Source: an uncultured Candidatus Binatia bacterium (GTDB lineage Bacteria > Desulfobacterota > Binatia > UBA9968 > JAJDTQ01). Taken from it: 64,000 bases of DNA. The notes beneath the pieces were generated by a model that made no database searches, was not told where the DNA came from, and was given only the letters and a program-made list of their open reading frames with translations. Every line of letters starts with the position of its first letter. The first letter of the stretch is position 1. The stretch spans positions 3,522,967 through 3,586,966 of the forward strand of contig OZ244617.1 of the NCBI GenBank assembly GCA_965218305.1, in the 5' to 3' direction. The translations under genes and the position numbers were made by a program. Positions 1 to 64,000 of the stretch are shown here, piece after piece.

Positions 1-138
1 CGCAAGCACCTGGAGGAGAACGTCAAGGCCGTCGATGTGGAGCTCACGGACGAGGACCTGCACCGGCTCGACGCCATCCTCCCCTACGGCGCCGCCGCCG
101 GCAACCGCACCAGGGACATGAAACGCGTGAACGTATAG
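1..138 (+). CDS. aldo/keto reductase, 3' end (partial)
   Basis: Frame 1 reads RKHLEENVKAVDVELTDEDLHRLDAILP...KRVNV*, a typical AKR C-terminal helix pattern; TAG at 136-138. Confidence 0.7.
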   Translation, partial: RKHLEENVKAVDVELTDEDLHRLDAILPYGAAAGNRTRDMKRVNV

Positions 139-709
139 TCTGGTTGGTCCGAACCGCGGGCGGGCCGAACCAACCGAAGAGCGTCACGTCCGCACCGACG
201 CTCTTCTCAAAAGTGTGCAGTTTTCGATTGCCATTGACACCTCGACGTCCGGCTCCGATTTGATGGTCACGTGCCACCTCGTTTCACCCGATACGTTCGA
301 TGTTCGTGCACGGTCGCCGCGGATTCCAGTTTCGACGATCACATCGGCCTTTCGTTCGCACCTCCTCTCGTGCGCACGTCATTCTTATTCCATTCTTGAT
401 TTGCGACTGCACCGCCGCAATAGCTCCACTCGTAAACCAGGCCTCCTTTTCGCCAAACAACGTCCGCGATTCGCCGCTGGCGCATCCGTGTACGCGAATT
501 CTCCCAGGGCTACCCGGTTCGCCAGTGAGAGGCCCCCGGCAGTGCATCCCCGATGCTGCGTACACGTAGCGCCGCGTCGCAGCACGAATCACTCGCGGCC
601 CCGGCGGCCTTGACTCTGCCCCTTTTGCGCGTTAGCTTTTAGTTAGAATGATGCTTTGACACGAACCTGACATAACGAAGCACGCGCTTCGCAGAAACGG
701 AGGAGAGAA

Positions 710-1699
710 GTGGAACGCGAGGTTAGTTCGGAAAGGACCCCCGACGACCGTACGGAGAACCAGGAACCCCCGCCATTTCAGCCGGCACTCGAATCGCCCA
801 TCGTTCGACGCGCGCTCATATCAGTTGTCGCCTACGTCCTGCTGCTCACGCTAATAGGCTTCATCTACAATGATGAACTTTCGTGGTGGCGCCGGTCAGC
901 CTACCTGGCGGTCTGCGCACTGTTGTGCGTGCCCATCTGTATCTTCTACGGGATACTGACGGACCGTCTTTCACGGCCTCGTGCCCGCGCGGCCGGGGCA
1001 CTCTCGCTGGTGGGGTCGGCGCTCCTCTCGGCGGGATCGGCGACGGTGCTCGTCTACGGCGTGGACCGGCTGTTTCGAGTGGGCTTCATGCCCGACAGAG
1101 TGCGCGACCCTTACGTGCTGGCGCTTGCCGCGTTCCTGGTGTGCGCATCGGTGGCGCTGTACGCCATGGCTCGGCGGCAGAGATGGGAAGACACGCTGCC
1201 GCGCGTAGAGGAGGCCACGTCCGGAGGGGAACCCAAGGCGGGTGAGGGACCCACGGGGCGGGTTGAAGGATTGCAGGAAACGCCGAGGACCAACTTCTTC
1301 AGACGGCTACCCGCTGCGCTGGGTCGAGACGTGGTCTACCTGAAGATGAGCGACCACTACGTGGAGGTCTTCACGACCGTGGGCCACACCGTGCTGCTGA
1401 TGCGCTTCGGTGACGCGGTGGCGGAGCTCGAGGGGCGGGGGATTCAGGTACACCGGTCCTACTGGGTTGGACACGGCCACTTGAAACGACTGGTGCAACG
1501 GGGCCGGCGCAGGTTTCTACGACTCACGAGATGCCATGCCGTTCCTGTAAGCCGTACCTACCTGGCCGCGGCTGAGGCCGCCCTGGAAGCAAACACGAGG
1601 ACGAACGCCACGGCGGTTGCTGATTCGCCGGCGCCGATAGTCGCGGTCAGATCACACAGCACCGCACCGGCTCTTCCGGCAACAGCGCATCGCACATAG
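710..1699 (+). CDS. membrane-anchored LytTR-family DNA-binding protein
   Basis: Four hydrophobic N-terminal segments, then LytTR motifs YLKMSDHYVEVFT...IQVHRSYWV...VPVSRTY. Confidence 0.85.
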   Translation: MEREVSSERTPDDRTENQEPPPFQPALESPIVRRALISVVAYVLLLTLIGFIYNDELSWWRRSAYLAVCALLCVPICIFYGILTDRLSRPRARAAGALSLVGSALLSAGSATVLVYGVDRLFRVGFMPDRVRDPYVLALAAFLVCASVALYAMARRQRWEDTLPRVEEATSGGEPKAGEGPTGRVEGLQETPRTNFFRRLPAALGRDVVYLKMSDHYVEVFTTVGHTVLLMRFGDAVAELEGRGIQVHRSYWVGHGHLKRLVQRGRRRFLRLTRCHAVPVSRTYLAAAEAALEANTRTNATAVADSPAPIVAVRSHSTAPALPATAHRT

Positions 1700-2235
1700 C
1701 GGCATCCAGCCCGCATGCCCGACCCAGGGCGGAAAGGAGGATGTCCGCCACCGTCCGCTCCTCGCCCTCCGGTGCGATCGGCGACGCAGATTGCTTTTAA
1801 CTCATCGAAATAACTTAACTACTGGCGATAGCAACGCAAGCCTGCGTATCGGTGTCGTCGATTGACAGGGAGGTTTGAAACTTGGCCGTGTAGGGTTTAG
1901 TCCTACCGCCAGCCGCCCGTAACTAGCTGAAAATAAAGAAGTAAAACTCTCCCCCTGAAAGATCGGATGATCCGCTCACGAACAATCAACACATGGTCAA
2001 CACCACGTGTCCACCGCCGCTGCGCAAACCCGGCGTCTCCCGGCACCCCATGGCGTCGGTGCGTCGATTCGGTGCGATAGCCGATCTCACAAGGGGACGG
2101 CGAGTTCCATGCCGGGTGTATCTTCGACCACCGCAGGCATCGGGGCCACGCACGCCGCGACAGCGCCCGAATGGCAACCATCGCGCTCTCTATCCTAAGG
2201 CTCAACCGTGCTCCCTTCCCGCCGGCCCAGAGGGC

Positions 2236-2532
2236 CTACTCCGTCATGCGCTTGAGCCCGCTCAGGGGTTGAACCTTCACCGCCCGCGAGGCGGGCTTCG
2301 CCGCCACCGTGATCTCCTGGCCGGTAAAGGGCGAGATCATCTTGCGCGCTTTTGTCGCGGGCTTGCGCACCACCTTGATCTTCAGCAGGCCGGGAAGCGT
2401 GAACGTTCCCACCGCGCGTCTCTTGACGTGACGCTCGATGACCACTCCGAGCTGGGCTAGCACCGAGGCCACGTCCTTCCTTTGGAGCCCGGTCGATTCG
2501 TACAGGGCTTCCAGGAGCTGGCTCTTGGTCAT
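2236..2532 (-). CDS. HU/IHF-family DNA-binding protein
   Basis: MTKSQL...FTLPGLLKIKVVRKPATKARKMISPFTGQEITVAAKPAS; AAGGAGG RBS just upstream of the ATG at 2532. Confidence 0.9.
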   Translation of the reverse strand: MTKSQLLEALYESTGLQRKDVASVLAQLGVVIERHVKRRAVGTFTLPGLLKIKVVRKPATKARKMISPFTGQEITVAAKPASRAVKVQPLSGLKRMTE

Positions 2533-2753
2533 CGCCTCCTTGACTGCCGTGTTCCTGCGGTTTGCGGCTGTCGCCATCTCATTTGTCCTTCCGTCGCTTG
2601 CGGCCACCGTGGATACGGCATCTCAGATTAGCCGACCGGCCGTTGAAAAGCGAATCGTTCCCGATGAGCCAGCGGCCTTGGTCCTGGCAGCAGCGATGTG
2701 CGGATGCACTCCGTTGAAACAGTCGGTCCGACTGGCGGGTCGACTGTGCCGAC

Positions 2754-5700
2754 CTAACCGTTGGACCTCCTCAACACATCGCGCATGACTTCCTTGGCCG
2801 GCCGGATGCGATTGGTGAGAATGTCCAGCGCGAACCGTGGTGGCCCCGATCTCCGACACTCGTCAGCAAGCAACTCTTTTGCCAAGTCCTGGCTTTGCCC
2901 TGTCGACATCGATGCCATCAGGCGGACAGTCGATGCCCGAACACTTGGCTCATCATTGTCCATGGCGAGCTGCAAAAGAGTCCCTTCAACCTCGGGATCT
3001 CGTTCCAATCGGGCACGGAATGCGTCCAACGCATCCTCGGGGAAATCCCATGGACTCGACGTCTGCCTAGTTACGAACCATGCAAGGGCGCTAGCAACCT
3101 GTTCCCGTGTTCCTTGTGCGCTCAGAAGCCAGAGGTCGGCGCAGACAAGCAATCTGGGCCACTGGTGTCCTCCCAGGAGATTTCGGTACTCGCGCACAAT
3201 TACCTCCTGATCCGGCCAGTGGGATGCCAATCCGACCAGTGCGCCTCCCTGCGCCTGGAGACTGTCGCTGGCTACTATGATCGCTGCCACCGCGGAGGAA
3301 TCTTCGGAGAAGTGCTTAGCCACACATTTCGACGCCACGACCGTGGATCGGGCAGCATCGAGGGGAGTCCATCTCTGTGCGTCGAACTCTGCGGTCAAAA
3401 CCCGTTTACAGCAATCCAGCAGCAGCGAACTGCCGGGTCTGAGCCGTGACAGCGCCACCAGCCCGGCCGCCTCCAGCACCACGGCCTCGTCCTCGCAGTA
3501 TTCGAGGAATCTCGTCCTCAAGAGGGATGAGCGGTTTAGGTAGGGTGCGAACGACCGCCAGAAGCCGGCAGGGTGTTCCCCCCATCGGCTAAGGCGACTA
3601 ACCGGAAATTCCCCCGTCGCCGTTTCCAGTTCCTCCCATCGGTCCGCCGCCAATTCAAGAACTGGTGCGTAGTCCTTGAACTGATCTACGAGGTCTATTC
3701 TAAGGAGTTCGTCGTCGCCCTTATCCTTCGCACCTGCGAAGACATCGACGCGCCCTAGCGCCAGTAAGCCCGCGAAAGCCGCAACGCGCCGCTGGTCGAA
3801 GTCAGGCCCGACAGCGTCAACTTGTGCGCGCAGGGCTTTGATCCTCGCTTGGGTCTCGCCGGGCGCTGCGAGCGCTGCATAGGAACGCCCGATCGTCGCC
3901 TGAACCATTGCATATTCGTCCGTCTCCAGCTCGCACGCGTGTAAGACTCGCCTCAACGCCTCGTCATCGAACCGCTGGCTTGCTCTCCTCGCGATGTAAC
4001 GGCGAAACACCGTCGGAAGCGGAGCCGCACGCTGCAGAATCAACGGTGCGATTTCCGTGTCGCTGCCGTAGACGCTTGCGATTGCCGCCAGAGGAGGTGA
4101 TGGCTCCCGCAGCCGTTCCAATGCGAACTCCCTCACCCGCGGATCAGCGTGAAACCGGGCGACTAGCCCGCCTTCACCCCCGAACACGGCTGGAGACTTC
4201 CTGACATGAGGCAGGATCGCGGACACAGCCTCCCCCTCGTCGATCTCGTTGCCGAGGGCGGCGAACCCTCCTATCACGAAGTCCGTTCGCGAGACCTCCG
4301 GGAGGTCGCAGATCTCTATTAGCAGCCGAAAGCCCTCGTCGACCGAACCGATGATCGCCGGAACGTGATGGGCAATGTGTTGTCTTTCTTCGGGAGGAAT
4401 CCGCGGGAGCGGTTCCAGGGCAGCGCTAACCTCGGGATCGTCGATCCCCCAGCCATGTAGCAAGCTCCAGACCGGCCAGAACCGAAATTGCCCTCTTTTG
4501 GCCAACCGGCTTAGCATCTCCCGCTTGGCCGCATCGCTCCTGAGCATTGCCGCCAGCTCCGCCGCCTCGTACTCAACACCCGAGAATTTCTTCTCCTCGA
4601 ACCAGGTCTCGACGGCCGCACGCACGTTCGCATGTTCGGACAGGATCGGCTCCAGCAGCGCGTCCACGGGTCCCCTGAACGGGAAGTGGTCACGCGTTTC
4701 TATTTCCTCCTGTATCCAGCGGGGCACGCGGGGATCTACCCGATGGAGTCTCATGAGCATCGATCGGGCGTCTTCGTGGCGGATGCGGTATTTCGGCGGA
4801 CCCCGCCTGCCTACGCCGGCCCAACAGGCGTCCTGCAATTCGCCGTCGTCCGCCCAGTCCGTGACCAGCGCGTCCATAATCTCCGCGTGGAGTCTGCCCG
4901 TGAACCTACTCCAACCGGTGCCCAAAGCGCCCAGCAGCGAGTCCCTCCCCTCATCACCTCGCCGACCACGCCGGTACAATGCCAAGGCGGTGACCATTCG
5001 AATCTGAACACTCGGCGAACGCTCACCCTCGTGCAACCAGTCGTCCAAACCATCGACGGACGGCCAGCCCCGGCTCAGTGCATCGAGCGCCGCCGCCGTC
5101 ACCCAAGGGTTCACGGACTCGTGAGTGAGTGCGATTAGCCGGCATCCAACCTCGGGGATTCCTCCAAAGACCCTTGCGAGACTCAATGAGGCGGCCAACT
5201 GGTTGCTGTCCCCCTGGAGTACGAGCTGCAGCGTCTGGGCAAGTTCCTCCGTCGGCTGCCACCGACCGAGCTGTGCGTAAAAGTCTGCTTGCCACTCGGT
5301 GACCCCGGGCCACCACCTCGCAAGCCGTGTGACGATCGCCTCGCCGATGGGGCCGGCGCGCGGACCATCCAACGCCAGGCCCAGCAACTCGAGCCCTTCG
5401 GCGTCATCCGTCCCGGTTTCGATCCGACTCAGACTGTCAAGAGCCGCCTGCCGACCGACCGCCCCCGAGACAGACGCCGTTGCGAACGCGCCGTCCGCGA
5501 GCAGCAACCGCCGATCCGTCGAGTCCGGCTCCCCCTCGTGTTCGTCCCGTATCGCTTCGAGCATCCGCTCCACGTCAGCCCTGCGCTTCAGCGATTGGAG
5601 CAGTGCAAGAATGGTACCGCGCCAGCGTGGTTCGCCCGCATGGCCGGACACGAACTCGACCTGGTCTTCCAGCGTCCAGGTGGCGAGTTCCAGCCCTGCA

Positions 5701-7667
5701 AGGTGTTCACGAAACGCGGCATGGCAGAACGCAAGTTCTTCCGGACCACGCTCCACTAGGAGGCCTGACGTATCCGCTTCCAGGTCAGTCAATTCCCGCG
5801 CCCCGAGTCGGGCCTGCTCCTTCGACCATGCGGGTCCGCCGTCCGAATCAGCCAGGAAATCCTCGATGACTCGCCGGGCATCGCTGCGATCGATCCCGGC
5901 GTCCGCGCCCCGTACCTGAACCTCGAAAGCCAGCTTGGCTAGAGCTTCGCTCCGAACGTCGTCGGTCGAGAACATGCGGGTCCGTGGTTTCACCTCGGCG
6001 GCCGCCGTCGCACGCCGATTGGGATGCACCTCCAGGAGGATTTCGATGAGTTTCTCAAACAACTGAAATCGCGTGTTGGGTAGGAGGATCTGGCGTGCCG
6101 CCACCGAGAGCAACCCGTGGAGCAGCAACGGATTACCTGTCAGAGACTGCAGCCGACCGCTATGCTCCAGTTGCTGGAAGAACTGCTCGACCCGAAGCGC
6201 GACGGGAGTCGCCGCGCTATCGTCCTCGCTCAGGAGCTTGGTCGCGAGGTCGCGTTGTTGGCGCGGGTGCAACTCCACCAGTCGCGCAGTGTTCCAGTGC
6301 CCGCTCATGGGGCCCAGGCGGCGCAACCCGGCCGGGCGCGCGGTCGCTATGGTGAATACGTCGTGCGTGCGAACGAAGGTTTCGATCGTGGCAAGCGTCG
6401 TCCGCGCGGCCTGCTCATCGCCGTACTCGTCCAGACCGTCTATCAGCAGCACCAGTCTTTCGTCGGATAGCGCTTCGATGAAGGAGTCCTCCAGTTCGCT
6501 CTGGGGAACGAACGCCCTGAACGCCTCTCGGGTTACCTCCGCCAACCCCACTTCGCGTTGTTCCTTCGCCGTGAGACGGCTCCAGAGTGCAAAAGGGATA
6601 AGCAATGGTATGCGCGTACCGAGCCGGTCATGGACGGCGGGGAACAGTTCCGGAGTGCGCACCAAGTCGAGCGCCAAGCACCGCAGAGCCGTACTCTTGC
6701 CCAATCCGGGTGCGCCCGAGAGCAGCAACGCGCGGGCGCCCTGCAACAGCCAGTCGTCGAACGCAATAGAAGGCGTCTCGGACGATTCACTCGGCGGACT
6801 ACGAAAACGGGTAGGTTTCCCGGGGTCGCTGTACTCGTCGAACTCCCAGGCATCGTCATCCTGTCCGGGCGCTTCGGTGGGCCAGTCCTCTGGCTCAAGC
6901 GACGACTCGAGGAACGCATTGGCTGGATCGACATGGGGGACGACGAAGCGCTTGCGGATATCGCGCGCATCCCTCCGACCCGGGTCGACGTTCAACCCCG
7001 GGTCGAGCTGCTGGATCCGTGCGTTGTAGATTTCCGCCAGACGCCTCCGCAGCGCAATCACGCGTTGTACTTCCAGCGGCCGTTTTAGGCTCGCCGCAAC
7101 CTCCTCGCCAGCAAAGGCAACGAGCCAGTTCCGACCGAAAAAGTCGTCGACGACCTCTGGATGGGACTTTAGCTTCTCGCTAAGCTGGGTACCGTCGACA
7201 CCTTCGAACACGACGCCTTTTTCAAGAAGCCGTGCGGCCTGTGCCTCGATCGTGTCCTGCAGCGCGGTGTCTGTAAGGCTTGCGCGCACGCAAAAGACGA
7301 AGCGCTCCGCCGACGCAGCCCATTTGCCCTTGAGGAAGTCGTCGACAGCCTTCTCGATGTCGGACTTCCCCACGTCCTTCCGATTCCTGGCCTGCCAACA
7401 GATATGTCCACCGCCAGCCAGACGGGCATAAACGTCGATGCCATCCTGAGCTTGACCGGGTCGCCCATACGGCGCACAGTACACCACGTCAGGATTCCGG
7501 CGCGCCAAGCAGAACACAAGCCGTTCGAAGTCTCGCCACGAGAGCTGGTCGTAAGGCAATTGCGCGATTCGGGTCTCTACCGGGGGATCTTTGACGACCG
7601 ATTCCGGAAGCTCCAGGAGATAGACGGGGACCGTCGGGGTCCCTGAAGGCGCGATCGAATCGTGCAA
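2754..7667 (-). CDS. restriction-endonuclease-like N-terminal domain + NACHT/STAND NTPase + long helical C-terminus (Avs/bacterial NLR-like antiphage candidate)
   Basis: N-terminal LSWRDFERL...YGRPGQAQDGIDVY...WQAR; Walker A GAPGLGKST; Walker B LLIDGLDE; 1637-aa uninterrupted ORF. Confidence 0.85.
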   Translation of the reverse strand: MHDSIAPSGTPTVPVYLLELPESVVKDPPVETRIAQLPYDQLSWRDFERLVFCLARRNPDVVYCAPYGRPGQAQDGIDVYARLAGGGHICWQARNRKDVGKSDIEKAVDDFLKGKWAASAERFVFCVRASLTDTALQDTIEAQAARLLEKGVVFEGVDGTQLSEKLKSHPEVVDDFFGRNWLVAFAGEEVAASLKRPLEVQRVIALRRRLAEIYNARIQQLDPGLNVDPGRRDARDIRKRFVVPHVDPANAFLESSLEPEDWPTEAPGQDDDAWEFDEYSDPGKPTRFRSPPSESSETPSIAFDDWLLQGARALLLSGAPGLGKSTALRCLALDLVRTPELFPAVHDRLGTRIPLLIPFALWSRLTAKEQREVGLAEVTREAFRAFVPQSELEDSFIEALSDERLVLLIDGLDEYGDEQAARTTLATIETFVRTHDVFTIATARPAGLRRLGPMSGHWNTARLVELHPRQQRDLATKLLSEDDSAATPVALRVEQFFQQLEHSGRLQSLTGNPLLLHGLLSVAARQILLPNTRFQLFEKLIEILLEVHPNRRATAAAEVKPRTRMFSTDDVRSEALAKLAFEVQVRGADAGIDRSDARRVIEDFLADSDGGPAWSKEQARLGARELTDLEADTSGLLVERGPEELAFCHAAFREHLAGLELATWTLEDQVEFVSGHAGEPRWRGTILALLQSLKRRADVERMLEAIRDEHEGEPDSTDRRLLLADGAFATASVSGAVGRQAALDSLSRIETGTDDAEGLELLGLALDGPRAGPIGEAIVTRLARWWPGVTEWQADFYAQLGRWQPTEELAQTLQLVLQGDSNQLAASLSLARVFGGIPEVGCRLIALTHESVNPWVTAAALDALSRGWPSVDGLDDWLHEGERSPSVQIRMVTALALYRRGRRGDEGRDSLLGALGTGWSRFTGRLHAEIMDALVTDWADDGELQDACWAGVGRRGPPKYRIRHEDARSMLMRLHRVDPRVPRWIQEEIETRDHFPFRGPVDALLEPILSEHANVRAAVETWFEEKKFSGVEYEAAELAAMLRSDAAKREMLSRLAKRGQFRFWPVWSLLHGWGIDDPEVSAALEPLPRIPPEERQHIAHHVPAIIGSVDEGFRLLIEICDLPEVSRTDFVIGGFAALGNEIDEGEAVSAILPHVRKSPAVFGGEGGLVARFHADPRVREFALERLREPSPPLAAIASVYGSDTEIAPLILQRAAPLPTVFRRYIARRASQRFDDEALRRVLHACELETDEYAMVQATIGRSYAALAAPGETQARIKALRAQVDAVGPDFDQRRVAAFAGLLALGRVDVFAGAKDKGDDELLRIDLVDQFKDYAPVLELAADRWEELETATGEFPVSRLSRWGEHPAGFWRSFAPYLNRSSLLRTRFLEYCEDEAVVLEAAGLVALSRLRPGSSLLLDCCKRVLTAEFDAQRWTPLDAARSTVVASKCVAKHFSEDSSAVAAIIVASDSLQAQGGALVGLASHWPDQEVIVREYRNLLGGHQWPRLLVCADLWLLSAQGTREQVASALAWFVTRQTSSPWDFPEDALDAFRARLERDPEVEGTLLQLAMDNDEPSVRASTVRLMASMSTGQSQDLAKELLADECRRSGPPRFALDILTNRIRPAKEVMRDVLRRSNG

Positions 7668-7808
7668 CGCTTAACTACCTTCCAATCACGGCTCGGACGT
7701 ACCCGGCCGCCGAACGCTTACTCCGGCAGTACGGACGAGGGGCCTGAGCCAGATGTCCTTCTTGGGCTTGTCGTACAGCTTGCCCCGGTCATAGCGTCCG
7801 CGTCCATG

Positions 7809-7859
7809 GGTGCCGCCGACGTCCACGCCGACCATGTATCGACCTCGGGAATCACTCAT
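7809..7859 (-). pseudogene. N-terminal stub resembling hydantoinase/oxoprolinase (or another actin-fold enzyme)
   Basis: ATG at 7859 reads MSDSRGRYMVGVDVGGT (phosphate-1 motif), then similarity is lost. Confidence 0.35.
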
Positions 7860-8043
7860 AACTAGTTGATATATTTGTGGTTTATAGGGATCATGAACTA
7901 TGAATCGCTAAGCGGCTCGATCCTTTGCGTAAGCATACTGTAAGCGGATTCACTCCAGTTTGCGCGCATCCTAGCGCGCCTCTGTCCGACAAATCCTCCA
8001 CTACTGATGACCTGCAACACATTGTGCCCACCTCGGTCAGTCG

Positions 8044-9201
8044 TCATCCCTCTATTATCTGGCCGATGTTCTCCCCTTCAAACCAAAGGATTTCATTCTT
8101 GTCCGCTCTCGCGTGCGACAACCGATACAGGATCTCTGGTGGTTTTATATCGCCGGCGTATGGATTGACGTAGAGACGGGTAGTTGCCTCGCGAAGGTTC
8201 CAGGGAACGCAGTCACGGAACATCAAGACAGCGGAAAGCCTAGTATAGCGCGGTTGGTATCCGCCTCGAATCCAAACTCCGTCAGGCTCGCGACCAAGTT
8301 TCGCATATAGATCAGGACGATCATCATAATAGACGATGTGCTCTTTGCCGAACAACGCCTCCATCTCATCCTCCCTACCAAAAAACGGGTCACTCACATT
8401 TGTCGCCACCACAAGCGGCGAGTCGAGTTGACCATACCTTTTGGCCTTCTCCCTTATCGCGTTCCGAACAGAAGTAGAGATGTCGAGTGCTTCCACACGA
8501 GCGGGGCCTATGACAAGAGGTCCGGACCTCCCGCCGTCTCGTTTTTCAGAAGCTATCGGTTTAAGCCATCCTTGCAAGCGCCATGATCCACACCCAATAG
8601 TTCGACAGGGCGCCGCAAATGGGCCTGCCACGTCGATCATTCGTTGGACCTCATCCGGGTCGTGAGCAGCCAGTAGCTCACGGAAGGATTGGACCACCTG
8701 CTCCCGGCTCAGAGCCCGTAATAGCTTCCCCTCTACTTGGGCAAATATGTTGAAATTCCCAGAATTCAGGCTGTTGATTTTCGCCATAACGTCCTCTTCC
8801 AAAGGATGGCGAGCAAATGGGCTCCCACTGGGCTCAATGTACGTCGTTTCGACATAGAAGGAACAATCCCCATGAAGAGCAAGAAAGTCCGGCCGCGATC
8901 CCTTGCCGGGAACACTGGGATGCACCTCTACCGTGCAGCCTAGGTGGGTGAGCAGCTCATGAATGAACAATTCAAAAACTGCTCCTTTATGCGCCCGATC
9001 ATCGTCTTTGCGAAACCTAGCCCGAACATCGTTGCGGGCATCGACTGGGAATCGCCCAAACCACATCTCGAGCCGAGCGCGAATCGCGGTCGCCTCGCGG
9101 TCCGCGGATCGGTTCAGGTATGAAAAAAGGAACTCATTTTGTTGTCTTCCACTTGCATCTGTTCGTTTCTTTTCGTCGAAAAGAGCTGCCCGAATTGTCA
9201 T
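8044..9201 (-). CDS. hypothetical protein with PD-(D/E)XK-like nuclease signature
   Basis: AVFELFIHELL...SRPDFLA...FYVETT has the E...PD...ExK-like spacing with the Lys position degenerate. Confidence 0.6.
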   Translation of the reverse strand: MTIRAALFDEKKRTDASGRQQNEFLFSYLNRSADREATAIRARLEMWFGRFPVDARNDVRARFRKDDDRAHKGAVFELFIHELLTHLGCTVEVHPSVPGKGSRPDFLALHGDCSFYVETTYIEPSGSPFARHPLEEDVMAKINSLNSGNFNIFAQVEGKLLRALSREQVVQSFRELLAAHDPDEVQRMIDVAGPFAAPCRTIGCGSWRLQGWLKPIASEKRDGGRSGPLVIGPARVEALDISTSVRNAIREKAKRYGQLDSPLVVATNVSDPFFGREDEMEALFGKEHIVYYDDRPDLYAKLGREPDGVWIRGGYQPRYTRLSAVLMFRDCVPWNLREATTRLYVNPYAGDIKPPEILYRLSHARADKNEILWFEGENIGQIIEG

Positions 9202-9227
9202 GTTTCGTGGTGTCTCCCGATCAACTG

Positions 9228-9267
9228 TGAGGTGGCCTCACTTTCTTGGACAGTTTGGCGGTCCGAG
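9228..9267. mobile_element. orphan IS3-family terminal inverted repeat
   Basis: TGAGGTGGCCTCACTTTCTTGGACAGTTTGGCGGTCCGAG closely matches the IS3 ends at 41850-41879 (reverse complement) and 47864. Confidence 0.6.
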
Positions 9268-9279
9268 TTGCGGCCTGTG

Positions 9280-9574
9280 CCACCGTTTCAACCCCAACTA
9301 TGCCACAACTGGCCGGCGCGCTGAACAAACTGCAGGACCGCGCAAGGGCCGCCAACTCCAGCCGCGGCTGATCGAACGCATCGTGCTCACGCCCGCCGCG
9401 AACCGGGAGAGATGGACGTCGCGCTACACGGCGACCCCTGGGGACCATACTTGAATAGACTGGAAAAAGGACGGAGTCAGGAAGGCCGACCCGCCCTCAT
9501 CGGGGATGTCAATCTCGGTGGTTGCGGGGGTGCGCAACCACCGAAACCGACATTCGCTCGTAGTCTCGATCTAA
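9280..9574 (+). pseudogene. C-terminal remnant of a large serine recombinase
   Basis: Broken frames read LAGALNK...LIERIVLTPA...DVALHGD...SVVAGVRNHRNRHSLVVSI*, the tail pattern I recognise from recombinase-family proteins. Confidence 0.55.
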
Positions 9575-9846
9575 GCCGATGTAGCCCTCCCACGAGACAG
9601 AAGGGATTGTACCACGGCGCGTTGTTCCCCCCGAGGCCCTCAAACGTTACGCTCCGGCCGACCGAAGCGAAACCCCTCCGGCAGACGGGCGACATCGAAG
9701 TTACCTCGGCATCGCGCCGTCTTCGTCGGCTGCCCATCCTAACGCTTCCACCGCCTGGATCGTCCCCGGGTTGAACGAGCCCGCCTATATGGACAGAGTT
9801 GAAATCCCCCTGTCTACAGGACGGCACTCGATACGCAGGCATGTGT

Positions 9847-10548
9847 TCACATCGCCAGGAGTGGGATCTCCGAGTTCGTCCAGTTTCGGAGAGACTCTGC
9901 AAACCGCTTGCCTATCCTGCCCCGGGTTTCCACGACGCGCGCGAAGGTCTCGAAATCGACGCAGTCCTTGCCATCAATGGCCTTTGGCAGGACATGGATC
10001 ACACTTAGCGAGGGCGCGGGGGAAGCAATGACCGTGCGGTCGATGCATTCGTAGACCACGCGGCGTGGGGATTCGCGGGCTTTGTCTTCGAGGTCTTGAG
10101 GCAGCGTCATGAGGCCGAGGCCACCCATAGCTCGCAGCAGTTGGAAGTATTTCTTCCTGGAACGCGGGTTCGAAGCCTTCGCCATCCCTCGAACGTCGCA
10201 CAGGATCTTGGGCATGCCGCGCTTCACCGCTCTTTCCAGATAGTCTTCTTGGAGTTGCCGGAGAGAGCCCATGTCGGTCTTCAACTCGATGAGGAAGGCG
10301 TGTTTGCGGTCCGTGGAGAGCGCGAAGAAGTCGGCCTTGTCCGACCGCTTGGTGCCGTTCTGGCCGAGCGGAAACTCGGGCATTAGCCGCGGATCGATCC
10401 TGACGCCGCGTGGCGCCAGATGACGGTCGAGGGCTTGCGGCAGGAACAGACCGAAAAAGACGTCGGTGCGCGGCTCGAGCCGATAGGACGGCAGATGCCG
10501 CCAGTTGGCGAGATGATCGAACAATGAATCAATGTCCGGGGCAATCAC
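9847..10548 (-). CDS. PD-(D/E)XK-superfamily nuclease (hypothetical)
   Basis: LMPEFPL...KADFFAL...FLIELKTD motif. Confidence 0.7.
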   Translation of the reverse strand: MIAPDIDSLFDHLANWRHLPSYRLEPRTDVFFGLFLPQALDRHLAPRGVRIDPRLMPEFPLGQNGTKRSDKADFFALSTDRKHAFLIELKTDMGSLRQLQEDYLERAVKRGMPKILCDVRGMAKASNPRSRKKYFQLLRAMGGLGLMTLPQDLEDKARESPRRVVYECIDRTVIASPAPSLSVIHVLPKAIDGKDCVDFETFARVVETRGRIGKRFAESLRNWTNSEIPLLAM

Positions 10549-10597
10549 AAAGAAACCTCCACTTGGCGAACTGCGAGAAAGACCTCTAGTGTTGCTA

Positions 10598-12106
10598 TCA
10601 CCAACGCAGAACCCTCGAACGCTTGGCGTCGTAGGACTTGATGTAATCGCCGAGCGGATGCCCTTCGTCCCTCATCGACCGGGCTGGATCCCATCCAGAA
10701 AGCAGAAGCTCCGAAGCGCCGTAAATGAACTCCAGGGTTTCCGTAAGGAAGAGGACGACCTCGGCCGTATAGTCGATGTCGCGATCGCCAGGCCCGTGCG
10801 TGTAATAGTTGCGGCATTTCACGGCCAGCGCGATGACCTCCTCCAGTTGCTTCAAGCTGTCTCGGCCGAAATAATTCAGTACGATTTCTGCTCGGTATTC
10901 CACAATGTCGCGAAGCCGCTTGTTGCCTCGAATGCGCCCCAGCGCGTTCAGGACATCCTGCCTTTGTGTCCCGGGGGACATGCTGCACTTGGCCTTCCTG
11001 CTCGCATCCGTGAGAATATTCATGACATCTTCCGGCAGCGGCTGCGCCTCGGGCTTGTCTTTGTTCGGCAACAGATCGAAAGTGTTGGCGGCCGATACGA
11101 TGCCGTCTTCAATGGCGCGGCTCGATGTTCCCGGGAAGCAGCTGAAGAACCGCGCGTTGGCGCTCTTCCTTTTCGCATCGCTGTTCCGCTCCAGCCATTT
11201 CTCCATCACCTCCATGAAGTGGGCGGGACACTGTGACGCATCGATCAGGGTTCCGCTTCGCCTCGCGCCTTCGGGCGCCTCGTTCCACTCATTCGGCCCG
11301 AACACTTCGAGATCACCATCTGGGTCCGCGCGGTATCCGTCTTCGTCCGGTGGCGAGACGAATACCAGCACATCCTTCCACCTTGGCGCGTATCCCATCA
11401 TCCACCCGAAGAACTGGCGGATCTCCCGCATTTTCTCCCACGCGCCTTCCAGCGTGGTCGGATCGTCGTCGAAGTCGACCGTAATGCGCGGCGTGTCCGC
11501 AATGCTGCGCCCAGAGAAATCAATCCGCATCGACCGCCCGACATGCACGGTCCCCAGGACTGTCCGGAATCGCGGCAGGAAATACCAATCCCCCGTGAAG
11601 TAGGACACCATCGCCTTCCCCTTCACGAATTTGCCTTTCAAGTGATCGGGCCTCGTCCTTTCGATGGCGTTCAGGATCGATTCATCTGGATCAAGCAATC
11701 GTCCGAATCTCTCAAACCTGTCGTTCATGAATACGCTCGACTCCACTCCCTCCAGCGTGAACTGGATGCCCCGCATGCACTTCTCATCAATGGCAACATG
11801 CCGCTTCCCAAAGAGCGCGTACCGGAAGGCCACGTCGCCGTGATGTATCGTGAAATCACCCAAGCCGGTCGAGCCCAACATCCCGCCCCCGACGCAGTCG
11901 AGTACCGAGACCCTTCCGGCCTCCGAGATGCCGTGCAGGGAACCGCCGTCGGCGACATGGACGAACTTGTCGTCGGCGATGCTGACGACATTGCTGTCGA
12001 ACAGGCTGCCCCTCCTCAGTTTGAGCTGACCGGCGATCCGGTGTCCTGCTTCGGGATCAAACAGCACCCCAATTGGACGCTCGTACTTGTCGTCTCCGCG
12101 CAACAT
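10598..12106 (-). CDS. ApeA-like protein (N-terminal domain + C-terminal HEPN RNase)
   Basis: C-terminal RNYYTH (Rx4H HEPN motif) after a helical region; length and layout match ApeA-type HEPN proteins. Confidence 0.75.
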   Translation of the reverse strand: MLRGDDKYERPIGVLFDPEAGHRIAGQLKLRRGSLFDSNVVSIADDKFVHVADGGSLHGISEAGRVSVLDCVGGGMLGSTGLGDFTIHHGDVAFRYALFGKRHVAIDEKCMRGIQFTLEGVESSVFMNDRFERFGRLLDPDESILNAIERTRPDHLKGKFVKGKAMVSYFTGDWYFLPRFRTVLGTVHVGRSMRIDFSGRSIADTPRITVDFDDDPTTLEGAWEKMREIRQFFGWMMGYAPRWKDVLVFVSPPDEDGYRADPDGDLEVFGPNEWNEAPEGARRSGTLIDASQCPAHFMEVMEKWLERNSDAKRKSANARFFSCFPGTSSRAIEDGIVSAANTFDLLPNKDKPEAQPLPEDVMNILTDASRKAKCSMSPGTQRQDVLNALGRIRGNKRLRDIVEYRAEIVLNYFGRDSLKQLEEVIALAVKCRNYYTHGPGDRDIDYTAEVVLFLTETLEFIYGASELLLSGWDPARSMRDEGHPLGDYIKSYDAKRSRVLRW

Positions 12107-12542
12107 CAGTTCCCTCCCTACTGCCGGCGGGTGTCTACCTCACCGAATGCATGTTCGCCTTTCTCGTACACCCGAGAACCGAAGCGGCTCCCCGAGGAAT
12201 CCGGACGGAGTGTCATCGGGATGGAAAGGAGCCGTCCCCTTACTACCAAACCACACCATCGCCGCGAGTCATCCACGCCCGCGGGATGGATAACTCCGCT
12301 ACCGTCCAGAACCGGTGCTGCCCTCCAGGGAAAGCCGTCTTCCTGGCAGAGCAGGTTCCGAGAAAACTGGGTTGGCGGCGGCATCGCCTTCTCCACCAGT
12401 ACTAGAAACCCTTGGCCGTATAGCGGAGTGCGACGTCGGTTTTCCATCGCGGTGGGCCGACGGAGCTTCCTACTATTGCCACGGTTCGCCACCTCCGCCC
12501 ATCTGAACCACCGCGGCTTCTGGGTCCCCTTGTACACACCGG

Positions 12543-13264
12543 CTACGGCTCTGCGTATCGCGTGGAGCCGAGACTCCACACCATCCTTTCGGTCATCGCC
12601 GTCTCGGGGCGCTGGGCGTTGGCGCGCTCATGTTCGCGCTCGCGACGCAGCAGACTCCAGAACTTCTTCGGACCGAAGACCTTGACCGGCTCTCCGTTCC
12701 AGTCGTGCTCCAGTTCCAGCGAGTCCTTGGAGTGGTCCGCGATAACAAGCGCACCGCGAACGGGGAGAGACGTGCCGAGATGGTGGCGAACCCGGCACAC
12801 ATTCTCGCCCACTTGGCGTAACGCCGCAGGAAACCTCCGCTTGCTCAGCCAGCACGCCTTGGTTTCCACCACCCAGATCCCGGCTGGTGTCATCACCACA
12901 TGATCGACGTTGCCCGCCCGCCCAGCAGTGCTCCCTTGACGTCATGCGCGAATGCGCAGCCGCGCTGTGCTACGGTGTTCGACGAGATCGCCGACCTGAC
13001 GCTCCGCAGCCAGTCCGCGACCCCATGTGGCGACGAGGTGACGGCATATTGAGTACACCGCACCCAGCCCTACAACCATCACACCCAGCGTGACCCACGC
13101 CGTGAGAATTTCAGGTCACCTGTCGAACACGGCAAAGCCTCGGACCATAAATCCCAATCCGAAACCCGCTAAAGCCATGTAAACATGCCGATCGAAGCTG
13201 CACGGGAGAAGAGTTCTCCCCGCAGCCAATCACCGGCCGCATTCTTTCGCCCCGTCTTCTCCAT
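12543..13264 (-). pseudogene. membrane-anchored NERD-domain nuclease, disrupted
   Basis: Pieced across frames: MEKTGRK...two hydrophobic segments...WGRGLAAERQVGDL...AFAHDV...GNVDHVVMTPAGIWVVETK; one in-frame TGA and at least three frameshifts. Confidence 0.7.
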
Positions 13265-13343
13265 GCTCCTCCCCCGTTGACGATCAGCCTGAGCTGCGCG
13301 TCCTAACCGCGACCGTCCCTTCTGCTGGCGGAAACGCAGGTTG

Positions 13344-14366
13344 TCAGGCGTCTGCCTCAAGATATTGGCGGAGTTCACGGGCGAGGCGTTCAGCTTCCTC
13401 CGCTGTGAGATATGGCACCTTGATGGTTCTCGCCCAAAAGAAGGTCCTGCCGGTGACCTCGGAAACCATGCTGGGTGGCATAGCCCTCAAATCGCCGCCC
13501 CGAGCGGGGACAGGGGTCAGGAACTTGACGCGCCGATAGCGCGTTTCAGGATCGCGAGCTTGCACCGGCGCGTTCTCGACCTTGGCTGCCGCGACTACTC
13601 CTGCGCCGACATGGGAGAAGAAAACGGTGTCTCCGGGGTGGAGGTAGTCGATGAACCGCTGGGCATCGCCGTATGCTGCAACGTATTCATTCTCCATCAT
13701 TTCCCAAAGCGCTTCTTCGTTGTAGCTGCGGTTGGTGTCGAACAGCACGCCCTTCGCTTGTCCGGGGTTGCGGTGCTTGTCGTACGGTAGAGCGAAGAAT
13801 TCGAAGTATTGCTCGTCTGCCAACTCGTAGACACGGTAGGGAAGAAACTGGATAGAGATCCCCTGCCGTCGCCAGTAGTCGACCGCATTTATCAGGCTCT
13901 CGTCAGCGGCGTTGCCGATGATCACAAGGTGCTGCCGCGTGTTGATCTCCTTGGCATCCAGGGGCCTGTCGAGAGAGAACGCCTCCTGATGCGCGCAGAG
14001 GAGATCGCTCTTGTCATCGGTATACCGACGATACTTGCCTTCGAGCTGGGCAAAGTTCCATTGGCCGGCATCTTGGGCGTACCGAAGTACCTGGATGAGT
14101 GCATCGTCTCCGGCTGAACCGCGTTTCAGTTCGAAAATGAAGAGATCTCCTCTCTCGTCCAACGCGTAGATGTCTGCCTCCGCTTGGAAGGTACGTTCCC
14201 GGAAGACGGGCATGAGGCGCGCGTCTTCAAACAGCAAGTCGAGGATGTTTGCCGCGATGAGGCTCTCGAGATCCCTTTCCCGCTGGCCGAAGTTCGAGAA
14301 GTCCGTGAAGGGAACAGGCTCGAGGCCGTCGAAGGTCCCTGACGTTACGGTGAGCTTATAGAGCAT
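13344..14366 (-). CDS. NucS/EndoMS-like PD-(D/E)XK endonuclease fused to a C-terminal EVE/PUA-like domain
   Basis: ERDLESLI...ADIYALDERGDLFIFELKRG; C-terminus ...LHPGDTVFFSHVGAGVVAAAKV...RRVKF. Start placed at MLYKL (AGGA RBS). Confidence 0.7.
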   Translation of the reverse strand: MLYKLTVTSGTFDGLEPVPFTDFSNFGQRERDLESLIAANILDLLFEDARLMPVFRERTFQAEADIYALDERGDLFIFELKRGSAGDDALIQVLRYAQDAGQWNFAQLEGKYRRYTDDKSDLLCAHQEAFSLDRPLDAKEINTRQHLVIIGNAADESLINAVDYWRRQGISIQFLPYRVYELADEQYFEFFALPYDKHRNPGQAKGVLFDTNRSYNEEALWEMMENEYVAAYGDAQRFIDYLHPGDTVFFSHVGAGVVAAAKVENAPVQARDPETRYRRVKFLTPVPARGGDLRAMPPSMVSEVTGRTFFWARTIKVPYLTAEEAERLARELRQYLEADA

Positions 14367-14458
14367 TCCGGTTCCTACCTGTACGAATTTGAGCCGTTGG
14401 AAAAAGCTCCACGGCGTGGCCTCCCAATAGTGTGCACAAAAAAGGACCTGATTTCGGG

Positions 14459-14935
14459 TCACTCTGTTCGTGCCGGGCACTTCGGGATCAGGTGGGCATG
14501 CAGGATGGCGTGCACCTCGTTCTTGAGCCGGGTCCTGTGCCGTACCACCTGGTAGCGTCGGGCCACCAGCCGGCGCAGCCGCTCAGTGGCCGCGTCCGGC
14601 GTCCACACCTCGGGCAGATAGCCCGCCGCATAGAGGCTCGCGAGCGTGCCCGCGTCCACCTTGTCGGTCTTGATACGGGCATGGGCGATCGCCTTCACCT
14701 GCAAGGGATTCGCGAACACCACCCGCTTCACCAAGGGTGTCAGCACGCGTGACACCGCCATGCAGTTCCCTGTCGCCTCGATCACGACTTCGTCCGTCGC
14801 CCGAAGGCTCCGGCCGAAACCCTCCAGCCCCGTGCGGGGCATGTCCACCCGGCCCGCCCGATGCAGGGCTCCCTTGTCCCAGATCACCACCTCGCCGAAG
14901 GTCCGATGGATGTCGATGCCGATGACTCGTCTCAT
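14459..14935 (-). pseudogene. IS110-family recombinase, N-terminal RuvC/DEDD half only
   Basis: MRRVIGIDIH...VVIEATG...ANPLQVKAI...KTDKVDA; truncated after IPKCP with no C-terminal serine domain; GGAGGAGG RBS. Confidence 0.9.
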
Positions 14936-15180
14936 GTTCGCCTCCTCCTGTCCAAAGATGACGGGAGCGGCGGGCAACACGACAACTACGGATTCGCGCT
15001 CTCGGCGCAACCGGGCGAGTCGCAAAGGCGGCCAGCTACTAAACACGAGCTCGCAGCTCATCGTATACATCGGCCTGCCCGCACCTTCGTGCTCCCGGTG
15101 CCTCAGTCCCGGATGGTCGCACCATACGCCACGATCACGAAGACCGCAGCTGAACATCGGCACCAGAATCTTCATACCGG
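14936..15180 (-). ncRNA. IS110 left non-coding end, candidate bridge RNA
   Basis: About 245 nt upstream of the recombinase with nested stems: 14962-14968 pairs with 15091-15097, and 14970-14976 pairs with 15076-15082. Confidence 0.5.
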
Positions 15181-15610
15181 TTACTAACTCATGGGTGAGA
15201 CAAAACGGGGAGCAGGTCAGTGTTTATGGACAACCAACCTTTCAGGAGAACACCATGACCACCAAAGACAAGGCCACCCGGCGGAAGCTGAGCTTGCTGG
15301 AGCTGGCCCAAGAGTTGAGTAACGTGTCAAGGGCGTGCCGCATAATGGGCTACTCACGCCAGCAGTCTACGAGATCCGACGCAACTACCAGACCTACGGG
15401 GCGGAAGATCTCATCGACCGGCTGCCGGGTGCCCGGGGGCCGCATCCCAACCGGGTCTCCGAGGAGGTGGAGGCCGCGATCCTCGCCCACGCCCTGGATC
15501 ACCCCACCCACGGCGCCCTGCGGGTCGCCCAGGAGCTCTCGCTTCAGGGCGTGCAGGTTTCGTCCGGAGGGGTCCGCTGCGTCTGTTCCCGTCACAAGCT
15601 CTTGACCAAA
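15180..15610 (+). pseudogene. IS481-family transposase, 5' remnant
   Basis: ATG 15255 MTTKDKATRRKLSLLELAQELSNVSRACRIMGYSRQQ, frameshift near 15366, then YEIRRNYQTYG...PHPNRV...GVR; truncated before the DDE core. Confidence 0.85.
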
Positions 15611-15624
15611 CTGCCCAAATGCGG

Positions 15625-16703
15625 TCGAAGCTAGCACGACTGTCCAGTCCCTTGCTGGCGACGACTGGCCGGACCGATTCTTCCAAGTGACCGTCGACCG
15701 GGTGACCCGACACGCCGCTTCAACCATTCTCAACCAGGATGCCGTTAGGAGCTACATCGGCGAAGTCTGCCCAGTCCCCCTAACCTACTCCTTCCCGCTT
15801 GCATGCGAAATCCGCGACTTCCTCGCCGCCCACACGGACTACTTTGTGCTCGACGTTCGCCTCAACGGAGACCACGCGCCGATCGTTCGGCCTTTCGGAC
15901 AGGCCATCCCCCTAACGGATGACTATTCGGCCGTGTTCGAGCGGTTGGAAACACGCGTCGTTCCTCAGGTCGACCAAGACCACCCTGCCGCTGTTCTGTG
16001 GATAGCCCATACACCGTATATCGGCTCCATACCCGACGATTTGGCATTCGCGGCCTTCGCGCACGTGCCGGGAACATCCAGATAGGCTGGGACAACATAT
16101 TCGAACACCTCTTTCACGAAACACGGTTCAACGGTTGGTGCATCGGTGAAGTCCATATAGTCGACAGTCGCATAGTTCCGAACGGTCGCCGCGACTACTT
16201 CGAGCCGGGCCCCCATCTCCGCAATCTTGAGAACCACATCGGCGCGATCGCCCACGAAATAAACTCCCAGTGTCGTCGCGCGTCATCGCAGCGAAACAAG
16301 CTCCGTGCCGTTAGAACGGCAATTAGTCAGGTAAAACGTGCGCGCGACCTCGCCGCTTCCGGGTACCTCTGCGCAGAGGACGCCGCCGAACTGCTTCTAC
16401 GCCAGCGCGAGCGCCTTCCCCAAATCAGGGAGACCCTCCAACAGTTTCAAGGCGCGACCTCACACCTTGAGTTAGTTAGACGAACTCGACTTCTGCAAGA
16501 GTCAGCTAGACGCGGTCGAGCTCGATGCGAAGCTGTCGCTCAAGGGCGTGCCGCGTCAGGCCGTGGGCACACTTCGATGGGCCTTCGGTGCGCTTGCGAA
16601 ATCCATGCCACCGGATACTGCCCTGGATACGATCGAAACCATCTTAAATAGGCTGACCAACAACCCGTCGACCGCCCTTACTGTCAATAGACCCAAGAAC
16701 TGA
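15625..16703 (+). pseudogene. C-terminal part of an HSP90/MutL(GHKL)-like defence-associated ATPase
   Basis: Joined frames read ...WIAHTPYIGSIP/RRFGIRGLRARAGNIQIG...IGEVHIVDSRIVPNGRRDYFE...; frameshifts near 16033 and 16470; the ATP-binding N-terminus is missing at the IS481 junction. Confidence 0.5.
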
Positions 16704-16973
16704 CGGCCAGTGGCGTGCGCCCGGAAAATGGACAAAATCTGACCATGGCTTGAAGCCGGAATACCACCAAACCGGCTGTTGAATGAGTTCGGAAAGCATC
16801 CTGACCGCTACGTGAACGAGCCGGACGAGGCCACTACCAATGGTCACGCAACACAGCGATTCAGGTAGCCAGCGTTGTGGCGGCTCACCGTTTGATTTAC
16901 AGCGAATCGATTGCGCAAGTGGGGGAGGGACGGACCAGCAGCGGCACTTGTCAGACCTCGCGGCTCTTGATGG

Positions 16974-18491
16974 CTACACTTCGCGTGCTCTTTCTCCCAG
17001 CAAGTAGTCCAATTCTTGGGGTCCTACTTCGTTCATGTTTGAAAGATGCCGTGTCAGCGCGACACGGCTTACCTGAATTCGGTCTGCCAGCCGGCCAATA
17101 CCGTGCTTCAAGTCAGCCAAGCCCGTAGCCGCTGGAGGACGGCTAGCCCGGCTTGGCGGCATCAACAACATTGCCGCGAAAGCATTCGCTCGTTGTTCAA
17201 CCGATGGCGAAGCCCATGGTGTACTGCTATGCGCCAACGAACGTGCACGACTCCGATCGAACAATATATGGCACAGTTCATGAGCCAACGTAAAACGTCT
17301 ACCGCGGTACTTGTTCTTCGAGTCGTCTTCGTTCACAAGAATGGTAGGTTGTAAGTCTCTGCCTGCAAATGCCACCCCACGAGGGCCTTGTTCCCCAAGA
17401 CCTACATTCTTCACCGTCACACCCAGGGCGTCAAGTATAGCGTCTATGTTTGTCGTCGCTGACTTGGGGTTTGGATCGAGGTCGTCCAACACATCTAGTG
17501 CGCACGAGTACCCATTGTGCCACGGAGAGGATGTCGACCAAGCGGGCTCATCGGAGAATCTCTCCGCCAGCGATGCGGACATGCCCCCATTAGTCTTCGC
17601 GTTGAAGTACTCCGCCAACAAGTTCGCCGCCGCTTCCTTTGAGATATCTGGCGCGAGGTCACCGAACATCGCGACTTCTGGGGCGAGGTTGCCCAACCAA
17701 CATCGACCGGACAACTCCGGCAGCTCAGCGTGGGCTCGGATCGCTTTTTTGAACGTCTTAGTAAGCGACCCGGGCTTTGGACTGGAATCAAGGAACCATG
17801 ACAGCGCCGTTTCTGCTGGCAGGGCACGCGTCTCTCTCCATTGTCTTCTCAATTCCGTTTCCCACTCAGATCCGCACACTTGCTCTTGTGCGCAAAACCA
17901 CTCCACTGCATCGTAAAAAGTTCGCGCAACGACGTCTACCGGTGCGCGAGCGATTCCATCCTCCACGATAAACCTTGCGGGGTCCGCGCCCGGTTGAACC
18001 CTGTCGCCCCAAGAGAACTCAATTTCGTCTTCCATTCGCTGAAAAAAGACGTCCGGAAGAATGCCGCCCTCGGAAGCGGCACGAAGGGCGTGGCGTTCGG
18101 CCCATTCTTGCCAACAAAGAAAACGGTCAAGATCGTCCCCCGCGCTCTCCAACATCGCCAAATACGCGGCGCGAGCCGAACGTGGTCGACTATCCCCGAC
18201 ACGTCCCCCAGGCGGAAGCCGTTTTTCATGAAGAAGTGGCATCCAGTTCGCTACAATCCATCGGAACAATGGCGCCAGGAACCATCGAACCCCGTGGACC
18301 TCAGCCAAACCGTCTTTTGTGTCCAATTGAAGCGCACACAAATTGACCTTAGCGACCCAAAGACGCCATTCACCCCAAGAATTGACGCTCCGTTCGGGCG
18401 CAATCCCGCGCACTTCCTCGGACTCCAACCGAACCTGAAGAGCGAAAGAAGAGTGGTCGCCAAAAGTGATAAACTTTTTATCGGCCTCCAA
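16974..18491 (-). CDS. ImmA/IrrE-family Zn metallopeptidase with a large unknown N-terminal domain
   Basis: RRFTLAHELCHILFD (HExxH) and EQRANAFAAMLLMP; TTG start at 18491 with GGAGG 8 nt upstream. Confidence 0.85.
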   Translation of the reverse strand: MEADKKFITFGDHSSFALQVRLESEEVRGIAPERSVNSWGEWRLWVAKVNLCALQLDTKDGLAEVHGVRWFLAPLFRWIVANWMPLLHEKRLPPGGRVGDSRPRSARAAYLAMLESAGDDLDRFLCWQEWAERHALRAASEGGILPDVFFQRMEDEIEFSWGDRVQPGADPARFIVEDGIARAPVDVVARTFYDAVEWFCAQEQVCGSEWETELRRQWRETRALPAETALSWFLDSSPKPGSLTKTFKKAIRAHAELPELSGRCWLGNLAPEVAMFGDLAPDISKEAAANLLAEYFNAKTNGGMSASLAERFSDEPAWSTSSPWHNGYSCALDVLDDLDPNPKSATTNIDAILDALGVTVKNVGLGEQGPRGVAFAGRDLQPTILVNEDDSKNKYRGRRFTLAHELCHILFDRSRARSLAHSSTPWASPSVEQRANAFAAMLLMPPSRASRPPAATGLADLKHGIGRLADRIQVSRVALTRHLSNMNEVGPQELDYLLGERAREV

Positions 18492-18842
18492 CGACCTGTC
18501 CTCCGAAGGAATCTCGGACCTGCCGCCGAGTCCTGTATGTCCGCAAATCCTTGCGAGACACAAGGCCAGCATCAAGCCACCGCTTCTTTAGTTGCGGATC
18601 CATTTTGTCCCATGCCTCAGGGTAGCCGTGCCAAACCTCTTCGTTGTTCGAGTCTTTTGTGCTACGAACCCGATACCGTTTCGCGTGGCCTGCAGTGTTT
18701 TCCCTACAGGCTCCGCCGTTTTGAGAAGCTCCTGTGCGATAGACGCGCTCCACTTGGGACACTTGACTCCGGGATTCTCCGCAGTGATCGGTTCGCAGTG
18801 CCGTGGACTTGCTTCGTATATTCGCGCTAGAGGTTTACCCAT
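18478..18842 (-). pseudogene. small toxin-like protein with WHGYP motif, split by a 1-nt frameshift
   Basis: Frame 1 MGKPLARIYEASPRH...KCP...FVAQK joins frame 2 DSNNEEVWHGYPEAW...GGR* at the A4 run (plus-strand TTTT 18655-18658); the 3' end overlaps the peptidase start. Confidence 0.6.
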
Positions 18843-19256
18843 AGTGCGGAACCATTTGGTTGGCGTGGCCGTCAGTGGTTATCTCTGTCGTCTCTTGTGT
18901 AATCGCGGTCTTCGGGTGACTGTAGGCATCTAGGCTCTTTTCGGTAGTAGGACGCCTACCTGACAACCGTCAGCCTTGGAGAATCGGCTGCCAATCAGCC
19001 TATATCCCACAGAATCGCGTTGACTACCACACATTACGACGTAATTAAATCGCTGATTCAGTCCTACTCGTGATAGACAGCGGTTGCAGTCGCCGTAAAA
19101 TTTCCTTGTGGCCCTTCCGCGGGGTTTCGCCGCGTTTCCTCTTTCCTTCCCGGCGCCAATCCGTGCATTTTTCGCAGCCCTGCCAGGGCCTACCGTGCCG
19201 AGTCGCAGATACGTCCGAGCGAGACCGCCGTTCAAGTTTGAAACCCGCCGGTGTCC

Positions 19257-20042
19257 TCAGTGCATCAACCGCCCCCCGGAGACATTCAAGGCCTCGCCGG
19301 TTGTATGGGAAGAGTCGCTGGAGGCGAGGAACAGTGCGGCGCTGGCCACTTCCTGGTGCTGAGCGTGCTTCCGCAGCGGGGTCTGTGCCAGGACGCTCTT
19401 CTCCAGGTCCTCGAAGGAGACGCCGAGGCCCTTGGCGCGGTCCCGGTACATGTCCCGCAGGTCGGCTTCGTCCATGCCGCCGGGGCAGATGACGTTGGCG
19501 CGCACGCCCGAGGGGCCGGCCTCCTTGGCGATGGTCTGGGTCAGTCCCAGAAGGCCCCATTTGGCGGCGCACAGGGAGCCGCGCAGCGCCATGCCCTCGC
19601 GACCGGCGGTGCCGGAGATGCTGACGATGCTGCCGCCTTTCTGCTCCGTCATGACCGGCAGCGCGGCCTTGCAGCAGAGGAAGATCGCCTTCAGGTTGAC
19701 GTTGAGGACCGCGTCCCATTCTTCCTCGGTGATTTCGTGCACCTGCACCATGGGGCCGCGGAAGCCGACGCTGTTGACCAGGATGTCCAGCCGGCCCCAC
19801 TTGTTCACCACGTCGGCTACCATTTTGTCGACCTGCGCCGAGTCGGTGGCGTCGGCGGTCAGCGCCGCGGCCTCGCCGCTCTTTTGCTGGATGGCCTGGA
19901 CCACGCCGTCGAGCTCGGGTTTCATCTTCTCGAGGTCCACCAGGACGATCTTTGCGCCTTCACCCGCGAAGGTGTGGGCGATGGCCTCGCCGATGCCCCG
20001 GGCGCCGCCGACGATGACTGCGACTTTGTCTGCGAGCTTCAT
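19257..20042 (-). CDS. SDR-family oxidoreductase
   Basis: VIVGGARGIG, DILVNSVG, catalytic position reads LCAAKWG, RANVICPG; AGGAGG RBS. Confidence 0.95.
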   Translation of the reverse strand: MKLADKVAVIVGGARGIGEAIAHTFAGEGAKIVLVDLEKMKPELDGVVQAIQQKSGEAAALTADATDSAQVDKMVADVVNKWGRLDILVNSVGFRGPMVQVHEITEEEWDAVLNVNLKAIFLCCKAALPVMTEQKGGSIVSISGTAGREGMALRGSLCAAKWGLLGLTQTIAKEAGPSGVRANVICPGGMDEADLRDMYRDRAKGLGVSFEDLEKSVLAQTPLRKHAQHQEVASAALFLASSDSSHTTGEALNVSGGRLMH

Positions 20043-20177
20043 ACCGTTCCTCCTGAAAGGCTTTGGTCTCCGTGTTGTGGTGTCAGATTGGGCGACGGCT
20101 CCTCTTTCCGCCATTGGCACGGATATGGGCCGATCCTCCGAATCCGTCTTTATCACGAAAAGACCGCCAATGCCCGG

Positions 20178-20237
20178 AGCGTCATCCCGCACGCCACAGC
20201 GTCATCCCGCACGCCACAGCGTCATCCCGCACGCCAC
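20178..20237. repeat. 20-bp tandem repeat x3
   Basis: AGCGTCATCCCGCACGCCAC repeated three times with no spacers, running into a REP. Confidence 0.95.
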
Positions 20238-20239
20238 AG

Positions 20240-20327
20240 CGTCATCCCGGACTTGATCCGGGATCCAGAGGCGGGGCGGGGGACGGTGGTTCAAATGCCT
20301 GGACCCCGGATCAAGTCCGGGGTGACG
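20240..20327. repeat. REP family A, inverted doublet
   Basis: CGTCATCCCGGACTTGATCCGGGATCCA (20240-20267) and TGGACCCCGGATCAAGTCCGGGGTGACG (20300-20327). Confidence 0.9.
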
Positions 20328-20345
20328 GAGGGGTGGGCAGAGGCG

Positions 20346-21329
20346 TCAAGCCCCACCCAGCGTCGTCACCACGGCAATCACGCCCGCGACGGTGACGCCG
20401 GAGAAGACCGTGGTCCAGAAGACCACGTCGCCGGTGAGCTCGGCATCGCCGTCAAGCTCGAGGGTGAGGATGAGGGTGTTGACGGCGGTGGGGGCGGCGG
20501 CGCCGATGATGAGCTGGGCGCCGGGCCAGGGCCACAGGCCGAAGGCGTAGACCGCGACGCCGATGAGCGCGGGTAGGGCCAGGAGCTTGACGAAGGCGAT
20601 GGGCACCACTTCCCGCCAGCGGCGCCAGCGGGCGCCCCTGGCGAGTTGCGCCCCGAGGGCGACGAGCATCATGGGCACCAGGGCGCCGGACAGCGAGCGC
20701 AGGGGAAAGCCGGCCCAGCCCGGCAGGAAGTCGACGCCGTTGAACGAACGCAGGCGGATCTCCCTCAGCACGAAGGCAGCCACCAGCGCGTAGGGCATGG
20801 GGAGCTTGAAGAAGCTCAGGGCCTCCCGCACGCGGCCGCCCTTGGCCACCGCCAGCACCGTGTAGCCCAGGATCCAGATCAGCAGGTTGCTGAGCATCAC
20901 CACCAGCGCCTGGACGTGCAAGCCCGCCTCCGGATTCGCCTGGCCCCCGAACAGCGTGCCGCCCTCGACGTAGAGCAGGTGGGCCACCGGGATGCCGAAG
21001 TTGCCGGCGTTGGAGACGACGCTGCCGAGGATGGCGGCGGCAACGGTCTCGTTGGGCGCGCCCAGGGCGCGGCCGCCGGCGAACAGCAGCAGGCCCAGGG
21101 CGCCCAGAACGATCAGGAAGACCAGGGCAATGAGCCAGATCTCGCCCCAGGGAATGTCGCTGTCATAGATCTTGATCAGCAGGAACGACGGCACCAGCAG
21201 CCACATGGCGACGCGGGCGAGGGTTCCCACGCTCAGCGGCTGATACCGCTGGATCAGCGTGCCGAGGCCCACCATCAGCAACAGCGGCAACAGGATGTTG
21301 TAGAGGATCTGGCCGGTGTGGTGCAGCAT
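20346..21329 (-). CDS. AEC (auxin efflux carrier/MdcF-like) family transporter
   Basis: About 10 TM segments; SNAGNFGIP and AAPTAVNTLIL motifs. Confidence 0.9.
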   Translation of the reverse strand: MLHHTGQILYNILLPLLLMVGLGTLIQRYQPLSVGTLARVAMWLLVPSFLLIKIYDSDIPWGEIWLIALVFLIVLGALGLLLFAGGRALGAPNETVAAAILGSVVSNAGNFGIPVAHLLYVEGGTLFGGQANPEAGLHVQALVVMLSNLLIWILGYTVLAVAKGGRVREALSFFKLPMPYALVAAFVLREIRLRSFNGVDFLPGWAGFPLRSLSGALVPMMLVALGAQLARGARWRRWREVVPIAFVKLLALPALIGVAVYAFGLWPWPGAQLIIGAAAPTAVNTLILTLELDGDAELTGDVVFWTTVFSGVTVAGVIAVVTTLGGA

Positions 21330-21516
21330 GGCTTGGCGGAGAAGATGCTACCAGCCCGTATCCTGGGCCGCGCTCTGGCTTGCGGGACAGAGTGCCCCCG
21401 CGCGACGGCGGGAGCTTGCAGGCAGGAAGGCTTCAGCGCTTCAAGGCTCCCGCGCGTGCGGGTCCCTGAAGCGCCGGCCGTGGTGACTACGTCACGAAAG
21501 CTTGGCTATGCTGCGG

Positions 21517-22002
21517 CTATCCCGCGGATTCCGCGAAGAACTTGCCGGGCATCTCGATGGGAGCAAGGGTCTTGTTCTCCTCCGAGTTGGACGGCAGCGG
21601 CTTGCCGTCGGGGCGGAGGCGGGCATCTTCACCCCTCTGGGGCTTGGCGTCGATGCCGCATCCGATGCGCAGCATCACGAGATTGCCGTCGCCCGTATTC
21701 AGGTAGCGATAGTAGGCGCCCTTGGGGATCATCACTCCCTGGTACTTCTCGATCATCAACTCGTTGCCCTTCTCGTCGAACACCGACATCCGGCCTTCCA
21801 GCACCACGAACGAATGGTCCTCGTCCAGGTGGCAGTGAACCGCGTTCTCGCCGCCCTCGGAGTTGATCTTCGTGTGGATCCACATGTTGTCGGTCTCGGC
21901 CACGAGCTGCGTGACCCGGCCCTGCTCCATGTAGGGGGTCTTCAGCGAGTACTTGTAAGACCTGGGCCTCTCGACTTCTTGCTTCTCTGCGACTGCTTCC
22001 AT
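21517..22002 (-). CDS. cupin-domain protein
   Basis: GENAVHCHLDEDHSFVVLEG...IPKGAYYRYLN; AAGGAG RBS before MEAVAEK. Confidence 0.85.
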   Translation of the reverse strand: MEAVAEKQEVERPRSYKYSLKTPYMEQGRVTQLVAETDNMWIHTKINSEGGENAVHCHLDEDHSFVVLEGRMSVFDEKGNELMIEKYQGVMIPKGAYYRYLNTGDGNLVMLRIGCGIDAKPQRGEDARLRPDGKPLPSNSEENKTLAPIEMPGKFFAESAG

Positions 22003-22085
22003 GGTGAACTCCTTTCCGAAACTTCGTGTTCTGTCGTCAACGGTGGGAGCCCGCCCGGCGGTCTCCCGTATCTGTATCTCGCTTG

Positions 22086-23147
22086 TTACGCGTTGATGCC
22101 GTCCAACTTGAGGTCGTAGAGCCGCAGCACGTTCTCGCGCACGACCCTGCGGAAGACATCCGTGGGCAGGTGTCCCAGCTCGTCGGCGATGACCTGGCGG
22201 GAATGCGGCCAGGTGGACGCCGCGTGCGGATAGTCGTTGGACCACATGCAGGTCTCGCTGCCCCACCAGTCCAGCAGCCGGCCGCCGGTGGGATCGCTGA
22301 AGAAGGTGGCGTAGAACTGCTCGTTGCAGTACTCGCTGGGGAGCTTCTTCATGTACGGCAACGGCGCCTTGGTGGCGTGGCGCTTGAAGTACTTGTCCCA
22401 TTCGTGGAGGTAGAACGGGATCCACGAGATCTCGTTCTCCACGTAGACGAACTTGAGGTCCGGATAGTTGGCCATGGCGCCGCCGAACACCAGTTCGAAC
22501 AGCGTGTTGGCGGCATCCGCCAGCTTCTGGTTGACGGTCATGCGGTAGACGTCCAGGCCTTCTCTTTCGAAGCGGCTGTAGTTGAACCCCGTCAGGATGT
22601 GGAGATTGACGGGCATCTGGAGATCCTGGGCCGCCTCCCAGAAGGGGTTGTAGTGGTCGCTGGTGAAGGGCAGGTGCGGCGGCGGGACCTGCCAGATCAG
22701 GCAACCCACCAGGCCGGCCTTCTTGCAGCGCTCCAGCTCCTTGATGGCGTTGTCGATGTTGTAGAGCGAGATCGACGGCACGCCCACGAGCTTGTCGGGA
22801 TGCACCTTGCAGTAATCGATGAGCCAGTCGTTGGCGAGCTCGAAGCAGGCTTCCTGAAGCTCGGCGTCCTCCAGGGCGAACAGGCGCAGCCCCAGTGTCG
22901 GGTACAGCACCTCGGCGGACACCCCGTCCACCGCCATCTCCTCGACCCGCGCCTGGGGGTTGTAGCCGCCCGGCTTCTCGCCGATGGCGTTCCGGGGCGG
23001 AAACTCGGGATACTTGCCCTTGAAGCTGGCCGGCAGGTTCTTGGTCCACAGGTCCGTGGGCTCCATGATGTGGGAGTCCGCGGATACGATGATCTCGGTG
23101 GCGAGATCCTTCTCGGCACTCTCTAGGGTTGGCGCACTTATACTCAC
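22086..23147 (-). CDS. amidohydrolase_2-family protein
   Basis: VSADSH, LYPT, ELERC, VNLH, VENE, WSNDYPH motifs. Confidence 0.95.
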   Translation of the reverse strand: MSISAPTLESAEKDLATEIIVSADSHIMEPTDLWTKNLPASFKGKYPEFPPRNAIGEKPGGYNPQARVEEMAVDGVSAEVLYPTLGLRLFALEDAELQEACFELANDWLIDYCKVHPDKLVGVPSISLYNIDNAIKELERCKKAGLVGCLIWQVPPPHLPFTSDHYNPFWEAAQDLQMPVNLHILTGFNYSRFEREGLDVYRMTVNQKLADAANTLFELVFGGAMANYPDLKFVYVENEISWIPFYLHEWDKYFKRHATKAPLPYMKKLPSEYCNEQFYATFFSDPTGGRLLDWWGSETCMWSNDYPHAASTWPHSRQVIADELGHLPTDVFRRVVRENVLRLYDLKLDGINA

Positions 23148-23355
23148 TATTGATCCTCCTCTTTTCCTTTGGTTCAGCTACTTCTTATGCGTGTTTTTGG
23201 CCGCTTTGTCCACCGTGCGGCGGGGCGCACGGCGGGTCCTGCCCCGCACCTCCTTCGCTGGATTCCGACCCCCTACTTGACATGGGGCGGGAACAATGGA
23301 TTCGGGGCATGGAATGACCGACCCCATCTCCCCGTCATCCCGGACCCCACCCCTT

Positions 23356-23383
23356 CGTCACCCCGGACTTGATCCGGGGTCCA
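23356..23383. repeat. REP family A copy
   Basis: CGTCACCCCGGACTTGATCCGGGGTCCA. Confidence 0.9.
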
Positions 23384-23502
23384 GGGGCGGGGGACTGGGA
23401 GGCGCGTCTCACGCCATGCACTCGTGGGTGCATTGTGTTATGAGGACTTCTGCAACGCGGGCGGGACACACCCGCCGCGAAATCCATCCTCGGAGGCACT
23501 TC

Positions 23503-24465
23503 ATGACGACCATGATCACGGGCGCGGGTTTAGTAGGTTCCCAGATCGCGCGCATCCTCGTGCAGCAGGGCGAGAAGCCTGTCCTGTTCGATATCGCACC
23601 CAACCACGCCGCGCTGGCGGATGTGGTGGAGGTGGACAAGGTCACCCTGTTCCGCGGCGACCTGCTGAATCCCTTCGATCTCGGGAAGGTGATCAAGGAA
23701 CAGGGTATCACGCGCATCGTCCACACCGCCGCCTATCCCAATCTCGGCACCGGCGCCCAGGAGAACCCCTACGGTGCCATCCAGGTGAACATCATGGGCA
23801 CCGCCAACGTGTTGGAGGCGGCCCGGCTGCACGGCGTGGAACGGGTGGTGATGATCAGCACCGCGGCGGTGGCCCGGGGCGTGGCCGGCGGCGAGGACAA
23901 CGGCGACCGCAGCAAGGAAGAGGCGCTGCCCCGGCCCAGTTCCTTCTACTCCGCCACCAAGCAGGCCGGCGAGAACCTGGGTTACAACTACGCGCGCTCC
24001 CACGGCGTCGACTTCCGCGCCGTGCGCTTCCCCAACGTGTGCGGCCCCTGGATCCCCGGCGGCGGCGGCCGTCCCAGCGCCATGTTCCGCACCATGGTGG
24101 AGAAGTCGGTGGACGGGGTCGAGCACAAGGTCCCGCCGGGCACCATGGAGTGGCTCTACTCCAAGGACGCGGCCCGGGGCGTGGTCCTGACCCTCCAGGC
24201 CGAGGGCATCAAGAGCCGCGTGTTCAACCTCGGCGTCGGCCAGCCCTACGACAACCAGGAGCTCATCGACATTTTCAAGCAGGTGGTCCCTGGCGCCAAG
24301 CTCAGCATCGACGAGAGCGTGACCACGGCACAGACGTCGTCGGTCTTCCTGGACATCACCCGCGCCCAGACGGAGTTGGGCTTCGACGCCGAATACGACA
24401 TCCCCGCCGCGGTGACGGATTTCGTGGGCTGGTATCGCCGCATCAAGAAGGCAAGAGGGGGCTGA
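23503..24465 (+). CDS. NAD-dependent epimerase/dehydratase (extended SDR)
   Basis: ITGAGLVG, IVHTAA, YSATK (YxxxK), RFPNVCGP; GGAGG RBS. Confidence 0.93.
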   Translation: MTTMITGAGLVGSQIARILVQQGEKPVLFDIAPNHAALADVVEVDKVTLFRGDLLNPFDLGKVIKEQGITRIVHTAAYPNLGTGAQENPYGAIQVNIMGTANVLEAARLHGVERVVMISTAAVARGVAGGEDNGDRSKEEALPRPSSFYSATKQAGENLGYNYARSHGVDFRAVRFPNVCGPWIPGGGGRPSAMFRTMVEKSVDGVEHKVPPGTMEWLYSKDAARGVVLTLQAEGIKSRVFNLGVGQPYDNQELIDIFKQVVPGAKLSIDESVTTAQTSSVFLDITRAQTELGFDAEYDIPAAVTDFVGWYRRIKKARGG

Positions 24466-24475
24466 GGACCACACC

Positions 24476-25351
24476 ATGAGTGATAACGCTGTCTACGAAC
24501 CGCCGAAAGTCTGGAAGTGGGAGCGCGAGAACGGCGGCCGGTTCGCCTCCATCAACCGTCCCGTCTCCGGCGCGACGCACGAAGCCGAGTTGCCGCGCGG
24601 CAAGCATCCGCACCAGCTCTATTCGCTGGCGACGCCCAACGGCGTGAAGGTAACGATCATGCTGGAGGAGTTGCTGGCGGCCGGACACACCGGCGCGGAG
24701 TACGATGCCTACATCATCGACATCCGCGAGGGCGACCAGTTCGGGTCGGGGTTCGTCGCCATCAATCCCAACTCGAAGATCCCCGCGCTGGTGGACTACT
24801 CAACGCCCAAGCCGACGCGGGTGTTCGAGTCGGGCTCGATCCTCCTCTACCTGGCCGACAAGTTCCACGCCTTCGTTCCGGAAGACCCGTCGGAACGTGC
24901 CGAGTGCCTGTCATGGCTGTTCTGGCAGATGGGCTCCGCCCCCTATCTCGGCGGCGGCTTCGGCCATTTCTATGCCTATGCTCCCTACAAGATGGAATAT
25001 CCCATCGACCGCTTCACCATGGAGGTGAAGCGCCAGCTTGACGTCCTCGACAAGCGGCTGGCCGAGATCCACTACGTGGCGGGCGATGCCTACACCATCG
25101 CCGACATGGCGATCTGGCCGTGGTACGGCGTGCTCACCACCGGCCACCTCTACGACGCCGCCGAGTTCCTCGACGTACAGACGTACACGAACCTCTTGCG
25201 CTGGTACGACGAGATCGCCGCGCGCGATGCGGTGAAACGCGGACGGATCGTCAACAAGACCTCCGGCCCGCTCGATCAGCAGCTTCGCGAACGCCACGAT
25301 GCCTCCGACTTCGAGTTGAGGACGCAGGACAAGATCGAGGCGGCCGAGTAG
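24476..25351 (+). CDS. yghU: glutathione-dependent disulfide-bond oxidoreductase (GST-like)
   Basis: PPKVWKW...FASINRP...GKHPHQLYSLATPNGVKV...NPNSKIPAL...FESGSIL. Confidence 0.95.
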   Translation: MSDNAVYEPPKVWKWERENGGRFASINRPVSGATHEAELPRGKHPHQLYSLATPNGVKVTIMLEELLAAGHTGAEYDAYIIDIREGDQFGSGFVAINPNSKIPALVDYSTPKPTRVFESGSILLYLADKFHAFVPEDPSERAECLSWLFWQMGSAPYLGGGFGHFYAYAPYKMEYPIDRFTMEVKRQLDVLDKRLAEIHYVAGDAYTIADMAIWPWYGVLTTGHLYDAAEFLDVQTYTNLLRWYDEIAARDAVKRGRIVNKTSGPLDQQLRERHDASDFELRTQDKIEAAE

Positions 25352-25362
25352 CACCTGGCGAC

Positions 25363-26652
25363 GTGCACCGGGAATCAGGCGTCACTTGGCGCCGGCTGTT
25401 CGCCGTATTCTGGCGCATCGGGATCCTTTCCTTTGGCGGCCCGGCGGCGCAGATTGCGCTCATGCACCGTGTCCTGGTGGAGGAGGAACGGTGGCTCGAC
25501 GAGCCAAGGTTCCTGGGCGCGCTCAGCTTCTGCATGCTGCTGCCCGGCCCCGAGGCCATGCAACTCGCCACCTACTCGGGTTGGCAGCTTCGCGGAGTGC
25601 CCGGCGGGTTGGTGGCAGGCCTCCTGTTCGTGGTCCCGGGCGCGCTGGTGGTGCTCGGGCTGGCGATGCTCTACACGGCGGGGGGCCACCTGCCGGTGGT
25701 GGCCGCGCTGTTTCTGGGGATCAAGGGCGCGGTTCTGGTCATCGTGCTGGAGGCCCTGCTGAGGGTAGCGAAGAGGGCGCTACACTCAGCCGTGCACTGG
25801 ATCATCGCGGGCCTGGCCTTCGTGGCGATTTTCTTCCTGTCGGTCCCGTTCCCCGTCATTATCCTGGTATCCGGCTTGGCCGGATATTTCCTGCTGGGCG
25901 GCCAGAGCGCTGGAGAGACCGGGACCGGGCGAGGCGGCGGGTCGATGGCCGGCACGGCGAGGACGGTAGCGTTGTGGATGGCTGTCTGGTGGACGCCGGT
26001 GCTGCTGCTGATGGCCCTGGGCGGCTATGACATCCTGGTGCACATCGGCAATTTCTTCTCCCGCCTCGCGGTGGTCACGTTCGGCGGAGCCTACGCGGTG
26101 CTGGCCTATCTGGCACAGGACGTGGTGACCCACAAAGGCTGGTTGACGGCCGGTGAAATGATGGACGGCCTGGGGCTGGCGGAAACCACCCCGGGGCCGC
26201 TGATCCTGGTCACGGAGTTCGTCGGCTATATCGCGGGATACCGGGCGGGCGGGGTGAGCATGGGCATCGCCGGCGCGGCGGTCACGCTCTGGGTGACCTT
26301 CGCACCCTGCTTCCTGTGGATATTCGCCGGCGCGCCCTATATCGAGCAACTCACGGCCCAGCCGCGGCTCAAGGGCGCCCTGGAGGCGATCACGGCGGCG
26401 GTGGTGGGTGTCATTCTCAACCTGTCCATCTGGTTCAGCCTGCACGTCCTGTTTGCCCAGCTGTCGTCCCGGCAAAGCGGCCCGGTCAAGCTCCTGGTGC
26501 CGGACTGGTATTCCCTGGACTGGCGTGTTCTGGCGGTCGGCGCCGTGAGCGCGGTCATGCTCCTCTGGCGGCACCAGTCTCTCATGAGCACCCTGGGCGT
26601 CGCGGCGCTGATGGGTATCGGGTTCGGTGCGATGGGTTACCTTGCCGGATGA
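25363..26652 (+). CDS. chrA: chromate efflux transporter
   Basis: SFGGPAAQI...LLPGPEA and TFGGAYA...ETTPGPLI tandem CHR domains; the GTG start at 25363 is an estimate. Confidence 0.92.
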   Translation: MHRESGVTWRRLFAVFWRIGILSFGGPAAQIALMHRVLVEEERWLDEPRFLGALSFCMLLPGPEAMQLATYSGWQLRGVPGGLVAGLLFVVPGALVVLGLAMLYTAGGHLPVVAALFLGIKGAVLVIVLEALLRVAKRALHSAVHWIIAGLAFVAIFFLSVPFPVIILVSGLAGYFLLGGQSAGETGTGRGGGSMAGTARTVALWMAVWWTPVLLLMALGGYDILVHIGNFFSRLAVVTFGGAYAVLAYLAQDVVTHKGWLTAGEMMDGLGLAETTPGPLILVTEFVGYIAGYRAGGVSMGIAGAAVTLWVTFAPCFLWIFAGAPYIEQLTAQPRLKGALEAITAAVVGVILNLSIWFSLHVLFAQLSSRQSGPVKLLVPDWYSLDWRVLAVGAVSAVMLLWRHQSLMSTLGVAALMGIGFGAMGYLAG

Positions 26653-26739
26653 CGGAACAGGGAGGGGGACACCTCACTACTCAAAGGTTGTACAACGCTC
26701 GGGCGTTCTGACGCCACACAAGTAAGCGAGGACCAGCCT

Positions 26740-27225
26740 TCAGCAGCGTACCGCTTGGTTGTCGATCCTGCCCAAGAGTTGCTCGATTATGTCGCTCGCC
26801 TCGCGTTGTCGTCGCAGCCGGTCCTCACGTTGATCAGGATCGTTACCCTCGCCTAGTTCGAAACGAGCGACCGCGACCGGACCGTCTTTTTGGTAGCCCT
26901 CGACTTGCTTGTCCCCCGCGAAGCGATCACGAAGGACCTCCAAGGCGTCCTGAATGACTTTACGGTGCTCGCCGGTGAGGGCTTCGTTGAACATCTCCGC
27001 GACTCGATCCAGACCGTCAGGCGCCCACTCGATGCAGTAAATCAGGTCGTGCGCGTCCTTGCGTTCGATGCGGTCGTCGTAGGCAAATGCCTTCAAGCAA
27101 GTGAAGCTTACCAGGTTGGCGTGTTTGATCTTCTCGGTCGCGATCCCTGCGCCGTCGAGTAGTTCGGCCTGAACTGCGGTGGTTTGGTGAAGGTCGAAGA
27201 CGATGGATGTCCGAGGCTTCGCCAT
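26740..27225 (-). pseudogene. AbiEii-like nucleotidyltransferase toxin, apparently internally deleted
   Basis: Keeps LKAFA...RKDAHDL (C-terminal motif) but MAKPRT runs straight into SIVFDL with no GG...DxD catalytic segment; TGATG overlap with the upstream antitoxin. Confidence 0.65.
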
Positions 27226-28337
27226 CAAAAACCAATCCGCTCACGACGCAGGTGGTCCGCTAGTTCCTTGGTGCGCCCTTCGCCGTGCGCCAAATCGAGA
27301 TAAACCTGGACCGGACTGGCCAGCCAAACTCCGTCCAGTTGATTGCGAAACAATAATTCGTCCAACGACTTGACCTCAATCACCGCCAAGTTCATTCCCT
27401 CGCGGACAACGCGGGCATCGAGTTCGCGGAGGGCTTGTTCTGCGATTTGGCCGGCCAAGAGCCGGCAGCGGACTCGTGAGACGGCCGACAGGAACGGAGC
27501 ATAACGTTGGGCCGCTGCTTCATGAGTGATTGCGTAGTCGGCATCGTGCGCCGCAAAGACATGAGCTATCTTTTCGAACAGTCCCTCTGCGCGAACCGAA
27601 GGTACGAAGAAGCGCCGCATCGGCGGAGCCGGCGACGCCGCATGTTGTTTGACCCACGCGTCCAATAAGGCGGCAGGTTCGACCAAATGGCGCTCCTTGT
27701 TCGGACCCATGCCACGAGAGACCACCCACTCATATCTCTCCAACTCGGACAGCACCTGCGACGCCGTGGCGGGCGAGACCCGCGCGCGATGCGCGAGTTC
27801 TTTGACTTGGTACCATTCGTCGTGGTGGACAAGGAGCGCATGCAGTACCCGCGCCCGCCGTCCTGAGAATAAAGACCTTATGGATCTCGACAAAGGCCTT
27901 GGGAGAGGCCTGTCGACATAGAGATGGACGCCTTCGGCAGGAACGTAGAGGCTGCCACCGCTGTCATAGTAGCCCACTCGCTCGCTCTTCAGTATTTCCC
28001 TGGCTCCCGGGGATATCGACTCAGCGACCAAAACGGGGACCGATTCTCGTCCTTCCGGTACATTTGCCTGCCTGCGGCTGAAATCCTTGATTAGCCATAG
28101 TCTCTGGCGAACATCACGAGGGTAGAGAACCTTCATCACCTCAATCAACAAGGTGATGATCTTGCCCGCTACCCGAAGATTACACTTGACGTCATATTGC
28201 GGAGTTGACGAGACTCCGGGCGACCGAGGTGGCTGCAGGAAGACTTGTACGACCCGGACATCCACCCCGGGCAAATGCCGGAGAGATTCCAGGAACTGGT
28301 CGACCAGTCGTCGTTCTGTGACCGCAGGGGCTGGCAT
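27225..28337 (-). CDS. AbiEi-family (type IV TA) antitoxin / transcriptional regulator
   Basis: wHTH VKELAHRARVSPATASQVL...LLDAW; C-terminal LASPVQVYLDL...GRTKELADHL. Confidence 0.85.
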   Translation of the reverse strand: MPAPAVTERRLVDQFLESLRHLPGVDVRVVQVFLQPPRSPGVSSTPQYDVKCNLRVAGKIITLLIEVMKVLYPRDVRQRLWLIKDFSRRQANVPEGRESVPVLVAESISPGAREILKSERVGYYDSGGSLYVPAEGVHLYVDRPLPRPLSRSIRSLFSGRRARVLHALLVHHDEWYQVKELAHRARVSPATASQVLSELERYEWVVSRGMGPNKERHLVEPAALLDAWVKQHAASPAPPMRRFFVPSVRAEGLFEKIAHVFAAHDADYAITHEAAAQRYAPFLSAVSRVRCRLLAGQIAEQALRELDARVVREGMNLAVIEVKSLDELLFRNQLDGVWLASPVQVYLDLAHGEGRTKELADHLRRERIGF

Positions 28338-28455
28338 TGTTATTGGCAGATACGCTGTACAGCAAATCTACCAAAAAATTAACAATAATGCAAGATGGCA
28401 GTCGAATTGCTGTGCAGCAAATAAGCAGTTTCGCTAAATCATAAAACAGGCTGGT

Positions 28456-28536
28456 TTAAACTGTGAGTTTCTCGCGACTCCTGATGGGCACATATGCTCC
28501 GATGCCGAGATCGGAGAACTCCTTCTTGTCAACCAT
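28456..28536 (-). pseudogene. truncated 5' stub of a gene coupled to the amidohydrolase
   Basis: TGATG overlap with the amidohydrolase stop; MVDKKEFSDLGIGAYVPI then runs into AT-rich island DNA. Confidence 0.4.
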
Positions 28537-29567
28537 CAGAGGTTGTACAGCACCCGCGCGTTCCCCCCGGTGATCTTCGCCGCGACCTCCGGGCTCAGGC
28601 GCGGGTCGTTGGCAACGCCGTCTATGGCCAGCAGCTCGGTGGCGCTGTCCGCGTGGCCGTAGTCGGTGCCCACCACCAGGTGGTCCTCGCCGGCGGTTTC
28701 GATGACGTAGGGAAGGTCGTCGGTGGTCTCGCACCCGACCCAGATCCGGTTCTTTGCCAGCAGCTCGTTCCGTTTGAACCCCTGCTCCTTTATGTACGGG
28801 CGTTTGTACAGGTCGGTCAGCGCGTAGGGCAGCCACTGCGAGCTGACCTCCAGGAACCCCATCTTGAGTTGCGGGAATCGCTCGGGGATCCCGCCCGCGA
28901 CGATGGTGTGGAACGCCCCCACCACTACCAGCTTGAACTTCGAGAAGGCCACGGGCTCGTACTTGTAGTAGTCGAACAGCATGGAGCTGCCGTTGGAGGC
29001 GTGGATGCACACCGGGATGTCCAGCCTGCCGGCGGCGTCGTACACCGGATAGAAGTAGGGATCGTTCAGCAGCCGTTCGCCCTCGGAGCCGCGCATGTAG
29101 ATGCCTACCGCGCCGTTCTCCTTGGCCAGCCGGGCTTCCTCGTACACCTGGTCCGGGCTGAGGAGCGGCACCACCGCCACCCAGCGCAGGCGGTTGTCGG
29201 ACTGTTTCCAGCACTCTCCCATCCAGCGGTTGTAGCTGCGGCACAGCGCCAGCTCGATCTCGGGCCGGGGCGTCAGCGGGATGATGAAAATGGTGGGAAA
29301 GATGACCTGGATGTCCACCTTGAGCTCGTCCATGTGCTTGAGCCGCACCGCCACGTCGCGCAGTTCGCGGGACTCCAGCGGCGTGTCCTTGCCCACGTTG
29401 CGGGTCTTGAGGCGCAGGGTTCCGTCCACCAGCCAGTACTCGTCCCCGGACCCGGAGCCGTTGGTGGAGCCGACGATCTCGGGCCGGTATTTGCGGTCGG
29501 CGCCGTCCATGAACTCCCAGGTCTCCTCGGTTTCGAGAACGTGTGCGTCCGCATCGATTCTGAGCAT
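28536..29567 (-). CDS. amidohydrolase_2-family protein (tandem copy A)
   Basis: IDADAH, IFPT, VCIH, FLE, VGTDYGH motifs. Confidence 0.95.
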   Translation of the reverse strand: MLRIDADAHVLETEETWEFMDGADRKYRPEIVGSTNGSGSGDEYWLVDGTLRLKTRNVGKDTPLESRELRDVAVRLKHMDELKVDIQVIFPTIFIIPLTPRPEIELALCRSYNRWMGECWKQSDNRLRWVAVVPLLSPDQVYEEARLAKENGAVGIYMRGSEGERLLNDPYFYPVYDAAGRLDIPVCIHASNGSSMLFDYYKYEPVAFSKFKLVVVGAFHTIVAGGIPERFPQLKMGFLEVSSQWLPYALTDLYKRPYIKEQGFKRNELLAKNRIWVGCETTDDLPYVIETAGEDHLVVGTDYGHADSATELLAIDGVANDPRLSPEVAAKITGGNARVLYNL

Positions 29568-29655
29568 TTCGGTTTCCTCCGCTTTTGGGATTGCATTGAA
29601 ACAGGCCGGTCCTCGGCCTGATAGCCGTGTGCTCTATCCGAAGTCCGGGAACGAA

Positions 29656-29768
29656 TCAACGCCCCTTCCAAGCCGGCGGGCGCTTCTTGACGAAGGCGCG
29701 CGGCCCTTCCTTGCTGTCCTCGGCGGTAAGCACCAAGGCGGCGAGGTCGGATTCCAGCCGCAGCGCCT
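29656..29768 (-). pseudogene. 3' remnant of enoyl-CoA hydratase
   Basis: ALRLESDLAALVLTAEDSKEGPRAFVKKRPPAWKGR*, nearly identical to the end of the 31537-32352 gene; cut off at the MITE. Confidence 0.9.
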
Positions 29769-29771
29769 ACA

Positions 29772-29958
29772 CTAGTGTCCTGCGTCACAAATACGCTTAT
29801 GAATCTGCGGGTCCTTTTGGCCGTCGGCTGCGTACGTCACCCCGGGCTTGACCCGGGGTCTTCCTCGCGTGGTACCCGCCACTGCTCGTCATCGCGCCTT
29901 GCCGACAACCAAAATGCCCTCGCATCTTCATAAGCGTATTTGTGACGCAGGACCCTAG
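29772..29958. mobile_element. 187-bp MITE bounded by CTAG, with long terminal inverted repeats
   Basis: GTCCTGCGTCACAAATACGCTTATGAA (29777-29803) pairs perfectly with 29927-29953; CTAG at both outer ends; no transposase; REP A palindrome inside at 29835-29860. Confidence 0.85.
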
Positions 29959-29992
29959 CGGCAGGGGGAGCCCCGTTCGCTCCAATCCGATC

Positions 29993-31024
29993 TCAAAGGT
30001 GGTAAAGCGCCCGCGCGTTCCCGCCCGTGATCTTGGCGGCGACCTCCGGGCTCAGGCGCGGGTCGTCGGCGACGCCGTCCAGGGCCAGCAGCTCGGTGGC
30101 GCTGTCGGCGTGGCCGTAGTCGGTGCCCACTACCAGGTGGTCTTCGCCGGCGGTGTCGATGACGTAGGGCAGGTCGTCGTTGGTCTCGCAACCGACCCAG
30201 ATCCGGTTCTGGGCCAGCAACTCCTTCTTGTTGAAGTCCTTGCCCGCCATGTGGTGGCGCTTGTACAGGTCGCTCATCGCGTAGGGCAGCCACTGGGAGC
30301 CCACCTCCAGGAACGCCATCTTGAGATTCGGGAACCGCTCCGGGATCTTGTCCATGATGATGGTGTGGAACGCCCCCACCACCACTAGCTTGAACTTCGA
30401 GAAGCCCACGGTCTCGTACTTGTAGTAGTCGTAAAGCACGGAGCTGCCGTTGGAGGAGTGGATGCACGCCGGGATGTCGAGCCTGCTGGCGGCGTCGTAG
30501 ACCGGATAGAAGTGGGGATCGCTCAGCAGCCGCTCGCCCTCGGAGCCGCGCATGTAGATGCCCACCGCGCCGTTCTCCTTGGCCAGCCGGGCCTCCTCGT
30601 ACACCTGGTCCGTGTCGAGCAGCGGCACCACCGCCACCCAGCGCAGGCGGTTGTCGGACTGTTTCCAGCACTCGCCCATCCAGCGGTTGTAGCTGCGGCA
30701 CAACGCCAGCTCGATCTCGGGCCGGGGCGTCAGCGGGATGATGAAGATGGTGGGAAAGATGACCTGGATGTCCACCTTGAGCTCGTCCATGTGCTTGAGC
30801 CGCACCGCCACGTCCCGGAGCTCGCGTGACTCCAGCGGCGTGTCCTTGCCGACGTTGCGGGACTTGAGCCGCAGCGTCCCGTCCACCAGCCAGTACTCGT
30901 CCATGGCTCCGGAGCCGTTGAGGGTGCCGACGATCTCGGGACGGTACTTGTGGTCGGCGCCGTCCATGAATTCCCAGGTCTCTTCGGTTTCCAGGACGTG
31001 TGCGTCCGCATCAATTCTCAGCAT
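29993..31024 (-). CDS. amidohydrolase_2-family protein (tandem copy B)
   Basis: Same length (343 aa) as copy A, with long identical stretches. Confidence 0.95.
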   Translation of the reverse strand: MLRIDADAHVLETEETWEFMDGADHKYRPEIVGTLNGSGAMDEYWLVDGTLRLKSRNVGKDTPLESRELRDVAVRLKHMDELKVDIQVIFPTIFIIPLTPRPEIELALCRSYNRWMGECWKQSDNRLRWVAVVPLLDTDQVYEEARLAKENGAVGIYMRGSEGERLLSDPHFYPVYDAASRLDIPACIHSSNGSSVLYDYYKYETVGFSKFKLVVVGAFHTIIMDKIPERFPNLKMAFLEVGSQWLPYAMSDLYKRHHMAGKDFNKKELLAQNRIWVGCETNDDLPYVIDTAGEDHLVVGTDYGHADSATELLALDGVADDPRLSPEVAAKITGGNARALYHL

Positions 31025-31133
31025 TTGCCGGCTCCTTTACGGGTAGTACGGGACAGGTGTCCGCTAGCCGTGTGCTGTATCCGAAGTCGGGGTATGAATC
31101 AACGGGTAGTGCGTCAGTTTGGCCACGTGAACG

Positions 31134-31445
31134 TCAACAGTCGTCGCGTGCCTCATCGGCGGTGGTCAGCTCGATAATGGACTTTTCGCTTTCGGTTCTT
31201 TCGGATCTACGAGAGGTCACGCGAAGCGCCACGCAGAGCACCAACCACGCCAAGGCGCAAATGATCAGCGGAAACAGTAAGGGGGGATCAGATGCGACGG
31301 GAGGTTTCAAGCCAAAGGCCGAAGGCCACTCTGAGAGAAGCATGTGGCTCCAGAAATAGAATCCATAGTACGCGACGGTGCCAAGAGTGACGTTCGCAAG
31401 AATCATTCCCAGGGCAACGGCAAGAATCAATTGGGGCATCCGCAT
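31134..31445 (-). CDS. small predicted two-TM membrane protein in a direct-repeat-flanked insert
   Basis: Two hydrophobic segments and an acidic tail; lies between AATCAACGG copies at 31097-31105 and 31535-31543. Confidence 0.55.
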   Translation of the reverse strand: MRMPQLILAVALGMILANVTLGTVAYYGFYFWSHMLLSEWPSAFGLKPPVASDPPLLFPLIICALAWLVLCVALRVTSRRSERTESEKSIIELTTADEARDDC

Positions 31446-31536
31446 GGCCCTTTCCCTATGCGACCGAGTCCATCAGGCCGTAGCGGCTTCTCGTTCCCCG
31501 GCCCCACCGTTGAAACGATGTAGGCAGATCACACAA

Positions 31537-32352
31537 TCAACGGCCCTTCCACACCGGCGGCCGCTTTTCGACGAAGGCCCGCGGCCCTTCCTTGCAGTCT
31601 TCGGTGGTGAGGACCAGGGCGGCGAGATCGGACTCCAAGCGCAGCGCCTGGTCCAGCGGCAGGCCCTCGCCCTTGCGGACGGATTCCTTGATGTACCGGA
31701 GGGCCAGTGGCGCGCCCTTGGCGAAGGACGCCGCCATCTCCTCGCCGGCGCGGGTCAGCTCGTCCGCGGGTACCAGCTTGTTGACGAGCCCGATACGGTA
31801 CGCTTCCTGAGCGTCCACCAGCGCCCCGGACAGGCACATCTCCATAGCCTTGGCAGCGCCCACGAGGCGGGCGAGTCGTTGCGTCCCGCCCGATGCCGGC
31901 ATGAAGCCGAGCCGAACCTCGGTCACGCCCATCCGGGCGTTCTCCGCGGCGATGCGGATGTCGCAGGCCATGGCGATCAACAGGCCGGCTCCGACAACGT
32001 AGCCGTGCAACAGCGCGATGGTAGGCTTCTGCACCAAGGCCGCGGCGTCGATGGGCGAATGGACGCCCGGAGCCTGCTTTGCCTGCCGGGCCTCCAGCGG
32101 AGAGACCGAGACCGCTGCCGGTTCGGTGTTGCGGCTGGCCCGCTCCTTGATGTCGCCGCCCACGGAAAATGCTTTTTCACCGGCGCCCCGAAAGAGAACC
32201 ACCTGGACGTCCTTGTCTGCTTGCGCCCGGTTGCAGAGATCCATCATGCGCTGCCGCATGTCCTCGTTGATGGCGTTCATCGCCTCGGGCCGGTTCAGCG
32301 TGATCCACGCCGTCTGCTCTCTGACCTCGTACAGGACAGTGTCGTTGTTCAT
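31537..32352 (-). CDS. enoyl-CoA hydratase/isomerase family protein
   Basis: ITLNRPEAMNA, AFSVGGDI, MACDIRIAA, EVRLGFMPASGG. Confidence 0.95.
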   Translation of the reverse strand: MNNDTVLYEVREQTAWITLNRPEAMNAINEDMRQRMMDLCNRAQADKDVQVVLFRGAGEKAFSVGGDIKERASRNTEPAAVSVSPLEARQAKQAPGVHSPIDAAALVQKPTIALLHGYVVGAGLLIAMACDIRIAAENARMGVTEVRLGFMPASGGTQRLARLVGAAKAMEMCLSGALVDAQEAYRIGLVNKLVPADELTRAGEEMAASFAKGAPLALRYIKESVRKGEGLPLDQALRLESDLAALVLTTEDCKEGPRAFVEKRPPVWKGR

Positions 32353-32378
32353 CAGCTTAGCCTCCACCCCGCCTCCCC

Positions 32379-32406
32379 TGGATCCCGGGTCAAGCCCGGG
32401 ATGACG
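32379..32406. repeat. REP family A copy
   Basis: TGGATCCCGGGTCAAGCCCGGGATGACG. Confidence 0.85.
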
Positions 32407-32420
32407 GAAGGCTCTAGACA

Positions 32421-33410
32421 CTACACGAGCCGGTAAACCTGTGCGGCGGTGTCGTGGAACAGCGCCGCGCGTTCCGTGTCGGAGTAGCCCCGGGACATGA
32501 TCTTGAAGGCGTTCCACACCGACACATAGGAATAGGATACCCGGTCCACCGGGAAATTGCTTTCGAACATACAGCGGCCGGCGCCGAACTTCTCGATGCA
32601 GAATTCGAAGTAGGGCCGCATGGCCTCGGCCAGCTCGGCGGAGCCGGGCTTCGGCTCGCGCGTGTGCCAGTCGTAACCCGAGCGCAGCGAGCCGACGCCG
32701 CCCAGCTTCAACACCACGTTGGGGCACGAGGACAGCGCGGTGATGTCGGCGCTCCAGGCCTGGAACACCTCGTTGCGCCGGCCCTCGTAGGGTCCCAGCC
32801 CCAGGGGTCCGCCGATGTGATCGAGAATGATGGGCACGTCGGGGAAAGCCCGCGCCAGCTCCACCAGCTCCGGTATCTGGGGGTGATAGAGCCAGGCATC
32901 GAAGCTCAGCCCGAGGGGTTGCAGGCATGCGAAGCCCTTGCGGACGGCGTTGTCCCGGAGCAGGCCGGGCCGTGGCACGCTGCGGAACGAGTCCGAGGCG
33001 TCCCACATGGTGGAATAGCGGATGCCGCGCAAGCGGGTGGGGCTCGCCTCCAGGTGTGCTTCCAGGACCGCGGCCACGGCGTCGGCGAGGGTCAGGTCGG
33101 CATAGGCCACGATGGCGGCCGCCACCGCGGTGTCGTTGCCTGCCCGCGAATTCTCGGCCGCGATACTCTCCAGAAACTCCGTTTCTCCAACCGGCCGCAA
33201 CTCCGGCGGCCCGCCGTCCCGGTACATGGCCCCGCATTCCACGGCCACGCTCGATACGATGCGATAGCCGCCCGAGGCGTCGCGCAGGAAGTCGTCCAGC
33301 AGGTAAGGGTTGTTGGGACGCCGCCACAGGTGGTGGTGCGGGTCGCAGATGGCGAGGCCGGGTTCCAGTGGATCCTCGTCAGTCGTGGTCGGATCGGTCA
33401 CCGTCGCCAC
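32421..33410 (-). CDS. amidohydrolase-family protein (lactonase-like group)
   Basis: ICDPHHHLW, GIRY, SFDAWLYHPQ, ILDHIG, MFESNFP. Confidence 0.93.
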   Translation of the reverse strand: MATVTDPTTTDEDPLEPGLAICDPHHHLWRRPNNPYLLDDFLRDASGGYRIVSSVAVECGAMYRDGGPPELRPVGETEFLESIAAENSRAGNDTAVAAAIVAYADLTLADAVAAVLEAHLEASPTRLRGIRYSTMWDASDSFRSVPRPGLLRDNAVRKGFACLQPLGLSFDAWLYHPQIPELVELARAFPDVPIILDHIGGPLGLGPYEGRRNEVFQAWSADITALSSCPNVVLKLGGVGSLRSGYDWHTREPKPGSAELAEAMRPYFEFCIEKFGAGRCMFESNFPVDRVSYSYVSVWNAFKIMSRGYSDTERAALFHDTAAQVYRLV

Positions 33411-33456
33411 CCGCCGCTCACACCTGTTCTCATGACCCCTCCAAGTTCCGTGTTTC

Positions 33457-33561
33457 CGTAGGTCGGATTAGCGAAGCGTAATCCGACAACTCGTCGTTCT
33501 TGCGGTCCCGGCATGCCGGATTGTTTTGATGTCGGATTACGCTTCGCTAATCCGACCTACG
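33457..33561. repeat. REP family B (GTAG-type) inverted doublet / REPIN
   Basis: CGTAGGTCGGATTAGCGAAGCGTAATCCGACA (33457-33488) and its exact reverse complement (33530-33561). Confidence 0.92.
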
Positions 33562-33655
33562 GTCTCTGCCGTGCCGGTGCTCGCACTGCACCGCCGGGTT
33601 TGGTACACAGGGTTTTGCCTTCGACGGACGAGCCGATTCCGGCTGAGGAGGTCGT

Positions 33656-34912
33656 GTGGATTTCGAGCTGGCCCATTACCCTGTCCGGTCCCTTTCCTGG
33701 GGCGCCAACACCGAATATCGGGAGGGCGAACTCATTGTCAACCGCGAAGCGCTACGCGCCGAGTTGCTGACGGAACCGCTCATCGACGATGTGGAGCTGA
33801 GCATCGTGCGGCCCGGGGAGCGTACTCGGGTCCTCCACGTGGCGGACATCGTCGAGCCGCGCTGGAAGGACCCGGAGCGCGGCGGCGCGTTCCCCGGCAG
33901 CCTGGGACCCTTGTACCAGTGCGGCCTCGGCCGAACTCATGCGCTGGACGGCGTGGCCGTGGTTACGTCCGGCTCCCTCCCGAGATCCGAGGAGGCCATC
34001 ATCGACATGTGCGGCCGCGGCAGCGAGTTGAGCCGGTTCGGCCGCATGCCCGGTCTGGTGGTCCTGCCCATCCCGCGGGAGGGATCCGACCCCGGTCAAT
34101 TCGGCCTTGCCCTCATGCGCGCGGGGCTTCGGACGGCGGTGTTCCTGGCCGAGACGACGAAGTCGGTCGAGCCGGCCCGCACCGAAGCTTTCTCCCTGGA
34201 CCTGGGACGGGGCGCGTCGCGGGACCTGCCGCGTATCGGATACCTCACCTTCGCGTATTCCCACGGGATCGGCCGCCAGAAGCTGTTCTACGGCAAGAGC
34301 ACCAAGGACATCGTGTCCAGCGTGGTGCATCCCAACGAGCTGCTGGACGGGGCGCTGGTGAACGACGGCTATACCAAGCCCACCAAGAACGCCACCCACG
34401 ACATCCTGAACCATCCGATGATCCGCGAGCTTCACCGCCGGCACAACGACGACCTCGTGTTCGCGGGCATGGTGTTGGCCAACCACCACGCCACCTACGA
34501 GGAGAAGGCGGACACGGCCTTTCACGCGGCGCGGCTGCTGAGGCACGTGGTGGGGGCCGAGGCCGTGGTCATCACCAAGGACGGCGGCGGCCAGGCGGAC
34601 GTGGACCTGATGCTGGCCTGCAGGGCCTGCGAGGAGGTGGGCCTGCGCACGGTGCTGGTGGCCAAGGAGGAGTCCGGCGACGACGGCCCGGGGATGGTGG
34701 ACGTTGCGCCCCAGGCGGACGCCATGGTCAGCGTCGGCAACTGCCCCGAGAAGGTCCGTCTCGACGAGTCCATGGACCAGGTCATCGGCGGCGACGCCTT
34801 TCTCGGCGCCATCGAGGGGGACGTGGCCGGCACGGTGGAGATCCCGGTGCAGAACATCATCGGCGCCATCGATCCCATCGGCGGGTCCACGCTGATGGCC
34901 CGCGCGGGGTAG
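33656..34912 (+). CDS. glycine/sarcosine/betaine reductase component B proprotein-like subunit (GrdE/GrdG/GrdI family)
   Basis: IVRPGERTRVLHVADIVEPRWK, GRTHALDGVAVV, HPNELLDGA, DAMVSVGN; directly upstream of the selenoprotein B gene. Confidence 0.88.
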   Translation: MDFELAHYPVRSLSWGANTEYREGELIVNREALRAELLTEPLIDDVELSIVRPGERTRVLHVADIVEPRWKDPERGGAFPGSLGPLYQCGLGRTHALDGVAVVTSGSLPRSEEAIIDMCGRGSELSRFGRMPGLVVLPIPREGSDPGQFGLALMRAGLRTAVFLAETTKSVEPARTEAFSLDLGRGASRDLPRIGYLTFAYSHGIGRQKLFYGKSTKDIVSSVVHPNELLDGALVNDGYTKPTKNATHDILNHPMIRELHRRHNDDLVFAGMVLANHHATYEEKADTAFHAARLLRHVVGAEAVVITKDGGGQADVDLMLACRACEEVGLRTVLVAKEESGDDGPGMVDVAPQADAMVSVGNCPEKVRLDESMDQVIGGDAFLGAIEGDVAGTVEIPVQNIIGAIDPIGGSTLMARAG

Positions 34913-34921
34913 GGAGGCAAG

Positions 34922-36208
34922 ATGAAACGAATCGTCCACTACGTGAACCAGTTCTTCGCCGGCCTCGGCGGCGAGGAAAGCGCCGGTCTCGCGCCCGGCC
35001 ATCTGGAAGGCGCGACCGGGCCGGGCAGGCTGTTGCAAACGTTACTGGGGGAGAGTGCCGGCATTGTCACGACGGTCTACTGCGGCGACGATCACTTCTC
35101 CGAGAACGAGGATGAGGCGACAGCCCGGCTGCTGGAGCTGATGACGGCGGCCAAGCCCGACCTGCTGTTCGCCGGCCCGGCCTTTGGCTCGGGCCGCTAC
35201 GGCCTAGCCTGCGCGGCGGTGTGCCGGGCGGCGAGTGCCGAGCTCGGCGTCCCGGTCCTGACCGCCATGGCGCTGTCCAACCCCGGCGCCGACTTGATCC
35301 GGCGCGAGCTTCCGGTGGTCCGCACCGGAGAGTCGTCGGGCGACATGCGCGCCGCCCTCGAGTGCTCGGCCGGTCTGATCGCGAGGATCCTGACCGGCGA
35401 GGCCGTGGCGCCAGGCAGCGAGGAGGGCCTGATCCGCGGCGGCCGTTGGAACACGCGCGCGTCCAGGCGGGCCGCCGAGCGGGCCGTGGACCTGCTTCTG
35501 GCCAAGCTCGCCGGTGGTCCCATGGAAACGGAGATCCCGCTGCCGGCCCTCGAGGAGGTCGCGCCGGCGCCCGGGATCTGCGACCTCAGGTACGCCAAGG
35601 TGGCGCTGGTCACCACCGGCGGTCTCGTGCCACGGGGCAATCCGGATGGGATCAAGTCGTACCTGTCCACTCACTTCGGGGTCTACGGGCTGGAGAGCAA
35701 GGAGCACCTCACCGCGGACGAGTTCGAGTCGGTGCACGGCGGCTTTTTCACCGCCGCGGTGAACGACGACCCCAACCGGCTCATTCCCCTGGACGTGCTG
35801 CGGGAGGCGGTTCGGGAAGGATTCCTGGGGGCGCTGCACGAACGCTTCTATTCCACCACGGGCAACGGCACGCCCATCGAGACCGCGGCCAGCATGGCCC
35901 GGGACATCGCGGCATCGCTGGAGGAGGACGGCGTCGACGGCGTCATCCTCACCTCTGCCTGAGGCACCTGCACTCGCTGCGGCGCAGCGATGGCAAAGGA
36001 ACTGGAAAGAGGCGGCATCCCGACGGTGCACGTGACCAATCTCGTTTCGGTGTCGGAGAACACCGGGGCCAAGCGGATCCTGTCCGGACGGGCGATTCCG
36101 CACGTGTTCGGCGATCCCTCACTTGGCGCGGACGAGGAGCGTCAGCTCCGGCGGCGGTTGGTGGAGCAGGCACTGGAGATGTTGAAGGAGGAGGAGGGGG
36201 CGGCGTGA
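34922..36208 (+). CDS. glycine/sarcosine/betaine reductase selenoprotein B (GrdB/GrdF/GrdH family), Sec at TGA 35960-35962
   Basis: VHYVNQFFAGLGGEE N-terminus; GVILTSA-TGA-GTCTRCGA (UxxCxxC) continues in frame as MAKELERGGIPTVH...IPHVFGDP. Confidence 0.92.
35963..35992 (+). promoter_or_regulatory. bacterial SECIS element
   Basis: 11 nt after the UGA comes a 17-nt hairpin TCGCTGC-GGC-GCAGCGA (35974-35990), the same geometry as the E. coli fdhF SECIS. Confidence 0.75.
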
Positions 36209-36244
36209 TCGTCCGGATTGTCCGGTGTTTTTTCCGGGGGGTCC

Positions 36245-36277
36245 TTGACATGCTGGCCGTAAAGTCGGTTAATCGCA
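36245..36277 (+). promoter_or_regulatory. putative sigma70 promoter of tctC1
   Basis: TTGACA-N17-GTTAAT; AGTCGGTTAATCGCAC is shared with the tctC2 upstream region. Confidence 0.55.
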
Positions 36278-36303
36278 CGATCAAAAGCGAGAGGAGGCAT
36301 CGC

Positions 36304-37350
36304 ATGGTTAAACGAGTTCTCGTTCTGACGGCAGGGTTGCTGCTCCTGGCGGGCCCGGTATGGGCTGACGCGGTGGCGGACTTCTACAAGGGCAAGACCA
36401 TCCGCATTGTGGTCGGCTATGGTCCGGGCGGCACCACCGACCTCACCACTCGGCTGATCGCGCCGGTTCTGCACAAGTATATTCCCGGGGGACCGCGGAT
36501 CGTGGTCCAGAACAAGTCGGGCGGCGGCAGCATGCTGGCGGCCAATACGGTGTTCAACAACGAGCGCAGGGACGGCACGGTGATGGCGGCCATCAGCAGC
36601 AGCCTCGTGATGAAGCAGGCTCGCGGCGTGGAGGGGATCAGGTTCGATGGCAGAAAGTTCAATTGGGTCTCCAGCGCGTTCCGGGCCAATTCCATGTGCG
36701 CGATCCGGATGGATGCGGGCGTGAGCAGCTTTAGCGAGGCGGTGAAGACCAAGAAGCAGCTCATCATGTCGAGCTTCGACAAGGGCGGCCTTTCCCATCT
36801 CGAGCCGATCATCTTCAACGCCGTGTTCGGCAGCAACTTCAAGGCCGTTACCGGATACCCCAGCGGCGGCGCCCAGCGTCTGGCGGTGAAGAACGGTGAA
36901 GTCAACGGTTTCTGCACGACTTTCCAGACGGCCAAGAGCACCGAGATCGCCATGTTCGAGGGTACGGCGAAGTGTTGCCGGGTCCTCATCATCGCGGGCG
37001 CGACCAAGGAGGATCACCGTCTGCTGAAGGGTGTCCCCGCGGCCGAGGCGTTGGCCAAGGAGCAGGGCAAGAGCGCTGAAGAGCTGGCCATGCTGAGGGC
37101 GATGAACGCCACCAACCAGATCAGCATCGTCCACACGCTCCCGCCCGGAGTGCCGAAGGACCGTGTCGAGGCCATGCGCGATGCATTCGCCAAGGCGTAC
37201 ACCGATCCGCAGGTCAAGGCGCTGGCGGAGAAGCAGAAACGCGATCTGCAGCCCAGGCGGGGCGACAACGTGGCCCAGATCGTCGACGAGTTGCTCAACA
37301 CTCCCAAGTCCATCATGGACAGGTTGAAGGCGCTTATCGCGAAGGGCTGA
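36304..37350 (+). CDS. tctC: tripartite tricarboxylate transporter substrate-binding protein (Bug/TctC)
   Basis: Signal peptide, FYKGKTIRIVVGYGPGGTTD, VQNKSGGG, VTGYPSGG, GEVNG. Confidence 0.92.
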   Translation: MVKRVLVLTAGLLLLAGPVWADAVADFYKGKTIRIVVGYGPGGTTDLTTRLIAPVLHKYIPGGPRIVVQNKSGGGSMLAANTVFNNERRDGTVMAAISSSLVMKQARGVEGIRFDGRKFNWVSSAFRANSMCAIRMDAGVSSFSEAVKTKKQLIMSSFDKGGLSHLEPIIFNAVFGSNFKAVTGYPSGGAQRLAVKNGEVNGFCTTFQTAKSTEIAMFEGTAKCCRVLIIAGATKEDHRLLKGVPAAEALAKEQGKSAEELAMLRAMNATNQISIVHTLPPGVPKDRVEAMRDAFAKAYTDPQVKALAEKQKRDLQPRRGDNVAQIVDELLNTPKSIMDRLKALIAKG

Positions 37351-37493
37351 AGACCGGCGGCGTACCGTCGCGTCAAATCAACCGTGGGTGGTTCCGGGGA
37401 CCGGTTCGCGTCCGCCGCAGGGCGGTCGCGGGCCGGGCTCCCCGGACTCAAACCTGAAGACACAAAACCAACCGTTCTCGTTACCGTAGCGCC

Positions 37494-38999
37494 ATGTTTG
37501 AAGCCTTCGTCACGGGTCTCATCCAGGTATTCGATCAGACCACGTTCCTGCTGATGATGGTGGGTATTGTCCTGGGGTTCATCGTCGGGATCCTGCCCGG
37601 CATCGGCAGCCCCGGCGCGGTGGCCCTCATGCTGCCGTTCATCTTCAGCATGGACCCGGTGCAGGCGTTCGCCTTCCTGCTCGGGATGTACGCGGTCACC
37701 GGCACCACCGGTGACATCACCTCGATCCTGTTCGGCGTGCCCGGGGAGGTGGTGTCCACCGCCACCATCATCGACGGGCATCCCATGGCAAAGAAGGGCG
37801 AGGCCGGCCGCGCGCTGGGCGCGGCGCTCATGAGCTCTCTCGTGGGCGCCATCGTCGGTGCATTCTCCCTGGCCGCCGCCATTCCCATCGTCACCCCGCT
37901 GGTACTGTCCTTCAAGTCACCGGAGTTCTTCTCGCTGGCGATCCTGGGGATCTGCTTTCTCGCGGCGCTGAGCGGCAACAACAGGCTCAAGGGGGTGCTG
38001 GCCGGGGGACTGGGGCTGGTGCTTTCCACCGTCGGCCTGGACTACCAGGAGAACATCGAGCGCTACACCTTTGGCCTGATAAACCTCTGGGAGGGGCTCG
38101 GCCTCATCGCCGCGGCCGTGGGGCTGTTCGCCGTGCCGGAGATCGTGGAGTTGTGGGTCAAGGGCTCCAGCATCGCCGAAGCCAAGGTGGGCAAGCTGGG
38201 GGGCGTGTGGCAGGGGATCAAGGACACCTTCATCCACATCGGCATTACCGTGCGCTGCAGCATGATCGGCACCTTTTTCGGCCTGGTCCCGGGTGTGAGC
38301 GCGGCGCTGTCCCAATGGGTGTCTTACGCCCACGCGGTCCAGAGCTCCAGGGACCGCAGCGGCTTCGGCAAGGGCGACGTCCGCGGCGTCCTGGGACCGG
38401 GGGCGGCCAACAACTCGGGCATCGGCGCGGCCATGATCCCCACCGTGGCCTTCGGCGTGCCCGGCAGTGCCACCACCGCCATCCTGCTGGGCGCCTTCAT
38501 CATCCAGGGGCTGCAACCCGGACCGAAGATGCTGACCGAGCATCTGGCCCTGACCTTCTCGTTCGTCTGGCTCATCGTCATCTCGAATATCATCACCGTC
38601 GCGTTTTGCCTGCTGTTCCTGAACCAGTTGGCGAAGATCACCCAGATACGCGGGTCGCTGCTGATTCCCGCGCTGTTCATGCTCATCTACCTGGCGGGTT
38701 TCGCCAACACCAACTCCTACTTCGCCATGACCACCACCCTGGCGTTCGGGGTTGCCGGCGTGATCATGGTGAGCCACGGCTGGCCCCGTCCGCCGCTGGT
38801 GCTGGGTCTGGTGCTCGGGCCCCTGGTGGAGCGGAACCTGTTCATCTCGTACGAGATCTACGGGCTCTGGTTCTTTTTCAGGCCCATCGTCATGGTGACC
38901 TTCGGGATTGCCCTTGTCGTGATCTTCCTGCCCGGGCTGCAGGACTGGATGGCGAAGCGGGCTCAGCCCAAGGAGGTGGCGGGTGCGGAACCGGACTGA
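37494..38999 (+). CDS. tctA: tripartite tricarboxylate transporter large membrane subunit
   Basis: GILPGIG, ILFGVPG...TIIDGHPMAKKG, AANN, FGVPGS, GLQPGP. Confidence 0.95.
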   Translation: MFEAFVTGLIQVFDQTTFLLMMVGIVLGFIVGILPGIGSPGAVALMLPFIFSMDPVQAFAFLLGMYAVTGTTGDITSILFGVPGEVVSTATIIDGHPMAKKGEAGRALGAALMSSLVGAIVGAFSLAAAIPIVTPLVLSFKSPEFFSLAILGICFLAALSGNNRLKGVLAGGLGLVLSTVGLDYQENIERYTFGLINLWEGLGLIAAAVGLFAVPEIVELWVKGSSIAEAKVGKLGGVWQGIKDTFIHIGITVRCSMIGTFFGLVPGVSAALSQWVSYAHAVQSSRDRSGFGKGDVRGVLGPGAANNSGIGAAMIPTVAFGVPGSATTAILLGAFIIQGLQPGPKMLTEHLALTFSFVWLIVISNIITVAFCLLFLNQLAKITQIRGSLLIPALFMLIYLAGFANTNSYFAMTTTLAFGVAGVIMVSHGWPRPPLVLGLVLGPLVERNLFISYEIYGLWFFFRPIVMVTFGIALVVIFLPGLQDWMAKRAQPKEVAGAEPD

Positions 39000-39540
39000 C
39001 ATCGTCATCGGCGTGTTGCTGGTGGTGCTCCTCGCCTGGGCGGTGTGGGAAGCGCAGGACTGGCCGGTCCGCACGCGGTTCTTCCCTCTCGCCATCGGTT
39101 ATCCGATGCTGGCCCTGGCGGTGATCTTTCTCGTCTACAGCCTGTGGCTCGGACTCCGGCCGGCCGGACCCGGGCAGGGTCTGGAAGAACCCGAGCCCGC
39201 GGCGGAGGCCGGACCCCCTCTCGAACCAGCCGTGGTGCGCCGGCGCACGCTTGAGATCGCCGTCTGGGCCGTGGCCTTCGCGATGGGCCTGTGGCTCCTG
39301 GGATTCAAGGTGGGCGGGCTGGTCATCCCCCTGGTCTTCCTCCGGTTCCAGGCCCACGAGCCCTGGGGCACCAGCATCCTGTACAGCCTTGGCGTTTACC
39401 TGTTCTTCTGGGGCGGCCTGGAGCGGGCCCTCTCGTTTCCCCTGCCCGGCGGCCGCATCGCCTACGGCCTCGGCCTCTATTCCTTCGACTCCTACCTGAC
39501 GGACCCGATTCTGGACGCGATTCTGAACCTGTTTGAGTGA
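38983..39540 (+). CDS. tctB: tripartite tricarboxylate transporter small membrane subunit
   Basis: Four-TM protein overlapping tctA; FFPLAIG...LGF...F..LPGG. Confidence 0.88.
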   Translation: MRNRTDIVIGVLLVVLLAWAVWEAQDWPVRTRFFPLAIGYPMLALAVIFLVYSLWLGLRPAGPGQGLEEPEPAAEAGPPLEPAVVRRRTLEIAVWAVAFAMGLWLLGFKVGGLVIPLVFLRFQAHEPWGTSILYSLGVYLFFWGGLERALSFPLPGGRIAYGLGLYSFDSYLTDPILDAILNLFE

Positions 39541-39614
39541 GGATTCCCGTTTGGGACACACGGGTAGCCGTTGTCTGGCCTACTACTGACACGTGCGCCT
39601 TGGCTCACCACGTC

Positions 39615-39649
39615 TTGACAAGCGAGCGAGAATAGTCGGTTAATCGCAC
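39615..39649 (+). promoter_or_regulatory. putative sigma70 promoter of tctC2
   Basis: TTGACA-N18-GTTAAT with the same AGTCGGTTAATCGCAC core. Confidence 0.55.
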
Positions 39650-39669
39650 CACCGAAAAGGAGGTGCCTT

Positions 39670-40716
39670 ATGTGTCAGCGAGTTCTCGTTCTGATAGCGG
39701 GTTTCGTGCTGTTTGCGGGGCCGGTGTGGGGTGAATCGGTGGCCGAGTTCTACAAGGGCAAGACCTTCCGCATTGTCGTCGGGCTGGGTCCGGGGGGCGC
39801 CACGGATACCAACGCCCGGCTGATTTCGCACGTGTTGTCGCGCCACATCCCCGGACATCCCCGGATCATCGTGCAGAACAAGCCCGGCGGCGGTAGCATG
39901 CTGGCGGCCAACACCGTTTACAACAATGAGCCGCAGGACGGCACCGTGCTCGCGGCCATCAGCAGCGCGCTCGTGGCCCAGCAAGCCCGTGGCGAACGGG
40001 GTGTGCGTTTCGACGCCCGAAAGTTCCAGTGGGTCGCCAGCGCGTTCGACTCGTCGGCCATGTGCGCCATACGGACCGACGCGGGAGTGAACAATTTCAG
40101 CGAAGCGGTGAAGACGAAGAAGCGGCTCACGTTTTCAGCCTTCAGCAAGGGCGGCCTTTCCCACCTTGAGCCGGTGATCTTCAATGCGGTCTTCGGCTCC
40201 AACTTAAAGGCCGTCACGGGGTATCCGAGCGGCGGGGCCCAGCGTCTGGCGGTCAAGAATGGTGAGGTCAACGGTTTCTGCACGACTTTCCAGACGGTCA
40301 AGAGCACCGAGATTGGCATGTTCGAAGGCGACGCGAAGTGCTGCAAGGTAATGATCATCGCGGGCAACCAGAAGATCGATCACCGCCTCGCCAAGGGGGT
40401 GCCGATCGCCGAACTGTTGGCCAAGGAGTTGGGCAAGAGCGAGAGTGACATCGCCATGCTGCGGGTGCTGAACGCGACGAACCGCATCAGCATCGTGCAG
40501 ACGTTCGGGCCGGGAGTGCCCAAGGACCGCGTTCAGGCGCTCCGCGACGCCTACGAGAAGTCGTACAAGGATCCGGACCTGGTGAAGCTGGCAAAGAAGG
40601 CGGGGATGGATCTCAAGCCGAAGCGTGGTGAGCAGGTGCAGGAGATCGTCAACGAACTGCTCAGCATGCCCAAGTCGGTGCTGATGAAAATGAAAGAACT
40701 GATCAGCAAGAGCTGA
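39670..40716 (+). CDS. tctC: second Bug/TctC paralogue
   Basis: Colinear with tctC1 and shares long identical blocks (e.g. KAVTGYPSGGAQRLAVKNGEVNGFCTTFQT). Confidence 0.92.
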   Translation: MCQRVLVLIAGFVLFAGPVWGESVAEFYKGKTFRIVVGLGPGGATDTNARLISHVLSRHIPGHPRIIVQNKPGGGSMLAANTVYNNEPQDGTVLAAISSALVAQQARGERGVRFDARKFQWVASAFDSSAMCAIRTDAGVNNFSEAVKTKKRLTFSAFSKGGLSHLEPVIFNAVFGSNLKAVTGYPSGGAQRLAVKNGEVNGFCTTFQTVKSTEIGMFEGDAKCCKVMIIAGNQKIDHRLAKGVPIAELLAKELGKSESDIAMLRVLNATNRISIVQTFGPGVPKDRVQALRDAYEKSYKDPDLVKLAKKAGMDLKPKRGEQVQEIVNELLSMPKSVLMKMKELISKS

Positions 40717-40808
40717 CAGGCTACCGAGTGCCGCGGAGACCACCCGCCCATGGTTCCCGGCCCGCGTCGCCCGCAGGTGATCGCGGGCCGGGAATTGCCG
40801 GAGCATTC

Positions 40809-41615
40809 ATGATGCAGGTTCTCGATCTCGATCGCTGGCCGCTGGACGTGCTCGGGGAGGCGCGGGGACAGGCCCTGGTTGACCGCTGTCGGAACGAGCT
40901 GCGCGAAGCCGGCATGTTCAGCCTCACCGGGCTGATACGGCTGGAGGCCCTTTGTGCCAGCGTTGCAGAGTTGGAGCCGCTGTTCGACTCCGGCGCCTTT
41001 GTTCACGCGCGCGAACACAACATCTACTTCGATGACGAGATCGGGGATTTGGAGCCGGTCCACCCGGCGTTCAGCCGGTTCACGACGATCAACCGCACGA
41101 TTTGCGGCGACCAGGTTCCCGGGAGTCTGATCACGCGGATTTACGAATGGCAGCCGCTCATCGACTTCCTGGCCGCGGCTATGGACAAGCCTGGGCTATA
41201 CCCGATGGCGGATCCCCTGGGCCGGATCAATGTCATGTGTTATCGGGCCGGGGAGCGCCTCAATTGGCATTTCGACCGGGCCGAATTCACCACGACCATG
41301 CTCTTGCAGGCCCCGGTGTCGGGCGGCGAATTCCAGTACCGCAGCGGGCTTCGGAGCGACACTGACCCGAACTACGAGGGGGTCGCGCGCCTTCTGGTCG
41401 GCGAAGACCAACACGCGCGGACGCTGTCGCTGTCGTCCGGCACGCTCAATGTCTTCAGGGGCAAGAATACGGCGCATCGCGTGACGACGGTCGAAGGAGG
41501 CCGCGCGCGCATCATCGCGGTGTTCTCGTACTACGAGACAGCAGACGTCGCATTCAGCGATGCTGAGCGGCTCGGATTCTACGGTCGGACCGGTCCCGTG
41601 AAAGTCGACACCTAA
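40809..41615 (+). CDS. 2-oxoglutarate/Fe(II)-dependent oxygenase
   Basis: WHFD...LQAPVSGGEF...FRGKNTAHRVTTVEG..AR (HxD...H...R). Confidence 0.85.
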   Translation: MMQVLDLDRWPLDVLGEARGQALVDRCRNELREAGMFSLTGLIRLEALCASVAELEPLFDSGAFVHAREHNIYFDDEIGDLEPVHPAFSRFTTINRTICGDQVPGSLITRIYEWQPLIDFLAAAMDKPGLYPMADPLGRINVMCYRAGERLNWHFDRAEFTTTMLLQAPVSGGEFQYRSGLRSDTDPNYEGVARLLVGEDQHARTLSLSSGTLNVFRGKNTAHRVTTVEGGRARIIAVFSYYETADVAFSDAERLGFYGRTGPVKVDT

Positions 41616-41777
41616 CCGCTTGCGGCTCGGTCCGGGGCTCTGGGCAAGCAGCGCGAAGCGTCGAATTCCTCCGGCCGGTTGTCGGCGGGAGAGAGAGCCC
41701 GAGTTGGCGGAGTGACACTGGTCAGGCTGTTGTTCGGCGAGTGGGTTCGGTGTCGATCGGCGCGGTAACGCATTGAT

Positions 41778-41879
41778 TGAGGTGGTCCTGGTTTGTTGGA
41801 CAGGGTGCTGGCATGATCGATGACTCGGAATACACCTTATCTCGGCCGCCATCCTGTCCAAGAAACCAGGACCACCTCA
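41778..41879 (+). mobile_element. 102-bp IS3-derived MITE (two ends, interior deleted)
   Basis: 30-bp inverted repeats with 2 mismatches (41778-41807 / 41850-41879, TG...CA); the inner part matches the right-end sequence of the IS3 copy at 47864. Confidence 0.8.
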
Positions 41880-43302
41880 GTCCTGCCGTTCCGGTTGAGC
41901 CGGCGGAGGGGCGGGCGAGCGGTGGGGCTCAGCCTGCATCTCCATCAGCATTCCTTTGTCGTAGGCCTCGGCCGGGGTGGAGTCGGCCAGGGCGGAGTGA
42001 GGCCTTTGGGTGTTGTAGAACCCTATCCAACGGGCGATGACCCGTTGGGCCTGGAAGCCGTCGGAGAGTTCGTGCAGGTAGACGGCTTCGTACTTGAGCG
42101 AACGCCAGAGGCGCTCGATGAAGATGTTGTCCATACACCGGCCCCTGCCGTCCATGGAGATGGCCACACCGGCGTCTTTGAGGGTGGCGGTGAACTCCAG
42201 GCTGGTGAACTGGCTGCCCTGGTCGGTGTTGAAGATCTGAGGCCGGCCGTAGCGTTCCAGAGCTTCGGTCAGGGCCTCCGTGCAGAACCGGGCATCGAGG
42301 GTGTTGCTAAGCCGCCAGGAGAGCACCCGGCGGGTGGCCCAGTCCATGACCGCCACCAGGTACAGGAAGCCCTTCTGGACAGGGATGTAGGTGTAGGGGT
42401 CGGACCGGAGCGCCCTGTCGTCTTTCGAGCGATGGGTTTCTCCGGCCCGCCCTCCGAACCGGACGTGCGACTCTCACCGCATCCGGCTCTCCATGTGCTC
42501 ATACCGTCAGGTTCAGCTTCGTCTGCATCGCGAGTACTCGTGACTCCGCCTCGATCGGACCAAGCCATGAAGCACCGGTATTCACCAGCGTCCTCCTCGT
42601 TGGGCATTGAAGCCGGGAGCACACTGGACCCCTTCGCCATGTACACGGCTTTCCCGTGCTCGGACTACTACGGGTCCTCCGCCCCACTCCGCCGGCATCA
42701 ACCGGCGACAGGTCTTCCCCGCCATGCTGGCAGGGACCGACGAAGTGGTTCCCACGTTCACTCTCGAACCCTTCAACGGGGTCGGTGCCCAGCTATGCCC
42801 CTGCAACCTCGCCACGGCTACGCCGCAGTCCTTCACCGTGGCCTCCCTGCCGGCGACATAAACCGGCCCAGGAGTTCCCCAACTGGCCAGACCAGTCGGG
42901 TGCGCGTTGCAACCCAGCCCTTATCTGTCAGGTTCGAGCTGGTGGTGCTTGAGGGGCTTTCCGCCGCTGGTTCCTTGCGTACACCTCTCCGTCTCGCTTG
43001 CCGGACCCACGCCATCTGACAGTGCTGGCGCGTCCCGTCGTTGTCAGGACTGCTTCCACCTTCACCGATGTCCCTCGGGTCGGGCTGCCCTCAGCTTCTT
43101 TCAGCCTGCTGCGACAGGCTGTCGGCGGTGGTCTCTCACCACCGCAAGGTTCGAGAACGCCTCGTGGCGCTCGATGTCCGCCGTCCAGACCTGATTGGGC
43201 CGTTCGATGGCGAGGCCCTTGAGAAGATAGGGATACACCCGGTGCTGGGGGGATGCCGTGTGGTGGTCCGGGGCGCCTGGTAGATGGCCTGTAGCCACCT
43301 CA
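41880..43302 (-). pseudogene. IS3-family transposase OrfB fragment interrupted by a group II intron
   Basis: HRVYPYLL...NQVWTADI [intron] TYIPVQKGFLYLVAVMDW...NTDQGSQFTS...DNIFIERLWRSLKYE; only 8 bp of the left end remain (CCACCTCA 43295-43302). Confidence 0.92.
42393..43172 (-). ncRNA. ORF-less group II intron (780 nt) with internally deleted RT/maturase
   Basis: 5' GAGCG (consensus GUGYG); domain V GAGAGCCGGAUGCGGUGAGAGUCGCACGUCCGGUUC (42456-42491); 3' end CCCUAC; 28-aa IEP stub at 42499-42585; removal rejoins the D-I/T-Y codons. Confidence 0.9.
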
Positions 43303-43346
43303 GTCAGCATCAACGCCAACATATCTGCAAACTTGGACCTCTAGTT

Positions 43347-44672
43347 CTACCTATGAACCCAGCGTTCAAGCTTGCGAATGGCATCATCTAGACCCTTCCG
43401 TACTTCCTTGAGGTCGGTGACCACTCCACCTATCTCGTTTGACCGGCTTGCAAACAGTTCTCCCTGCCTACGTGCTTCCCTTGCCATATCGTGCGCCGGC
43501 CAACGTACTACTGCATTTACACACGGGTGCAATTCCACGACCAATCTGCCAGGTGTTACTGTCCTGAATTGAGCCCCAAACATCCCACCTTCAAACAAGA
43601 CACGCAGCTCCCTGATTCCAATATCGCAGCGTGGCCGGGACAAAATCGAGTCTTCCTCCGTTAACGCTCTCCAAACGTGCCGCCCAAGGCTACTGAGACA
43701 TAATTCGCGCTTCCCGTGTAGTCCGGCAAACAACCCGAGCCAAACAACCGCGCTAGGGTACCGTTCCAGATGTTTCAATATCAAACCGGCATGTTTGATA
43801 GTGCCGGGGAAAATTCTGCTCCCCAAATAACCGGCGACAAACGAGTACTCTTCCTTGTATCGGTATCCCCAGTTCCCTCGGTCCCCAAGTACGTGTTCCA
43901 GAACAGTCACCCGGTCCTCTTGCGTACCCTTCATTGGCTCAATTGCCTGCCGCGCATTTGGGAAACCCGATGTCAACCGCTTCCACGTCGCTTCTCCGAT
44001 TTCGCCCTTGTCAACTACCTCCCTAAGGCCGGCAACAAGCGACCGATTCCCGCCGCGCTTCGACCTGCGATCCGACTCCTCCGCGGGACCGTTTATCATA
44101 TCCATTACGGTCTCCCACGGGACCAACAAACTCTCAACCTCAATTCGCAGCGGAGCCTGTCCGGTAATACTTCTGCAATTCGACCATCCCCGCGCCAGCT
44201 GCGTCATATCGACCTTGCGCCGTATCCCTTGGGAAGCTGCATACGAAAAAGTCGCGATACACGCAGACATAGAAACACGGTCCACATCATACCCCTCACT
44301 CGACTGTGCCATTGCCTCTGTTACAACCAAGCCAATGGACGCCGCTTCCAGAAGTCTTTCTCCTTCGCGGCTGATTCGGTCATCGTTCCCAATCACTTCC
44401 TCATCGGAAAACACTCTGAAGTATGCCGAAATCGGACTCCAGTTTGGCACGTACGTGTTCGTCCACGCAAAGAAGTCGTCGACGTCTGCGTCGCGCACCA
44501 TCAACGCTACCGGCAACTCTCCGTTTCTTGGCTCCTTTGCCCAGATGAGCAGGACATCCCCCATCTTCAAGCCATCCCGGTCTCCACCTTCGCGAGCGCG
44601 AAGGGACTCCGCGGGCGACCCCCGCTGAAGCAGCTCCGTGAACTGCTGTCTCCCGACCTTAGCGTTCCACAT
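43347..44672 (-). CDS. hypothetical protein (441 aa), third gene of the kinase-helicase operon
   Basis: Intact ORF starting 2 nt after the helicase stop; no motif recognised; coiled-coil-like C-terminus. Confidence 0.8.
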   Translation of the reverse strand: MWNAKVGRQQFTELLQRGSPAESLRAREGGDRDGLKMGDVLLIWAKEPRNGELPVALMVRDADVDDFFAWTNTYVPNWSPISAYFRVFSDEEVIGNDDRISREGERLLEAASIGLVVTEAMAQSSEGYDVDRVSMSACIATFSYAASQGIRRKVDMTQLARGWSNCRSITGQAPLRIEVESLLVPWETVMDMINGPAEESDRRSKRGGNRSLVAGLREVVDKGEIGEATWKRLTSGFPNARQAIEPMKGTQEDRVTVLEHVLGDRGNWGYRYKEEYSFVAGYLGSRIFPGTIKHAGLILKHLERYPSAVVWLGLFAGLHGKRELCLSSLGRHVWRALTEEDSILSRPRCDIGIRELRVLFEGGMFGAQFRTVTPGRLVVELHPCVNAVVRWPAHDMAREARRQGELFASRSNEIGGVVTDLKEVRKGLDDAIRKLERWVHR

Positions 44673-44674
44673 TT

Positions 44675-45832
44675 CTATCCACCGTCTCCAAACAGCTCGT
44701 CAATCGACGGCAACGCTGATTTTGGCTCCAAAGACGCAATCGCCTGATCCAGAAAACCCAACAGCTCGCCCGAATAATACATGTACAATGCCGTTTTGGC
44801 CCGCGTGACCGCAGTAAACGCCAGAAATCGAGGCAGGGGTCGGCGCGCGAAATTCTCACAACTTAATACGTGGAGTACCCGGTATTCCAAACCTTTCGCT
44901 GCGTGCAGGGAGGACACGCAAATTCTAACATCGTCCGCGAACCGAACAATTTCACTCTCTCCATGGAAGCTCGCTGCGGCACCGAATTCCGTCTGTTCTA
45001 TCGCGGCCCATACTCGCATGGCCGCATCGCGGCTGGGAGAAATAACTCCTATTCGCTCATCAGGGTATGCGGCTATCTGCGCACTCAATTTCGAAATAAC
45101 GGACTCGATTTCCTCATCCAACGATCCACACCGTTCAAAGCGTACACTAGAAGGTCTGTCCTCCTCGTTATAGTTGCAACCCGCCTCAATTGGGTGAAAA
45201 TCCTCTCGGTCGCGACCAATGACATCAGCAAACCTGCAGATGCCTAGACCGTTTCGGTAATGGTGTGTCAATTCCACCTTTCCTTCAACGATCCTTTCCA
45301 GTACGCCGAAGGGCTCCTCGCCGCTGTATATTTTTTGGCGTCCGTCTGCTACGGCAAACAAGGTCTTACTCAGTCGCGCAAACAGCTCGACCTCCTCTGG
45401 AAGGTAATCATGTGCCTCGTCCAGTAATATTGCGTCATAGAGGTTTTGCAAACCATGTTTGTGAACAATACCAGTTACTTGCTGAACCAACCGCATCCGT
45501 TGTTCGGCGAAATCCTCCGCAGAATCGACCGTTACGCCATACTGTCGCAGAACATCTCTGAAAAATTGGTGAGATGTGACGATCTTCTCCTGCGGCACAC
45601 CGTACGCGTCGGCCCCTGCCACAATGAACTCGCGAAGCGCTCGTGTGAACACCACAATCTGAAAATTCGTTCTCTTTACCAAGGTCAGATATTTGGCCCT
45701 AAGAACCAACAAGTTAGTTTTTCCTGAACCGGGTGGACCCACGACGAGGTGCCCCTTGTCGAGAGGAAGAGCCACGACCCGCTGTTGGTCATCGTCCAAC
45801 TGACCTTCGGCCACCCACCACGTATCGTTCAT
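44675..45832 (-). CDS. compact superfamily-1 (UvrD-like) helicase/ATPase
   Basis: Q-motif LDDDQ, GPPGSGKT, LLDEAHD, AVADGRQKIY, HYRN, SLHAAKGLEY, FTAVTRAK. Confidence 0.9.
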   Translation of the reverse strand: MNDTWWVAEGQLDDDQQRVVALPLDKGHLVVGPPGSGKTNLLVLRAKYLTLVKRTNFQIVVFTRALREFIVAGADAYGVPQEKIVTSHQFFRDVLRQYGVTVDSAEDFAEQRMRLVQQVTGIVHKHGLQNLYDAILLDEAHDYLPEEVELFARLSKTLFAVADGRQKIYSGEEPFGVLERIVEGKVELTHHYRNGLGICRFADVIGRDREDFHPIEAGCNYNEEDRPSSVRFERCGSLDEEIESVISKLSAQIAAYPDERIGVISPSRDAAMRVWAAIEQTEFGAAASFHGESEIVRFADDVRICVSSLHAAKGLEYRVLHVLSCENFARRPLPRFLAFTAVTRAKTALYMYYSGELLGFLDQAIASLEPKSALPSIDELFGDGG

Positions 45833-47229
45833 GTTTCCCGCTCCTCCAGTCCGGACGTGAGGCGAACTGGACTCTGGTCTTGAGCAGCAGTGGCTTGCAA
45901 CGTAAGTGCCCTGTCGTACGCCGGAAGAATGAAATTGAGAATTGTAGTGCCAATGGTGGCCGGTTGGACGAAACCTGCAAAAACCCTCTCGAGGGGGGTC
46001 TGGCTATCGGTCGGCTCGGGCGGTCTTACGTCTAGCCACGCGGTTGCGTCTACCACTACGGCGCGAGGCTCCTGATCGACGAGTACTATCTTGAAGTCTA
46101 AAGCAAAGTAGACGTCGAGTCCGAACCGGTGGCTTGGCGAGAACGTGATGGCAAAGTGCGCTGCGGTATCTTGCATGCGCAACTCCTGGACCCTGAGGGG
46201 CGGGAGAAGGGCTTCAGACACACAAACGCCACGGATAATGTCTCTTACCTCCTCCGCCGTCGTACGTAGCATTCTTAAGCGCTCGTACTGGGCGTCCGGC
46301 TGCGAAGGTGGAGCCGCTCTCGTACCCAACCTCTGAAGTATCTTTTCCCTCGCTGACTCACTTGGCAATGACTGTAAAGGAATGCTTTCGAAGTCGCCCC
46401 AGGAAACGAGGTCAAGTCGGGCGGCGGGGTTTTTTACGAGGCACCTTTGGGCTAAAGAAATCAGGTCGGGCGGGACATCGGTAGCGGTCAAGTTAGGGGT
46501 GTCCTGTTGTACTGCATTGACTAGACGTGCATAGGGATCTAATGCGTAAGAGAAGATTGTGTTTCGTTCTATCAAGTCGTGAAGAACGGCTCCCAATTGG
46601 TAGAAGGTGACCGCACGCCAGCCATCAATGGAATCTTCTTCAGTACGTAGAAGAAACTCGGGAGGGCTGTATTGAAGCGTACCGAGAAAAATCTTTGCGT
46701 CCCCATGGTCGGTTCCGCCGGGATTGGCGATGGCTCTAATAACTCCTAGATCGAGCAAGACTGCTTTATCGGGTGTCGCTGCGATATTTGCCGGCTTTAT
46801 ATCTCTATGGGCAATGTTTAACGTCTCTAGAAATCGTGCTGCTTGCGCTACGTTACGTATTATTCTGCGGATGCAGTTGCGAGGAATATTCTCAAGAACG
46901 CGGTCGAGGGAGGGCGCGTCAACTCTCTCCATTGCCACATAGAGGAGTCCAGTTCTTGAGCATTCGCCGCCATCGTATATTTCGACCAAATTAGGATGTT
47001 TATGGTCGGCGGTGGAGACCTCTCGCGCAATTCTGTGGAGCTGTGTCAGTCTTCCATAGCGTTCAACAAGTTCGACGTCGAATATCTTGAGCGCTGCGGG
47101 CTGTCCGTCGTAACTGGCGGCGAACACAGCGGCCGACTTTCCAAAATCAATTAATTCGCAGACTGTCCATTTGTCCACTAACGTGTCTTTCAGATCCGCG
47201 CCCAATTTATTTGCTCGCTGTTCGTTCAA
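45829..47229 (-). CDS. Hanks-type Ser/Thr protein kinase with unknown C-terminal domain
   Basis: FGKSAAVF, AALK, HPNLVEIYDGG, HRDIKPANI, LDLG, GTLQYSPPE; TTG start; ATGA overlap with the helicase. Confidence 0.92.
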   Translation of the reverse strand: MNEQRANKLGADLKDTLVDKWTVCELIDFGKSAAVFAASYDGQPAALKIFDVELVERYGRLTQLHRIAREVSTADHKHPNLVEIYDGGECSRTGLLYVAMERVDAPSLDRVLENIPRNCIRRIIRNVAQAARFLETLNIAHRDIKPANIAATPDKAVLLDLGVIRAIANPGGTDHGDAKIFLGTLQYSPPEFLLRTEEDSIDGWRAVTFYQLGAVLHDLIERNTIFSYALDPYARLVNAVQQDTPNLTATDVPPDLISLAQRCLVKNPAARLDLVSWGDFESIPLQSLPSESAREKILQRLGTRAAPPSQPDAQYERLRMLRTTAEEVRDIIRGVCVSEALLPPLRVQELRMQDTAAHFAITFSPSHRFGLDVYFALDFKIVLVDQEPRAVVVDATAWLDVRPPEPTDSQTPLERVFAGFVQPATIGTTILNFILPAYDRALTLQATAAQDQSPVRLTSGLEERET

Positions 47230-47399
47230 GGCGTGCGGTCCCCGAATAGATGGTGGGCGTTGACTCGATGTGAGAAATGTTTACTTTCGGATTGTTTATG
47301 TTCGTGCGGCCATAACCGTGGAAAAACGTTCCCAATGAGCGGGTGGAGTACGGCATGAACGGTGGACGTGCCGGAACCCGAAAGATGAACATCGCGCAG

Positions 47400-47681
47400 G
47401 GCATTGTCGTCTTTCACCGCGTGCTTGCGCCGCTTGAATGGCCTGAATTGCGACAGGCGCGACGCCGCGACCGGCAGGCTTGTGCCGCCAGGTGGGCTGC
47501 GACGGGGACGGGCAGGTCGGTACCTAGAAGTAAGGGGCGACAACTGTGGCATCCAAAGTTCGTCGCCCGTCATGGTGACATCGCCGCTGGTCTTGAGGAG
47601 GGCGTCGACGGGGTCCTTGGGTGGTGCTTTGCTCACAACTAACCGTTCCGGTATCCGCTCGGCAATGTCGGACTTGTTCAT
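47400..47681 (-). pseudogene. degenerate HU-family gene
   Basis: MNKSDIAERI...VSK...KDPVDALL..GD...RPAR..RSP..G..LPVAASRL.QFRP aligns by eye with HU, but conserved GFGTF/GRNP residues are replaced; end coordinate approximate. Confidence 0.65.
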
Positions 47682-47863
47682 TGGTGTCCCCTCGACCAAA
47701 CCCGATTGCGTGATCCCCTGGTCCCCTGTTGAAGGTCCGCTGCGGCACTGTATCTGCCTACCACAAACTCTGTGCCCTGGCGATCGCCGTGTGGACGGGC
47801 TTCCCCCGTGTTTGCCTGACCGCCTCGGTCGCTACCCGCGTAGCGCTGCGACAACGGGATGTC

Positions 47864-48660
47864 TGAGGTGGTCGCATGTTCTTGGACAGATGGGCGGCTG
47901 AGTTATGGTGCATTCGGGGGTAATCGGTCATGCCGCCAGAGTTCCGTGTAGCACGTCTTCGTGTTCCGGTTGAAGTCGGCAGTGGGGTGGGCGAGGGGCG
48001 GGGCTCGGCTTGCAACTCCATCAGCATTTCGTTGTCGTAGGCCTCGGCCGGGGTAGAACCATCCAGGGCGGAGTGAGGCCTTTGGGTGTTGTAGGACTCT
48101 ATCCACCGGACGATGAACAGTTGGGCATGGAAGCCGTCCGAGAGTTCGCGCAGGTAGACGGCCTCGTGCTTGAGCGAGCGCCAGAGGCGCTCGATGGAGA
48201 TGTTGTCCATGCACCGGCCCCTGCCGTCCATGGAGATGGCAACACCGGCGTTTTTGAGGGTGGCGGTGAACTCGAGGCTGGTGAACTGGCTGCCGTGGTC
48301 GGTGTTGAAGATCTGAGGCCGGCCGTAGCGCTCCAGGGCTTCGGTGAGGGCCTCTGTGCAGAACCGGGCATCGAGGGTGTTGCTAAGCCACCAAGAGAGC
48401 ACCCGGCGGGTAGCCCAGGCCATGACCGCCACCAAGTACAGGAAGCCTTTCTGGACAGGGATGTAGGTCAGGCCCGCGGTCCAGACCTGATTGGGCCGCT
48501 CGATGGCGAGCCCCTTGAGAAGATAGGGGTACACCTGGTGCTGGGGATGCCGAGCGGTGGTCCGCGGCGCCTGGTAGAACCCCTGTAGGCCCATCACCCG
48601 CATCAGACGCCGCACGCGGTAGCGGCCGACACAGACTCCGTCCCGTCACAGATGACGGAC
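47864..48660 (-). pseudogene. IS3-family OrfB fragment with right end (intron-free allele)
   Basis: RVRRLMRVMGLQ...WTAGLTYIP...MAWATRR...IERLWRSLKHE; terminal repeat TGAGGTGG at 47864; 5' truncated. Confidence 0.9.
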
Positions 48661-48698
48661 CGCCTCCTCGCGTGTATGAGGCAGAGTCATGAGATACA

Positions 48699-49098
48699 AT
48701 GATTACTAGTTTGGACACGAACGTCGTCGTGTCGGGTCTGAACTTCCCCGGGAACGAGCGATTGGTCCGAGAACTGGCCCTCCGCCGACAATTCGAGCTA
48801 TACTCTTCTTTCTTCATCCTGGAAGAGGTCACAGGGGTTTTGGGCGGCAAGTATGACCGGGCCGAAGACCGCGTATCCGAGGCTTACGTTGGAACAGGCC
48901 GCCACCGTCATTGAACGAGGGCACCTCCCGGATGTGATCGAGGTCAACGAGGTGGACAACCGTATCCTGGAGTGTGCGGCGAAGGCCTCCGCCGATTACC
49001 TGATAATTCGAGACCGAGGGCGTTTGTTGCCTCCTGAGCAACACCGGTGCATCAGGATACTCAATGCTCACCGGTTTCTGTCTTTCTTGGGCCAATAA
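48699..49098 (+). pseudogene. PIN-domain toxin, frameshifted
   Basis: LDTNVVVSG...ILEEV in frame 1 and DNRILECA...ADYLI in frame 2; shift near 48883. Confidence 0.8.
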
Positions 49099-49140
49099 AT
49101 CGAGATCCTGGTCAACTGGATATCAAGCAAGGAGGGAAGG

Positions 49141-50757
49141 GTGCCGTCACTATACTTGAGTCGTCTACCGAACGAACAACGGAACATTTTGCGCGAAAGG
49201 CTGCACGAATCCCAGAACGGGAAATGCTTTATCTGTGGATTGCCCATTGATTTGGACCTACAGGCCAGCAGCCTCGACATCGACCACATCGAACCAATTA
49301 GCGCCGGTGGAAGAGACGGGCCAGACAACTTCGCCCTGACCCACCATTCCTGTAATCGGTCAAAGCAGGCCAGCGATCTGCGGGTGGCCCGGTTGCTGGC
49401 TTCTTTCGATTCCTTGGCACAGCAGATAGCAGAGGAAAATCGGTCGCCAAATCTGGGCGACGTCTTGTTGCTGCGCGGAGGGAGCAAATACCAACTGTCG
49501 GTAACGGTAAACGGGGTACTTTTTGAAACGACCTTTGCCGAAATGGGCCAGAATGCAGTGAAGACTTTTCCGGTATACGAAGATCACATATCGGGCTTTC
49601 GTTCCACGTTCGTCAACTTACCAATCGAGTACTTGCACCACGATGACTATATCAATCCAAGGGCAATCGGCAGCAATTTGAGGAAACTGCTAGAGGAGTT
49701 TCACAAGAAACTCCCACAACTCCATATTTCTTTGGGGTGGATCGACACGTCTCAGGGAAGCCGGGTAAGGGTTAAAATCTTCGACGGCCAACACAAGGCT
49801 GCCGCTCAAGTCCTGCTGGGCGCCCGCAGCCTTCCCGTGAGGATTTTTATCGATCCCGACATTGATGTACTTCTAACAGCCAATACCAATGCCGGAACCA
49901 CGTTGCGTCAGGTGGCTTTCGACAAATCGGTGCAACGGAGTCTGGGCAGTTCAATACTCAGCAACAGGATCGACCGCTACCGTACAGATAAGGGGCTTGA
50001 CCAGGACGACGAAAATTTCTCTGAGTTGGACCTGATTAACCACTTCAAAGGGGAGAGTCGCCAGATGAAGCGATACGTGCTCGACCGGGTGCGTAATGCC
50101 ATAACCACTCACCCCGACAATAAGCTCAGAGACTATATTGAATACGGCGGCCGAAGCACAGAGAAACCGTTGAGCTACAGCACCATAGAGAAGACCTTCT
50201 ACCAGATGTTCGTCTCTGGCGACGTACTAAGAACGCCGTTTAACTACAGATTTCAGGAAGGTGCAAATCCACGGCAGTTGGAGATCGAGCAGACGGTGAG
50301 GCTAATGAACATTCTTGCCGATGGAATTTACATTGAACAGTTCGACCCCACTCGAGGCACGCGCCACATAGAGAACGATGTCCAGAAAGGGAAGTACATT
50401 GCGGAACCGCACCTCCGCGCCTTCCGTATGTCAAAGGAAGAGGTAGTCCATAATTGGGTACGTCTTATTCAACAAATTGTGTACAATTACTTTGTTATGA
50501 CCGGGAAACCAATTGACCAGAAGACACTTTTTCAACGTGAGATTCCTGAAGCTTGCTGGATGAACGTCACGAATTTTGTTGACGCCCTGAAAAGCCTTTC
50601 ACTCTGGTTAAACAAGGACCTCTCCCTTTCCGCCTTCGGTACCAAACGAACCAATGAATACTGGTACTCGATTTTCGAGAGCGGGAGCACACCGGATGGC
50701 ATGCCGGTTATGCCCTCAGGTCTAAACCTCCTGGAAATGATAAAAAGCGAAGACTGA
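49141..50757 (+). CDS. N-terminal HNH endonuclease fused to a ParB/DndB-like (DGQHK) domain
   Basis: CFICG...DIDHIEP..AGG.D...NFALTHHSCNRSK; central KIFDGQHKAAA. Confidence 0.8.
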   Translation: MPSLYLSRLPNEQRNILRERLHESQNGKCFICGLPIDLDLQASSLDIDHIEPISAGGRDGPDNFALTHHSCNRSKQASDLRVARLLASFDSLAQQIAEENRSPNLGDVLLLRGGSKYQLSVTVNGVLFETTFAEMGQNAVKTFPVYEDHISGFRSTFVNLPIEYLHHDDYINPRAIGSNLRKLLEEFHKKLPQLHISLGWIDTSQGSRVRVKIFDGQHKAAAQVLLGARSLPVRIFIDPDIDVLLTANTNAGTTLRQVAFDKSVQRSLGSSILSNRIDRYRTDKGLDQDDENFSELDLINHFKGESRQMKRYVLDRVRNAITTHPDNKLRDYIEYGGRSTEKPLSYSTIEKTFYQMFVSGDVLRTPFNYRFQEGANPRQLEIEQTVRLMNILADGIYIEQFDPTRGTRHIENDVQKGKYIAEPHLRAFRMSKEEVVHNWVRLIQQIVYNYFVMTGKPIDQKTLFQREIPEACWMNVTNFVDALKSLSLWLNKDLSLSAFGTKRTNEYWYSIFESGSTPDGMPVMPSGLNLLEMIKSED

Positions 50758-51505
50758 CCCACATCGTATGGATATCAGTAGGGGGTTGCTCTGCTGGGGT
50801 GTGAAGTCTGCGTAAATCGCAGAAACACCGACGTAGCAGGAGCGAGTCGGTCCGAGGAGGCCTGTCGCCGTTGCCGTGAGGAGTGTGAGTGATGACAGCA
50901 AGTGCGCGGCGGGCGCTGCGGCTCAAGCGCCGGTCCGGCTAGGTGCGGGATACGAAACGGTTTGTTTCGCCCGAGCAATTGAGCGGTTAGGAAGAGGGTT
51001 GAGGACGCCCTTCGGCGCTTTGGTTCTCACACTCCACGCATCCCTGATCCTGGCTCTGCCATGATCGCCAATGCCCGCGATAGGCTGATCAGCGCGTTGA
51101 ACTTGCGCAGTTCAGCGCGCTCCTGGCGTGCCGGAGATACTGGCCACCGATAGGTGCTCCAAAAGCGCCCCTTCGACGGCTATCCGCGGCTGCACTGTCG
51201 TCGCGGCGCAGCATCGGGCACCTATTGTGTGCCCTCCGTAATTCGGCCCCATCTATGGACTTTCCTGCGGAACACCTATAAGTGCTCGCGACAGTGGCGG
51301 CATACGGCGACAGTGACCGGCCGGGACGCCCGGATCCGGGCACGCACTTGCGGCTGAGCGGGCCACCGAGCGCGTCTTGCTGCCCCTCGAATTAGCGCGC
51401 CCGGTCCACCGGACGGCGAGATTCTTGCTCCGGTTTGCGACACGAAACAGGACGGAGTTCGACACGAAGACGATGGCAGATTCCAAGGAAAGGCCCTGGC
51501 ACAAG

Positions 51506-51743
51506 TTGGACACCAGTGTCCTGGTCGCGATCTTCGCCACCCGCGGATTCTGTCATGACATCCTGACTCGTGCTCGCGCAGCACTAGCTTCTCGTTGCCG
51601 AAACGGTTCTCGAAGAACTCCAGCGGGTTCTCGCTGAGAAGCTCGGCATAAAGGACGTTCTCGAAGCCGCCCCGGTGGTGGGTCTACGGATCGTGAGCCC
51701 CAGGGGGTTGTGGGGGTTGCTCCGCGCGACCCGGCCTAAATGA
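51506..51743 (+). pseudogene. PIN toxin remnant with internal deletion
   Basis: LDTSVLVAIFATRGFCHDIL (18/20 identical to the 57266 gene)...LLVAETVLEELQRVLAEKL|KDVLEAAP...RIVSPQGLWGLLR. Confidence 0.75.
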
Positions 51744-51785
51744 TGACGGTGGGTCGGGACCTGCCTGCCGTCGCGGCGGCACAGG

Positions 51786-52584
51786 CTAGTTCCGCCACGG
51801 TGCGACTCTGCGTTCGAAGCGGGCCAGGCTTGCCATCAAGATGATCGACGTACCGGCAAGCAGGAACACGCCGGTGAATAGCTTCGGCATGTTGTACTCT
51901 TCGGCCGAGAACCAGATCATATTGCCGACGCCCGCCTCGGACCCGAAGATCTCTGAAATCAGCACGCCGGCGAGGCCGCGCGCGACTGCAATGCGCATTC
52001 CGGCGATAATGAATGGATAGGCATTCGGCAGCAAACGGTACGGATGACCTGGCTGGGGGTGGCCCCGAACGACTCCGCGGCATCGATCAGATCTCGTTCG
52101 GTTGATCGAATTCCGAGGGAGGTGTTAATCGTGATCGGGAAGAAGGCCTCGATAAAGATAATGGTGATCTTGGAGTAAATGCCGATTCCCAGCAGGACAA
52201 TGAAGATCGGTGCAAGAGCGATCATCGGAGTCGCGTAGAGCGCACCCAGCCAAGGTTCGATATACTGAGCCGAAGATCGGTGGAGTGCGAGCAGAATGCC
52301 GAGTAAAACTCCGAGGATCGCCGCGGTACTATACCCGAGTACGAATTCGATGGCGCTGATCCGGACATGCTTCCAGAGCTCCCCGCTCTGGCCCATTTCA
52401 TAAGAGTTCAAAGCGATATCGGTCAGCGAAGCGAAGATGAGATCGCTTTGGATGACAATCTTGCCATCACCTCCCACACGATCATCACGAACAGGATGGA
52501 AATCAGCATCCGGCGGCGCTCTGGCGTCATGAAGTGAGCCAGACGACTCGGAGCCATGACCTTCCCGGTGTCAGGTTGGTTCAT
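51786..52584 (-). pseudogene. NitT/TauT-family ABC permease, two frameshifts
   Basis: Three frames join into one permease (ATPMIALAP, DLIDAAESFGA, LPNAYPFIIAGMR, EIFGSEAGVG); shifts near 52456 and 52034. Confidence 0.85.
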
Positions 52585-53790
52585 GCTTGTTTCCCTCATC
52601 GCTTTCAAGAACGATCTTCGAATCCAGTGCCCACACTCTTTTTGATTCCAGATCGACGCCGAGCGGGTTGATATCGAACTCCACAAGATCGCCGCCCAGG
52701 ACCTGGCACAGGCCATCGAAGGCCAGGATCAGGCGTTTGAGCTCCTGGATCAAGGGTGCGGCCGAGTCGCCCGCGAGACGCTCCAGCGCGGACGCGACGT
52801 GTGACTCGCGGACCAGTGCCTCGGCATCGCGCGCCCCGAGCGGGCTGAGGCGCAGTGCTGTCGCACCGACATCCTCGACAACAGTGCCGCCAAGTCCGAA
52901 GACGATGCCGAGACCGCTGACGGGGTCACGCCGCGCCCCGAGAAAGACCTCGATGTCCTTTGCGACCATCGTCTCGACGACAACCGCGCGTGCGTCGTCA
53001 CCAAAATCGGCAAAGAAGCGCGCCACCACCGGCGGGATCTCCTCGGCCGAGCGAACGTCGGCGATGACCCCTCCGGCGCGCCGCCGGTGCAGGATCCGGT
53101 CCGACGAAAGCTTGACGATGTAGGGTGGCGGCAATGCTTGTGCGGCAGAGAGCGCATCGTCTCCGCGGTTGAGAACCTTCAGGGGTGGGGTGTCAAACCC
53201 GCACGCCGCGAGGACGGAGAAGACCCGTTCCTCCGTGAGAACCCGGGTTGCCGACGCCGTCAGTATCCGCGCATGGTCCTTCATCCTCTCCGGCAGCTCG
53301 GGCAGAGCGGCGGAATCCTCGGCGGCAGTCCTCGCTCACTATAAAATCGGGCAAGCTTGCCGAGTACCGCAAAGGCGTGCTCCGCGTCGGGCAAGATCGG
53401 AATAGCCTCGAGGAAACTATCTTGCTGCATGGCAAGGGTGTCAAAGCCGGTCCTTGTGTAGAGTACGAGGCGGCCATCCGACTCTTCAAAAAGTCGGAGG
53501 TAACCCTTGAATATGCCCGCCCGGGGCAAATAGCGGGCAAGCACGAAGTCGGCTCCGCTTTGTAACGCCAGCAGGCTCACCAGTTCGGTTAGATTCTCGA
53601 CCCGTATGGCGCCCGACTGGCGTAACGCCGCGTCGATCAGCGCGTCGTCGCCGGCCAGGCTGCCCGAATGTGCGAGCGCGGCGCGGGCGCCCACTTCACT
53701 CCGTCCCGTCTTGAGGACGACGATAGGAACTCCGAGCGAACGAGCGCGTTCACATGCACTATCCGAGGTCATTGACTGCCGATCTTCCCC
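52571..53790 (-). pseudogene. NDP-forming acyl-CoA synthetase (acetate-CoA ligase family) remnant; C-terminal ATP-grasp part open at 52571-53284
   Basis: PIVVLKTGRS..GARAALAHSGSLAGDD (ligase domain) and PYIVKL...HR...GGV, EVFLG..RDP, EFDINPL (ATP-grasp); the CoA-binding N-terminus is absent; frameshift near 53333. Confidence 0.75.
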
Positions 53791-53875
53791 GCCCGTATAG
53801 TGGCCGGGCGATGGTCCAGCCAGAGCGTGAGTAACAGGAAGGCCGCAGCGCACCCGAAAGTTTGGCGGAAGGATC

Positions 53876-55069
53876 ATGTCGGACGCTCTCAAGGATAAGT
53901 TTGCCATTGTGGGTCTCGGGCTGCTGGCGGGCCGGTTCGAGGATCGAAGCTTTCGGACGCTCCAGACGGAGGCCGCCAGGCTCGCGATCGAGGACGCCGG
54001 CCTTACGGTAAACGACGTCGACGGCGCGATTGATCTCAAGATCGCACCCGGCGCGGGAGACGTTCCGTCCCCCACCGATGCCTTCCCACGCGTTCTCGGC
54101 CTGCCGTGCCGTATGTTCTTCCAGGTTGCCCGTGGCGGCACCGCGAGCATCGTCGGCGTTCTGGCGGCTACCAAGTTTCTCGAACTCGGCATGGCCAACT
54201 ATGTCGTACTCGCGTCGGGAACGAAAGATTACTCGCGGAGCCGAGTTGCACGGCGAACGGGCAATACCAGCATCGGAGTCATCGAAAGGGCGGGCTATTG
54301 GGGGAAGCCATTCGGCGATTTGGCGGCGATGAGTCACCACACTTTTTTTGCCGCGCGCCACATGCATGAGTTCGGCACGAAAAAGGAGCAGTTCGGCGAG
54401 ATTTCCGTGGCGATCCGCGGTTGGGCCCAATCCAACCCATTGGCGCAGTTCCATGATCGGCCGCTGACGCTGTCCGAATACATGGACGCGCCACCGCTCG
54501 TCTGGCCCTACAACATCTTCGACTCTTGCGTCGTGAGCGACGGTGGTTTTGCCATCGTCCTGACAACTGCTGAGCGGGCCAAGGACCTGGCACGCAAACC
54601 CATCCATGTTTCGGGCGCGGGGGTGGGAGAGGCCATGGGGCAGCTCTGGTGGGACAAAGCCAACTACACGTGTCTTGCCGTACAGACCGCCAAGGAGACC
54701 GCCTTCCGTGAAGCGGAGATCGACCTCAAGGATCTCGATTTCGCGGGGCTCTATGATTGTTTTACCGCCGAGGTGCTATTCCAGCTAGAGGACTACGGAT
54801 GGTGCAAGAAGGGCGAGGGTGGTGCTTTTGTCGAGGGGGGGCGCATCGGTCCGGGGGGCGAGGTCGCAATCAATACAAGCGGTGGACTCCTGTCCGCATA
54901 TCATCTGGGCGAGCAAACTCATGTCGCGGAGGCCATCATGCAGCTCCGCGGCGAAGCAGGAGAGCGGCAGGTAGAAAACGCAAGAATCGGGATGGTGACG
55001 GGACACGGTGGCGAGATCCTTTCGCCCGGGATGTGCTCGACCCATGCCTGCATGATCCTGAGCAACTGA
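53876..55069 (+). CDS. thiolase-like (SCP-x/Ltp2-type) protein
   Basis: AIEDAGL, VSDGGFAIVL, LYDCFT, NTSGGLLS, QLRGEAGERQV. Confidence 0.92.
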   Translation: MSDALKDKFAIVGLGLLAGRFEDRSFRTLQTEAARLAIEDAGLTVNDVDGAIDLKIAPGAGDVPSPTDAFPRVLGLPCRMFFQVARGGTASIVGVLAATKFLELGMANYVVLASGTKDYSRSRVARRTGNTSIGVIERAGYWGKPFGDLAAMSHHTFFAARHMHEFGTKKEQFGEISVAIRGWAQSNPLAQFHDRPLTLSEYMDAPPLVWPYNIFDSCVVSDGGFAIVLTTAERAKDLARKPIHVSGAGVGEAMGQLWWDKANYTCLAVQTAKETAFREAEIDLKDLDFAGLYDCFTAEVLFQLEDYGWCKKGEGGAFVEGGRIGPGGEVAINTSGGLLSAYHLGEQTHVAEAIMQLRGEAGERQVENARIGMVTGHGGEILSPGMCSTHACMILSN

Positions 55070-55090
55070 GACTTGCATCGAGTGGAGCCG

Positions 55091-55510
55091 ATGATCATGT
55101 CTGCGTCCTACCCAAAGCCCGATATCGATGAGGACAACAAGCCATTCTGGGACGCGGTCCAGAATCGACAGTTTGTACTGATGCAATGCCGTGAGTGCGG
55201 CACCTGGTATTGGCCGGCGGCCTACTGTCGCAATCACGCCAACCAACCTTTTTACGGCAGCCTCGAATGGCGCGAGGCGTCGGGCCGCGGCAAGGTTTTC
55301 GCATACAACGTGCATCATCGGGCCTTCGATCCGGCTTTCAAAACCGATCTACCCTATGTTTATGCCTTGATTGAGCTTGAGGAAGGCCCGATGTTTGGCA
55401 CGAACATCGTGGGCTGTGCGCCGGATGATGTTTCGATCGGCATGGACGTAGAGGTTCGTTTTATCGAAAGGGGCGGTGCCTTGTTGCCGGTCTTCGGGCC
55501 TAAGGGCTGA
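55091..55510 (+). CDS. Zn-ribbon/OB-fold (DUF35) partner of the thiolase
   Basis: PFWDA...QCRECG..YWP...C...GRGKV...PYV.ALIELEEGP; ATG 55091 chosen by GGAG RBS. Confidence 0.92.
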   Translation: MIMSASYPKPDIDEDNKPFWDAVQNRQFVLMQCRECGTWYWPAAYCRNHANQPFYGSLEWREASGRGKVFAYNVHHRAFDPAFKTDLPYVYALIELEEGPMFGTNIVGCAPDDVSIGMDVEVRFIERGGALLPVFGPKG

Positions 55511-55588
55511 GGCGGCGGTGCCGGGCGGCAGACATCAGTTCGTGTCTTCGACCATTAGCGACTCGTGTGCCCCCCTGTCGGTCCGAGC

Positions 55589-56788
55589 CTATTCTTGGCG
55601 CCGGGCCGCCGCCTCCACCGCCTCCATCACCCTCAGCAGGTTGCCGCCCCACAGTTGCGCGATCTGTTCCTCGCTGTAGCCCCGGCGCACCAGCTCGATG
55701 GTGACGTTGAGGGTGTCGCGGGCGTTGTCCCAGCCGGCGATTCCGCCGCCGCCGTTGAAGTCCGACGCCATGCCCACGTGGTCGATGCCGATGAGCTTGA
55801 CCGCGTAGTCGATGTGGTCGGCGAAATCCTTGACCGAGGCCTTGGGCCACTTGAGGTCGATCTCTTGCCGGCGGGCGTGGTAGGCGTCGCGCTTCTCGTC
55901 GCTCAGCCCCTCAAAGTCGGCGAAACCCTTGATCCCCATCTCCGTCCTGAGGGCGCGAAATGCCGCCTGCCTATCGCCGGACACCGGCCGCAGGTAGTAA
56001 TCAAAGGCCACCATCTGAGCCACCCCGCCGTTGTCCCTTAGCGCCGTCAGCGCCTCGTCGGACAGGTTACGCGGGTGGTTGTAGACCCCCTTTACGCTGG
56101 AGTGGGACGCGATCACCGGTGCCCGGGATGCGTGGATGGCATCCATCGCGGTGGTCATGGCCGCGTGGGAGATGTCCACCATGATGCCCAGGTCGTTGGC
56201 GCGCTCGACCGCGGCGCGCCCGAAGTCGGTGAGGCCGCCGTGCTCCGTCGCCGGGTCCTTCAGGCGGGACATGGGCACCGCGGAGTCGCCCAGGTCGTTG
56301 TGGCCGTTGTGGGTCAACCCCAGGTAGCGCGCGCCGAAGTCGTAGTAGGTCTTGAGGATGTCCAGGTCCCGGCCCAGGGCATGGCCGTTCTCGATCCCGA
56401 TGAGCGCCGCGCGCCGCCCTTCGCCGTGGATGCGCCGCACGTCCGCGACCGTGCGCGCCAGCGCGATGGTCTCCGGATACTGCACGTCGGTCATGCGCCG
56501 GATGGCGGCGAACTTGTCAAAGGCGTCGGCCATGGCCCGGGCATACCCCGCCGCGTTGCGCTCGCCTTGTCCCACGTAGACGATGAAGAACACCGCATCC
56601 AGCCCGCCACGCTCCATACCCACGAGATCGATCTGCCCGCGGCCCGCCTTGGCCTCCCTGGCATCGTAGGTCTCCGTGCCGAAATCCGGCGGAATGTCCA
56701 CGTGGGTGTCCACGGTCAGGACACGCGCGTGAATGGCCGCGGCGCGGGTCACAAGGTCGGGACCGGTGTCTACGGGTAGGGAATTCAC
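55589..56788 (-). CDS. membrane dipeptidase (peptidase M19)
   Basis: VDTHVD, IGIENG, LTHNGHN, DISHA, ASHSS, DHIDY, GMASDFNGG. Confidence 0.95.
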   Translation of the reverse strand: MNSLPVDTGPDLVTRAAAIHARVLTVDTHVDIPPDFGTETYDAREAKAGRGQIDLVGMERGGLDAVFFIVYVGQGERNAAGYARAMADAFDKFAAIRRMTDVQYPETIALARTVADVRRIHGEGRRAALIGIENGHALGRDLDILKTYYDFGARYLGLTHNGHNDLGDSAVPMSRLKDPATEHGGLTDFGRAAVERANDLGIMVDISHAAMTTAMDAIHASRAPVIASHSSVKGVYNHPRNLSDEALTALRDNGGVAQMVAFDYYLRPVSGDRQAAFRALRTEMGIKGFADFEGLSDEKRDAYHARRQEIDLKWPKASVKDFADHIDYAVKLIGIDHVGMASDFNGGGGIAGWDNARDTLNVTIELVRRGYSEEQIAQLWGGNLLRVMEAVEAAARRQE

Positions 56789-56791
56789 AGG

Positions 56792-56938
56792 TCAGAAGTC
56801 TTCAGCCGCGAGCAACGCGTCGGCCTCTGCCAGCACCGTTTCCAGGTCGACACCCTTCCCCTCGGCAATCTCCTTCTCGCCCTGCGCTAGCATCCGGAGC
56901 GTCGGCCGTTCGGACTTGATACGAGGACGTTTCGCCAT
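56792..56938 (-). pseudogene. 48-aa ORF resembling the C-terminus of a Phd/YefM antitoxin
   Basis: AGGAG RBS; MAKRPRIKSERPTLRMLAQGEKEIAEGKGVDLETVLAEADALLAAEDF*. Confidence 0.45.
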
Positions 56939-57053
56939 GAGATCTCCTTGGGCCGTTCAATTTTGTCAGCGTATCGTTGGAAGAGTCCCCGCGCAACGGG
57001 GTTCACCCTGCACGGGCTGTTATCGAGGCTACCTTTGTAGTACGTTGTAGTAC

Positions 57054-57269
57054 ATGGCGACTTTGACCATCCGTATAGACGATCGGCTGGACGCCGAGTT
57101 GCGCGAGGTAGCGGCACGAACGGGAACGGGCAAGAGCGCCTTCGTGCGCGACGCCGTGCGCCGGCAACTCGCGATCGCACGGCTTGAACAATTGCGCCGC
57201 CGTGTCGCGCCGTTCGCCGAGGCCCACGGCTGGCTGACCGACGAGGATGTCTTCAAAGAAGTCTCGTGA
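57054..57269 (+). CDS. CopG/RHH antitoxin
   Basis: MATLTIRIDD.LDAEL...KSAFVRDAVRR; GTGA overlap with the PIN gene. Confidence 0.9.
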   Translation: MATLTIRIDDRLDAELREVAARTGTGKSAFVRDAVRRQLAIARLEQLRRRVAPFAEAHGWLTDEDVFKEVS

Positions 57270-57676
57270 GGATCCTGCTGGACACCAACGTCCTGGTGGC
57301 GGCCTTCGCCACGCGCGGGTTCTGCCATGACATCCTGCAAATTGTGCTTGCCGAACACCGACTTCTCGTCGGGGAGACGGTTCTCCAGGAACTTGAACGG
57401 ATTCTTGCCGGCAAGCTTGCCATGCCGGAGACGCACGTGAGCGAAGTGATCGGTTTCGTTCGCGAGCATGCAGATGTTGTGGCGCCGGTCGAACCGGCGC
57501 CATGGCCCGCCACGGATCCCGCCGATCGCTGGATAGCCGCCGCGGCCGTCAGCGGAAGGGCGGACGTACTCGTGACTGGAGACAAGGACCTTCTGGAAGC
57601 CGCACCGGGCGAGGACTTGCGAATTGTCAGCCCCAGAGGCTTGTGGGAGTTGCTTCGCGTGACGAGGAGGGATTGA
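57266..57676 (+). CDS. PIN-domain (VapC-like) toxin
   Basis: LLDTNVLV, VLQEL, DPADR, VTGDKDLL. Confidence 0.92.
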   Translation: MRILLDTNVLVAAFATRGFCHDILQIVLAEHRLLVGETVLQELERILAGKLAMPETHVSEVIGFVREHADVVAPVEPAPWPATDPADRWIAAAAVSGRADVLVTGDKDLLEAAPGEDLRIVSPRGLWELLRVTRRD

Positions 57677-57680
57677 CTCA

Positions 57681-58871
57681 TTGAGTACGCCACAGTCTCC
57701 GGACTACCTATACGTCTGCAATTCCGCCACCCTGGAGAAACTGATCCGGAGCATCGGGGACGGCGAGTCGGTCGCGGTGGACATGGAGGCCGACAGCCTC
57801 CACAGCTACTTCGAGAAGGTCTGCCTGATCCAGCTCTCGGTCGGAGACGAGCATTTCGTCGTCGATCCGTTCGTTGATTTGGACTTCGGGGGACTCGTCG
57901 AGGTGTTGGCCCCGAAGCGGCTGATCCTGCACGGCGCCGACTATGACCTGCGCCTGATGCGCGCCTGGCAGGACTTCAGGCCGCGTGGTGAGGTTTTCGA
58001 CACCATGATCGCGGCCCAATTGCTCGGCATCGAGCAGATCGGGCTTGCGGCCCTCATCCAGCAGTTCCTTGAGGTAACCATCGAAAAGGGCTCGCAGAAG
58101 TCCGACTGGTCGCGCCGGCCGCTCAGCCAGACGCAGTTGCGCTACGCGGTCAACGACACGCGCTATCTGGAGGAGCTCTCCGACTGCCTGAACGGCGAGC
58201 TGCGTGAGCGGGGACGGGTGGAGTGGCACCGGGAGAGTTGCCGCGCGATGGTGGAGGCCACCGGGCGCGATCGTGAACGCGATCCCGAGGAGGCCTGGCG
58301 AATCAAAGGGGCGGGCCGGCTGACACACCGCCGACTGGCCTATCTTCGGGAGCTCTGGATCTGGCGCGACATGCTCGCCCGCCGCGCCGACCGTCCGCCC
58401 TTCAAGGTTCTCCAAAACCAGAAGATGGTGGAACTGATCGAATGGGCCGAGTCCCATCCCGGTGAACCCTTGGACCAGGGACCGAAACTGCCCCGCGACA
58501 TCGTCGGCTCACGCCGGAGAGCGCTCAAGCACGCGCTTGACCGGGCCGCGGCCATGACGCCCGCGGAGTGGCCCGAGTTTCGCCTGAGGGTGGACGCCAA
58601 ACTGCCGCCCTTCGACCCGCGGGAGCTCGACGCGCTGCGCGGCGCGTGCACGAAGGTCGCCGAGGAGTTGGATATAGCCCCGTCGACCCTGGCGCCCAGG
58701 GCCGCCCTCGAGGGCATCGTCCGGCAGCGGCCTCGGACCCGGGACGAGATCATGGCGAGTGGCGGCCTGTTGCACTGGCAGGCGGAGCTCGTGCGCGTCG
58801 CGGTGGACGGGACGCTGCACGCGACGCGGGACGAGTCCGTCACGGGACCGAAGACCGCGACCATACCCTGA
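57681..58871 (+). CDS. rnd: ribonuclease D (DEDDy exonuclease + HRDC)
   Basis: VDMEADS, CLIQL, LHGADYD, FDTMIAA, SDWSRRPL, YAVND; HRDC WR...AR..D.PPF.VL. Confidence 0.93.
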   Translation: MSTPQSPDYLYVCNSATLEKLIRSIGDGESVAVDMEADSLHSYFEKVCLIQLSVGDEHFVVDPFVDLDFGGLVEVLAPKRLILHGADYDLRLMRAWQDFRPRGEVFDTMIAAQLLGIEQIGLAALIQQFLEVTIEKGSQKSDWSRRPLSQTQLRYAVNDTRYLEELSDCLNGELRERGRVEWHRESCRAMVEATGRDRERDPEEAWRIKGAGRLTHRRLAYLRELWIWRDMLARRADRPPFKVLQNQKMVELIEWAESHPGEPLDQGPKLPRDIVGSRRRALKHALDRAAAMTPAEWPEFRLRVDAKLPPFDPRELDALRGACTKVAEELDIAPSTLAPRAALEGIVRQRPRTRDEIMASGGLLHWQAELVRVAVDGTLHATRDESVTGPKTATIP

Positions 58872-58944
58872 GCCGGCAAGAGGTGATAGGTTTATCCATT
58901 GAACGACATGGCAGGGGAAACTCCCTGCGACAGGAGCGGCGACC

Positions 58945-60423
58945 ATGGAGAATCGAGCAGCACGGATACATGATGGGCTGAAGCACCCGGTGATCGACGG
59001 CGACGGCCATTGGATCGAGCCGGTTCCGGTCTTTCTTGAATACCTGAGCGAGGCGGGCGGACCTGGAGCGGTCGATCAGATTCGCGCAATGTGGCGCCGG
59101 AATCAGGGGTGGTACCGGGCCACCGCGGAGGAGCGCCAGCACGATCGCATGCGCCGCACGATCTGGTGGGGCGTCACCGCGGATACGCTCGACAAGGCCA
59201 CGGGGCTGTTGCCGGCGCTGCTGAACGAGCGGCTGCCCGAGTTGGGCATCGACTTCGCGATGATCTATCCAAGCTTCGGGCTGAGCGTCAACGGCATTCA
59301 GGACGATGACCTGCACCGGGCCGGAGTCCGGGCCTACAACATGATGACGGCCGAAATGTTCGGGCCCTATAGCGAGAGGTTCGCACCCGTGGCCATCATC
59401 CCCGCGCACAACCCCGACGAGGCCCTGGAGGAGCTGGAGTACGCGGTGGTGCAGCGCGGTTTCAGGGCGGTCATGTTGCGGGGCAACCAGGAGCGGAAGA
59501 TCCCGGGTGCGGCGGAGGGCATCGATCCGCGCAAGGCCGCCTGGTACTGCGACAACATCGCCCTCGACAGCCCGTATGACTACGAGCCCGTCTGGAAGAG
59601 GTGTGTCGAGCTGGGCGTGGCCGTGACCCAGCACTCGGGCAGCGGCCGCTGGCATGATCGCGCCTCCATCAGCAACTTCACCTACAACCATGTCGGCCAC
59701 TTCGCCGAGTCGAACCACGCCTTCGCTCGCGGCGTGTTCCTGGGCGGTCTCGTGGCGCGCTACCCGAGCCTCAACTTCGGGTTCATGGAAGGCGGCATAA
59801 GCTGGGCCTGCCAGATGTGCTTCGACCTGATCGAGCACTGGGAAAAGCGCCGCCGCGCCGGGCTGCAGTACCCGGGCACGACCGATGTCGAGGAGTTGAA
59901 GGGGTTCATCCACCGGTACGGCGACGAACGGCTCAAGGCCAACGCCGACGCCATCATGGACAACCTGGACGCGTTCCGGCCGAACTGCAGCCTCGACGAG
60001 CTTGCGAACCCCGAGCACGTGGTGGACGACTTCGAGGCCGCGGGCATCGACTCCGTGGACGACGTCCGGGCGGTTTTCTCCGGCAACTTCTTCTTCGGCT
60101 GCGAAGCGGACGACCGCGCCACCATGTGGGCGTTCGATTCCCGGATGGGCGTCCGGTTACAGCCGATCTTCAGTTCCGACTTCACGCATTTCGACGTGCC
60201 CGACTTCAAGGACGTCATTCCCGAAGCGCATGAGATGGTGGAGAAGGGCTTCGTCACCGACCAGGATTTCAAGGAGTTCACCTTCACCAACGCCGCCCGC
60301 CTGCACACCCGCAACAACCCGGAGTTCTTCAAGGGCACGGTTGTCGAGAAGGCGGTGGCGGATGAGCTTGGGCTGGAAGCGCCGGCGCGCTCGCCGCGTG
60401 GGCCGTATACTCGCTCCGGTTGA
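58945..60423 (+). CDS. amidohydrolase-family protein (long form)
   Basis: IDGDGH, IYPS, TQHSG, FMEGG, FGCEADD, FSSDFTH. Confidence 0.93.
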   Translation: MENRAARIHDGLKHPVIDGDGHWIEPVPVFLEYLSEAGGPGAVDQIRAMWRRNQGWYRATAEERQHDRMRRTIWWGVTADTLDKATGLLPALLNERLPELGIDFAMIYPSFGLSVNGIQDDDLHRAGVRAYNMMTAEMFGPYSERFAPVAIIPAHNPDEALEELEYAVVQRGFRAVMLRGNQERKIPGAAEGIDPRKAAWYCDNIALDSPYDYEPVWKRCVELGVAVTQHSGSGRWHDRASISNFTYNHVGHFAESNHAFARGVFLGGLVARYPSLNFGFMEGGISWACQMCFDLIEHWEKRRRAGLQYPGTTDVEELKGFIHRYGDERLKANADAIMDNLDAFRPNCSLDELANPEHVVDDFEAAGIDSVDDVRAVFSGNFFFGCEADDRATMWAFDSRMGVRLQPIFSSDFTHFDVPDFKDVIPEAHEMVEKGFVTDQDFKEFTFTNAARLHTRNNPEFFKGTVVEKAVADELGLEAPARSPRGPYTRSG

Positions 60424-60506
60424 AGCGGCAGCGCAGGGATCGTGATCGGGGGACGGTGAAGTGATGAAGGAAACCGTCTGTTGCTGGTGGTTCTGCCGCG
60501 CCGGCC

Positions 60507-60962
60507 TCACATGGAGAGCTTCGTTTCCGGAATCTCCCTTTGTGCGGTGACCTTGTTTACCAACGAGAGCTCGTTGACACGCACGACGCTGCCGCCCCCG
60601 ACGTGCCGCTTACGGGCTTCAAACCTCACGTAGAGGACTGAACCCGCTTCAACACTTACGTCGACTTTGGTCGTATCGGTTGTAATGGGGACACTACCCA
60701 TTGCCGCTGCGATCGTGTGCACGCCCGGCGGCAGTTCGTGAACCTGGTAGCCACCGTTCTTGAGATCCGGTTTCTGCCTGCCGTCCACCTGAACGCGCGT
60801 TGTGAGAATACCGCCGACCATGGACCACGGCCGATAGAGGTAGACGACGCCACGACCCGCCTTGGGGCTCTTCCACCCCTCGAAGTCGGGTCCCTTGGCG
60901 GTGGCGCAGCCGCTCAGTAGCAATACGATCGCGATGACAATCGATCTCTTGGTCGCGTTCAA
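60507..60962 (-). CDS. DUF2846-like lipoprotein
   Basis: Lipobox LSGC; GVVYLYRP...LKNGGY...PGVHTI; TTG start with GAGGAG RBS. Confidence 0.8.
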   Translation of the reverse strand: MNATKRSIVIAIVLLLSGCATAKGPDFEGWKSPKAGRGVVYLYRPWSMVGGILTTRVQVDGRQKPDLKNGGYQVHELPPGVHTIAAAMGSVPITTDTTKVDVSVEAGSVLYVRFEARKRHVGGGSVVRVNELSLVNKVTAQREIPETKLSM

Positions 60963-61052
60963 GCCTTGCTCCTCGCCGTGGGCCTGCACGGTGCAAGCCG
61001 ATAGCGATCTGTCCGTCCCGTCAGTTCCTTCCGTTGCGGGCCGCCGGCGTGT

Positions 61053-62066
61053 CTACGCCTCCAGCCCCAGCCCGTAGAACCGGTTGCAATTGTCGAAGAA
61101 GACCTTCCGCTTCTGGTCCTCGGAGATGTCGGTCCGTTTCCGGACTTCCTTGGTGGCGTTGGGCCAGATGGTGTCCCAGTGCGGGTAGTCGGCGGCGAAC
61201 AGCCACATGTCGTCGCCGTAGCGGTCCATGCAGTAGGGCAGCATGGGGTCATCGGGGTCGAAGCTCACGTACACCCGGCCGCTGGCGACGTAGTCGCTGG
61301 GCTTTGCCTTGAGCAGCGGCGCTTCCTCGCTGCGCCTCTCGTAGTGCTCGTCGATCCGGTCGAGCCAGTAGGGAAGCCAGCCGCACCCGGCCTCGAAGAA
61401 CCCCACCTTCAGGTTTTGGAAACGCTCCATCAGCCCCGAGGTGACGACGCCGAGAAACGCCTGCATGATCTCGAAGGAAAAACTCACGGTGTGGGCCTGG
61501 AGAAAGGTTTCCCAGCGCTCCTGCCCCTCGGCGCCCCAGGAGTTGCCGTGGAAGCAGACCGGGATGCCCAGGCGCTCGGCCTCGGCGTAGATCGGCCAGA
61601 ACTCCTCGGCGCCGAGATTCTTCTTGTGGCCGTGGGTGTGGATCATCACGCCCGGGTGGTGCCACTTGGTGACCGCGCGGTTGAGCTCCTCCACCGCCGC
61701 GGGCACGTCCTTCAAGGACACGGTGGCGATTCCCTTCATGCGCGGGTTCTGCTGCTGTATCTCACCGATGTAGTCGTTCCAGGCCCGCGCCAGCGCTTTC
61801 TGGAGATTGGTCTGGGGCACGAGGCAGAGGCTCAGGGCCATGGTCGGATAGGTGACGCTGAGGTTGATCCCCTCGACGTCCATGTCCTCGACGTAGCCGT
61901 CGGTGCCGATGGTCTGCTTGCCCATGCGTCCGAGAAAGCGGTCCCAGGTGTCGCTGGGAAAGAGCCCCTGGCGGATACGGCGGAACTCCTCCGGTACGCG
62001 CGAGCGGTAATCATCGATGGTTTCGCGGATGTGCGAGTCGGCATCAAGGATGGGATAGGCTGCCAT
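61053..62066 (-). CDS. amidohydrolase_2-family protein
   Basis: LDADSH, TYPT, VCFH, FFEAGCGW, FAADYPH. Confidence 0.95.
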   Translation of the reverse strand: MAAYPILDADSHIRETIDDYRSRVPEEFRRIRQGLFPSDTWDRFLGRMGKQTIGTDGYVEDMDVEGINLSVTYPTMALSLCLVPQTNLQKALARAWNDYIGEIQQQNPRMKGIATVSLKDVPAAVEELNRAVTKWHHPGVMIHTHGHKKNLGAEEFWPIYAEAERLGIPVCFHGNSWGAEGQERWETFLQAHTVSFSFEIMQAFLGVVTSGLMERFQNLKVGFFEAGCGWLPYWLDRIDEHYERRSEEAPLLKAKPSDYVASGRVYVSFDPDDPMLPYCMDRYGDDMWLFAADYPHWDTIWPNATKEVRKRTDISEDQKRKVFFDNCNRFYGLGLEA

Positions 62067-62150
62067 ATGAGTATACCTCCACGGAATAGGCGTTCGTAGC
62101 CATGTGAATACGGCAAGATGTCGTCGCGTGTCAATCAGAGGGAAGTCTCT

Positions 62151-62249
62151 CCGGCTCCACGTAGGTCGGATTAGCGAAGCGTAATCCGACACACGGCGGG
62201 GCGCGGTGTCGGGTTACGCCTTCGGCTAACCCGACCTACGCGGAGCCGG
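62151..62249. repeat. REP family B inverted doublet / REPIN
   Basis: CGTAGGTCGGATTAGCGAAGCGTAATCCGACA (from 62160) paired with the variant TGTCGGGTTACGCCTTCGGCTAACCCGACCTACG; stem extended by CCGGCTCC/GGAGCCGG. Confidence 0.9.
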
Positions 62250-62256
62250 GCATCCG

Positions 62257-62604
62257 TCACCGGGCCTCGCCGTGGGCCCGGTCGGTCTTGGCGGCCATGA
62301 TGAAGTCGTTGCGGTGGAGGTTGCGGATCTTGTGGGTCCACCAGGTGACGCGGACACGGCCCCATTCGGTGACGATCCTCGGGTGGTGACCCTCCGCCTC
62401 GGCCATGTCTCCGACGGCGGCGGTGAAGGCCAGCGCCTGAGCGAAGTTTTTGAACTTGAAGAGCCGGTCCAGCCTGGGGATGCCGTCCTCGTCGATCATG
62501 GCCCACTCCGGCATCTGCGGCTTGAGCTCGCGCACTTCCTCGTCGGTGACCACCGGGGCATCCGCCCGGCACGCCACGCATTTCTCTTCGGTCAACTCGC
62601 TCAT
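62257..62604 (-). CDS. phhB: pterin-4-alpha-carbinolamine dehydratase
   Basis: [33 protein letters not shown]. Confidence 0.95.
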
Positions 62605-62664
62605 GGAATCCCTCCGGGATTGGTGTTGGAGACAAAGTCTTGCCCCAGCCCCCTCCTGGACTCC

Positions 62665-62725
62665 GGACCCCGGATCAAGTCCGGGGTGACGGGGAAGGGA
62701 CCCCTGGATCAAGTCCGTGATGACG
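62665..62725. repeat. two tandem REP family A copies
   Basis: GGACCCCGGATCAAGTCCGGGGTGACG and the degenerate GGACCCCTGGATCAAGTCCGTGATGACG. Confidence 0.85.
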
Positions 62726-62810
62726 GAAAGGCGAGGCATCAGCCTGATTAGCTTATCGGGAATAATGACGGTAGGAAATGGGATCGGATTGCTCCGGGAC
62801 GGGAGGTGTC

Positions 62811-63791
62811 ATGTCGGAGGATCGTTTTCGCGTGGTGGTGCTGGACGACTACGAGGGGTTCTGTGCGGGTGTGCCGGCTTACGACGAGGCCGCCGGGATG
62901 GCGGACATCAAGGTGGTGGAGCGCAAGCTCACCACCGATGAGGAGTGGTCGGCGGCCGTGGGCGAGGCCCATGCGGTGGTGCTCATGCGCGAGCGCTCAC
63001 CGTTCAGGGAGCGGGAGCTCGCGCTGGCGCCGTCGCTGCGCTTCATCTCGCAGATCGGCCGCGGCGTACCGCACCTGGATCTGACGGAGGCCACGCGCCG
63101 CGGCATCGTCGTGTCGTGCACTCCCAACGACTCCGGCGCCTCCACGGTGGAGCTGACTTTCGCGTTGCTGCTGGCCCTGGCAAGACAGATCCCTTCGGTG
63201 GCCCAAGGCATGCGGGAGGGCGCCTGGCCGCCGGCGGTGGGCATGCTGCTGGAGGGGAGGACCCTAGGCGTTATCGGCCTTGGCCGCATCGGCAGCAAGG
63301 TGGCCCGCATCGGACGGGCTTTCGACATGGACATCCTGGCCACGGGCAAGACCCTCACAGACGAGCGGGCCGATGAGGCAGGCGCGCGGCGGGTTTCCCT
63401 CGGCACGCTGCTCGAAGAGTCGGACATCGTCTCGGTGAACTGCCGGCTGAACGTCGAGACCACCGGGCTCATCGGCGGTCCCGAGCTCCGACGCATGAAA
63501 CCCGGCGCGTTGCTCATCAACACCGCGCGCGGCCCGATCATCTCCGAGGAAGCGCTGGTCGAGTCGCTCAGGCAGGGGCATCCGGGCGGGGTCGGTCTCG
63601 ACGTCTACGATGAGGAGCCGCTGCCGCCGGACCATCCGCTACGCGGCCTCGACAACGTCGTGCTGGCCTCCCATCGGGGCTACGCCGTGGACCGGATCCT
63701 CCACCAGCGCTACCAGAGCGCCTTCACCAACATCATCCGATTCATCGAGGGCGCACCCGTGAACGTGATCAATCCGGACGCCGCAACGTGA
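62811..63791 (+). CDS. D-isomer-specific 2-hydroxyacid dehydrogenase
   Basis: MRER, GVIGLGRIG, LINTARG, LDVYDEEP; the catalytic His region reads ASHRG. Confidence 0.93.
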   Translation: MSEDRFRVVVLDDYEGFCAGVPAYDEAAGMADIKVVERKLTTDEEWSAAVGEAHAVVLMRERSPFRERELALAPSLRFISQIGRGVPHLDLTEATRRGIVVSCTPNDSGASTVELTFALLLALARQIPSVAQGMREGAWPPAVGMLLEGRTLGVIGLGRIGSKVARIGRAFDMDILATGKTLTDERADEAGARRVSLGTLLEESDIVSVNCRLNVETTGLIGGPELRRMKPGALLINTARGPIISEEALVESLRQGHPGGVGLDVYDEEPLPPDHPLRGLDNVVLASHRGYAVDRILHQRYQSAFTNIIRFIEGAPVNVINPDAAT

Positions 63792-63815
63792 TCCCGGGTC
63801 AAGCCCGGGATCACG
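63787..63815. repeat. REP family A perfect hairpin overlapping the dehydrogenase stop
   Basis: CGTGATCCCGGG-TCAAG-CCCGGGATCACG (12-bp stem). Confidence 0.85.
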
Positions 63816-63840
63816 GAGAGCGAGGCTACACCGCCGCCTC

Positions 63841-64000
63841 CTACGACTCCGCCAGCGCCTTGCGGAAGCGGTCCCGGTACTCGGGGCTGTACAGGCGGGG
63901 AAAATTCTCCGGGTAGTCTTCCCCCGGCTCCACCTTGAGGTCCACCATGATGGGGCCGTCCTCCTTGAGGAGGGTATCGAGGTTCCGGTCCCAGTCCTCC
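63841..64000 (-). CDS. 3' end of a gene, possibly a thiamine-diphosphate enzyme C-terminal domain (partial)
   Basis: EDWDRNLDTLLKEDGPIMVDLKVEPGEDY...RFRKALAES*. Confidence 0.45.
   Translation of the reverse strand, partial: EDWDRNLDTLLKEDGPIMVDLKVEPGEDYPENFPRLYSPEYRDRFRKALAES

Follow-up and report, generated by a model that had tools for sequence, protein, structure and literature searches.

The locus lies within a window of 64,000 nt (the whole stretch of DNA that was analysed) and consists of two overlapping genes on the minus strand: a small gene with a broken reading frame and, downstream of it, an intact gene encoding a large protein with a C-terminal zinc peptidase. The features, with the evidence used to place each, are:

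18640-18842, minus strand: 5' part of the small gene, frame A, starting with ATG at 18842 (homologue match up to ...AQKTRTT; deletion point).
18639-18640, minus strand: inactivating 7-nt deletion, ACGAA/GAGGTT (comparison with the nearest relative, L112; four sequencing runs).
18478-18639, minus strand: 3' part of the small gene, frame B, ending with TAA at 18480-18478 (match to homologues).
18499-18504, minus strand: ribosome-binding site of the large gene, GGAGGA, inside the FGG codons of the small gene (sequence).
16974-18491, minus strand: large gene, intact, with a TTG start at 18491 and a product of 505 aa made up of an immunity-like domain, a helical linker and an M78 peptidase (ORF, Pfam, homologues).
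17892-18491, minus strand: predicted acidic double beta4-alpha (sPC4L/Whirly-like) domain, aa 1-200 (AF2 model; nearest Foldseek match CdiI 5FFP).
17427-17891, minus strand: predicted all-helical linker, aa 201-355 (AF2 model; no family match).
17142-17426, minus strand: M78 (ImmA/IrrE) zinc peptidase core, aa 356-450 (Pfam match spanning aa 356-483).
16977-17141, minus strand: C-terminal HTH-like segment, aa 451-505, at its probable position (weak HTH_11/HTH_5 matches in relatives).

The small gene was split over two frames, 18842-18588 and 18762-18478. Frame A opens with the ATG at 18842, closes with the stop at 18588 and codes for 84 aa that include the motifs YEASPRH and KCP; its 5' part encodes MGKPLARIYEASPRHCEPITAENPGVKCPKWS...GFVAQKTRTT, and past 18640 it is out of register. 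Frame B provides the 3' part, EVWHGYPEAWDKMDPQLKKRWLDAGLVSRKDLRTYRTRRQVRDSFGGQVVGGR followed by a stop, and contains WHGYPEAWD. In intact homologues the gene is one uninterrupted ORF of 121-123 aa, and the nearest relative carries CGATGGA at the point of the 7-nt deletion (18640/18639), which lies outside any homopolymer. Over 16900-18950 the sequence agreed with the Logan contigs of four separate runs, at depths of 26-54, with 0 differences and 0 gaps; since these independent runs were all identical over this region, the frameshift is not an assembly error, and the small gene of the window is a genuine pseudogene inactivated by the 7-nt deletion. The original prediction had implied a live pair, which does not hold for this copy. 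Its description of a repaired ORF of ~121 aa with YEASPRH, KCP and WHGYP motifs, reaching 14 nt into the gene of a 505-aa protein, was confirmed in both coordinates and motifs, and the three motifs coincide with the invariant residues of the small family (Y8, H14, C27-P28 and W72-H73-G74-Y75-P76). With 525 relatives found for the large protein and 90 for the small one, the pair is far more than a chance arrangement.

The TTG at 18491 was preferred as the start of the large gene over a 533-aa ORF from 18575 because the N-termini of homologues agree with 18491, and this start produces the 14-nt overlap with the small gene. The GGAGGA at 18504-18499 is situated 7 nt upstream of the TTG. A GGAGG with the start in the same layout was kept in most genome loci, the overlap measuring 4-14 nt in most, and the large gene is in this way translationally coupled to the small gene via the embedded GGAGGA. 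Scanning 16500-19400 for promoters and terminators gave none above shuffle expectation.

The claim that the large protein ends in an HExxH peptidase of the IrrE/ImmA type was upheld by a match of the 505-aa form to Pfam Peptidase_M78 (PF06114) at aa 356-483 (E 3.5e-12, 46.6 bits against a cutoff of 22), also obtained for 82 of 83 relatives, and by an intact HELCH motif (H404-H408) at 17268-17282 (minus strand). H404-E405-L-C-H408 and the third ligand, E432, were invariant in 69 sequences of 23-70% identity, and all 64 non-redundant relatives or pairs kept HExxH without deviation. PADLOC identified capP as the best defence model (1.5e-17), followed by RmrA (1.6e-10), and the peptidase matched CapP (PDB 7t5t, E 6.5e-7) and IrrE (3dte, E 3.7e-3). 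Weak HTH matches were seen among the relatives (HTH_11 in 29/83, HTH_5 in 10/83); we attribute those to HTH_11 to the C-terminal HTH-like segment of the peptidase, whose position is a likely one. In CapP such a segment follows the peptidase core and precedes a GAF domain (PMC13228613); the large protein ends ~55 aa after the core with no GAF domain behind the HTH-like segment, and the window sequence, compared with CapP as described in that study, is without a cysteine-switch loop between H408 and E432. The large protein resembles ImmA/ImmR, IrrE(PprI)/DdrO and CapP/CapH in its M78 HExxH...E signature, in the HTH-like segment after the core and in having the product of a neighbouring gene as partner, but differs from them in these two missing elements, in its large N-terminal extension, in a partner that is not an HTH repressor and in the lack of a regulated cargo operon.

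The N-terminal 355 aa had no match in Pfam, PADLOC, NCBIfam or PHROGs. An N-terminus of ~300 aa devoid of an HTH had been predicted, and Pfam scans of the window protein, its relatives and divergent N-termini indeed found no HTH in aa 1-355; the motifs pointed out in it (FGD, SSFAL, SWGEW.LW and NW..L.HE) are conserved positions of the family (G11, F16, W39, G40, W45, W78, H88 and E89). An AF2 model of aa 1-200 (pLDDT 82.8) displayed a double beta4-alpha secondary structure, for which the top Foldseek match, and the only meaningful structural one, was the immunity protein CdiI of Burkholderia dolosa (5ffp_A, E 4.2e-3, prob 1.00, TM(target) 0.58); weaker matches were to nucleic-acid binders of the same clan, MRP1/2 and PurA (TM 0.33-0.42). 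The sPC4L superfamily includes CdiI proteins, and its fold is a known toxin-binding immunity scaffold (PMC9424270). CdiI 5FFP has the same double beta4-alpha topology as aa 1-200, but sequence similarity is undetectable, a helical linker and a protease are here part of the same chain as the domain, and a plain immunity protein would not be expected to carry its invariant H88, E89, H134, R152, E158 and S160. So many invariant polar residues, N50 among them, are unusual for a mere immunity domain and count against the immunity reading. The supposed likeness to immunity domains of polymorphic toxins is supported by the fold. The narrower proposal of an Imm42-like domain was not: a check for Imm42 or DUF5984 came out negative, with no Imm42 match among 83 relatives at E<=1 and none among the N-terminal domains of 10 divergent relatives at E<=5, and the domain as such has no Pfam match. 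The N-terminal domain is acidic (pI 5.09 and net charge -8 in the window copy; medians of 5.08 and -10 in the family) and the small protein basic (median pI 9.6, net +6), a charge complementarity that is only suggestive of binding. An intermolecular covariation between C15 of the small and C52 of the large protein was rejected, C52 being present in 89% and C15 in 22% of sequences.

The small protein and its divergent relatives had no match in Pfam, NCBIfam, PADLOC or PHROGs, and a literature search for 'WHGYP' returned no paper. Alignment of the small family by hhalign to the family of 5T87_E, the CdiA-CT of the CdiA-CT/CdiI pair of Cupriavidus taiwanensis in PDB 5T87 (CDD cd20695/cd20694; names according to PMC9111745), gave 95.6% (E 1.2e-8, 89 columns), and 91.3% with a narrower alignment against 0.07% for the control. 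An hmmsearch of PDB with the broader alignment (A4) placed 5T87 at a borderline E of 0.01, and the narrow alignment (A2) had no match there. The two families have in common the motifs [YF]ExxPKH, a Q.aL..S helix and [WYF]HG, the last followed by a W, as well as a beta-sheet, and in both cases the gene of the neutraliser, here a putative one, is located immediately downstream. They differ in that the small protein stands alone rather than forming the C-terminus of CdiA, in an identity of only ~18%, in WHGYP as opposed to YHGHVR and in the lack of SPRRV in the small protein. At the level of sequence profiles, the small protein is homologous to the CdiA-CT toxin domain of 5T87 as a distant, stand-alone relative. 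Its structural model, with an N-terminal third of low confidence, consists of a helix and a four-stranded antiparallel sheet and is in its topology compatible with a BECR fold. Foldseek retrieved nothing significant for it in PDB or BFVD; 5T87 was absent from the best 50 PDB matches (best E 0.24), and HigB (5jaa_D) came seventh without significance (TM 0.30, E 0.68). Of the proposal that the small protein is an RNase-type toxin, the toxin-like character is supported by the hhalign match to 5T87, and the BECR or RNase assignment did not find a significant structural match. The C-terminus is helical and rich in K/R, and residues 14-24 are the most conserved stretch of the protein, yet the least confidently modelled.

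Kinship with a CdiA-CT domain raises the question of whether the pair is an orphan polymorphic-toxin cassette for interbacterial competition, in which the small protein is cargo exported by a T6SS, eCIS or CDI-like system encoded elsewhere and the large protein provides self-immunity, its protease degrading incoming or mislocalised toxin. The CdiI-like fold of the N-terminal domain fits this, and the closer, 5T87E-like stand-alone toxins are encoded both within orphan CdiA_C/IS110 arrays (L116) and in the vicinity of eCIS genes (L114). The immunity partners of those toxins, however, are ~112-aa proteins, not sPC4L-protease fusions, and are unrelated to the N-terminal domain (hhalign 0.1%). A profile search of 1.84 billion representatives returned the small domain only as small stand-alone proteins (139 matches), with no fusion to CdiA, Rhs or another delivery module; three long matches (P0231, P0303 and P0331) proved to be repeat-inflated false positives. 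Two scans likewise found no conserved secretion genes near 103 genome and metagenome loci, and neither protein is hypervariable, both families being well conserved with a mean column identity of 54-57%. We consider a competition cassette improbable.

The fusion gene was found downstream of the small gene in 23/23 genome loci, usually overlapping it, and in every one of the 80 metagenome loci where the contig extended that far, the two genes being directly adjacent except where insertions intervene (L010 and L007). Co-occurrence in other genomes, on which the original prediction depended, therefore held in all testable loci. The pairing was one-to-one, with no partner swapping in the sampled loci, and the pair had no other conserved neighbours and no conserved adjacent cargo. 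Hosts of the genome loci belong to the Alpha- and Gammaproteobacteria, the Armatimonadota and the Binataceae, and include a cultured carrier, Sphingomonas jinjuensis YC6723. The small gene and the fusion gene are a conserved, self-contained, widespread and previously undescribed two-gene module. Several copies are situated among defence genes, which supports a role in defence: the window copy (GC 0.555 against 0.64-0.68 in the flank) has a NACHT NTPase, a HEPN_Apea protein, PDC-S11 and IS elements as neighbours, L111 lies in an island of GmrSD / RM / HTH-M78 / helicase-MZB / NACHT genes with the module directly beside the HTH-M78 gene, and L110 adjoins an MmeI-type enzyme. Other copies occur among housekeeping genes and the module was present on 0/72,556 plasmids and 0/50,697 phages, both of which count against a toxin-antitoxin or defence reading.

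We put at about one in two the probability that a two-gene, horizontally mobile module of the toxin-antitoxin or abortive-infection type has decayed at this locus, and the module itself is most likely a RosmerTA-like toxin-antitoxin or anti-phage defence variant with a new architecture. RosmerTA provides the precedent of a Zn-peptidase antitoxin combined with unrelated toxins (bioRxiv 10.1101/2022.05.11.491447; PMC10440598); a literature search found no mechanistic paper on RmrA. Both systems consist of two genes, with a small toxin (here putative) of no known family beside a larger protein with an M78 ImmA-type peptidase; in either system the toxin gene commonly comes first and copies lie in defence islands, and the PADLOC RmrA models match aa ~347-487 of the large protein. 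RmrA, in contrast, has ~370-400 aa and often an N-terminal HTH, in place of which the present protein has 355 aa comprising the CdiI-like sPC4L domain and the helical linker, with no HTH; the RmrA models align over the peptidase part only (~positions 160-266 of 380) and score less well than capP. Rosmer toxins, moreover, are diverse and swap partners, whereas the present pairing is strictly one-to-one; such monogamy, unlike the partner swapping of typical toxin-antitoxin networks, counts against a toxin-antitoxin reading.

In the module so understood, the basic small protein of ~122 aa would act as a toxic effector. Its invariant Y8, K13, H14, C27 and W72-H73-G74 look like an active site, and its charge suggests a nucleic-acid target. 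The large protein would neutralise the toxin through its acidic CdiI-like (sPC4L-fold) N-terminal domain, probably by binding it directly, and we propose, by analogy with RosmerTA antitoxins, ImmA, IrrE and CapP, that the protease sets the state of the toxin complex. It could cleave the toxin and so keep it harmless; alternatively, a cue such as infection or damage might switch the protease and thereby free the toxin.

ImmR/ImmA, DdrO/IrrE and CapH/CapP are models for pairs of a repressor and an anti-repressor protease. The pair could accordingly be read as serving no conflict at all, the small basic protein being a nucleic-acid-binding regulator of target genes elsewhere and the protease its cognate anti-repressor. 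The classical substrates of M78 peptidases are repressors (PMC13228613, PMC10440598), and the basic small protein with its K/R-rich helical C-terminus would suit such a role. Its homology is with a toxin domain, though, and Pfam and family-library scans found in it no HTH or other known DNA-binding domain. The lack of cargo beside the pair, the patchy distribution, the atypically low GC of the window copy and the missing GAF domain also stand against regulation, which we regard as highly improbable.

The way in which the module decays supports the RosmerTA-like reading. For its length the small gene is disrupted too often, with 9 ORF-disrupting lesions in 366 nt compared with 7 in the 1518 nt of the large gene (binomial p = 0.0012), and two otherwise intact small ORFs had substitutions at invariant positions (H73P in L003 and H14Q in L108). 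Independent lesions inactivated the small gene in the window and in its nearest relative, L112, both of which kept the large gene. Between these two copies, dN/dS was 0.13 for the small gene, indicating that its inactivation is recent, and 0.19 for the large gene; the protease fusion of the window is intact and has evolved under purifying selection. With the toxin-like gene dead and the fusion maintained in this way, the window copy can be no more than an antitoxin or immunity gene left as an orphan. In L007, on the other hand, the large gene was destroyed by two IS insertions next to a fully wild-type small gene, and L082 is similar. Both speak against a constitutively lethal toxin, as such a toxin should not outlive the large gene.

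An intact small gene lacking its large partner would fit a latent effector, as envisaged if the pair is a switch of sensor, protease and substrate. The N-terminal sPC4L domain, classically an ssDNA/RNA-binding fold, would then sense a nucleic acid or ligand and the peptidase be activated by the signal, the small protein being its dedicated substrate rather than a stoichiometrically held toxin; cleavage would either turn on a latent effector or eliminate an inhibitor. IrrE and CapP bind ssDNA in a groove between peptidase and GAF domain. IrrE/PprI and CapP, M78 peptidases that are stimulated by ssDNA and cut the protein encoded by a partner gene, are precedents for such a switch (PMC10904395, PMC13228613). 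The Foldseek matches to MRP1/2 and PurA point the same way, the invariant aromatic and polar residues of the N-terminal domain suggest a ligand site, and conservation combined with poor modelling of residues 14-24 of the small protein is what would be expected of a docking or cleavage segment. Against this, the domain is acidic across the family (net -10, pI 5.1), which is unfavourable to nucleic-acid binding; its best match is by a wide margin an immunity protein (TM 0.58 against 0.33-0.42); neither a GAF domain nor the cysteine-switch loop is present; and loss of either gene would be equally harmless, which does not account for the over-representation of small-gene lesions (p = 0.001). Such a switch is in our view rather unlikely, though less so than a competition cassette.

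A bolder version of the toxin-antitoxin or defence reading, to be taken as tentative, is that a toxin-immunity pair of contact-dependent inhibition was domesticated as a switch for suicide or defence that works inside the cell and is gated by a signal. The immunity domain would have been fused to an ImmA/IrrE protease, and a phage or damage cue would cause the protease to cut its own immunity-toxin complex, or to stop destroying the toxin, so that the toxin is released. If true, this would represent a new family of defence systems and a new way of regulating immunity proteins. Confirmation of the toxin-antitoxin or defence reading would extend the Rosmer-type defence systems, with their protease antitoxins, by a new architecture. 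It would also provide an evolutionary bridge from polymorphic toxin/immunity pairs that are secreted to toxin-antitoxin or abortive-infection modules that act inside the cell, and would give a first functional handle on the WHGYP protein and the 355-aa N-terminal region, both of which are distributed across several phyla. The family is also a tractable case for the peptidase target of such antitoxins, experiments being feasible in Sphingomonas jinjuensis YC6723. A single ORF joining small and large gene in L006 was traced to one nucleotide missing from a run of Ts in a long-read MAG and is an artefact.

The two genes of the module lie on the minus strand of the window, where the small gene is split over two reading frames:

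18842 (start ATG) to 18588 (stop), minus strand: small gene, frame A, matching intact homologues up to ...GFVAQKTRTT and then out of register
18480-18478 (stop), minus strand: small gene, frame B, the remainder (EVWHGYPEAWDKMD...FGGQVVGGR) in a second reading frame
18504-18499, minus strand: GGAGGA, within the final codons of the small gene
18491 (start TTG) to 16974 (end), minus strand: large gene, an ORF of 505 amino acids

The position of the TTG relative to the small-gene stop bears out the 14-nt overlap claimed in the original prediction. Gene callers and a mechanical ORF list give a longer form of the large ORF (533 amino acids, start at 18575); homologue N-termini, together with the ribosome-binding site, speak for a start at 18491. 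The GC content of the module is 0.555, compared with 0.64-0.68 in the flank.

Alignment with DNA of the nearest relative, locus L112 (large protein 82% identical), revealed that 7 nt (CGATGGA) are missing from the window between 18640 and 18639, outside any homopolymer. Four separate sequencing runs yielded Logan contigs (depth 26-54) that matched 16900-18950 with 0 differences and 0 gaps, and the small gene of the window organism is therefore a true pseudogene; as a system, the window copy is non-functional. In L112 the 5' half of the small gene was lost through another lesion, so the two lineages inactivated it independently. The dN/dS between the two (large gene, 0.19; remaining 3' portion of the small gene, 0.13) indicates that most of the divergence took place under constraint and that the inactivations are recent.

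Searches detected 525 relatives of the large protein, almost all 500-530 amino acids long and annotated with Peptidase_M78 alone, and 90 of the repaired small protein, most of them intact 121-123-amino-acid ORFs that carry no domain annotation. A scan of one genome per species yielded 23 loci from Alpha- and Gammaproteobacteria, Armatimonadota (Capsulimonadaceae, Chthonomonas) and Binataceae. A wider clade with the small-protein consensus YExNPKHKxPWQxGRxGxLCP...WHGYPVxWxEVP yielded 204 metagenome loci, 80 of which were kept. Co-occurrence of the pair held throughout: the large gene was downstream of the small gene in 23/23 genome loci, and in every metagenome locus of sufficient length the gene after the small one encoded the same N-terminal domain together with M78. 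An insertion of ~3.4 kb separates the genes in locus L010, and insertions split the large gene of locus L007. When flanking ORFs from the window and the 23 genome loci were clustered, no further neighbour proved to be conserved. The junction is kept in most loci, with GGAGG inside ...FGG R.. codons, then the TTG/ATG start of the large gene, and an overlap of 4-14 nt. The module was not found in 72,556 plasmids or 50,697 phage records; among cultured organisms, Sphingomonas jinjuensis YC6723 (L008) was the one carrier identified. A 625-amino-acid ORF fusing both genes in a long-read Pseudomonadales MAG (L006, ~8323) was set aside as a probable sequencing artefact, since one T is lost from a TTTT run relative to loci L001 and L002.

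When 1.84 billion representatives were searched exhaustively by HMM, 139 relatives of the small protein emerged, all small stand-alone proteins; three long matches were repeat artefacts. In one representative from this search (P0336, 244 amino acids), the small protein's N-terminal half is fused to the C-terminal end of M78, probably through an internal deletion in a decayed locus. Y8, K13, H14, G24, C27, P28, W72, H73, G74 and P76 are invariant across the broad family. In the AlphaFold2 model (pLDDT 80.5), a short strand precedes a highly conserved loop of low model confidence (residues 14-24), followed by a helix, a four-stranded antiparallel sheet with WHGYP and three short basic helices. 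Foldseek searches with this model found nothing significant in PDB or BFVD, and the RNase/BECR fold proposed originally was thus not confirmed. The best PDB match of a profile from the broader alignment (A4) was 5T87 chain E (E 0.01), the CdiA-CT toxin domain of Cupriavidus taiwanensis crystallised with its CdiI and named CDD cd20695 in PMC9111745; YHGHVRAW aligned opposite WHGYPvaW. Homologues of this chain are stand-alone proteins of ~100 amino acids, and an N-terminal [YF]ExxPKH motif is common to both families. Profile-profile comparison of the two families gave 95.6% probability (E 1.2e-8, 89 columns), or 91.3% with the narrow alignment, against 0.07% for a control comparison with the large-protein alignment. 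These scores indicate that the small protein is a distant member of a superfamily containing a genuine contact-dependent-inhibition toxin domain.

The genomic setting of closer 5T87E-like toxins is an orphan CdiA_C/IS110 array or the vicinity of eCIS genes. Stand-alone examples occur in L116 (378-4004), where the orphan array includes a CdiA_C (PF18451) fragment and IS110, and in L114 (1-5312), downstream of eCIS_core/AAA genes. After the toxin in L113 and L116 lies a ~112-amino-acid helical protein, likely the cognate immunity family. No relationship was found between these partners and the N-terminal domain of the large protein, so one toxin superfamily has different neutralisers.

None of the Pfam, PHROGs or PADLOC models matched the N-terminal 355 amino acids of the large protein, divergent relatives included, and the proposed Imm42 resemblance found no confirmation in Pfam. 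The AlphaFold2 model of this region (pLDDT 82.8, pTM 0.80) predicts two beta4-alpha units in residues 1-200, then an all-helical region. Its sole meaningful PDB match by Foldseek was CdiI of Burkholderia dolosa (5FFP; E 4.2e-3, probability 1.00, target-normalised TM 0.58), with weaker matches to MRP1/2 and PurA. The sPC4L superfamily includes 5FFP_A and another CdiI, 4NTQ_B, and its scaffold serves toxin binding as well as ssDNA/RNA binding (PMC9424270). N50, H88, E89, H134, R152, E158, S160 and several tryptophans are invariant in this domain.

Peptidase_M78 occupies residues 356-483 (Pfam); the top PADLOC matches were capP (1.5e-17) and several RmrA models, and among solved structures CapP 7t5t and IrrE are the best relatives. 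H404, E405, C407, H408 and E432 are invariant among 69 non-redundant relatives (23-70% identity) and HExxH was unaltered in every relative checked, from which the protease is predicted to be active. Weak HTH_11/HTH_5 matches in relatives were given without location in the protein; on our reading, an HTH-like segment follows the catalytic core, as usual for IrrE/CapP-type enzymes.

Throughout the family, the small protein is basic (median pI 9.6, net +6) and residues 1-200 of its partner are acidic (median pI 5.1, net -10), the pattern of a basic toxin with an acidic immunity protein. We put the probability that the module is of toxin-antitoxin/defence type at about one in two. The small protein would be the effector, neutralised by the acidic CdiI-like domain of its partner, whose supply would be tied to toxin synthesis by translational coupling, and the fused M78 protease would control the state of the complex. 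The original observation was confirmed, and its core idea, that a toxin-like gene and an immunity-like-protease fusion form a candidate new toxin-antitoxin or defence pair, stands as far as computation reaches, the RNase/BECR and Imm42 assignments excepted. The leading alternative, patterned on ssDNA-stimulated IrrE and CapP (PMC10904395, PMC13228613), is a sensor-protease-substrate switch; this would explain the invariant polar residues and fits the acidic charge poorly, that charge arguing against the N-terminal domain as a nucleic-acid sensor. Compared with PMC13228613, the large protein lacks a GAF domain and a cysteine-switch loop.

The pattern of gene decay bears on both readings. Both genes were intact in 72 of 84 loci with full coverage; the small gene alone was broken in five (L112 being an additional sixth), the large gene alone in four and both in three. 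ORF-disrupting lesions numbered nine in the 366-nt gene and seven in the 1518-nt gene (small-gene excess at binomial p = 0.0012), some possibly being long-read MAG sequencing errors and the loci partly non-independent. The bias in this count is conservative because most loci were found via small-protein motifs. Despite the possible errors and non-independence, the small gene is lost preferentially, as expected of a costly toxin, and the switch fits this asymmetry poorly. H73P (WPGYPESRD) in L003, whose small gene lies at ~8001-8366, and H14Q in L108 alter invariant residues in otherwise intact small ORFs and may be silent inactivations missed by ORF-level counting; small-gene substitutions in L016 and L064 (P28S, and L-to-P in the helix) were held suspicious. 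In a Paracoccaceae MAG (L007, 8793-11983), two IS30-like transposase copies (342 and 321 amino acids) cut the large gene beside a fully wild-type small gene, and L082 is similar. No other single observation speaks as strongly against a constitutively lethal toxin as L007, which the switch does explain.

The closest named system to this putative toxin-antitoxin module is RosmerTA, in which a Zn-peptidase antitoxin accompanies toxins of unknown function (10.1101/2022.05.11.491447; PMC10440598); both place a Zn-peptidase protein beside a toxin-like gene. However, the large protein lacks the N-terminal HTH of RmrA and matches RmrA models in the peptidase core alone, and the pairing here is strictly monogamous. 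For these reasons we regard the module, as judged from its sequences, not as a member of RosmerTA but as a new variant. Less likely are an exported interbacterial effector and a purely regulatory pair; neither a delivery domain nor secretion genes accompany the two genes, nor does an HTH or cargo.

In the window, the module lies at the edge of a stretch with candidate defence genes, IS fragments and a broken gene:

2754-7667, minus strand: 1637-amino-acid ORF with NACHT/AAA_16 NTPase signatures (E ~1e-5, just under Pfam gathering scores)
10598-12106, minus strand: 502-amino-acid ORF with a C-terminal Apea-like HEPN domain (PF18739, 25.5 bits, cutoff 24.4)
13344-14480, minus strand: 378-amino-acid protein assigned by PADLOC to candidate defence family PDC-S11 (E 1e-22); it contains a nuclease region resembling NucS_C, and its C-terminus is weakly EVE-like
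14459-16651, both strands: decayed, IS-ridden stretch, comprising the next three features
14459-15175, minus strand: IS110-like transposase fragment
~15200-15700, plus strand: frameshifted transposase-like HTH ORF
15687-16085 and 15998-16651, plus strand: gene split over two overlapping frames, no family match

The 1637-amino-acid ORF had no PADLOC match and could be a STAND-type (Avs/bNACHT-like) defence protein; ORFs beside the HEPN gene (8044-9201, 9847-10548, 12118-12579) had no family match. Elsewhere, the module lies among housekeeping genes (L106, L108, L112), in transposon-rich surroundings (L105, L109) or next to an MmeI-type enzyme (L110). In a Magnetospirillum MAG (L111, 75-20958) it is part of a defence island with GmrSD, a NACHT protein and further genes, among them an SNF2 helicase with an Eco57I/MmeI-type methyltransferase, a helicase-MZB/DUF1998 protein, and a Rosmer-like HTH_3-Peptidase_M78 gene (369 amino acids) with a 172-amino-acid partner.

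Follow-up and report, generated by a model that had tools for sequence, protein, structure and literature searches.

Gene content of the locus

The 64-kb stretch of Candidatus Binatia DNA analyzed here (the window) contains a grdE-like gene and a grdB-like selenoprotein gene, followed by tctC-tctA-tctB-tctC and an oxygenase gene, in the order described in the earlier note (Table 1). The grdE-like gene, which has a GAGGAGG ribosome-binding site 5' of its GTG start, encodes a full-length member of the GrdE family (i.e., the substrate-binding subunit of component B). Related loci are designated by L numbers.

The earlier note had treated the 2-oxoglutarate (2OG) oxygenase as a partner of the module, which was not borne out. 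In loci L002 and L013, the alignment with the window breaks off after position 40803 and resumes at 53824, and the intervening 13-kb island is absent from all other loci; the oxygenase was not found in any related locus searched. The island also carries IS3 fragments, a group II intron remnant (RF00029 match at 42393-42491), and helicase, kinase, and HNH genes. Lying inside a strain-specific island, the oxygenase is not part of the module, and its position next to the module is an accident of this strain.

Table 1. Features of the module and its surroundings (window coordinates)
Feature	Position	Strand	Basis or remark
Amidohydro_2	28536-29567	-	Pfam
Amidohydro_2	29993-31024	-	Pfam
103-aa ORF	31134-31445	-	Within divergent set
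Enoyl-CoA hydratase	31537-32352	-	Pfam
Amidohydro_2	32421-33410	-	Pfam
REP-like inverted pair, 31-nt unit	33458-33560	.	Intergenic region upstream of grdE-like
grdE-like gene	33656-34912	+	418 aa; PF09338, E 1.7e-96, profile positions 1-424/426
grdB-like selenoprotein gene	34922-36208	+	428 aa, Sec347; PF07355, E 8e-122; TIGR01918, 476 bits (cutoff 65)
UGA Sec codon	35960-35962	+	Followed by SECIS hairpin
Bacterial SECIS hairpin	35963-36000	+	Rfam SECIS_4
Terminator-like hairpin and T-run	36213-36225	+	Directly 3' of grdB-like stop; consensus scan only
tctC-1, periplasmic TTT binding protein	36304-37350	+	PF03401, 24.4 bits, just below cutoff 27
tctA, large membrane subunit	37494-38999	+	PF01970, E 3.5e-120
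tctB, small membrane subunit	38983-39540	+	PF07331, E 9e-10; synteny
tctC-2, paralogous binding protein	39670-40716	+	PF03401, 38.5 bits
2OG/HalD-like oxygenase	40728/40806-41615		Profile search
Strain-specific 13-kb island	40804-53823	.	Outside module; L002/L013 alignment gap

A Sec-containing GrdB-like protein and a GrdE-like partner without the pyruvoyl Cys

The grdB-like gene has an in-frame TGA that is kept, with conserved protein sequence on either side, in 37 of 37 related loci. It is followed by a match to the SECIS_4 model (RF01990; 48.9 bits, gathering score 38; E 2e-8), whose 7-bp stem begins 11 nt 3' of the UGA. The SECIS match and the retained TGA place the Sec reading above chance and support the earlier description of a Sec-GrdB-like gene. 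The Sec motif reads ILTSA-U-GTCTRCG and retains the complete U-x-x-C-x-x-C redox motif. The protein is 45 to 48% identical to Peptoclostridium acidaminophilum GrdF and to one canonical GrdB, and its scores do not reach the equivalog cutoffs of GrdB (441 versus 602), GrdF (479 versus 800), GrdH (413 versus 775), and PrdB (88 versus 300).

The GrdE-like protein, whose AF2 model has a pLDDT of 90.9, reached 233 bits against the GrdG model (cutoff 780) and 155 bits against the FarE model (cutoff 675), and is thus not an equivalog of either. It was aligned with Acetoanaerobium noterae GrdE, P. acidaminophilum GrdG, and one grdX-trx-linked GrdE. At the pyruvoyl-Cys columns these references read SG-N-C-V-x-x-C-D-K (G-N-C242-V-S-A-C in GrdE/GrdG, where residue 242 of A. 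noterae GrdE is the pyruvoyl-forming Cys). The window protein has ND-G-Y-T-K-P-T-K-N (i.e., G238-Y239-T240-K-P-T), so that both conserved Cys residues of the GrdE/GrdG/PrdA type are missing in the alignment, and the loss of the pyruvoyl-forming Cys claimed in the earlier note was confirmed. The module is therefore a genuine Sec-GrdB/GrdE-type pair without the pyruvoyl Cys. Among the 146 nearest 50%-cluster representatives, only about 10 keep this Cys and about half have Tyr; across the GrdE family, Tyr/Phe is the majority state at the Cys column, GrdA-linked members included. Judged from these alignments, the Cys-less state is common rather than exceptional.

Distribution and transcription of the module

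In sponge Binatia, the conserved unit consists of grdE-like, grdB-like, tctC, tctA, and tctB; an amidohydrolase/enoyl-CoA-hydratase operon is oriented divergently to it. The order of the five genes is invariant in this clade (about 20 species-level genomes), and tctC-1 adjoins the grdB-like gene in every sponge-Binatia locus. Both ORFs are intact, and Sec and SECIS are conserved, in all of the approximately 24 Binatia loci (79 to 100% protein identity). The tctA gene is conserved at 92 to 100% in L001 to L029. The tctC-2 gene, which shares approximately 77% DNA identity with tctC-1, has clear orthologues (91 to 100%) only in L001 to L003, L010, L011, L013, and L015. Among solved structures, tctC-1 is nearest to the terephthalate-binding TBP and to BugE (E ~1e-11). 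The linkage with tctCAB is confined to one fairly shallow clade, in which the GrdE-like proteins are 86 to 96% identical, and is absent beside the module in L004, a 66% relative from Binatia.

Orphan grdEB pairs with no grdA nearby occur in further uncultured lineages (L004, L007, L009, L031, and L035). In a neighbor-joining tree, L004, L031, and L035 fall within the clade of the window GrdE-like protein, with which they share the motif G-[YF]-[TS]-x-P, and L007 and L009 branch elsewhere. Like the window module, these pairs combine a Cys-less GrdE-like protein with a Sec GrdB-like protein and are adjoined by amidohydrolases, hydantoinase, or transporters. They are all uncharacterized and 35 to 66% identical to the window proteins, and their other neighbors (i.e., biotin carboxylase, BKACE and choline sulfatase, hydantoinase A/B, or a xanthine-dehydrogenase-like enzyme) are unlike those in the window.

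Metatranscriptome contigs from sponges, approximately 95% identical to the window, cover grdE-like, tctC, and tctA; relatives of the module are thus transcribed in sponges. RNA over the grdB-like gene is low or absent at an identity of at least 90%, and contig depth is much higher for tctC than for grdEB. By its sequence, the hairpin 3' of the grdB-like gene may terminate part of the grdEB transcripts before they reach tctCAB. Candidatus Binatia in sponges have been described as aerobic methane oxidizers (PMC9999580), which makes a role outside Stickland fermentation plausible, as the earlier note had suggested.

Partner genes

Partner genes were searched for in the window and in the 10 kb on either side of related modules. 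None of grdA, grdC/D, grdX, and trx was found by a Pfam scan of the approximately 50 ORFs in the window. In the same 64 kb, GrdA, Trx, GrdC/D-like, TrxB, and GrdX references gave no tblastn match at an E value of ≤0.01, and a six-frame scan found no GrdA or thioredoxin motif. Likewise, GrdA, Trx, GrdC/D, TrxB, and GrdX were all absent within 10 kb of the modules in L001 to L004 and L010 to L038. The GrdA-dependent relatives (L005, L006, L008, and L039) have partner genes adjoining, and in L005 and L008, whose GrdE-like proteins lack the Cys, linkage to grdA, trx, and a grdC/D-like gene is direct; loss of the Cys alone is therefore no proof of an orphan enzyme or of GrdA independence. Thus, of the orphan module proposed earlier, the local absence of partners stands, but the missing Cys does not by itself serve as a sign of it.

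Comparison with known systems and proposed function

The betaine reductase GrdI/GrdH of P. acidaminophilum likewise joins a non-pyruvoyl subunit lacking the two processing Cys residues to a Sec GrdB-family partner (PMC10838667). Unlike that system, the window module has no adjacent grdA, trx, or grdCD, is adjoined by a TTT carboxylate transporter instead of a BCCT/OpuD-type betaine carrier, and is carried by a sponge symbiont of the Binatia, not by a Stickland fermenter. The fluoroacetate reductase FarE/FarB of Cloacibacillus porcorum also pairs a non-pyruvoyl GrdE-type with a Sec GrdB-type protein; it acts on a non-amine alpha-substituted acetate, extending the family past amino acids, and reportedly relies on GrdA and GrdC (PMC10838667). 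FarB lacks the CxxC cysteines, whereas the window GrdB-like protein keeps them. Glycine reductase GrdE/GrdB and sarcosine reductase GrdG/GrdF share with the module both Pfam families at full length, U-G-T-C-T-R-C, and SECIS, but the window GrdE-like protein is only 29 to 31% identical to GrdE/GrdG, with G-Y in place of the N-C cleavage/pyruvoyl site, and the module scores far under the equivalog cutoffs and has no grdX, trx, or grdA neighbors. D-proline reductase PrdA/PrdB is a Sec reductase that sets the reduced acid free directly, with no need for a protein A or C (PMC13188914 and general knowledge). PrdA is a pyruvoyl proprotein, and the GrdE-like protein reached 22 bits against its model (cutoff 700). 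Any resemblance to PrdA/PrdB would be one of mechanism, suggested by analogy.

We interpret the locus as a two-subunit Sec-dependent reductase of the component B type of glycine, sarcosine, and betaine reductases, representing a distinct, uncharacterized branch found in sponge-associated Candidatus Binatia. We tentatively favor a Sec reductase that has no pyruvoyl group, acts on an imported carboxylate, and possibly, like proline reductase, does without GrdA. The TTT system would import a carboxylate with a good alpha-carbon leaving group (quaternary ammonium, sulfonium, or halide); the "onium-type" substrate proposed earlier is speculative. A Schiff base would not be required, given the precedents of unprocessed, Cys-less subunits in GrdI and FarE (PMC10838667). 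Sec347 would attack the alpha-carbon and expel the leaving group, and Cys350/Cys353 would resolve the Se-alkyl intermediate as in PrdAB, releasing the reduced acid and leaving a Se-S bond. There would be no handover to GrdA and GrdCD for acetyl phosphate, and the enzyme would be re-reduced by some general thiol system whose genes lie elsewhere. The oxygenase has no role in this scheme. The restriction of the tctCAB link to a shallow clade, the hairpin between grdB-like and tctC, and the low grdB-like RNA weaken the case for this reading.

A classical substrate-specific protein B is rather unlikely, though the strongest rival. It would pass a carboxymethyl group to GrdA, with GrdC/GrdD yielding acetyl phosphate, thioredoxin as reductant, and the partners encoded elsewhere on a 4- to 5-Mb chromosome. 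Several protein-B sets feed one GrdA/GrdCD set in known organisms, including Cloacibacillus FarEB, whose shared GrdA and GrdC are encoded elsewhere (PMC10838667), so Binatia grdA, grdCD, and trx may also be at another locus. GrdA and GrdB co-occur in every selenoproteome tabulated (PMC1794560), Cys-less relatives with adjacent grdA exist, and GrdA-dependent GrdB has exactly the same UGTCTRC motif, so that the sequence bears no mark of PrdB-like release. This rival has to contend with the lack of any partner gene in the window or within 10 kb in approximately 25 Binatia and related loci, with a literature search that found no paper tying Binatota/Binatia to glycine reductase, and with a sponge study in which grdH was not detected in genomes or transcripts (PMC9999580).

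Compared with the GrdA-free reductase that we prefer, a non-catabolic Sec redox or detoxification protein (e.g., for dehalogenation of host-derived haloacetate or thiol/selenol chemistry), or a decaying relic, merely adjacent to the TTT genes, is improbable. Dehalogenation has a precedent inside the family in fluoroacetate reduction (PMC10838667). The hairpin and the far higher RNA depth of tctC fit such a separation, and adjacency could arise by chance, given the very large numbers of TTT and Amidohydro_2 genes in such genomes (six of the latter in the window). However, the intact ORFs and conserved Sec and SECIS indicate purifying selection, against a relic, and the gene order is invariant in the clade.

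Self-processing of the GrdE-like protein at Thr240, giving an N-terminal 2-oxobutyryl/pyruvoyl carbonyl with which the enzyme would reduce a primary or secondary (glycine- or sarcosine-like) amine via a Schiff base, is very improbable. In its favor, G238, T240, N245, and T247 are invariant across a clade of 38 to 100% identity, where the site one residue past the Cys column is always Thr/Ser (GYT in L031, GFS in L035); most pyruvoyl enzymes, moreover, take their cofactor from Ser. Against it, both conserved Cys residues are missing, we know of no Thr-derived cofactor in the GrdE family, and the prevalence of Tyr/Phe at the Cys column, GrdA-linked members included, points to a non-cleaving architecture such as that reported for GrdI and FarE (PMC10838667).

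Divergent genes and repeats

The divergent set (28536-33410, minus strand) is conserved upstream of the grdE-like gene in most sponge-Binatia loci and is a candidate member of the same pathway. The nearest PDB entry to the Amidohydro_2 protein at 32421 is 4DLF (E 1e-12), deposited as "Amidohydrolase 2," which we take to be the L-fucono-1,5-lactonase BmulJ_04915. Exact copies of the 31-nt REP-like unit lie at 33458-33488 (+), 33530-33560 (-), and 62161-62191 (+), with none expected by chance, and the unit recurs in other Binatia loci.

Selenocysteine in a protein B-type pair

Selenocysteine (Sec)-dependent protein B reductases are known almost exclusively from anaerobes that ferment amino acids, where GrdA, GrdCD, and thioredoxin invariably accompany them. 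The window encodes a grdE-like gene and a grdB-like gene separated by nine bases, and both predicted products match their Pfam families over the full length (see the table). The grdB-like frame is interrupted by a TGA codon, which is flanked on both sides by conserved protein sequence in all 37 related loci examined. Because this conservation is accompanied by an SECIS_4 match and by a hairpin whose 7-bp stem begins 11 nt past the UGA, the codon is read as Sec and not as a stop. The SECIS call is based on the covariance-model match in place of the thermodynamic z-score, which is not significant for this hairpin in GC-rich DNA (z of -0.1). The resulting redox motif, UGTCTRC, fits U-x-x-C-x-x-C, with C350 and C353 kept. 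The earlier note's claim of a genuine Sec-GrdB-like and GrdE-like pair thus stands, and at the superfamily level the predicted proteins are component B of glycine/sarcosine/betaine reductase. The GrdB-like subunit is 45 to 48% identical to GrdF and to one canonical GrdB and forms its own branch together with a 66% identical Binatia relative. Neither subunit has a relative in the PDB by sequence, and a Foldseek comparison of a confident AF2 model of the GrdE-like subunit (pLDDT 90.9) with the PDB returned only matches with TM scores of ≤0.2 (e.g., KaiC), giving no fold-level clue. At Rfam gathering scores, no riboswitch was found upstream of the grdE-like gene.

Features of the reductase module and its surroundings in the window
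Feature	Position	Strand	Details
LytTR-domain protein	710-1699	+	
NACHT/AAA_16 protein	2754-7667	-	1637 aa
HEPN_Apea protein	10598-12106	-	
IrrE/M78 peptidase-domain protein	16974-18575	-	
grdE-like gene	33656-34912	+	418 aa; PF09338 (Gly_reductase) E 1.7e-96, full length, profile positions 1-424 of 426
grdB-like selenoprotein gene	34922-36208	+	PF07355 (GRDB) E 8e-122; TIGR01918 476 bits vs cutoff 65
In-frame TGA	35960-35962	+	within ILTSA-U-GTCTRCG of the grdB-like frame
SECIS_4 (Rfam)	35963-36000	+	48.9 bits vs gathering score 38
Terminator-like hairpin	36213-36225		directly 3' of the grdB-like stop
tctC-1	36304-37350	+	24.4 bits, just under cutoff 27
tctA	37494-38999	+	E 3.5e-120
tctB	38983-39540	+	E 9e-10
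tctC-2	39670-40716	+	38.5 bits, over cutoff 27
2OG/HalD-like oxygenase ORF	40728-41615	+	likely start ~40806
Strain-specific island	40804-53823		13 kb; just downstream of tctC-2
Group II intron remnant	42393-42491	-	RF00029

Loss of the pyruvoyl-forming cysteine

The GrdE-like protein was aligned with Acetoanaerobium noterae GrdE (in which residue 242 is the Cys), the GrdG that is annotated as a sarcosine reductase in Peptoclostridium acidaminophilum, and a metagenomic GrdE from a canonical grdX-trx-grdE-grdB locus. All three references carry S-G-N-C-V-x-x-C-D-K, and the same columns of the window protein read N-D-G-Y-T-K-P-T-K-N. The window protein thus has neither of the "conserved cysteines for autocatalytic processing," as had been claimed for the pyruvoyl-forming Cys. 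The Asn-Cys self-cleavage site that yields the N-terminal pyruvoyl of GrdE and GrdG is replaced, as far as the primary structure indicates, by G-Y-T-K-P-T in place of N-C-V-x-x-C. The GrdI and FarE proteins are likewise reported to lack both processing cysteines (PMC10838667).

When 1.84 billion cluster representatives were searched exhaustively with HMMER, 976 members of the family were recovered, including 209 at an E value of ≤1e-30. The window clade corresponds to one 50% cluster, and its closest neighbors are 40 to 47% identical. At the pyruvoyl column of the 146 nearest representatives, Cys is present in only about 10, Tyr in about half, and Phe in 16, counts that come from a fast alignment and a sample biased toward the Cys-less query. 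Judging from these residues, most of the closest relatives of the window protein are not of the textbook pyruvoyl type. In a neighbor-joining tree, the kind of check called for in the earlier note, the window protein clusters with the homologs P0041, P0044, L031, and L035, which share the site G-[YHF]-[TS]-x-[PS], and stands apart from a separate N-C clade formed by the reference GrdE and GrdG. Residues G238, T240, N245, and T247 are invariant inside the window clade. Self-processing at Thr240 is a minor alternative, to be set against the absence of both processing cysteines.

Conserved neighborhood, transporter, and expression

The tripartite tricarboxylate transporter (TTT) set is complete, comprising TctA, TctB, and a TctC-family binding protein, for which the closest structures are TTT binding proteins in the PDB. 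Three metagenome contigs in ENA encode a GrdE-like protein identical to that of the window. Among GTDB species representatives, 29 loci were recovered by a scan, 20 of which are 86 to 95% identical; nearly all of these belong to Candidatus Binatia (or older labels of that lineage), and many lie on complete chromosomes of 4 to 5.7 Mb. Complete Binatia chromosomes with the locus include OZ220710.1, OZ253480.1, OZ243916.1, OZ244869.1, OX638375.1, and OY762897.2. The Binatia loci keep the same order, with an Amidohydro_2 gene, an enoyl-CoA hydratase gene, and another Amidohydro_2 gene on the minus strand, followed divergently on the plus strand by grdE-like, grdB-like, tctC, tctA, and tctB genes; a second tctC is present in some Binatia genomes only. 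The adjacency of the pair to a TTT transporter, noticed in the window alone, is therefore a conserved trait, to be weighed against the minor alternative that the pair has a noncatabolic or unlinked role.

Metatranscriptome contigs from several sponge sets match the window at 90 to 99% identity. Their depth is 16 to 21 over the grdE-like gene (33632-34914), low over the grdB-like part, and 80 to 335 over tctC and tctA, in RNA contigs that come from relatives and may include some DNA. Relatives are thus likely transcribed in situ in sponges, and the terminator-like hairpin may be the cause of the depth step from the grdB-like gene to tctC.

The intergenic region between the Amidohydro_2 and grdE-like genes contains a perfect inverted pair (33458-33560) of a REP-like 31-nt unit, GTAGGTCGGATTAGCGAAGCGTAATCCGACA, which occurs again at 62161-62191 and is present in six of the related loci (L001, L002, L003, L011, L013, and L017). 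Since metatranscriptome contigs stack up and end at its positions, the unit is suggested to be a high-copy dispersed repeat of this lineage. The spacer between the grdE-like and grdB-like genes ranges across Binatia species (L010-L029) from the 9 bp of the window up to 496 bp, and its insertions may be of the same small-repeat type.

Six Amidohydro_2 (PF04909) genes occur in the window (22086-23147, 28536-29567, 29993-31024, 32421-33410, 58945-60423, and 61053-62192), and the two that start at 28536 and 29993 form a tandem pair of paralogs with about 90% DNA identity. The expansion of this family in the genome is striking; adjacency to it is a weak functional clue, the window's copies being abundant paralogs. 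A separate subfamily of 280 to 290 aa (32 to 36% mutual identity; L004 3555-4412, L031 16667-17509, and L009 390-1268) adjoins orphan grdE/grdB genes in three unrelated lineages and has no ortholog in the window.

Partner genes and the contexts of relatives

A Pfam scan of the approximately 50 ORFs in the 64-kb window identified no GrdA, GrdC/D, GrdX, thioredoxin, or Sec-machinery genes. Searches by tblastn (E ≤ 0.01) with three GrdA, three grd-type Trx, two GrdC/D-like, one TrxB, and one GrdX query gave no partner match in the window or within 10 kb on either side of the related loci L001-L004 and L010-L038. A six-frame motif scan of the window revealed no C-x-V-U-T-A-A and no CxPC within a credible ORF. 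The three approaches agree with the initial reading that grdA, grdC/D, and thioredoxin genes are absent from the window, and the local arrangement of a classical A/B/C complex (grdA, grdC/grdD, and trxA/trxB near protein B) is found neither there nor within 10 kb of those loci.

The contexts of the relatives vary. Two loci, L006 and L039, show the canonical setting and contain grdX, trx, or grdA genes. In two others (L005 and L008), the GrdE-like protein is Cys-less, yet thioredoxin, DUF5940 (GrdC/D-like), and Sec-containing grdA genes directly adjoin; loss of the Cys alone is therefore, judging from gene context, no predictor of GrdA independence. Orphan pairs are recurrent (L004, L007, L009, L031, and L035), and their neighbors encode amidohydrolases, biotin carboxylase, a beta-keto acid cleavage enzyme (BKACE) with choline sulfatase, hydantoinase A/B, or a xanthine-dehydrogenase-like enzyme. 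The L009 pair (6968-12299; motifs W-N-A-I-A-C and U-G-T-G-T-R-S) is flanked by the BKACE gene and a choline-sulfatase-like gene, a context that suggests quaternary-amine metabolism. Upstream of the GrdA-linked Cys-less grdE/grdB cluster in L005, one ORF (212-1225) combines a MerR-type HTH with a GRDB domain, and this cluster also includes an aldehyde:ferredoxin oxidoreductase gene.

Comparison with known enzymes and a candidate mechanism

The window pair falls outside the equivalogs for GrdB, GrdF, GrdH, GrdG, FarE, PrdA, and PrdB. Compared with glycine and sarcosine reductases, its scores do not reach the equivalog level (GrdB, 441 versus 602; GrdF, 479 versus 800; GrdG, 233 versus 780). It resembles betaine reductase GrdI, which is known here by description only (PMC10838667), in that both Cys residues are absent from the alpha subunit; in the annotated plasmids searched for GrdI, the P. 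acidaminophilum megaplasmid gave only grdG/grdF copies. Unlike betaine reductase GrdH (413 versus 775), the pair is accompanied by a TTT transporter and not by BCCT/OpuD. It also differs from fluoroacetate reductase (FarE, 155 versus 675), whose FarB lacks the CxxC that the window protein keeps as C350/C353, and from D-proline reductase (PrdB, 88 versus 300; PrdA, 22 versus 700). A literature search found no paper tying Binatota/Binatia, sponges, or TTT transporters to GrdB/GrdE-type enzymes; one sponge study reports grdH as "not detected."

Following family chemistry, in the parts of the Andreesen 2004 review cited in PMC13188914 and PMC10838667, the substrate would be a carboxylate whose alpha-substituent departs without Schiff-base activation. 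Sec347 would attack the alpha-carbon, the selenoether would be resolved through Cys350/Cys353, and the Se-S bond would be re-reduced by a thiol system. By analogy, the pair may be a GrdA-independent, PrdAB-like enzyme, a tentative reading to which we give slightly less than an even chance. The classical reading, in which the carboxymethyl group is passed to a GrdA encoded elsewhere, is less likely. The Cys-less pairs of L005 and L008 adjoin grdA, and the window and the flanks searched carry none. A profile of three GrdA sequences has at least 7958 matches, without taxon information, in a 5.8-billion-protein database.

A broader version of the GrdA-independent reading, doubtful as a whole, would be a GrdA/GrdCD-independent selenoenzyme class in Binatia that live aerobically or microaerobically as sponge symbionts and in related lineages without cultured members. 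In this class, a non-pyruvoyl pair would reductively break a C-N+, C-S+, or C-halogen bond in a TTT-imported, host-derived carboxylate, apart from Stickland fermentation and acetyl phosphate formation. If such a class exists, the Tyr/Phe-type Cys-less subunits, to which most of the environmental diversity of the family belongs, would mark a wide and so far unexplored range of Sec-dependent reductases. What is unusual here is that about 20 species keep the catalytic pair in a lineage that is associated with sponges and has been described as aerobic, that the pair lacks a pyruvoyl site and nearby partner genes and lies beside a carboxylate importer, and that relatives are transcribed in sponges. 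Acting alone, the pair would give symbionts a new way to cleave C-X bonds reductively by means of selenocysteine, on a metabolite that is possibly host derived.

A strain-specific island and other features outside the module

The linkage of a 2OG oxygenase to the module, proposed in the earlier note, did not hold. The gene, which bears the H-x-D (hydroxylase-type) motif WHFD, is found in none of the Binatia loci compared, and the alignment of L002 and L013 to the window stops at 40803 and restarts at 53824, so that its likely start falls on the boundary of a 13-kb insertion. Because this island is absent from L002 and L013 and the gene from the other loci, the oxygenase lies outside the module and is ruled out as part of the pathway. 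The usual downstream neighbors, a thiolase-like/ChsH2 pair and an M19 dipeptidase, are located at 53.9 to 56.8 kb. Besides the oxygenase, the island contains two IS3 transposase fragments, the group II intron remnant, an unknown 441-aa ORF, and genes for a UvrD-like helicase, a Ser/Thr kinase, an HU-like protein, and an HNH endonuclease, and it may be a defense or mobile island. L001 departs from the window at a slightly different point (40872) than do L002 and L013, which suggests a hot spot for insertions here. At 27206, a small indel between near-identical strains distinguishes L001 and L002 from the window, with about 425 bp extra (L002 3116-3541). The first 19,000 nt of the window (1-19000) have a lower GC content and look like a defense island, with the NACHT/AAA_16, HEPN_Apea, IrrE/M78, and LytTR-domain genes and several ORFs that have no Pfam match.

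Follow-up and report, generated by a model that had tools for sequence, protein, structure and literature searches.

On the minus strand of a 64,000-nt stretch of DNA from an uncultured Candidatus Binatia bacterium (from here on, the window), positions 43172 to 42393 form a 780-nt group II intron (5' GAGCG ... CCCCUAC 3'), which we take, with a probability of roughly 70%, to be a non-autonomous, ORF-deleted mobile intron. We regard the window copy as structurally intact, currently dependent and possibly idle, and movement of the lineage after gene loss presumably used the protein of full-length relatives from Ca. Binatia that are 94–98% identical to it. A sequence-only reading of the same DNA had proposed a 780-nt insert between GACATC and ACCTAC, and had seen in it an ORF-less group II intron within the DDE codon region of an IS3 transposase. 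Both the coordinates and the identification hold, the latter through the integrase core that results when the exons are joined and through the evidence for the individual intron domains (Table 1).

Table 1. Features of the intron and its host insertion sequence, in window coordinates
Feature	Position	Strand	Evidence
Exon 1: 5'-truncated, frameshifted piece of IS3 orfB ending ...RPNQVWTADI	43173..43317	-	Homology to L035
Whole ORF-less group II intron	42393..43172	-	Frame restoration, ends of relatives, EBS1 covariation
Domain I, intron positions 6-421, includes EBS1 stem-loop	42752..43167	-	RNAalifold consensus
EBS1 stem-loop; EBS1 UAUGUC at 42860-42855	42849..42867	-	Sequence read directly, family covariation
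Domain II, intron positions 422-492	42681..42751	-	Covariation-supported helix, alignment columns 476-565
Domain III, intron positions 496-547	42626..42677	-	Covariation-supported helices, columns 569-620
Domain IV remnant	42492..42625	-	Alignment to full-length L010 intron
Domain V, 34 nt: GAGCCGGAUGCGGUGAGAGUCGCACGUCCGGUUC	42456..42489	-	Rfam RF00029, 60.8 bits
Domain VI, extended helix; branch-point A bulged at 42400	42397..42453	-	Rfam alignment and minimum-free-energy fold
Exon 2: remaining IS3 transposase core, TYIPVQKG... to stop	41877..42392	-	ORF listing, spliced translation, Pfam rve and rve_3

Ribozyme fold, lost gene and 5' end

Restoration of the IS3 reading frame (WTADI/TYIP) settles where the intron begins and ends, with GACATC and ACCTAC as flanks and ...RPNQVWTADI/TYIPVQKGFLYLVAVMDW... 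as joined translation, and in the alignment full-length relatives begin and end at the same bases. The EBS1 loop (UUUAUGUCG, on a GCCGG/CCGGC stem) exposes AUGUC (42859-42855), complementary to exon GACAU, exactly as had been claimed from the sequence, and the pairing is backed by covariation within the family. Of the six possible pairs between UAUGUC and exon GACAUC, five form in the window, because U at 42860 opposes C, the last exon base (-1); unlike the window copy, the related copies L018, L005, L035 and L036 pair perfectly. Over 26 relatives the EBS1 column forms a mean of 5.42 of 6 pairs with its own exon, where the best of 30 exon shuffles reaches 4.69, and loop and exon change together, as in CAUGUC-GACAUG (L017), UAUGUC-GAUAUA (L030) and UAGGUC-GACCUG (L002). 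The register of the intron follows from exon position -1, which covaries with the first base of EBS1; in these same three relatives this covariation rules out a boundary shifted by one base (GACAU/CGAGCG...CCCUA/C).

The claim that domains V and VI are intact is confirmed by Rfam RF00029, which matches 42393-42491 on the minus strand end to end at 60.8 bits (gathering score 40; E = 1.8e-9 over the whole window). Domain V, canonically a ~34-nt helix that bears the catalytic AGC triad and a bulge of 2 nt, is covered by this match. In domain VI, A42400 is bulged in the Rfam alignment and the minimum-free-energy fold alike, 8 nt from the 3' end and within the 7-8 nt from the 3' splice site that characterise a branch point, while the intron end ...UAC conforms to AY. 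Furthermore, the 3' half of this domain and the terminal ...CCGACCCCUAC are kept in all nine GAGCG-type relatives whose 3' ends were read. For domains I to IVa, the RNAalifold consensus of 26 relatives comprises 167 pairs, 79 of them with compensatory changes, and the doubt whether domains I to III can be folded at all is answered by this covariation-supported structure. The window intron keeps 164 of the 167 pairs, and its three broken ones are no more than are found in full-length relatives; two are also broken in sister copies or full-length relatives, and only the window copy has lost the third (columns 623/631), which belongs to a short, weakly supported helix downstream of domain III. 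All Rfam D1-D4 models stay below threshold (best RF01998, 17.5 bits versus 35), including a weak D1D4-1 match that overlaps domain III. For EBS2-IBS2, a comparison of every alignment column, in five registers, to exon positions -6 to -14 gave no pairing better than the shuffled-exon control, nor did the variable loop at 42878-42900 show a consistent IBS2 match by eye. EBS2-IBS2 and EBS3/delta pairing tell apart the subclasses IIA, IIB and IIC, and neither this comparison nor the D1-D4 models lend support to the IIB label of the earlier reading.

The window intron carries no RT/maturase gene in domain IV. Compared with the full-length intron of a Ca. Binatia assembly (OY762897.2, L010:3372-5499; 2128 nt), ~1.35 kb of coding sequence has gone, from after codon 25 up to the last 2-3 codons, and the deletion junction reads AACC/TG/ACGG at 42504-42513. 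What is left of the domain is the DIVa stem-loop (42573-42590), whose helix is conserved with covariation (columns 665-682), a GGAGGA Shine-Dalgarno sequence and a GTG start at 42585, so that a domain IV deletion has left N- and C-terminal remnants together with DIVa, as in the TeI3 introns discussed below. An earlier count of 24 N-terminal plus 4 terminal residues for the protein remnant was nearly right; the actual remnant consists of 25 N-terminal codons (VNTGASWLGPIEAESRVLAMQTKLN), a junction codon L and T-V-stop, with the stop at 42499-42501, and the full-length parent protein ends ...PTA-stop. An independent ENA assembly of the same locus (L038, 99.4% identical over 4.8 kb) carries the same deletion. 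In a loop of domain I, L038 has 4 nt that are absent from the window copy, at a site that is unpaired and variable in length.

The 5' boundary is GAGCG rather than GUGCG, as had been noted from the sequence, which puts an A at position 2 where the consensus is GUGYG. It had been suggested that this U2A change left the ribozyme newly dead. In a scan of one genome per species, however, GAGCG followed by the conserved start of domain I turned up at 31 loci (Actinomycetota, Ca. Binatia, Thermodesulfobacteriota and Gammaproteobacteria), and uninterrupted RVT_1 + GIIM protein genes accompany many of these. Because about 30 related loci from several phyla share GAGCG, many with intact RT/maturase genes, A2 is, judging from these sequences, a lineage trait and not a fresh lethal mutation. 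No column from domain I to IVa switches complementarily with A or U at position 2, in a comparison that has low power with its three GUGCG sequences. A search of the viral contig collection for the GAGCG pattern gave no hit. The yeast mitochondrial intron aI5-gamma also has GAGCG(G) as its 5' end, for which a literature search gave no confirmation; if so, A2 would be a tolerated natural variant. The GAGCG loci found here provide a natural set of active-looking A2 introns, useful for asking what position 2 does.

That the window copy is instead an inert relic, unable to splice or move even if given a maturase and decaying with the dead IS3 remnant around it, is in our view unlikely, at odds of about one in five. 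Since the host IS is a pseudogene fragment, as described below, there is no selection for splicing at this locus, and the absence of an intron-encoded protein gene within 64 kb and the EBS1 mismatch at exon position -1 likewise fit such decay. The 4-nt deletion private to the window copy could be counted with them, but it falls in an unpaired loop of variable length. Decay would moreover have to be squared with a fold that retains all but 3 of 167 consensus pairs and shares two of these losses with sisters or full-length relatives, with a DV-DVI stretch 98% identical to that of a protein-encoding relative, and with an A2 that appears to be a property of the lineage and not damage.

Related copies and the ORF-less lineage

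Full-length relatives of the window intron are close at hand in sequence. Over intron positions 1-663, L010 and L030 match it at 94% identity, and for L010 the figure rises to 98% at positions 665-780, which include the DV-DVI stretch. A more distant full-length GAGCG intron lies at the same IS3 site on the Rhodococcus rhodochrous plasmid pNit (L001:459-2637); it is 77% identical to the window intron, and its protein (ltrA, WP_159419616.1) has 463 aa with RVT_1 and GIIM and no endonuclease domain. The proteins of the relatives consist of RVT_1 and GIIM only. A tblastn search with a relative's protein found no intron-encoded protein gene in the 64-kb window, in agreement with the proposal of a non-autonomous ribozyme that depends on help in trans. 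Against the reading as a mobile intron, no helper protein gene was found there or in the available flanks of any ORF-less copy.

Six further ORF-less copies with the same or a closely similar deletion occur elsewhere. The window copy, L038, L018, L005, L035, L036 and L037 have a common junction that reads ...AAGCTGAACC-(0 to 6 nt)-(T)RACGGTATGA, with a filler between AACC and ACGG that differs by copy (RATGTA, AATTG or TG). These junction-sharing copies (window/L038, L035/L036, L018/L037 and L005) are 94-96% identical and lie in three different IS3 genes, with L037 in an IS of the L018 type and L005 in yet another IS; L026, at 90% identity and with another 5' breakpoint, occupies a fourth IS3 transposase. 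Identity of the window intron to L018 is 96% and to L026 90%, but in the 150 nt of flank the alignment falls to 70-76%, and the IS3 proteins encoded there are clearly distinct in the window, L018 and L026. Because near-identical introns thus sit in at least four IS3 transposases with 70-76% identical flanks, the window copy is a member of a non-autonomous intron lineage. The ORF-less copies come from different genomes, with one copy per genome sampled, and several owe their taxon labels to metagenome bins, in which mobile elements are readily misplaced. Variation within the ORF-less clade affects 23 of 490 paired columns, versus 31 of 328 unpaired ones, and 15 of the 23 varying pairs are canonical in every copy, a pattern of substitutions that points to selection on structure.

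A different account of these copies is that each lost its gene independently after insertion, the base of domain IV being a hot spot for deletion, and that the ORF-less RNA never moved. We consider this improbable, somewhere near one chance in eight. In the neighbour-joining tree the full-length L010 does nest among the ORF-less copies, as recurrent deletion would lead one to expect, and since L010 and L030 are as near to the ORF-less copies (4-6% distance) as these are to each other, the tree alone does not prove a single deletion event. Conversely, its distances are star-like at 4-6%, and therefore it cannot order the events in favour of recurrent deletion either. The 5' breakpoint of L026 differs and the AACC-ACGG filler is variable, both in keeping with separate losses, but RATGTA and its variants match neither parental flank and are common to three ISs (L018/L037; L035/L036; L005), which points to common descent. 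A single deletion followed by proliferation also has a documented precedent in TeI3 (PMC2882425).

The EBS1 loop of the lineage is (G/U)AUGUC, and its target codons, GAC-ATC, specify the D-I of W-x-x-D-I, the motif with the first catalytic Asp of IS3-type DDE transposases. The five upstream codons encode W-x-x-D-x in 22 of the 30 GAGCG loci with readable flanks, GACATC being the commonest end. We tentatively propose, at slightly less than even odds, that the lineage uses IS3-type transposase genes as landing pads at their first catalytic Asp codons, rides the ISs between hosts, borrows the RT/maturase of autonomous introns, has crossed phyla at 90-96% identity and keeps a non-consensus 5' GA. 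The phyla concerned in this crossing are Thermodesulfobacteriota, Gammaproteobacteria, a 'Deltaproteobacteria' bin and probably Binatia-like organisms. The wider family, including GUGCG relatives, may be specialised in codons for catalytic motifs of transposases, namely W..DI (IS3), HWEGDL (apparently IS30) and GIDWAE.H (IS110). If the occurrence of one deletion derivative in unrelated IS3 transposases and in organisms of different phyla holds, gene-less introns can persist and spread horizontally with an IS as vehicle and a borrowed reverse transcriptase, which bears on models of how the proliferation of introns came to be uncoupled from the proteins they encode.

The host insertion sequence

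The other two residues of the DDE triad, the second Asp (NTDQGSQF) and the Glu (ERLWRSLKYE), come from exon 2, and the spliced product contains a complete rve (DDE) integrase core (PF00665, E = 9e-26; PF13683, E = 1e-17) with its D, D and E motifs present. Uninterrupted IS3 homologues from alphaproteobacterial plasmids are continuous across the GACATC-ACCTAC junction. The element as a whole is incomplete. In comparison with L035, a complete relative that retains orfA and the beginning of orfB, homology breaks off at ~43317, leaving the host IS without its left end, orfA and ~110 N-terminal orfB codons. An upstream gene of 441 aa ends at 43347. Compared with a second IS copy in the window, exon 1 furthermore lacks a base near 43297 and has gained two C near 43250; the intron target site in that second copy reads GGCCTG/ACC. 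The 8 nt TGAGGTGG near 43294-43301 were considered as a fused left inverted repeat and ruled out, as orfB homology extends further upstream.

These findings bear on the suggestion that the intron acts as an RNA switch, such that the IS3 transposase is made only once the intron has been spliced out. The intron's insertion point falls precisely within the motif of the first catalytic Asp, and because the intron splits this motif, an unspliced message gives no active enzyme; a switch of this kind could also apply to complete ISs elsewhere, such as L035 with its orfA and start of orfB. However, L035 is itself frame-broken in the same region, and no regulatory input is evident. At the window locus, splicing cannot switch on a transposase, because the host IS is 5'-truncated and frameshifted, a remnant that misses orfA and ~110 orfB codons and carries two indels in exon 1. 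The truncation refutes the switch reading here, leaving it a very small probability overall, and the locus is a dead IS fragment with a passenger intron, not a regulated transposase.

Finally, the idea that the deletion is an assembler collapse or a chimera, which had been raised as a reason to abandon the intron reading, has a negligible chance of being right. Nothing was found in its favour, and it is excluded because L038, 99.4% identical over 4.8 kb, carries the same deletion in the same 780-nt-class intron, which differs only by the 4-nt indel, and because six other assemblies from genome and metagenome collections have the same or a closely similar one.

Proposed history and known systems

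Under the preferred reading, of a non-autonomous mobile intron, the parent would have been a full-length intron, 94-98% like those of Ca. Binatia, that encoded a reverse transcriptase and maturase without an endonuclease domain. It would then have lost ~1.35 kb of domain IV, leaving behind the DIVa stem-loop, a putative protein-binding site by analogy with Ll.LtrB. Comparison of the copies suggests that the shortened RNA retained its ribozyme fold and went on inserting into new IS3 genes. By the established biology of group II introns, the RNA would be transcribed and bound in trans by the RT/maturase of a related full-length intron, would splice as a lariat through A42400, and would reverse-splice into EBS1-matching DNA sites, where it would be copied into cDNA.

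Among known introns, yeast mitochondrial aI5-gamma is alike in being an ORF-less, self-splicing group II intron (PMC4424553). It differs in that it is organellar, lies in a housekeeping gene, did not arise by a recent deletion and has no known mobility. The Sinorhizobium meliloti intron RmInt1 differs from the window intron in being autonomous, starting with GUGCG and targeting an IS630-type element. Its own site is the transposase gene of ISRm2011-2. Like the relatives described here, RmInt1 encodes an RT-maturase protein without a DNA endonuclease domain (PMC4615759), and bacterial group II introns generally home into other mobile elements (PMC4181065). The full-length L010 and Rhodococcus pNit introns have GAGCG, a 3' end in ...CCGACCCCUAC, the EBS1 loop, DV/DVI and the site after GACATC in IS3 in common with the window intron, and differ from it in having retained an uninterrupted gene for RT and maturase.

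ORF-less introns in bacteria are rare derivatives that nearly always co-occur with related protein-encoding introns (Zimmerly & Semper 2015, PMC4424553), and they are mostly treated as non-mobile and capable of splicing only (PMC4424553). In contrast, the presence of one deletion type in several unrelated ISs argues for retained mobility in the lineage of the window intron. TeI3, which is confined to a single cyanobacterial genome (PMC2882425), is the one well-studied exception to the splicing-only view, and the window intron belongs to this known kind of element, comparable to the TeI3 introns of Thermosynechococcus. The ORF-less TeI3 introns of Thermosynechococcus elongatus have one deletion origin and are mobilised in trans by the proteins of related introns (Mohr, Ghanem & Lambowitz 2010, PMC2882425). 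The two lineages are alike in a domain IV deletion of ~1.4-1.5 kb (~1.35 kb in the window) that leaves N- and C-terminal remnants, in common breakpoints at different sites, in good EBS/IBS pairing and in a dependence, presumed for the window intron, on the protein of related introns. While TeI3 is present in 17 copies in one genome, with trans-mobilisation shown experimentally (PMC2882425), the lineage of the window intron begins with GAGCG and has its copies in a range of organisms and assemblies, each of them within an IS3 transposase gene.

A group II ribozyme with an intact fold in an IS3 transposase gene

On the minus strand, exon 1 reads ...CAG GTC TGG ACG GCG GAC ATC up to the intron 5' end (GAGCGCCACGAGG), while the 3' end (GGUCCGACCCCUAC) is followed by exon 2, ACC TAC ATC CCT GTC CAG.... 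Domains V and VI are matched end to end by Rfam model RF00029, its only match in the 64-kb window; against the intron, the Rfam D1-D4 models all stayed below threshold. Excision of the block yields the joined frame ...HRVYPYLLKGLAIERPNQVWTADI|TYIPVQKGFLYLVAVMDWATRRVLSW...NTDQGSQF...DNIFIERLWRSLKYE..., and the spliced product holds the whole of a DDE core of the rve type (Pfam PF00665, E = 9e-26; PF13683, E = 1e-17). Since excision restores this core, and IS3-family transposase genes of alphaproteobacterial plasmids align without interruption over the junction, the insertion lies directly after the codon of the first catalytic Asp and the Ile codon that follows, in agreement with the sequence-only reading.

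That reading had left room for domains I-III proving unfoldable. We aligned the first 663 nt of the intron with 25 relatives, and RNAalifold returned a consensus of 167 pairs, 79 of which show compensatory double changes. As the window intron breaks only 3 of these 167 pairs, against 1-3 in protein-encoding relatives, this doubt is answered, and the element is a group II ribozyme with its fold intact. In the ORF-less clade, variation is half as frequent at paired as at unpaired columns (23/490 versus 31/328), and 15 of the 23 varying pairs are canonical in all copies, which fits continued selection on the fold, the structure itself being partly derived from the same sequences.

The proposed EBS1 stem-loop, exposing AUGUC complementary to exon GACAU, was found as described. 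For each alignment column, we scored the pairing of 26 introns with their own 5' exons, using 30 exon shuffles as control; the EBS1 column averages 5.42 of 6 pairs, compared to a shuffle best of 4.69. Covariation is seen in the related loci L017 (CAUGUC with exon GACAUG), L030 (UAUGUC with GAUAUA) and L002 (UAGGUC with GACCUG), and the covariation of exon position -1 with EBS1 fixes the splice-site register; a boundary one base upstream is thereby ruled out. The window intron forms 5 of the 6 pairs, its first EBS1 base being a U opposite exon C, and four ORF-less copies (L018, L005, L035, L036) carry a G there and pair perfectly. The same column-wise scan of 26 introns gave no EBS2 signal.

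Positions of the intron, its domains and neighbouring features in the window
Feature	Positions	Strand	Remarks
Inserted block	43172-42393	-	780 nt
Domain I	43167-42752	-	
EBS1 stem-loop	42849-42867		loop UUUAUGUCG
Domain II	42751-42681	-	
Domain III	42677-42626	-	
Domain IV remnant	42625-42492	-	
DIVa stem-loop	42573-42590		
RF00029 match	42393-42491	-	60.8 bits; gathering score 40
Domain V	42489-42456	-	
Domain VI	42453-42397	-	bulged A at 42400, 8 bases from 3' end
Inverted IS termini	41775-41882		arms 38 nt, 87% complementary; 32-nt spacer
Copy 2 of the IS3 remnant	47758-48661	-	89-93% identical; no intron
Low-GC stretch	43347-~52000		GC 0.50-0.57; whole window 0.62
HNH protein gene	49141-50757		538 aa; DGQHK motif
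Selenoprotein B gene	34922-36000	+	Pfam GRDB, E = 4e-122
In-frame TGA	35960-35962		
Rfam SECIS_4	35963-36000		48.9 bits

The host element and its surroundings

In L035, orfA and the start of orfB precede the intron. Homology between the window and L035 ends at ~43317, and an unrelated gene encoding 441 aa terminates at 43347. Compared to copy 2, exon 1 moreover lacks one base near 43297 and has two extra C near 43250. Judged by these sequence defects the host element is dead, and because of the 5' truncation and the exon-1 indels splicing could not restore a transposase at this locus, so that the suggested RNA switch does not apply here. Read-through transcription into the intron would be possible, since it shares its strand with the upstream kinase, helicase and 441-aa genes, and no terminator-like site was found between these genes and the intron.

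Copy 2 is likewise 5'-truncated, at another point, and lies in direct orientation with ~4.4 kb of unrelated genes in between. Precisely where the intron would sit, copy 2 has GGCCTG (A-G-L) in place of GACATC (A-D-I), so that the catalytic Asp is lost; 3 of 6 bases are changed within an otherwise well conserved stretch. Right after the transposase stop of the intron-bearing remnant, the IS terminus (TGAGGTGGTCCTGGTTT.TTGGACAGG) is present as two inverted copies, which might represent an inverted duplication or else a miniature element of IS ends; copy 2 and L036 have a single terminal repeat, ~100 nt after the stop.

The low-GC stretch, interleaved with both remnants and extending past copy 2, has the look of a defence island gained by horizontal transfer. 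Encoded there are a Ser/Thr kinase (PD-T4-6 defence models, E = 9e-33), a UvrD-type helicase (NERD+UvrD / GajB-like model, E = 4e-25), the HNH protein, and the 441-aa protein, which has no family match. Elsewhere in the window, the frame of a glycine/sarcosine/betaine reductase selenoprotein B gene halts at a TGA with a SECIS element directly 3'; this TGA is a selenocysteine read-through site, beyond which the gene continues.

The GAGCG 5' end and homing to catalytic codons

The sequence-only reading considered that the A at intron position 2 could be a fresh, inactivating lesion. A full-length relative on a Rhodococcus rhodochrous plasmid, 77% identical and with a 463-aa ltrA gene, occupies the same IS3 site (...GCC GAC ATC|GAGCGCCACGAGG). 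Scanning one genome per species for GAGCGCCACGAGGCG plus the conserved domain I start retrieved 31 loci, in Actinomycetota, Ca. Binatia, Thermodesulfobacteriota, a Deltaproteobacteria bin and Immundisolibacterales, many of which encode a complete protein, 63-99% identical to that of Rhodococcus. Of the 30 loci whose flanks could be read, 22 have W-x-x-D-x as the five codons 5' of the intron, the GACATC ending being commonest. Given these loci, their protein genes and their shared site, A2 is a lineage trait and no new lesion, passed on within a lineage that is successful, encodes its protein and is site-specific. GAGCG is also the start of aI5-gamma, the classic self-splicing intron of yeast. 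Through EBS1, the lineage of the window intron homes to the codons for the first catalytic Asp in IS3-type transposases.

Other members of this intron family follow different transposase motifs. Two GUGCG-type introns (L001b at L001:2968, and L003:2499) follow GIDWAE.H, and the plasmid match H13, with a site of that type, is annotated as an IS110-family transposase; L002 (L002:2499, GUGCG) and both L019 and L020 (GAGCG) follow HWEGDL, presumably an IS30-like motif. The wider family may be specialised for the codons of catalytic motifs across several transposase families. Furthermore, on one Ca. Binatia chromosome (OZ244869.1), L009:5820 and L012:459-501 share only the intron's first 132 nt, 96% identical to the window and both after the same non-IS3 flank ...GGACATA, which would pair perfectly with the window EBS1 variant UAUGUC.

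Loss of the protein gene and probable spread of the ORF-less RNA

Closely related full-length introns exist. The closest, L010, on a Ca. Binatia chromosome, spans 2128 nt and is 94% identical to the window intron over positions 1-663 and 98% over 665-780. Its protein begins with GTG-AAT-ACC-GGT... (VNTGASWLGPIEAESRVLAMQTKLNRWA...) and terminates in ...TPTA*; the window retains codons 1-25, followed in frame by C|TG ACG GTA TGA, with ~1.35 kb missing. The DIVa stem-loop, which covaries in the family, is retained with its GGAGGA Shine-Dalgarno and GTG start; in Ll.LtrB and other studied introns, DIVa is the high-affinity binding site of the intron protein. As Pfam gives a relative's protein RVT_1 and GIIM and no other match, it has no endonuclease domain, and tblastn with it found no match in the 64-kb window. 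An assembly collapse is contradicted by L038, an independent ENA contig reached via the neighbouring 441-aa protein and 99.4% identical to window 46901-42113: its intron differs solely by 4 additional bases in a loop of domain I, and it shares the exon-1 indels.

Among the 31 genome loci, three lack the ORF (L018, L005, L026), and screening metagenomes with the deletion junction as query added L035, L036 and L037. This type of protein-gene deletion is common to several copies.

ORF-less copies, their deletion junctions and host elements
Copy	Identity to window intron	AACC-ACGG filler	Host IS
Window, L038	100% bar one 4-nt indel	TG	type A
L035, L036	96%	GATGTA	type A (same IS); exons 81-88% identical to window's
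L018	96%	AATGTA	type C
L037 (partial)	96% over 299 nt available	GATGTA	type C, same IS as L018
L005	94%	AATTG	type E
L026	90%	other 5' breakpoint, ~37 codons kept	type D

As neither flank of the parent gene matches it, the AACC-ACGG filler marks common descent; L026 may represent a second, independent deletion. The host genes differ sharply, with L018 and L037 in ...NCKWAADI|TYVWTRCGWLYLAVVLDLYSR..., L026 in ...PNALWLADI|TYVATWAGFVYVAFVID... and L005 in yet another. The flanks of the window intron align with those of L018 or L026 at only 70-76%, essentially background for the scoring used, while the introns are 96% and 90% identical. The simplest reading is that the RNA kept inserting into new IS3 genes after losing its protein gene. 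Full-length L010 and L030 are 4-6% distant from the ORF-less copies, as these are from one another, and the tree is therefore a star.

L005 also holds a different group II intron within domain VI (rc ~920-2860, after ...GGAGGGCG), making this ORF-less copy a twintron; the inner intron has an RT ~30% identical, a short DV/DVI and the start UUGCGCC, and its 3' end recurs in the Binatia locus at L010:~5500-6395. In L010:3222-6440, exon 1 belongs to the window-type IS (84% identical) and exon 2 to another IS3 gene; ~840 nt downstream, after a second copy of the DVI 3' half, the window-type exon 2 reappears. This chimeric context suggests recombination between intron copies in different insertion sequences.

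What marks this lineage is the combination of a conserved GA 5' end, homing to catalytic-motif codons, and ORF-less copies in unrelated insertion sequences and under different phylum labels, several of the taxon labels deriving from metagenome bins. The window copy itself, given its mismatch at -1 and no helper gene in the 64 kb, may be idle. We propose that a related RT/maturase, supplied in trans, would bind DIVa of the ORF-less RNA and promote lariat splicing via A42400, after which the resulting particle could reverse-splice into DNA sites matching EBS1. Besides established group II biology, the basis for such trans action is the precedent of TeI3, the ORF-less introns of Thermosynechococcus (PMC2882425), together with PMC4424553.
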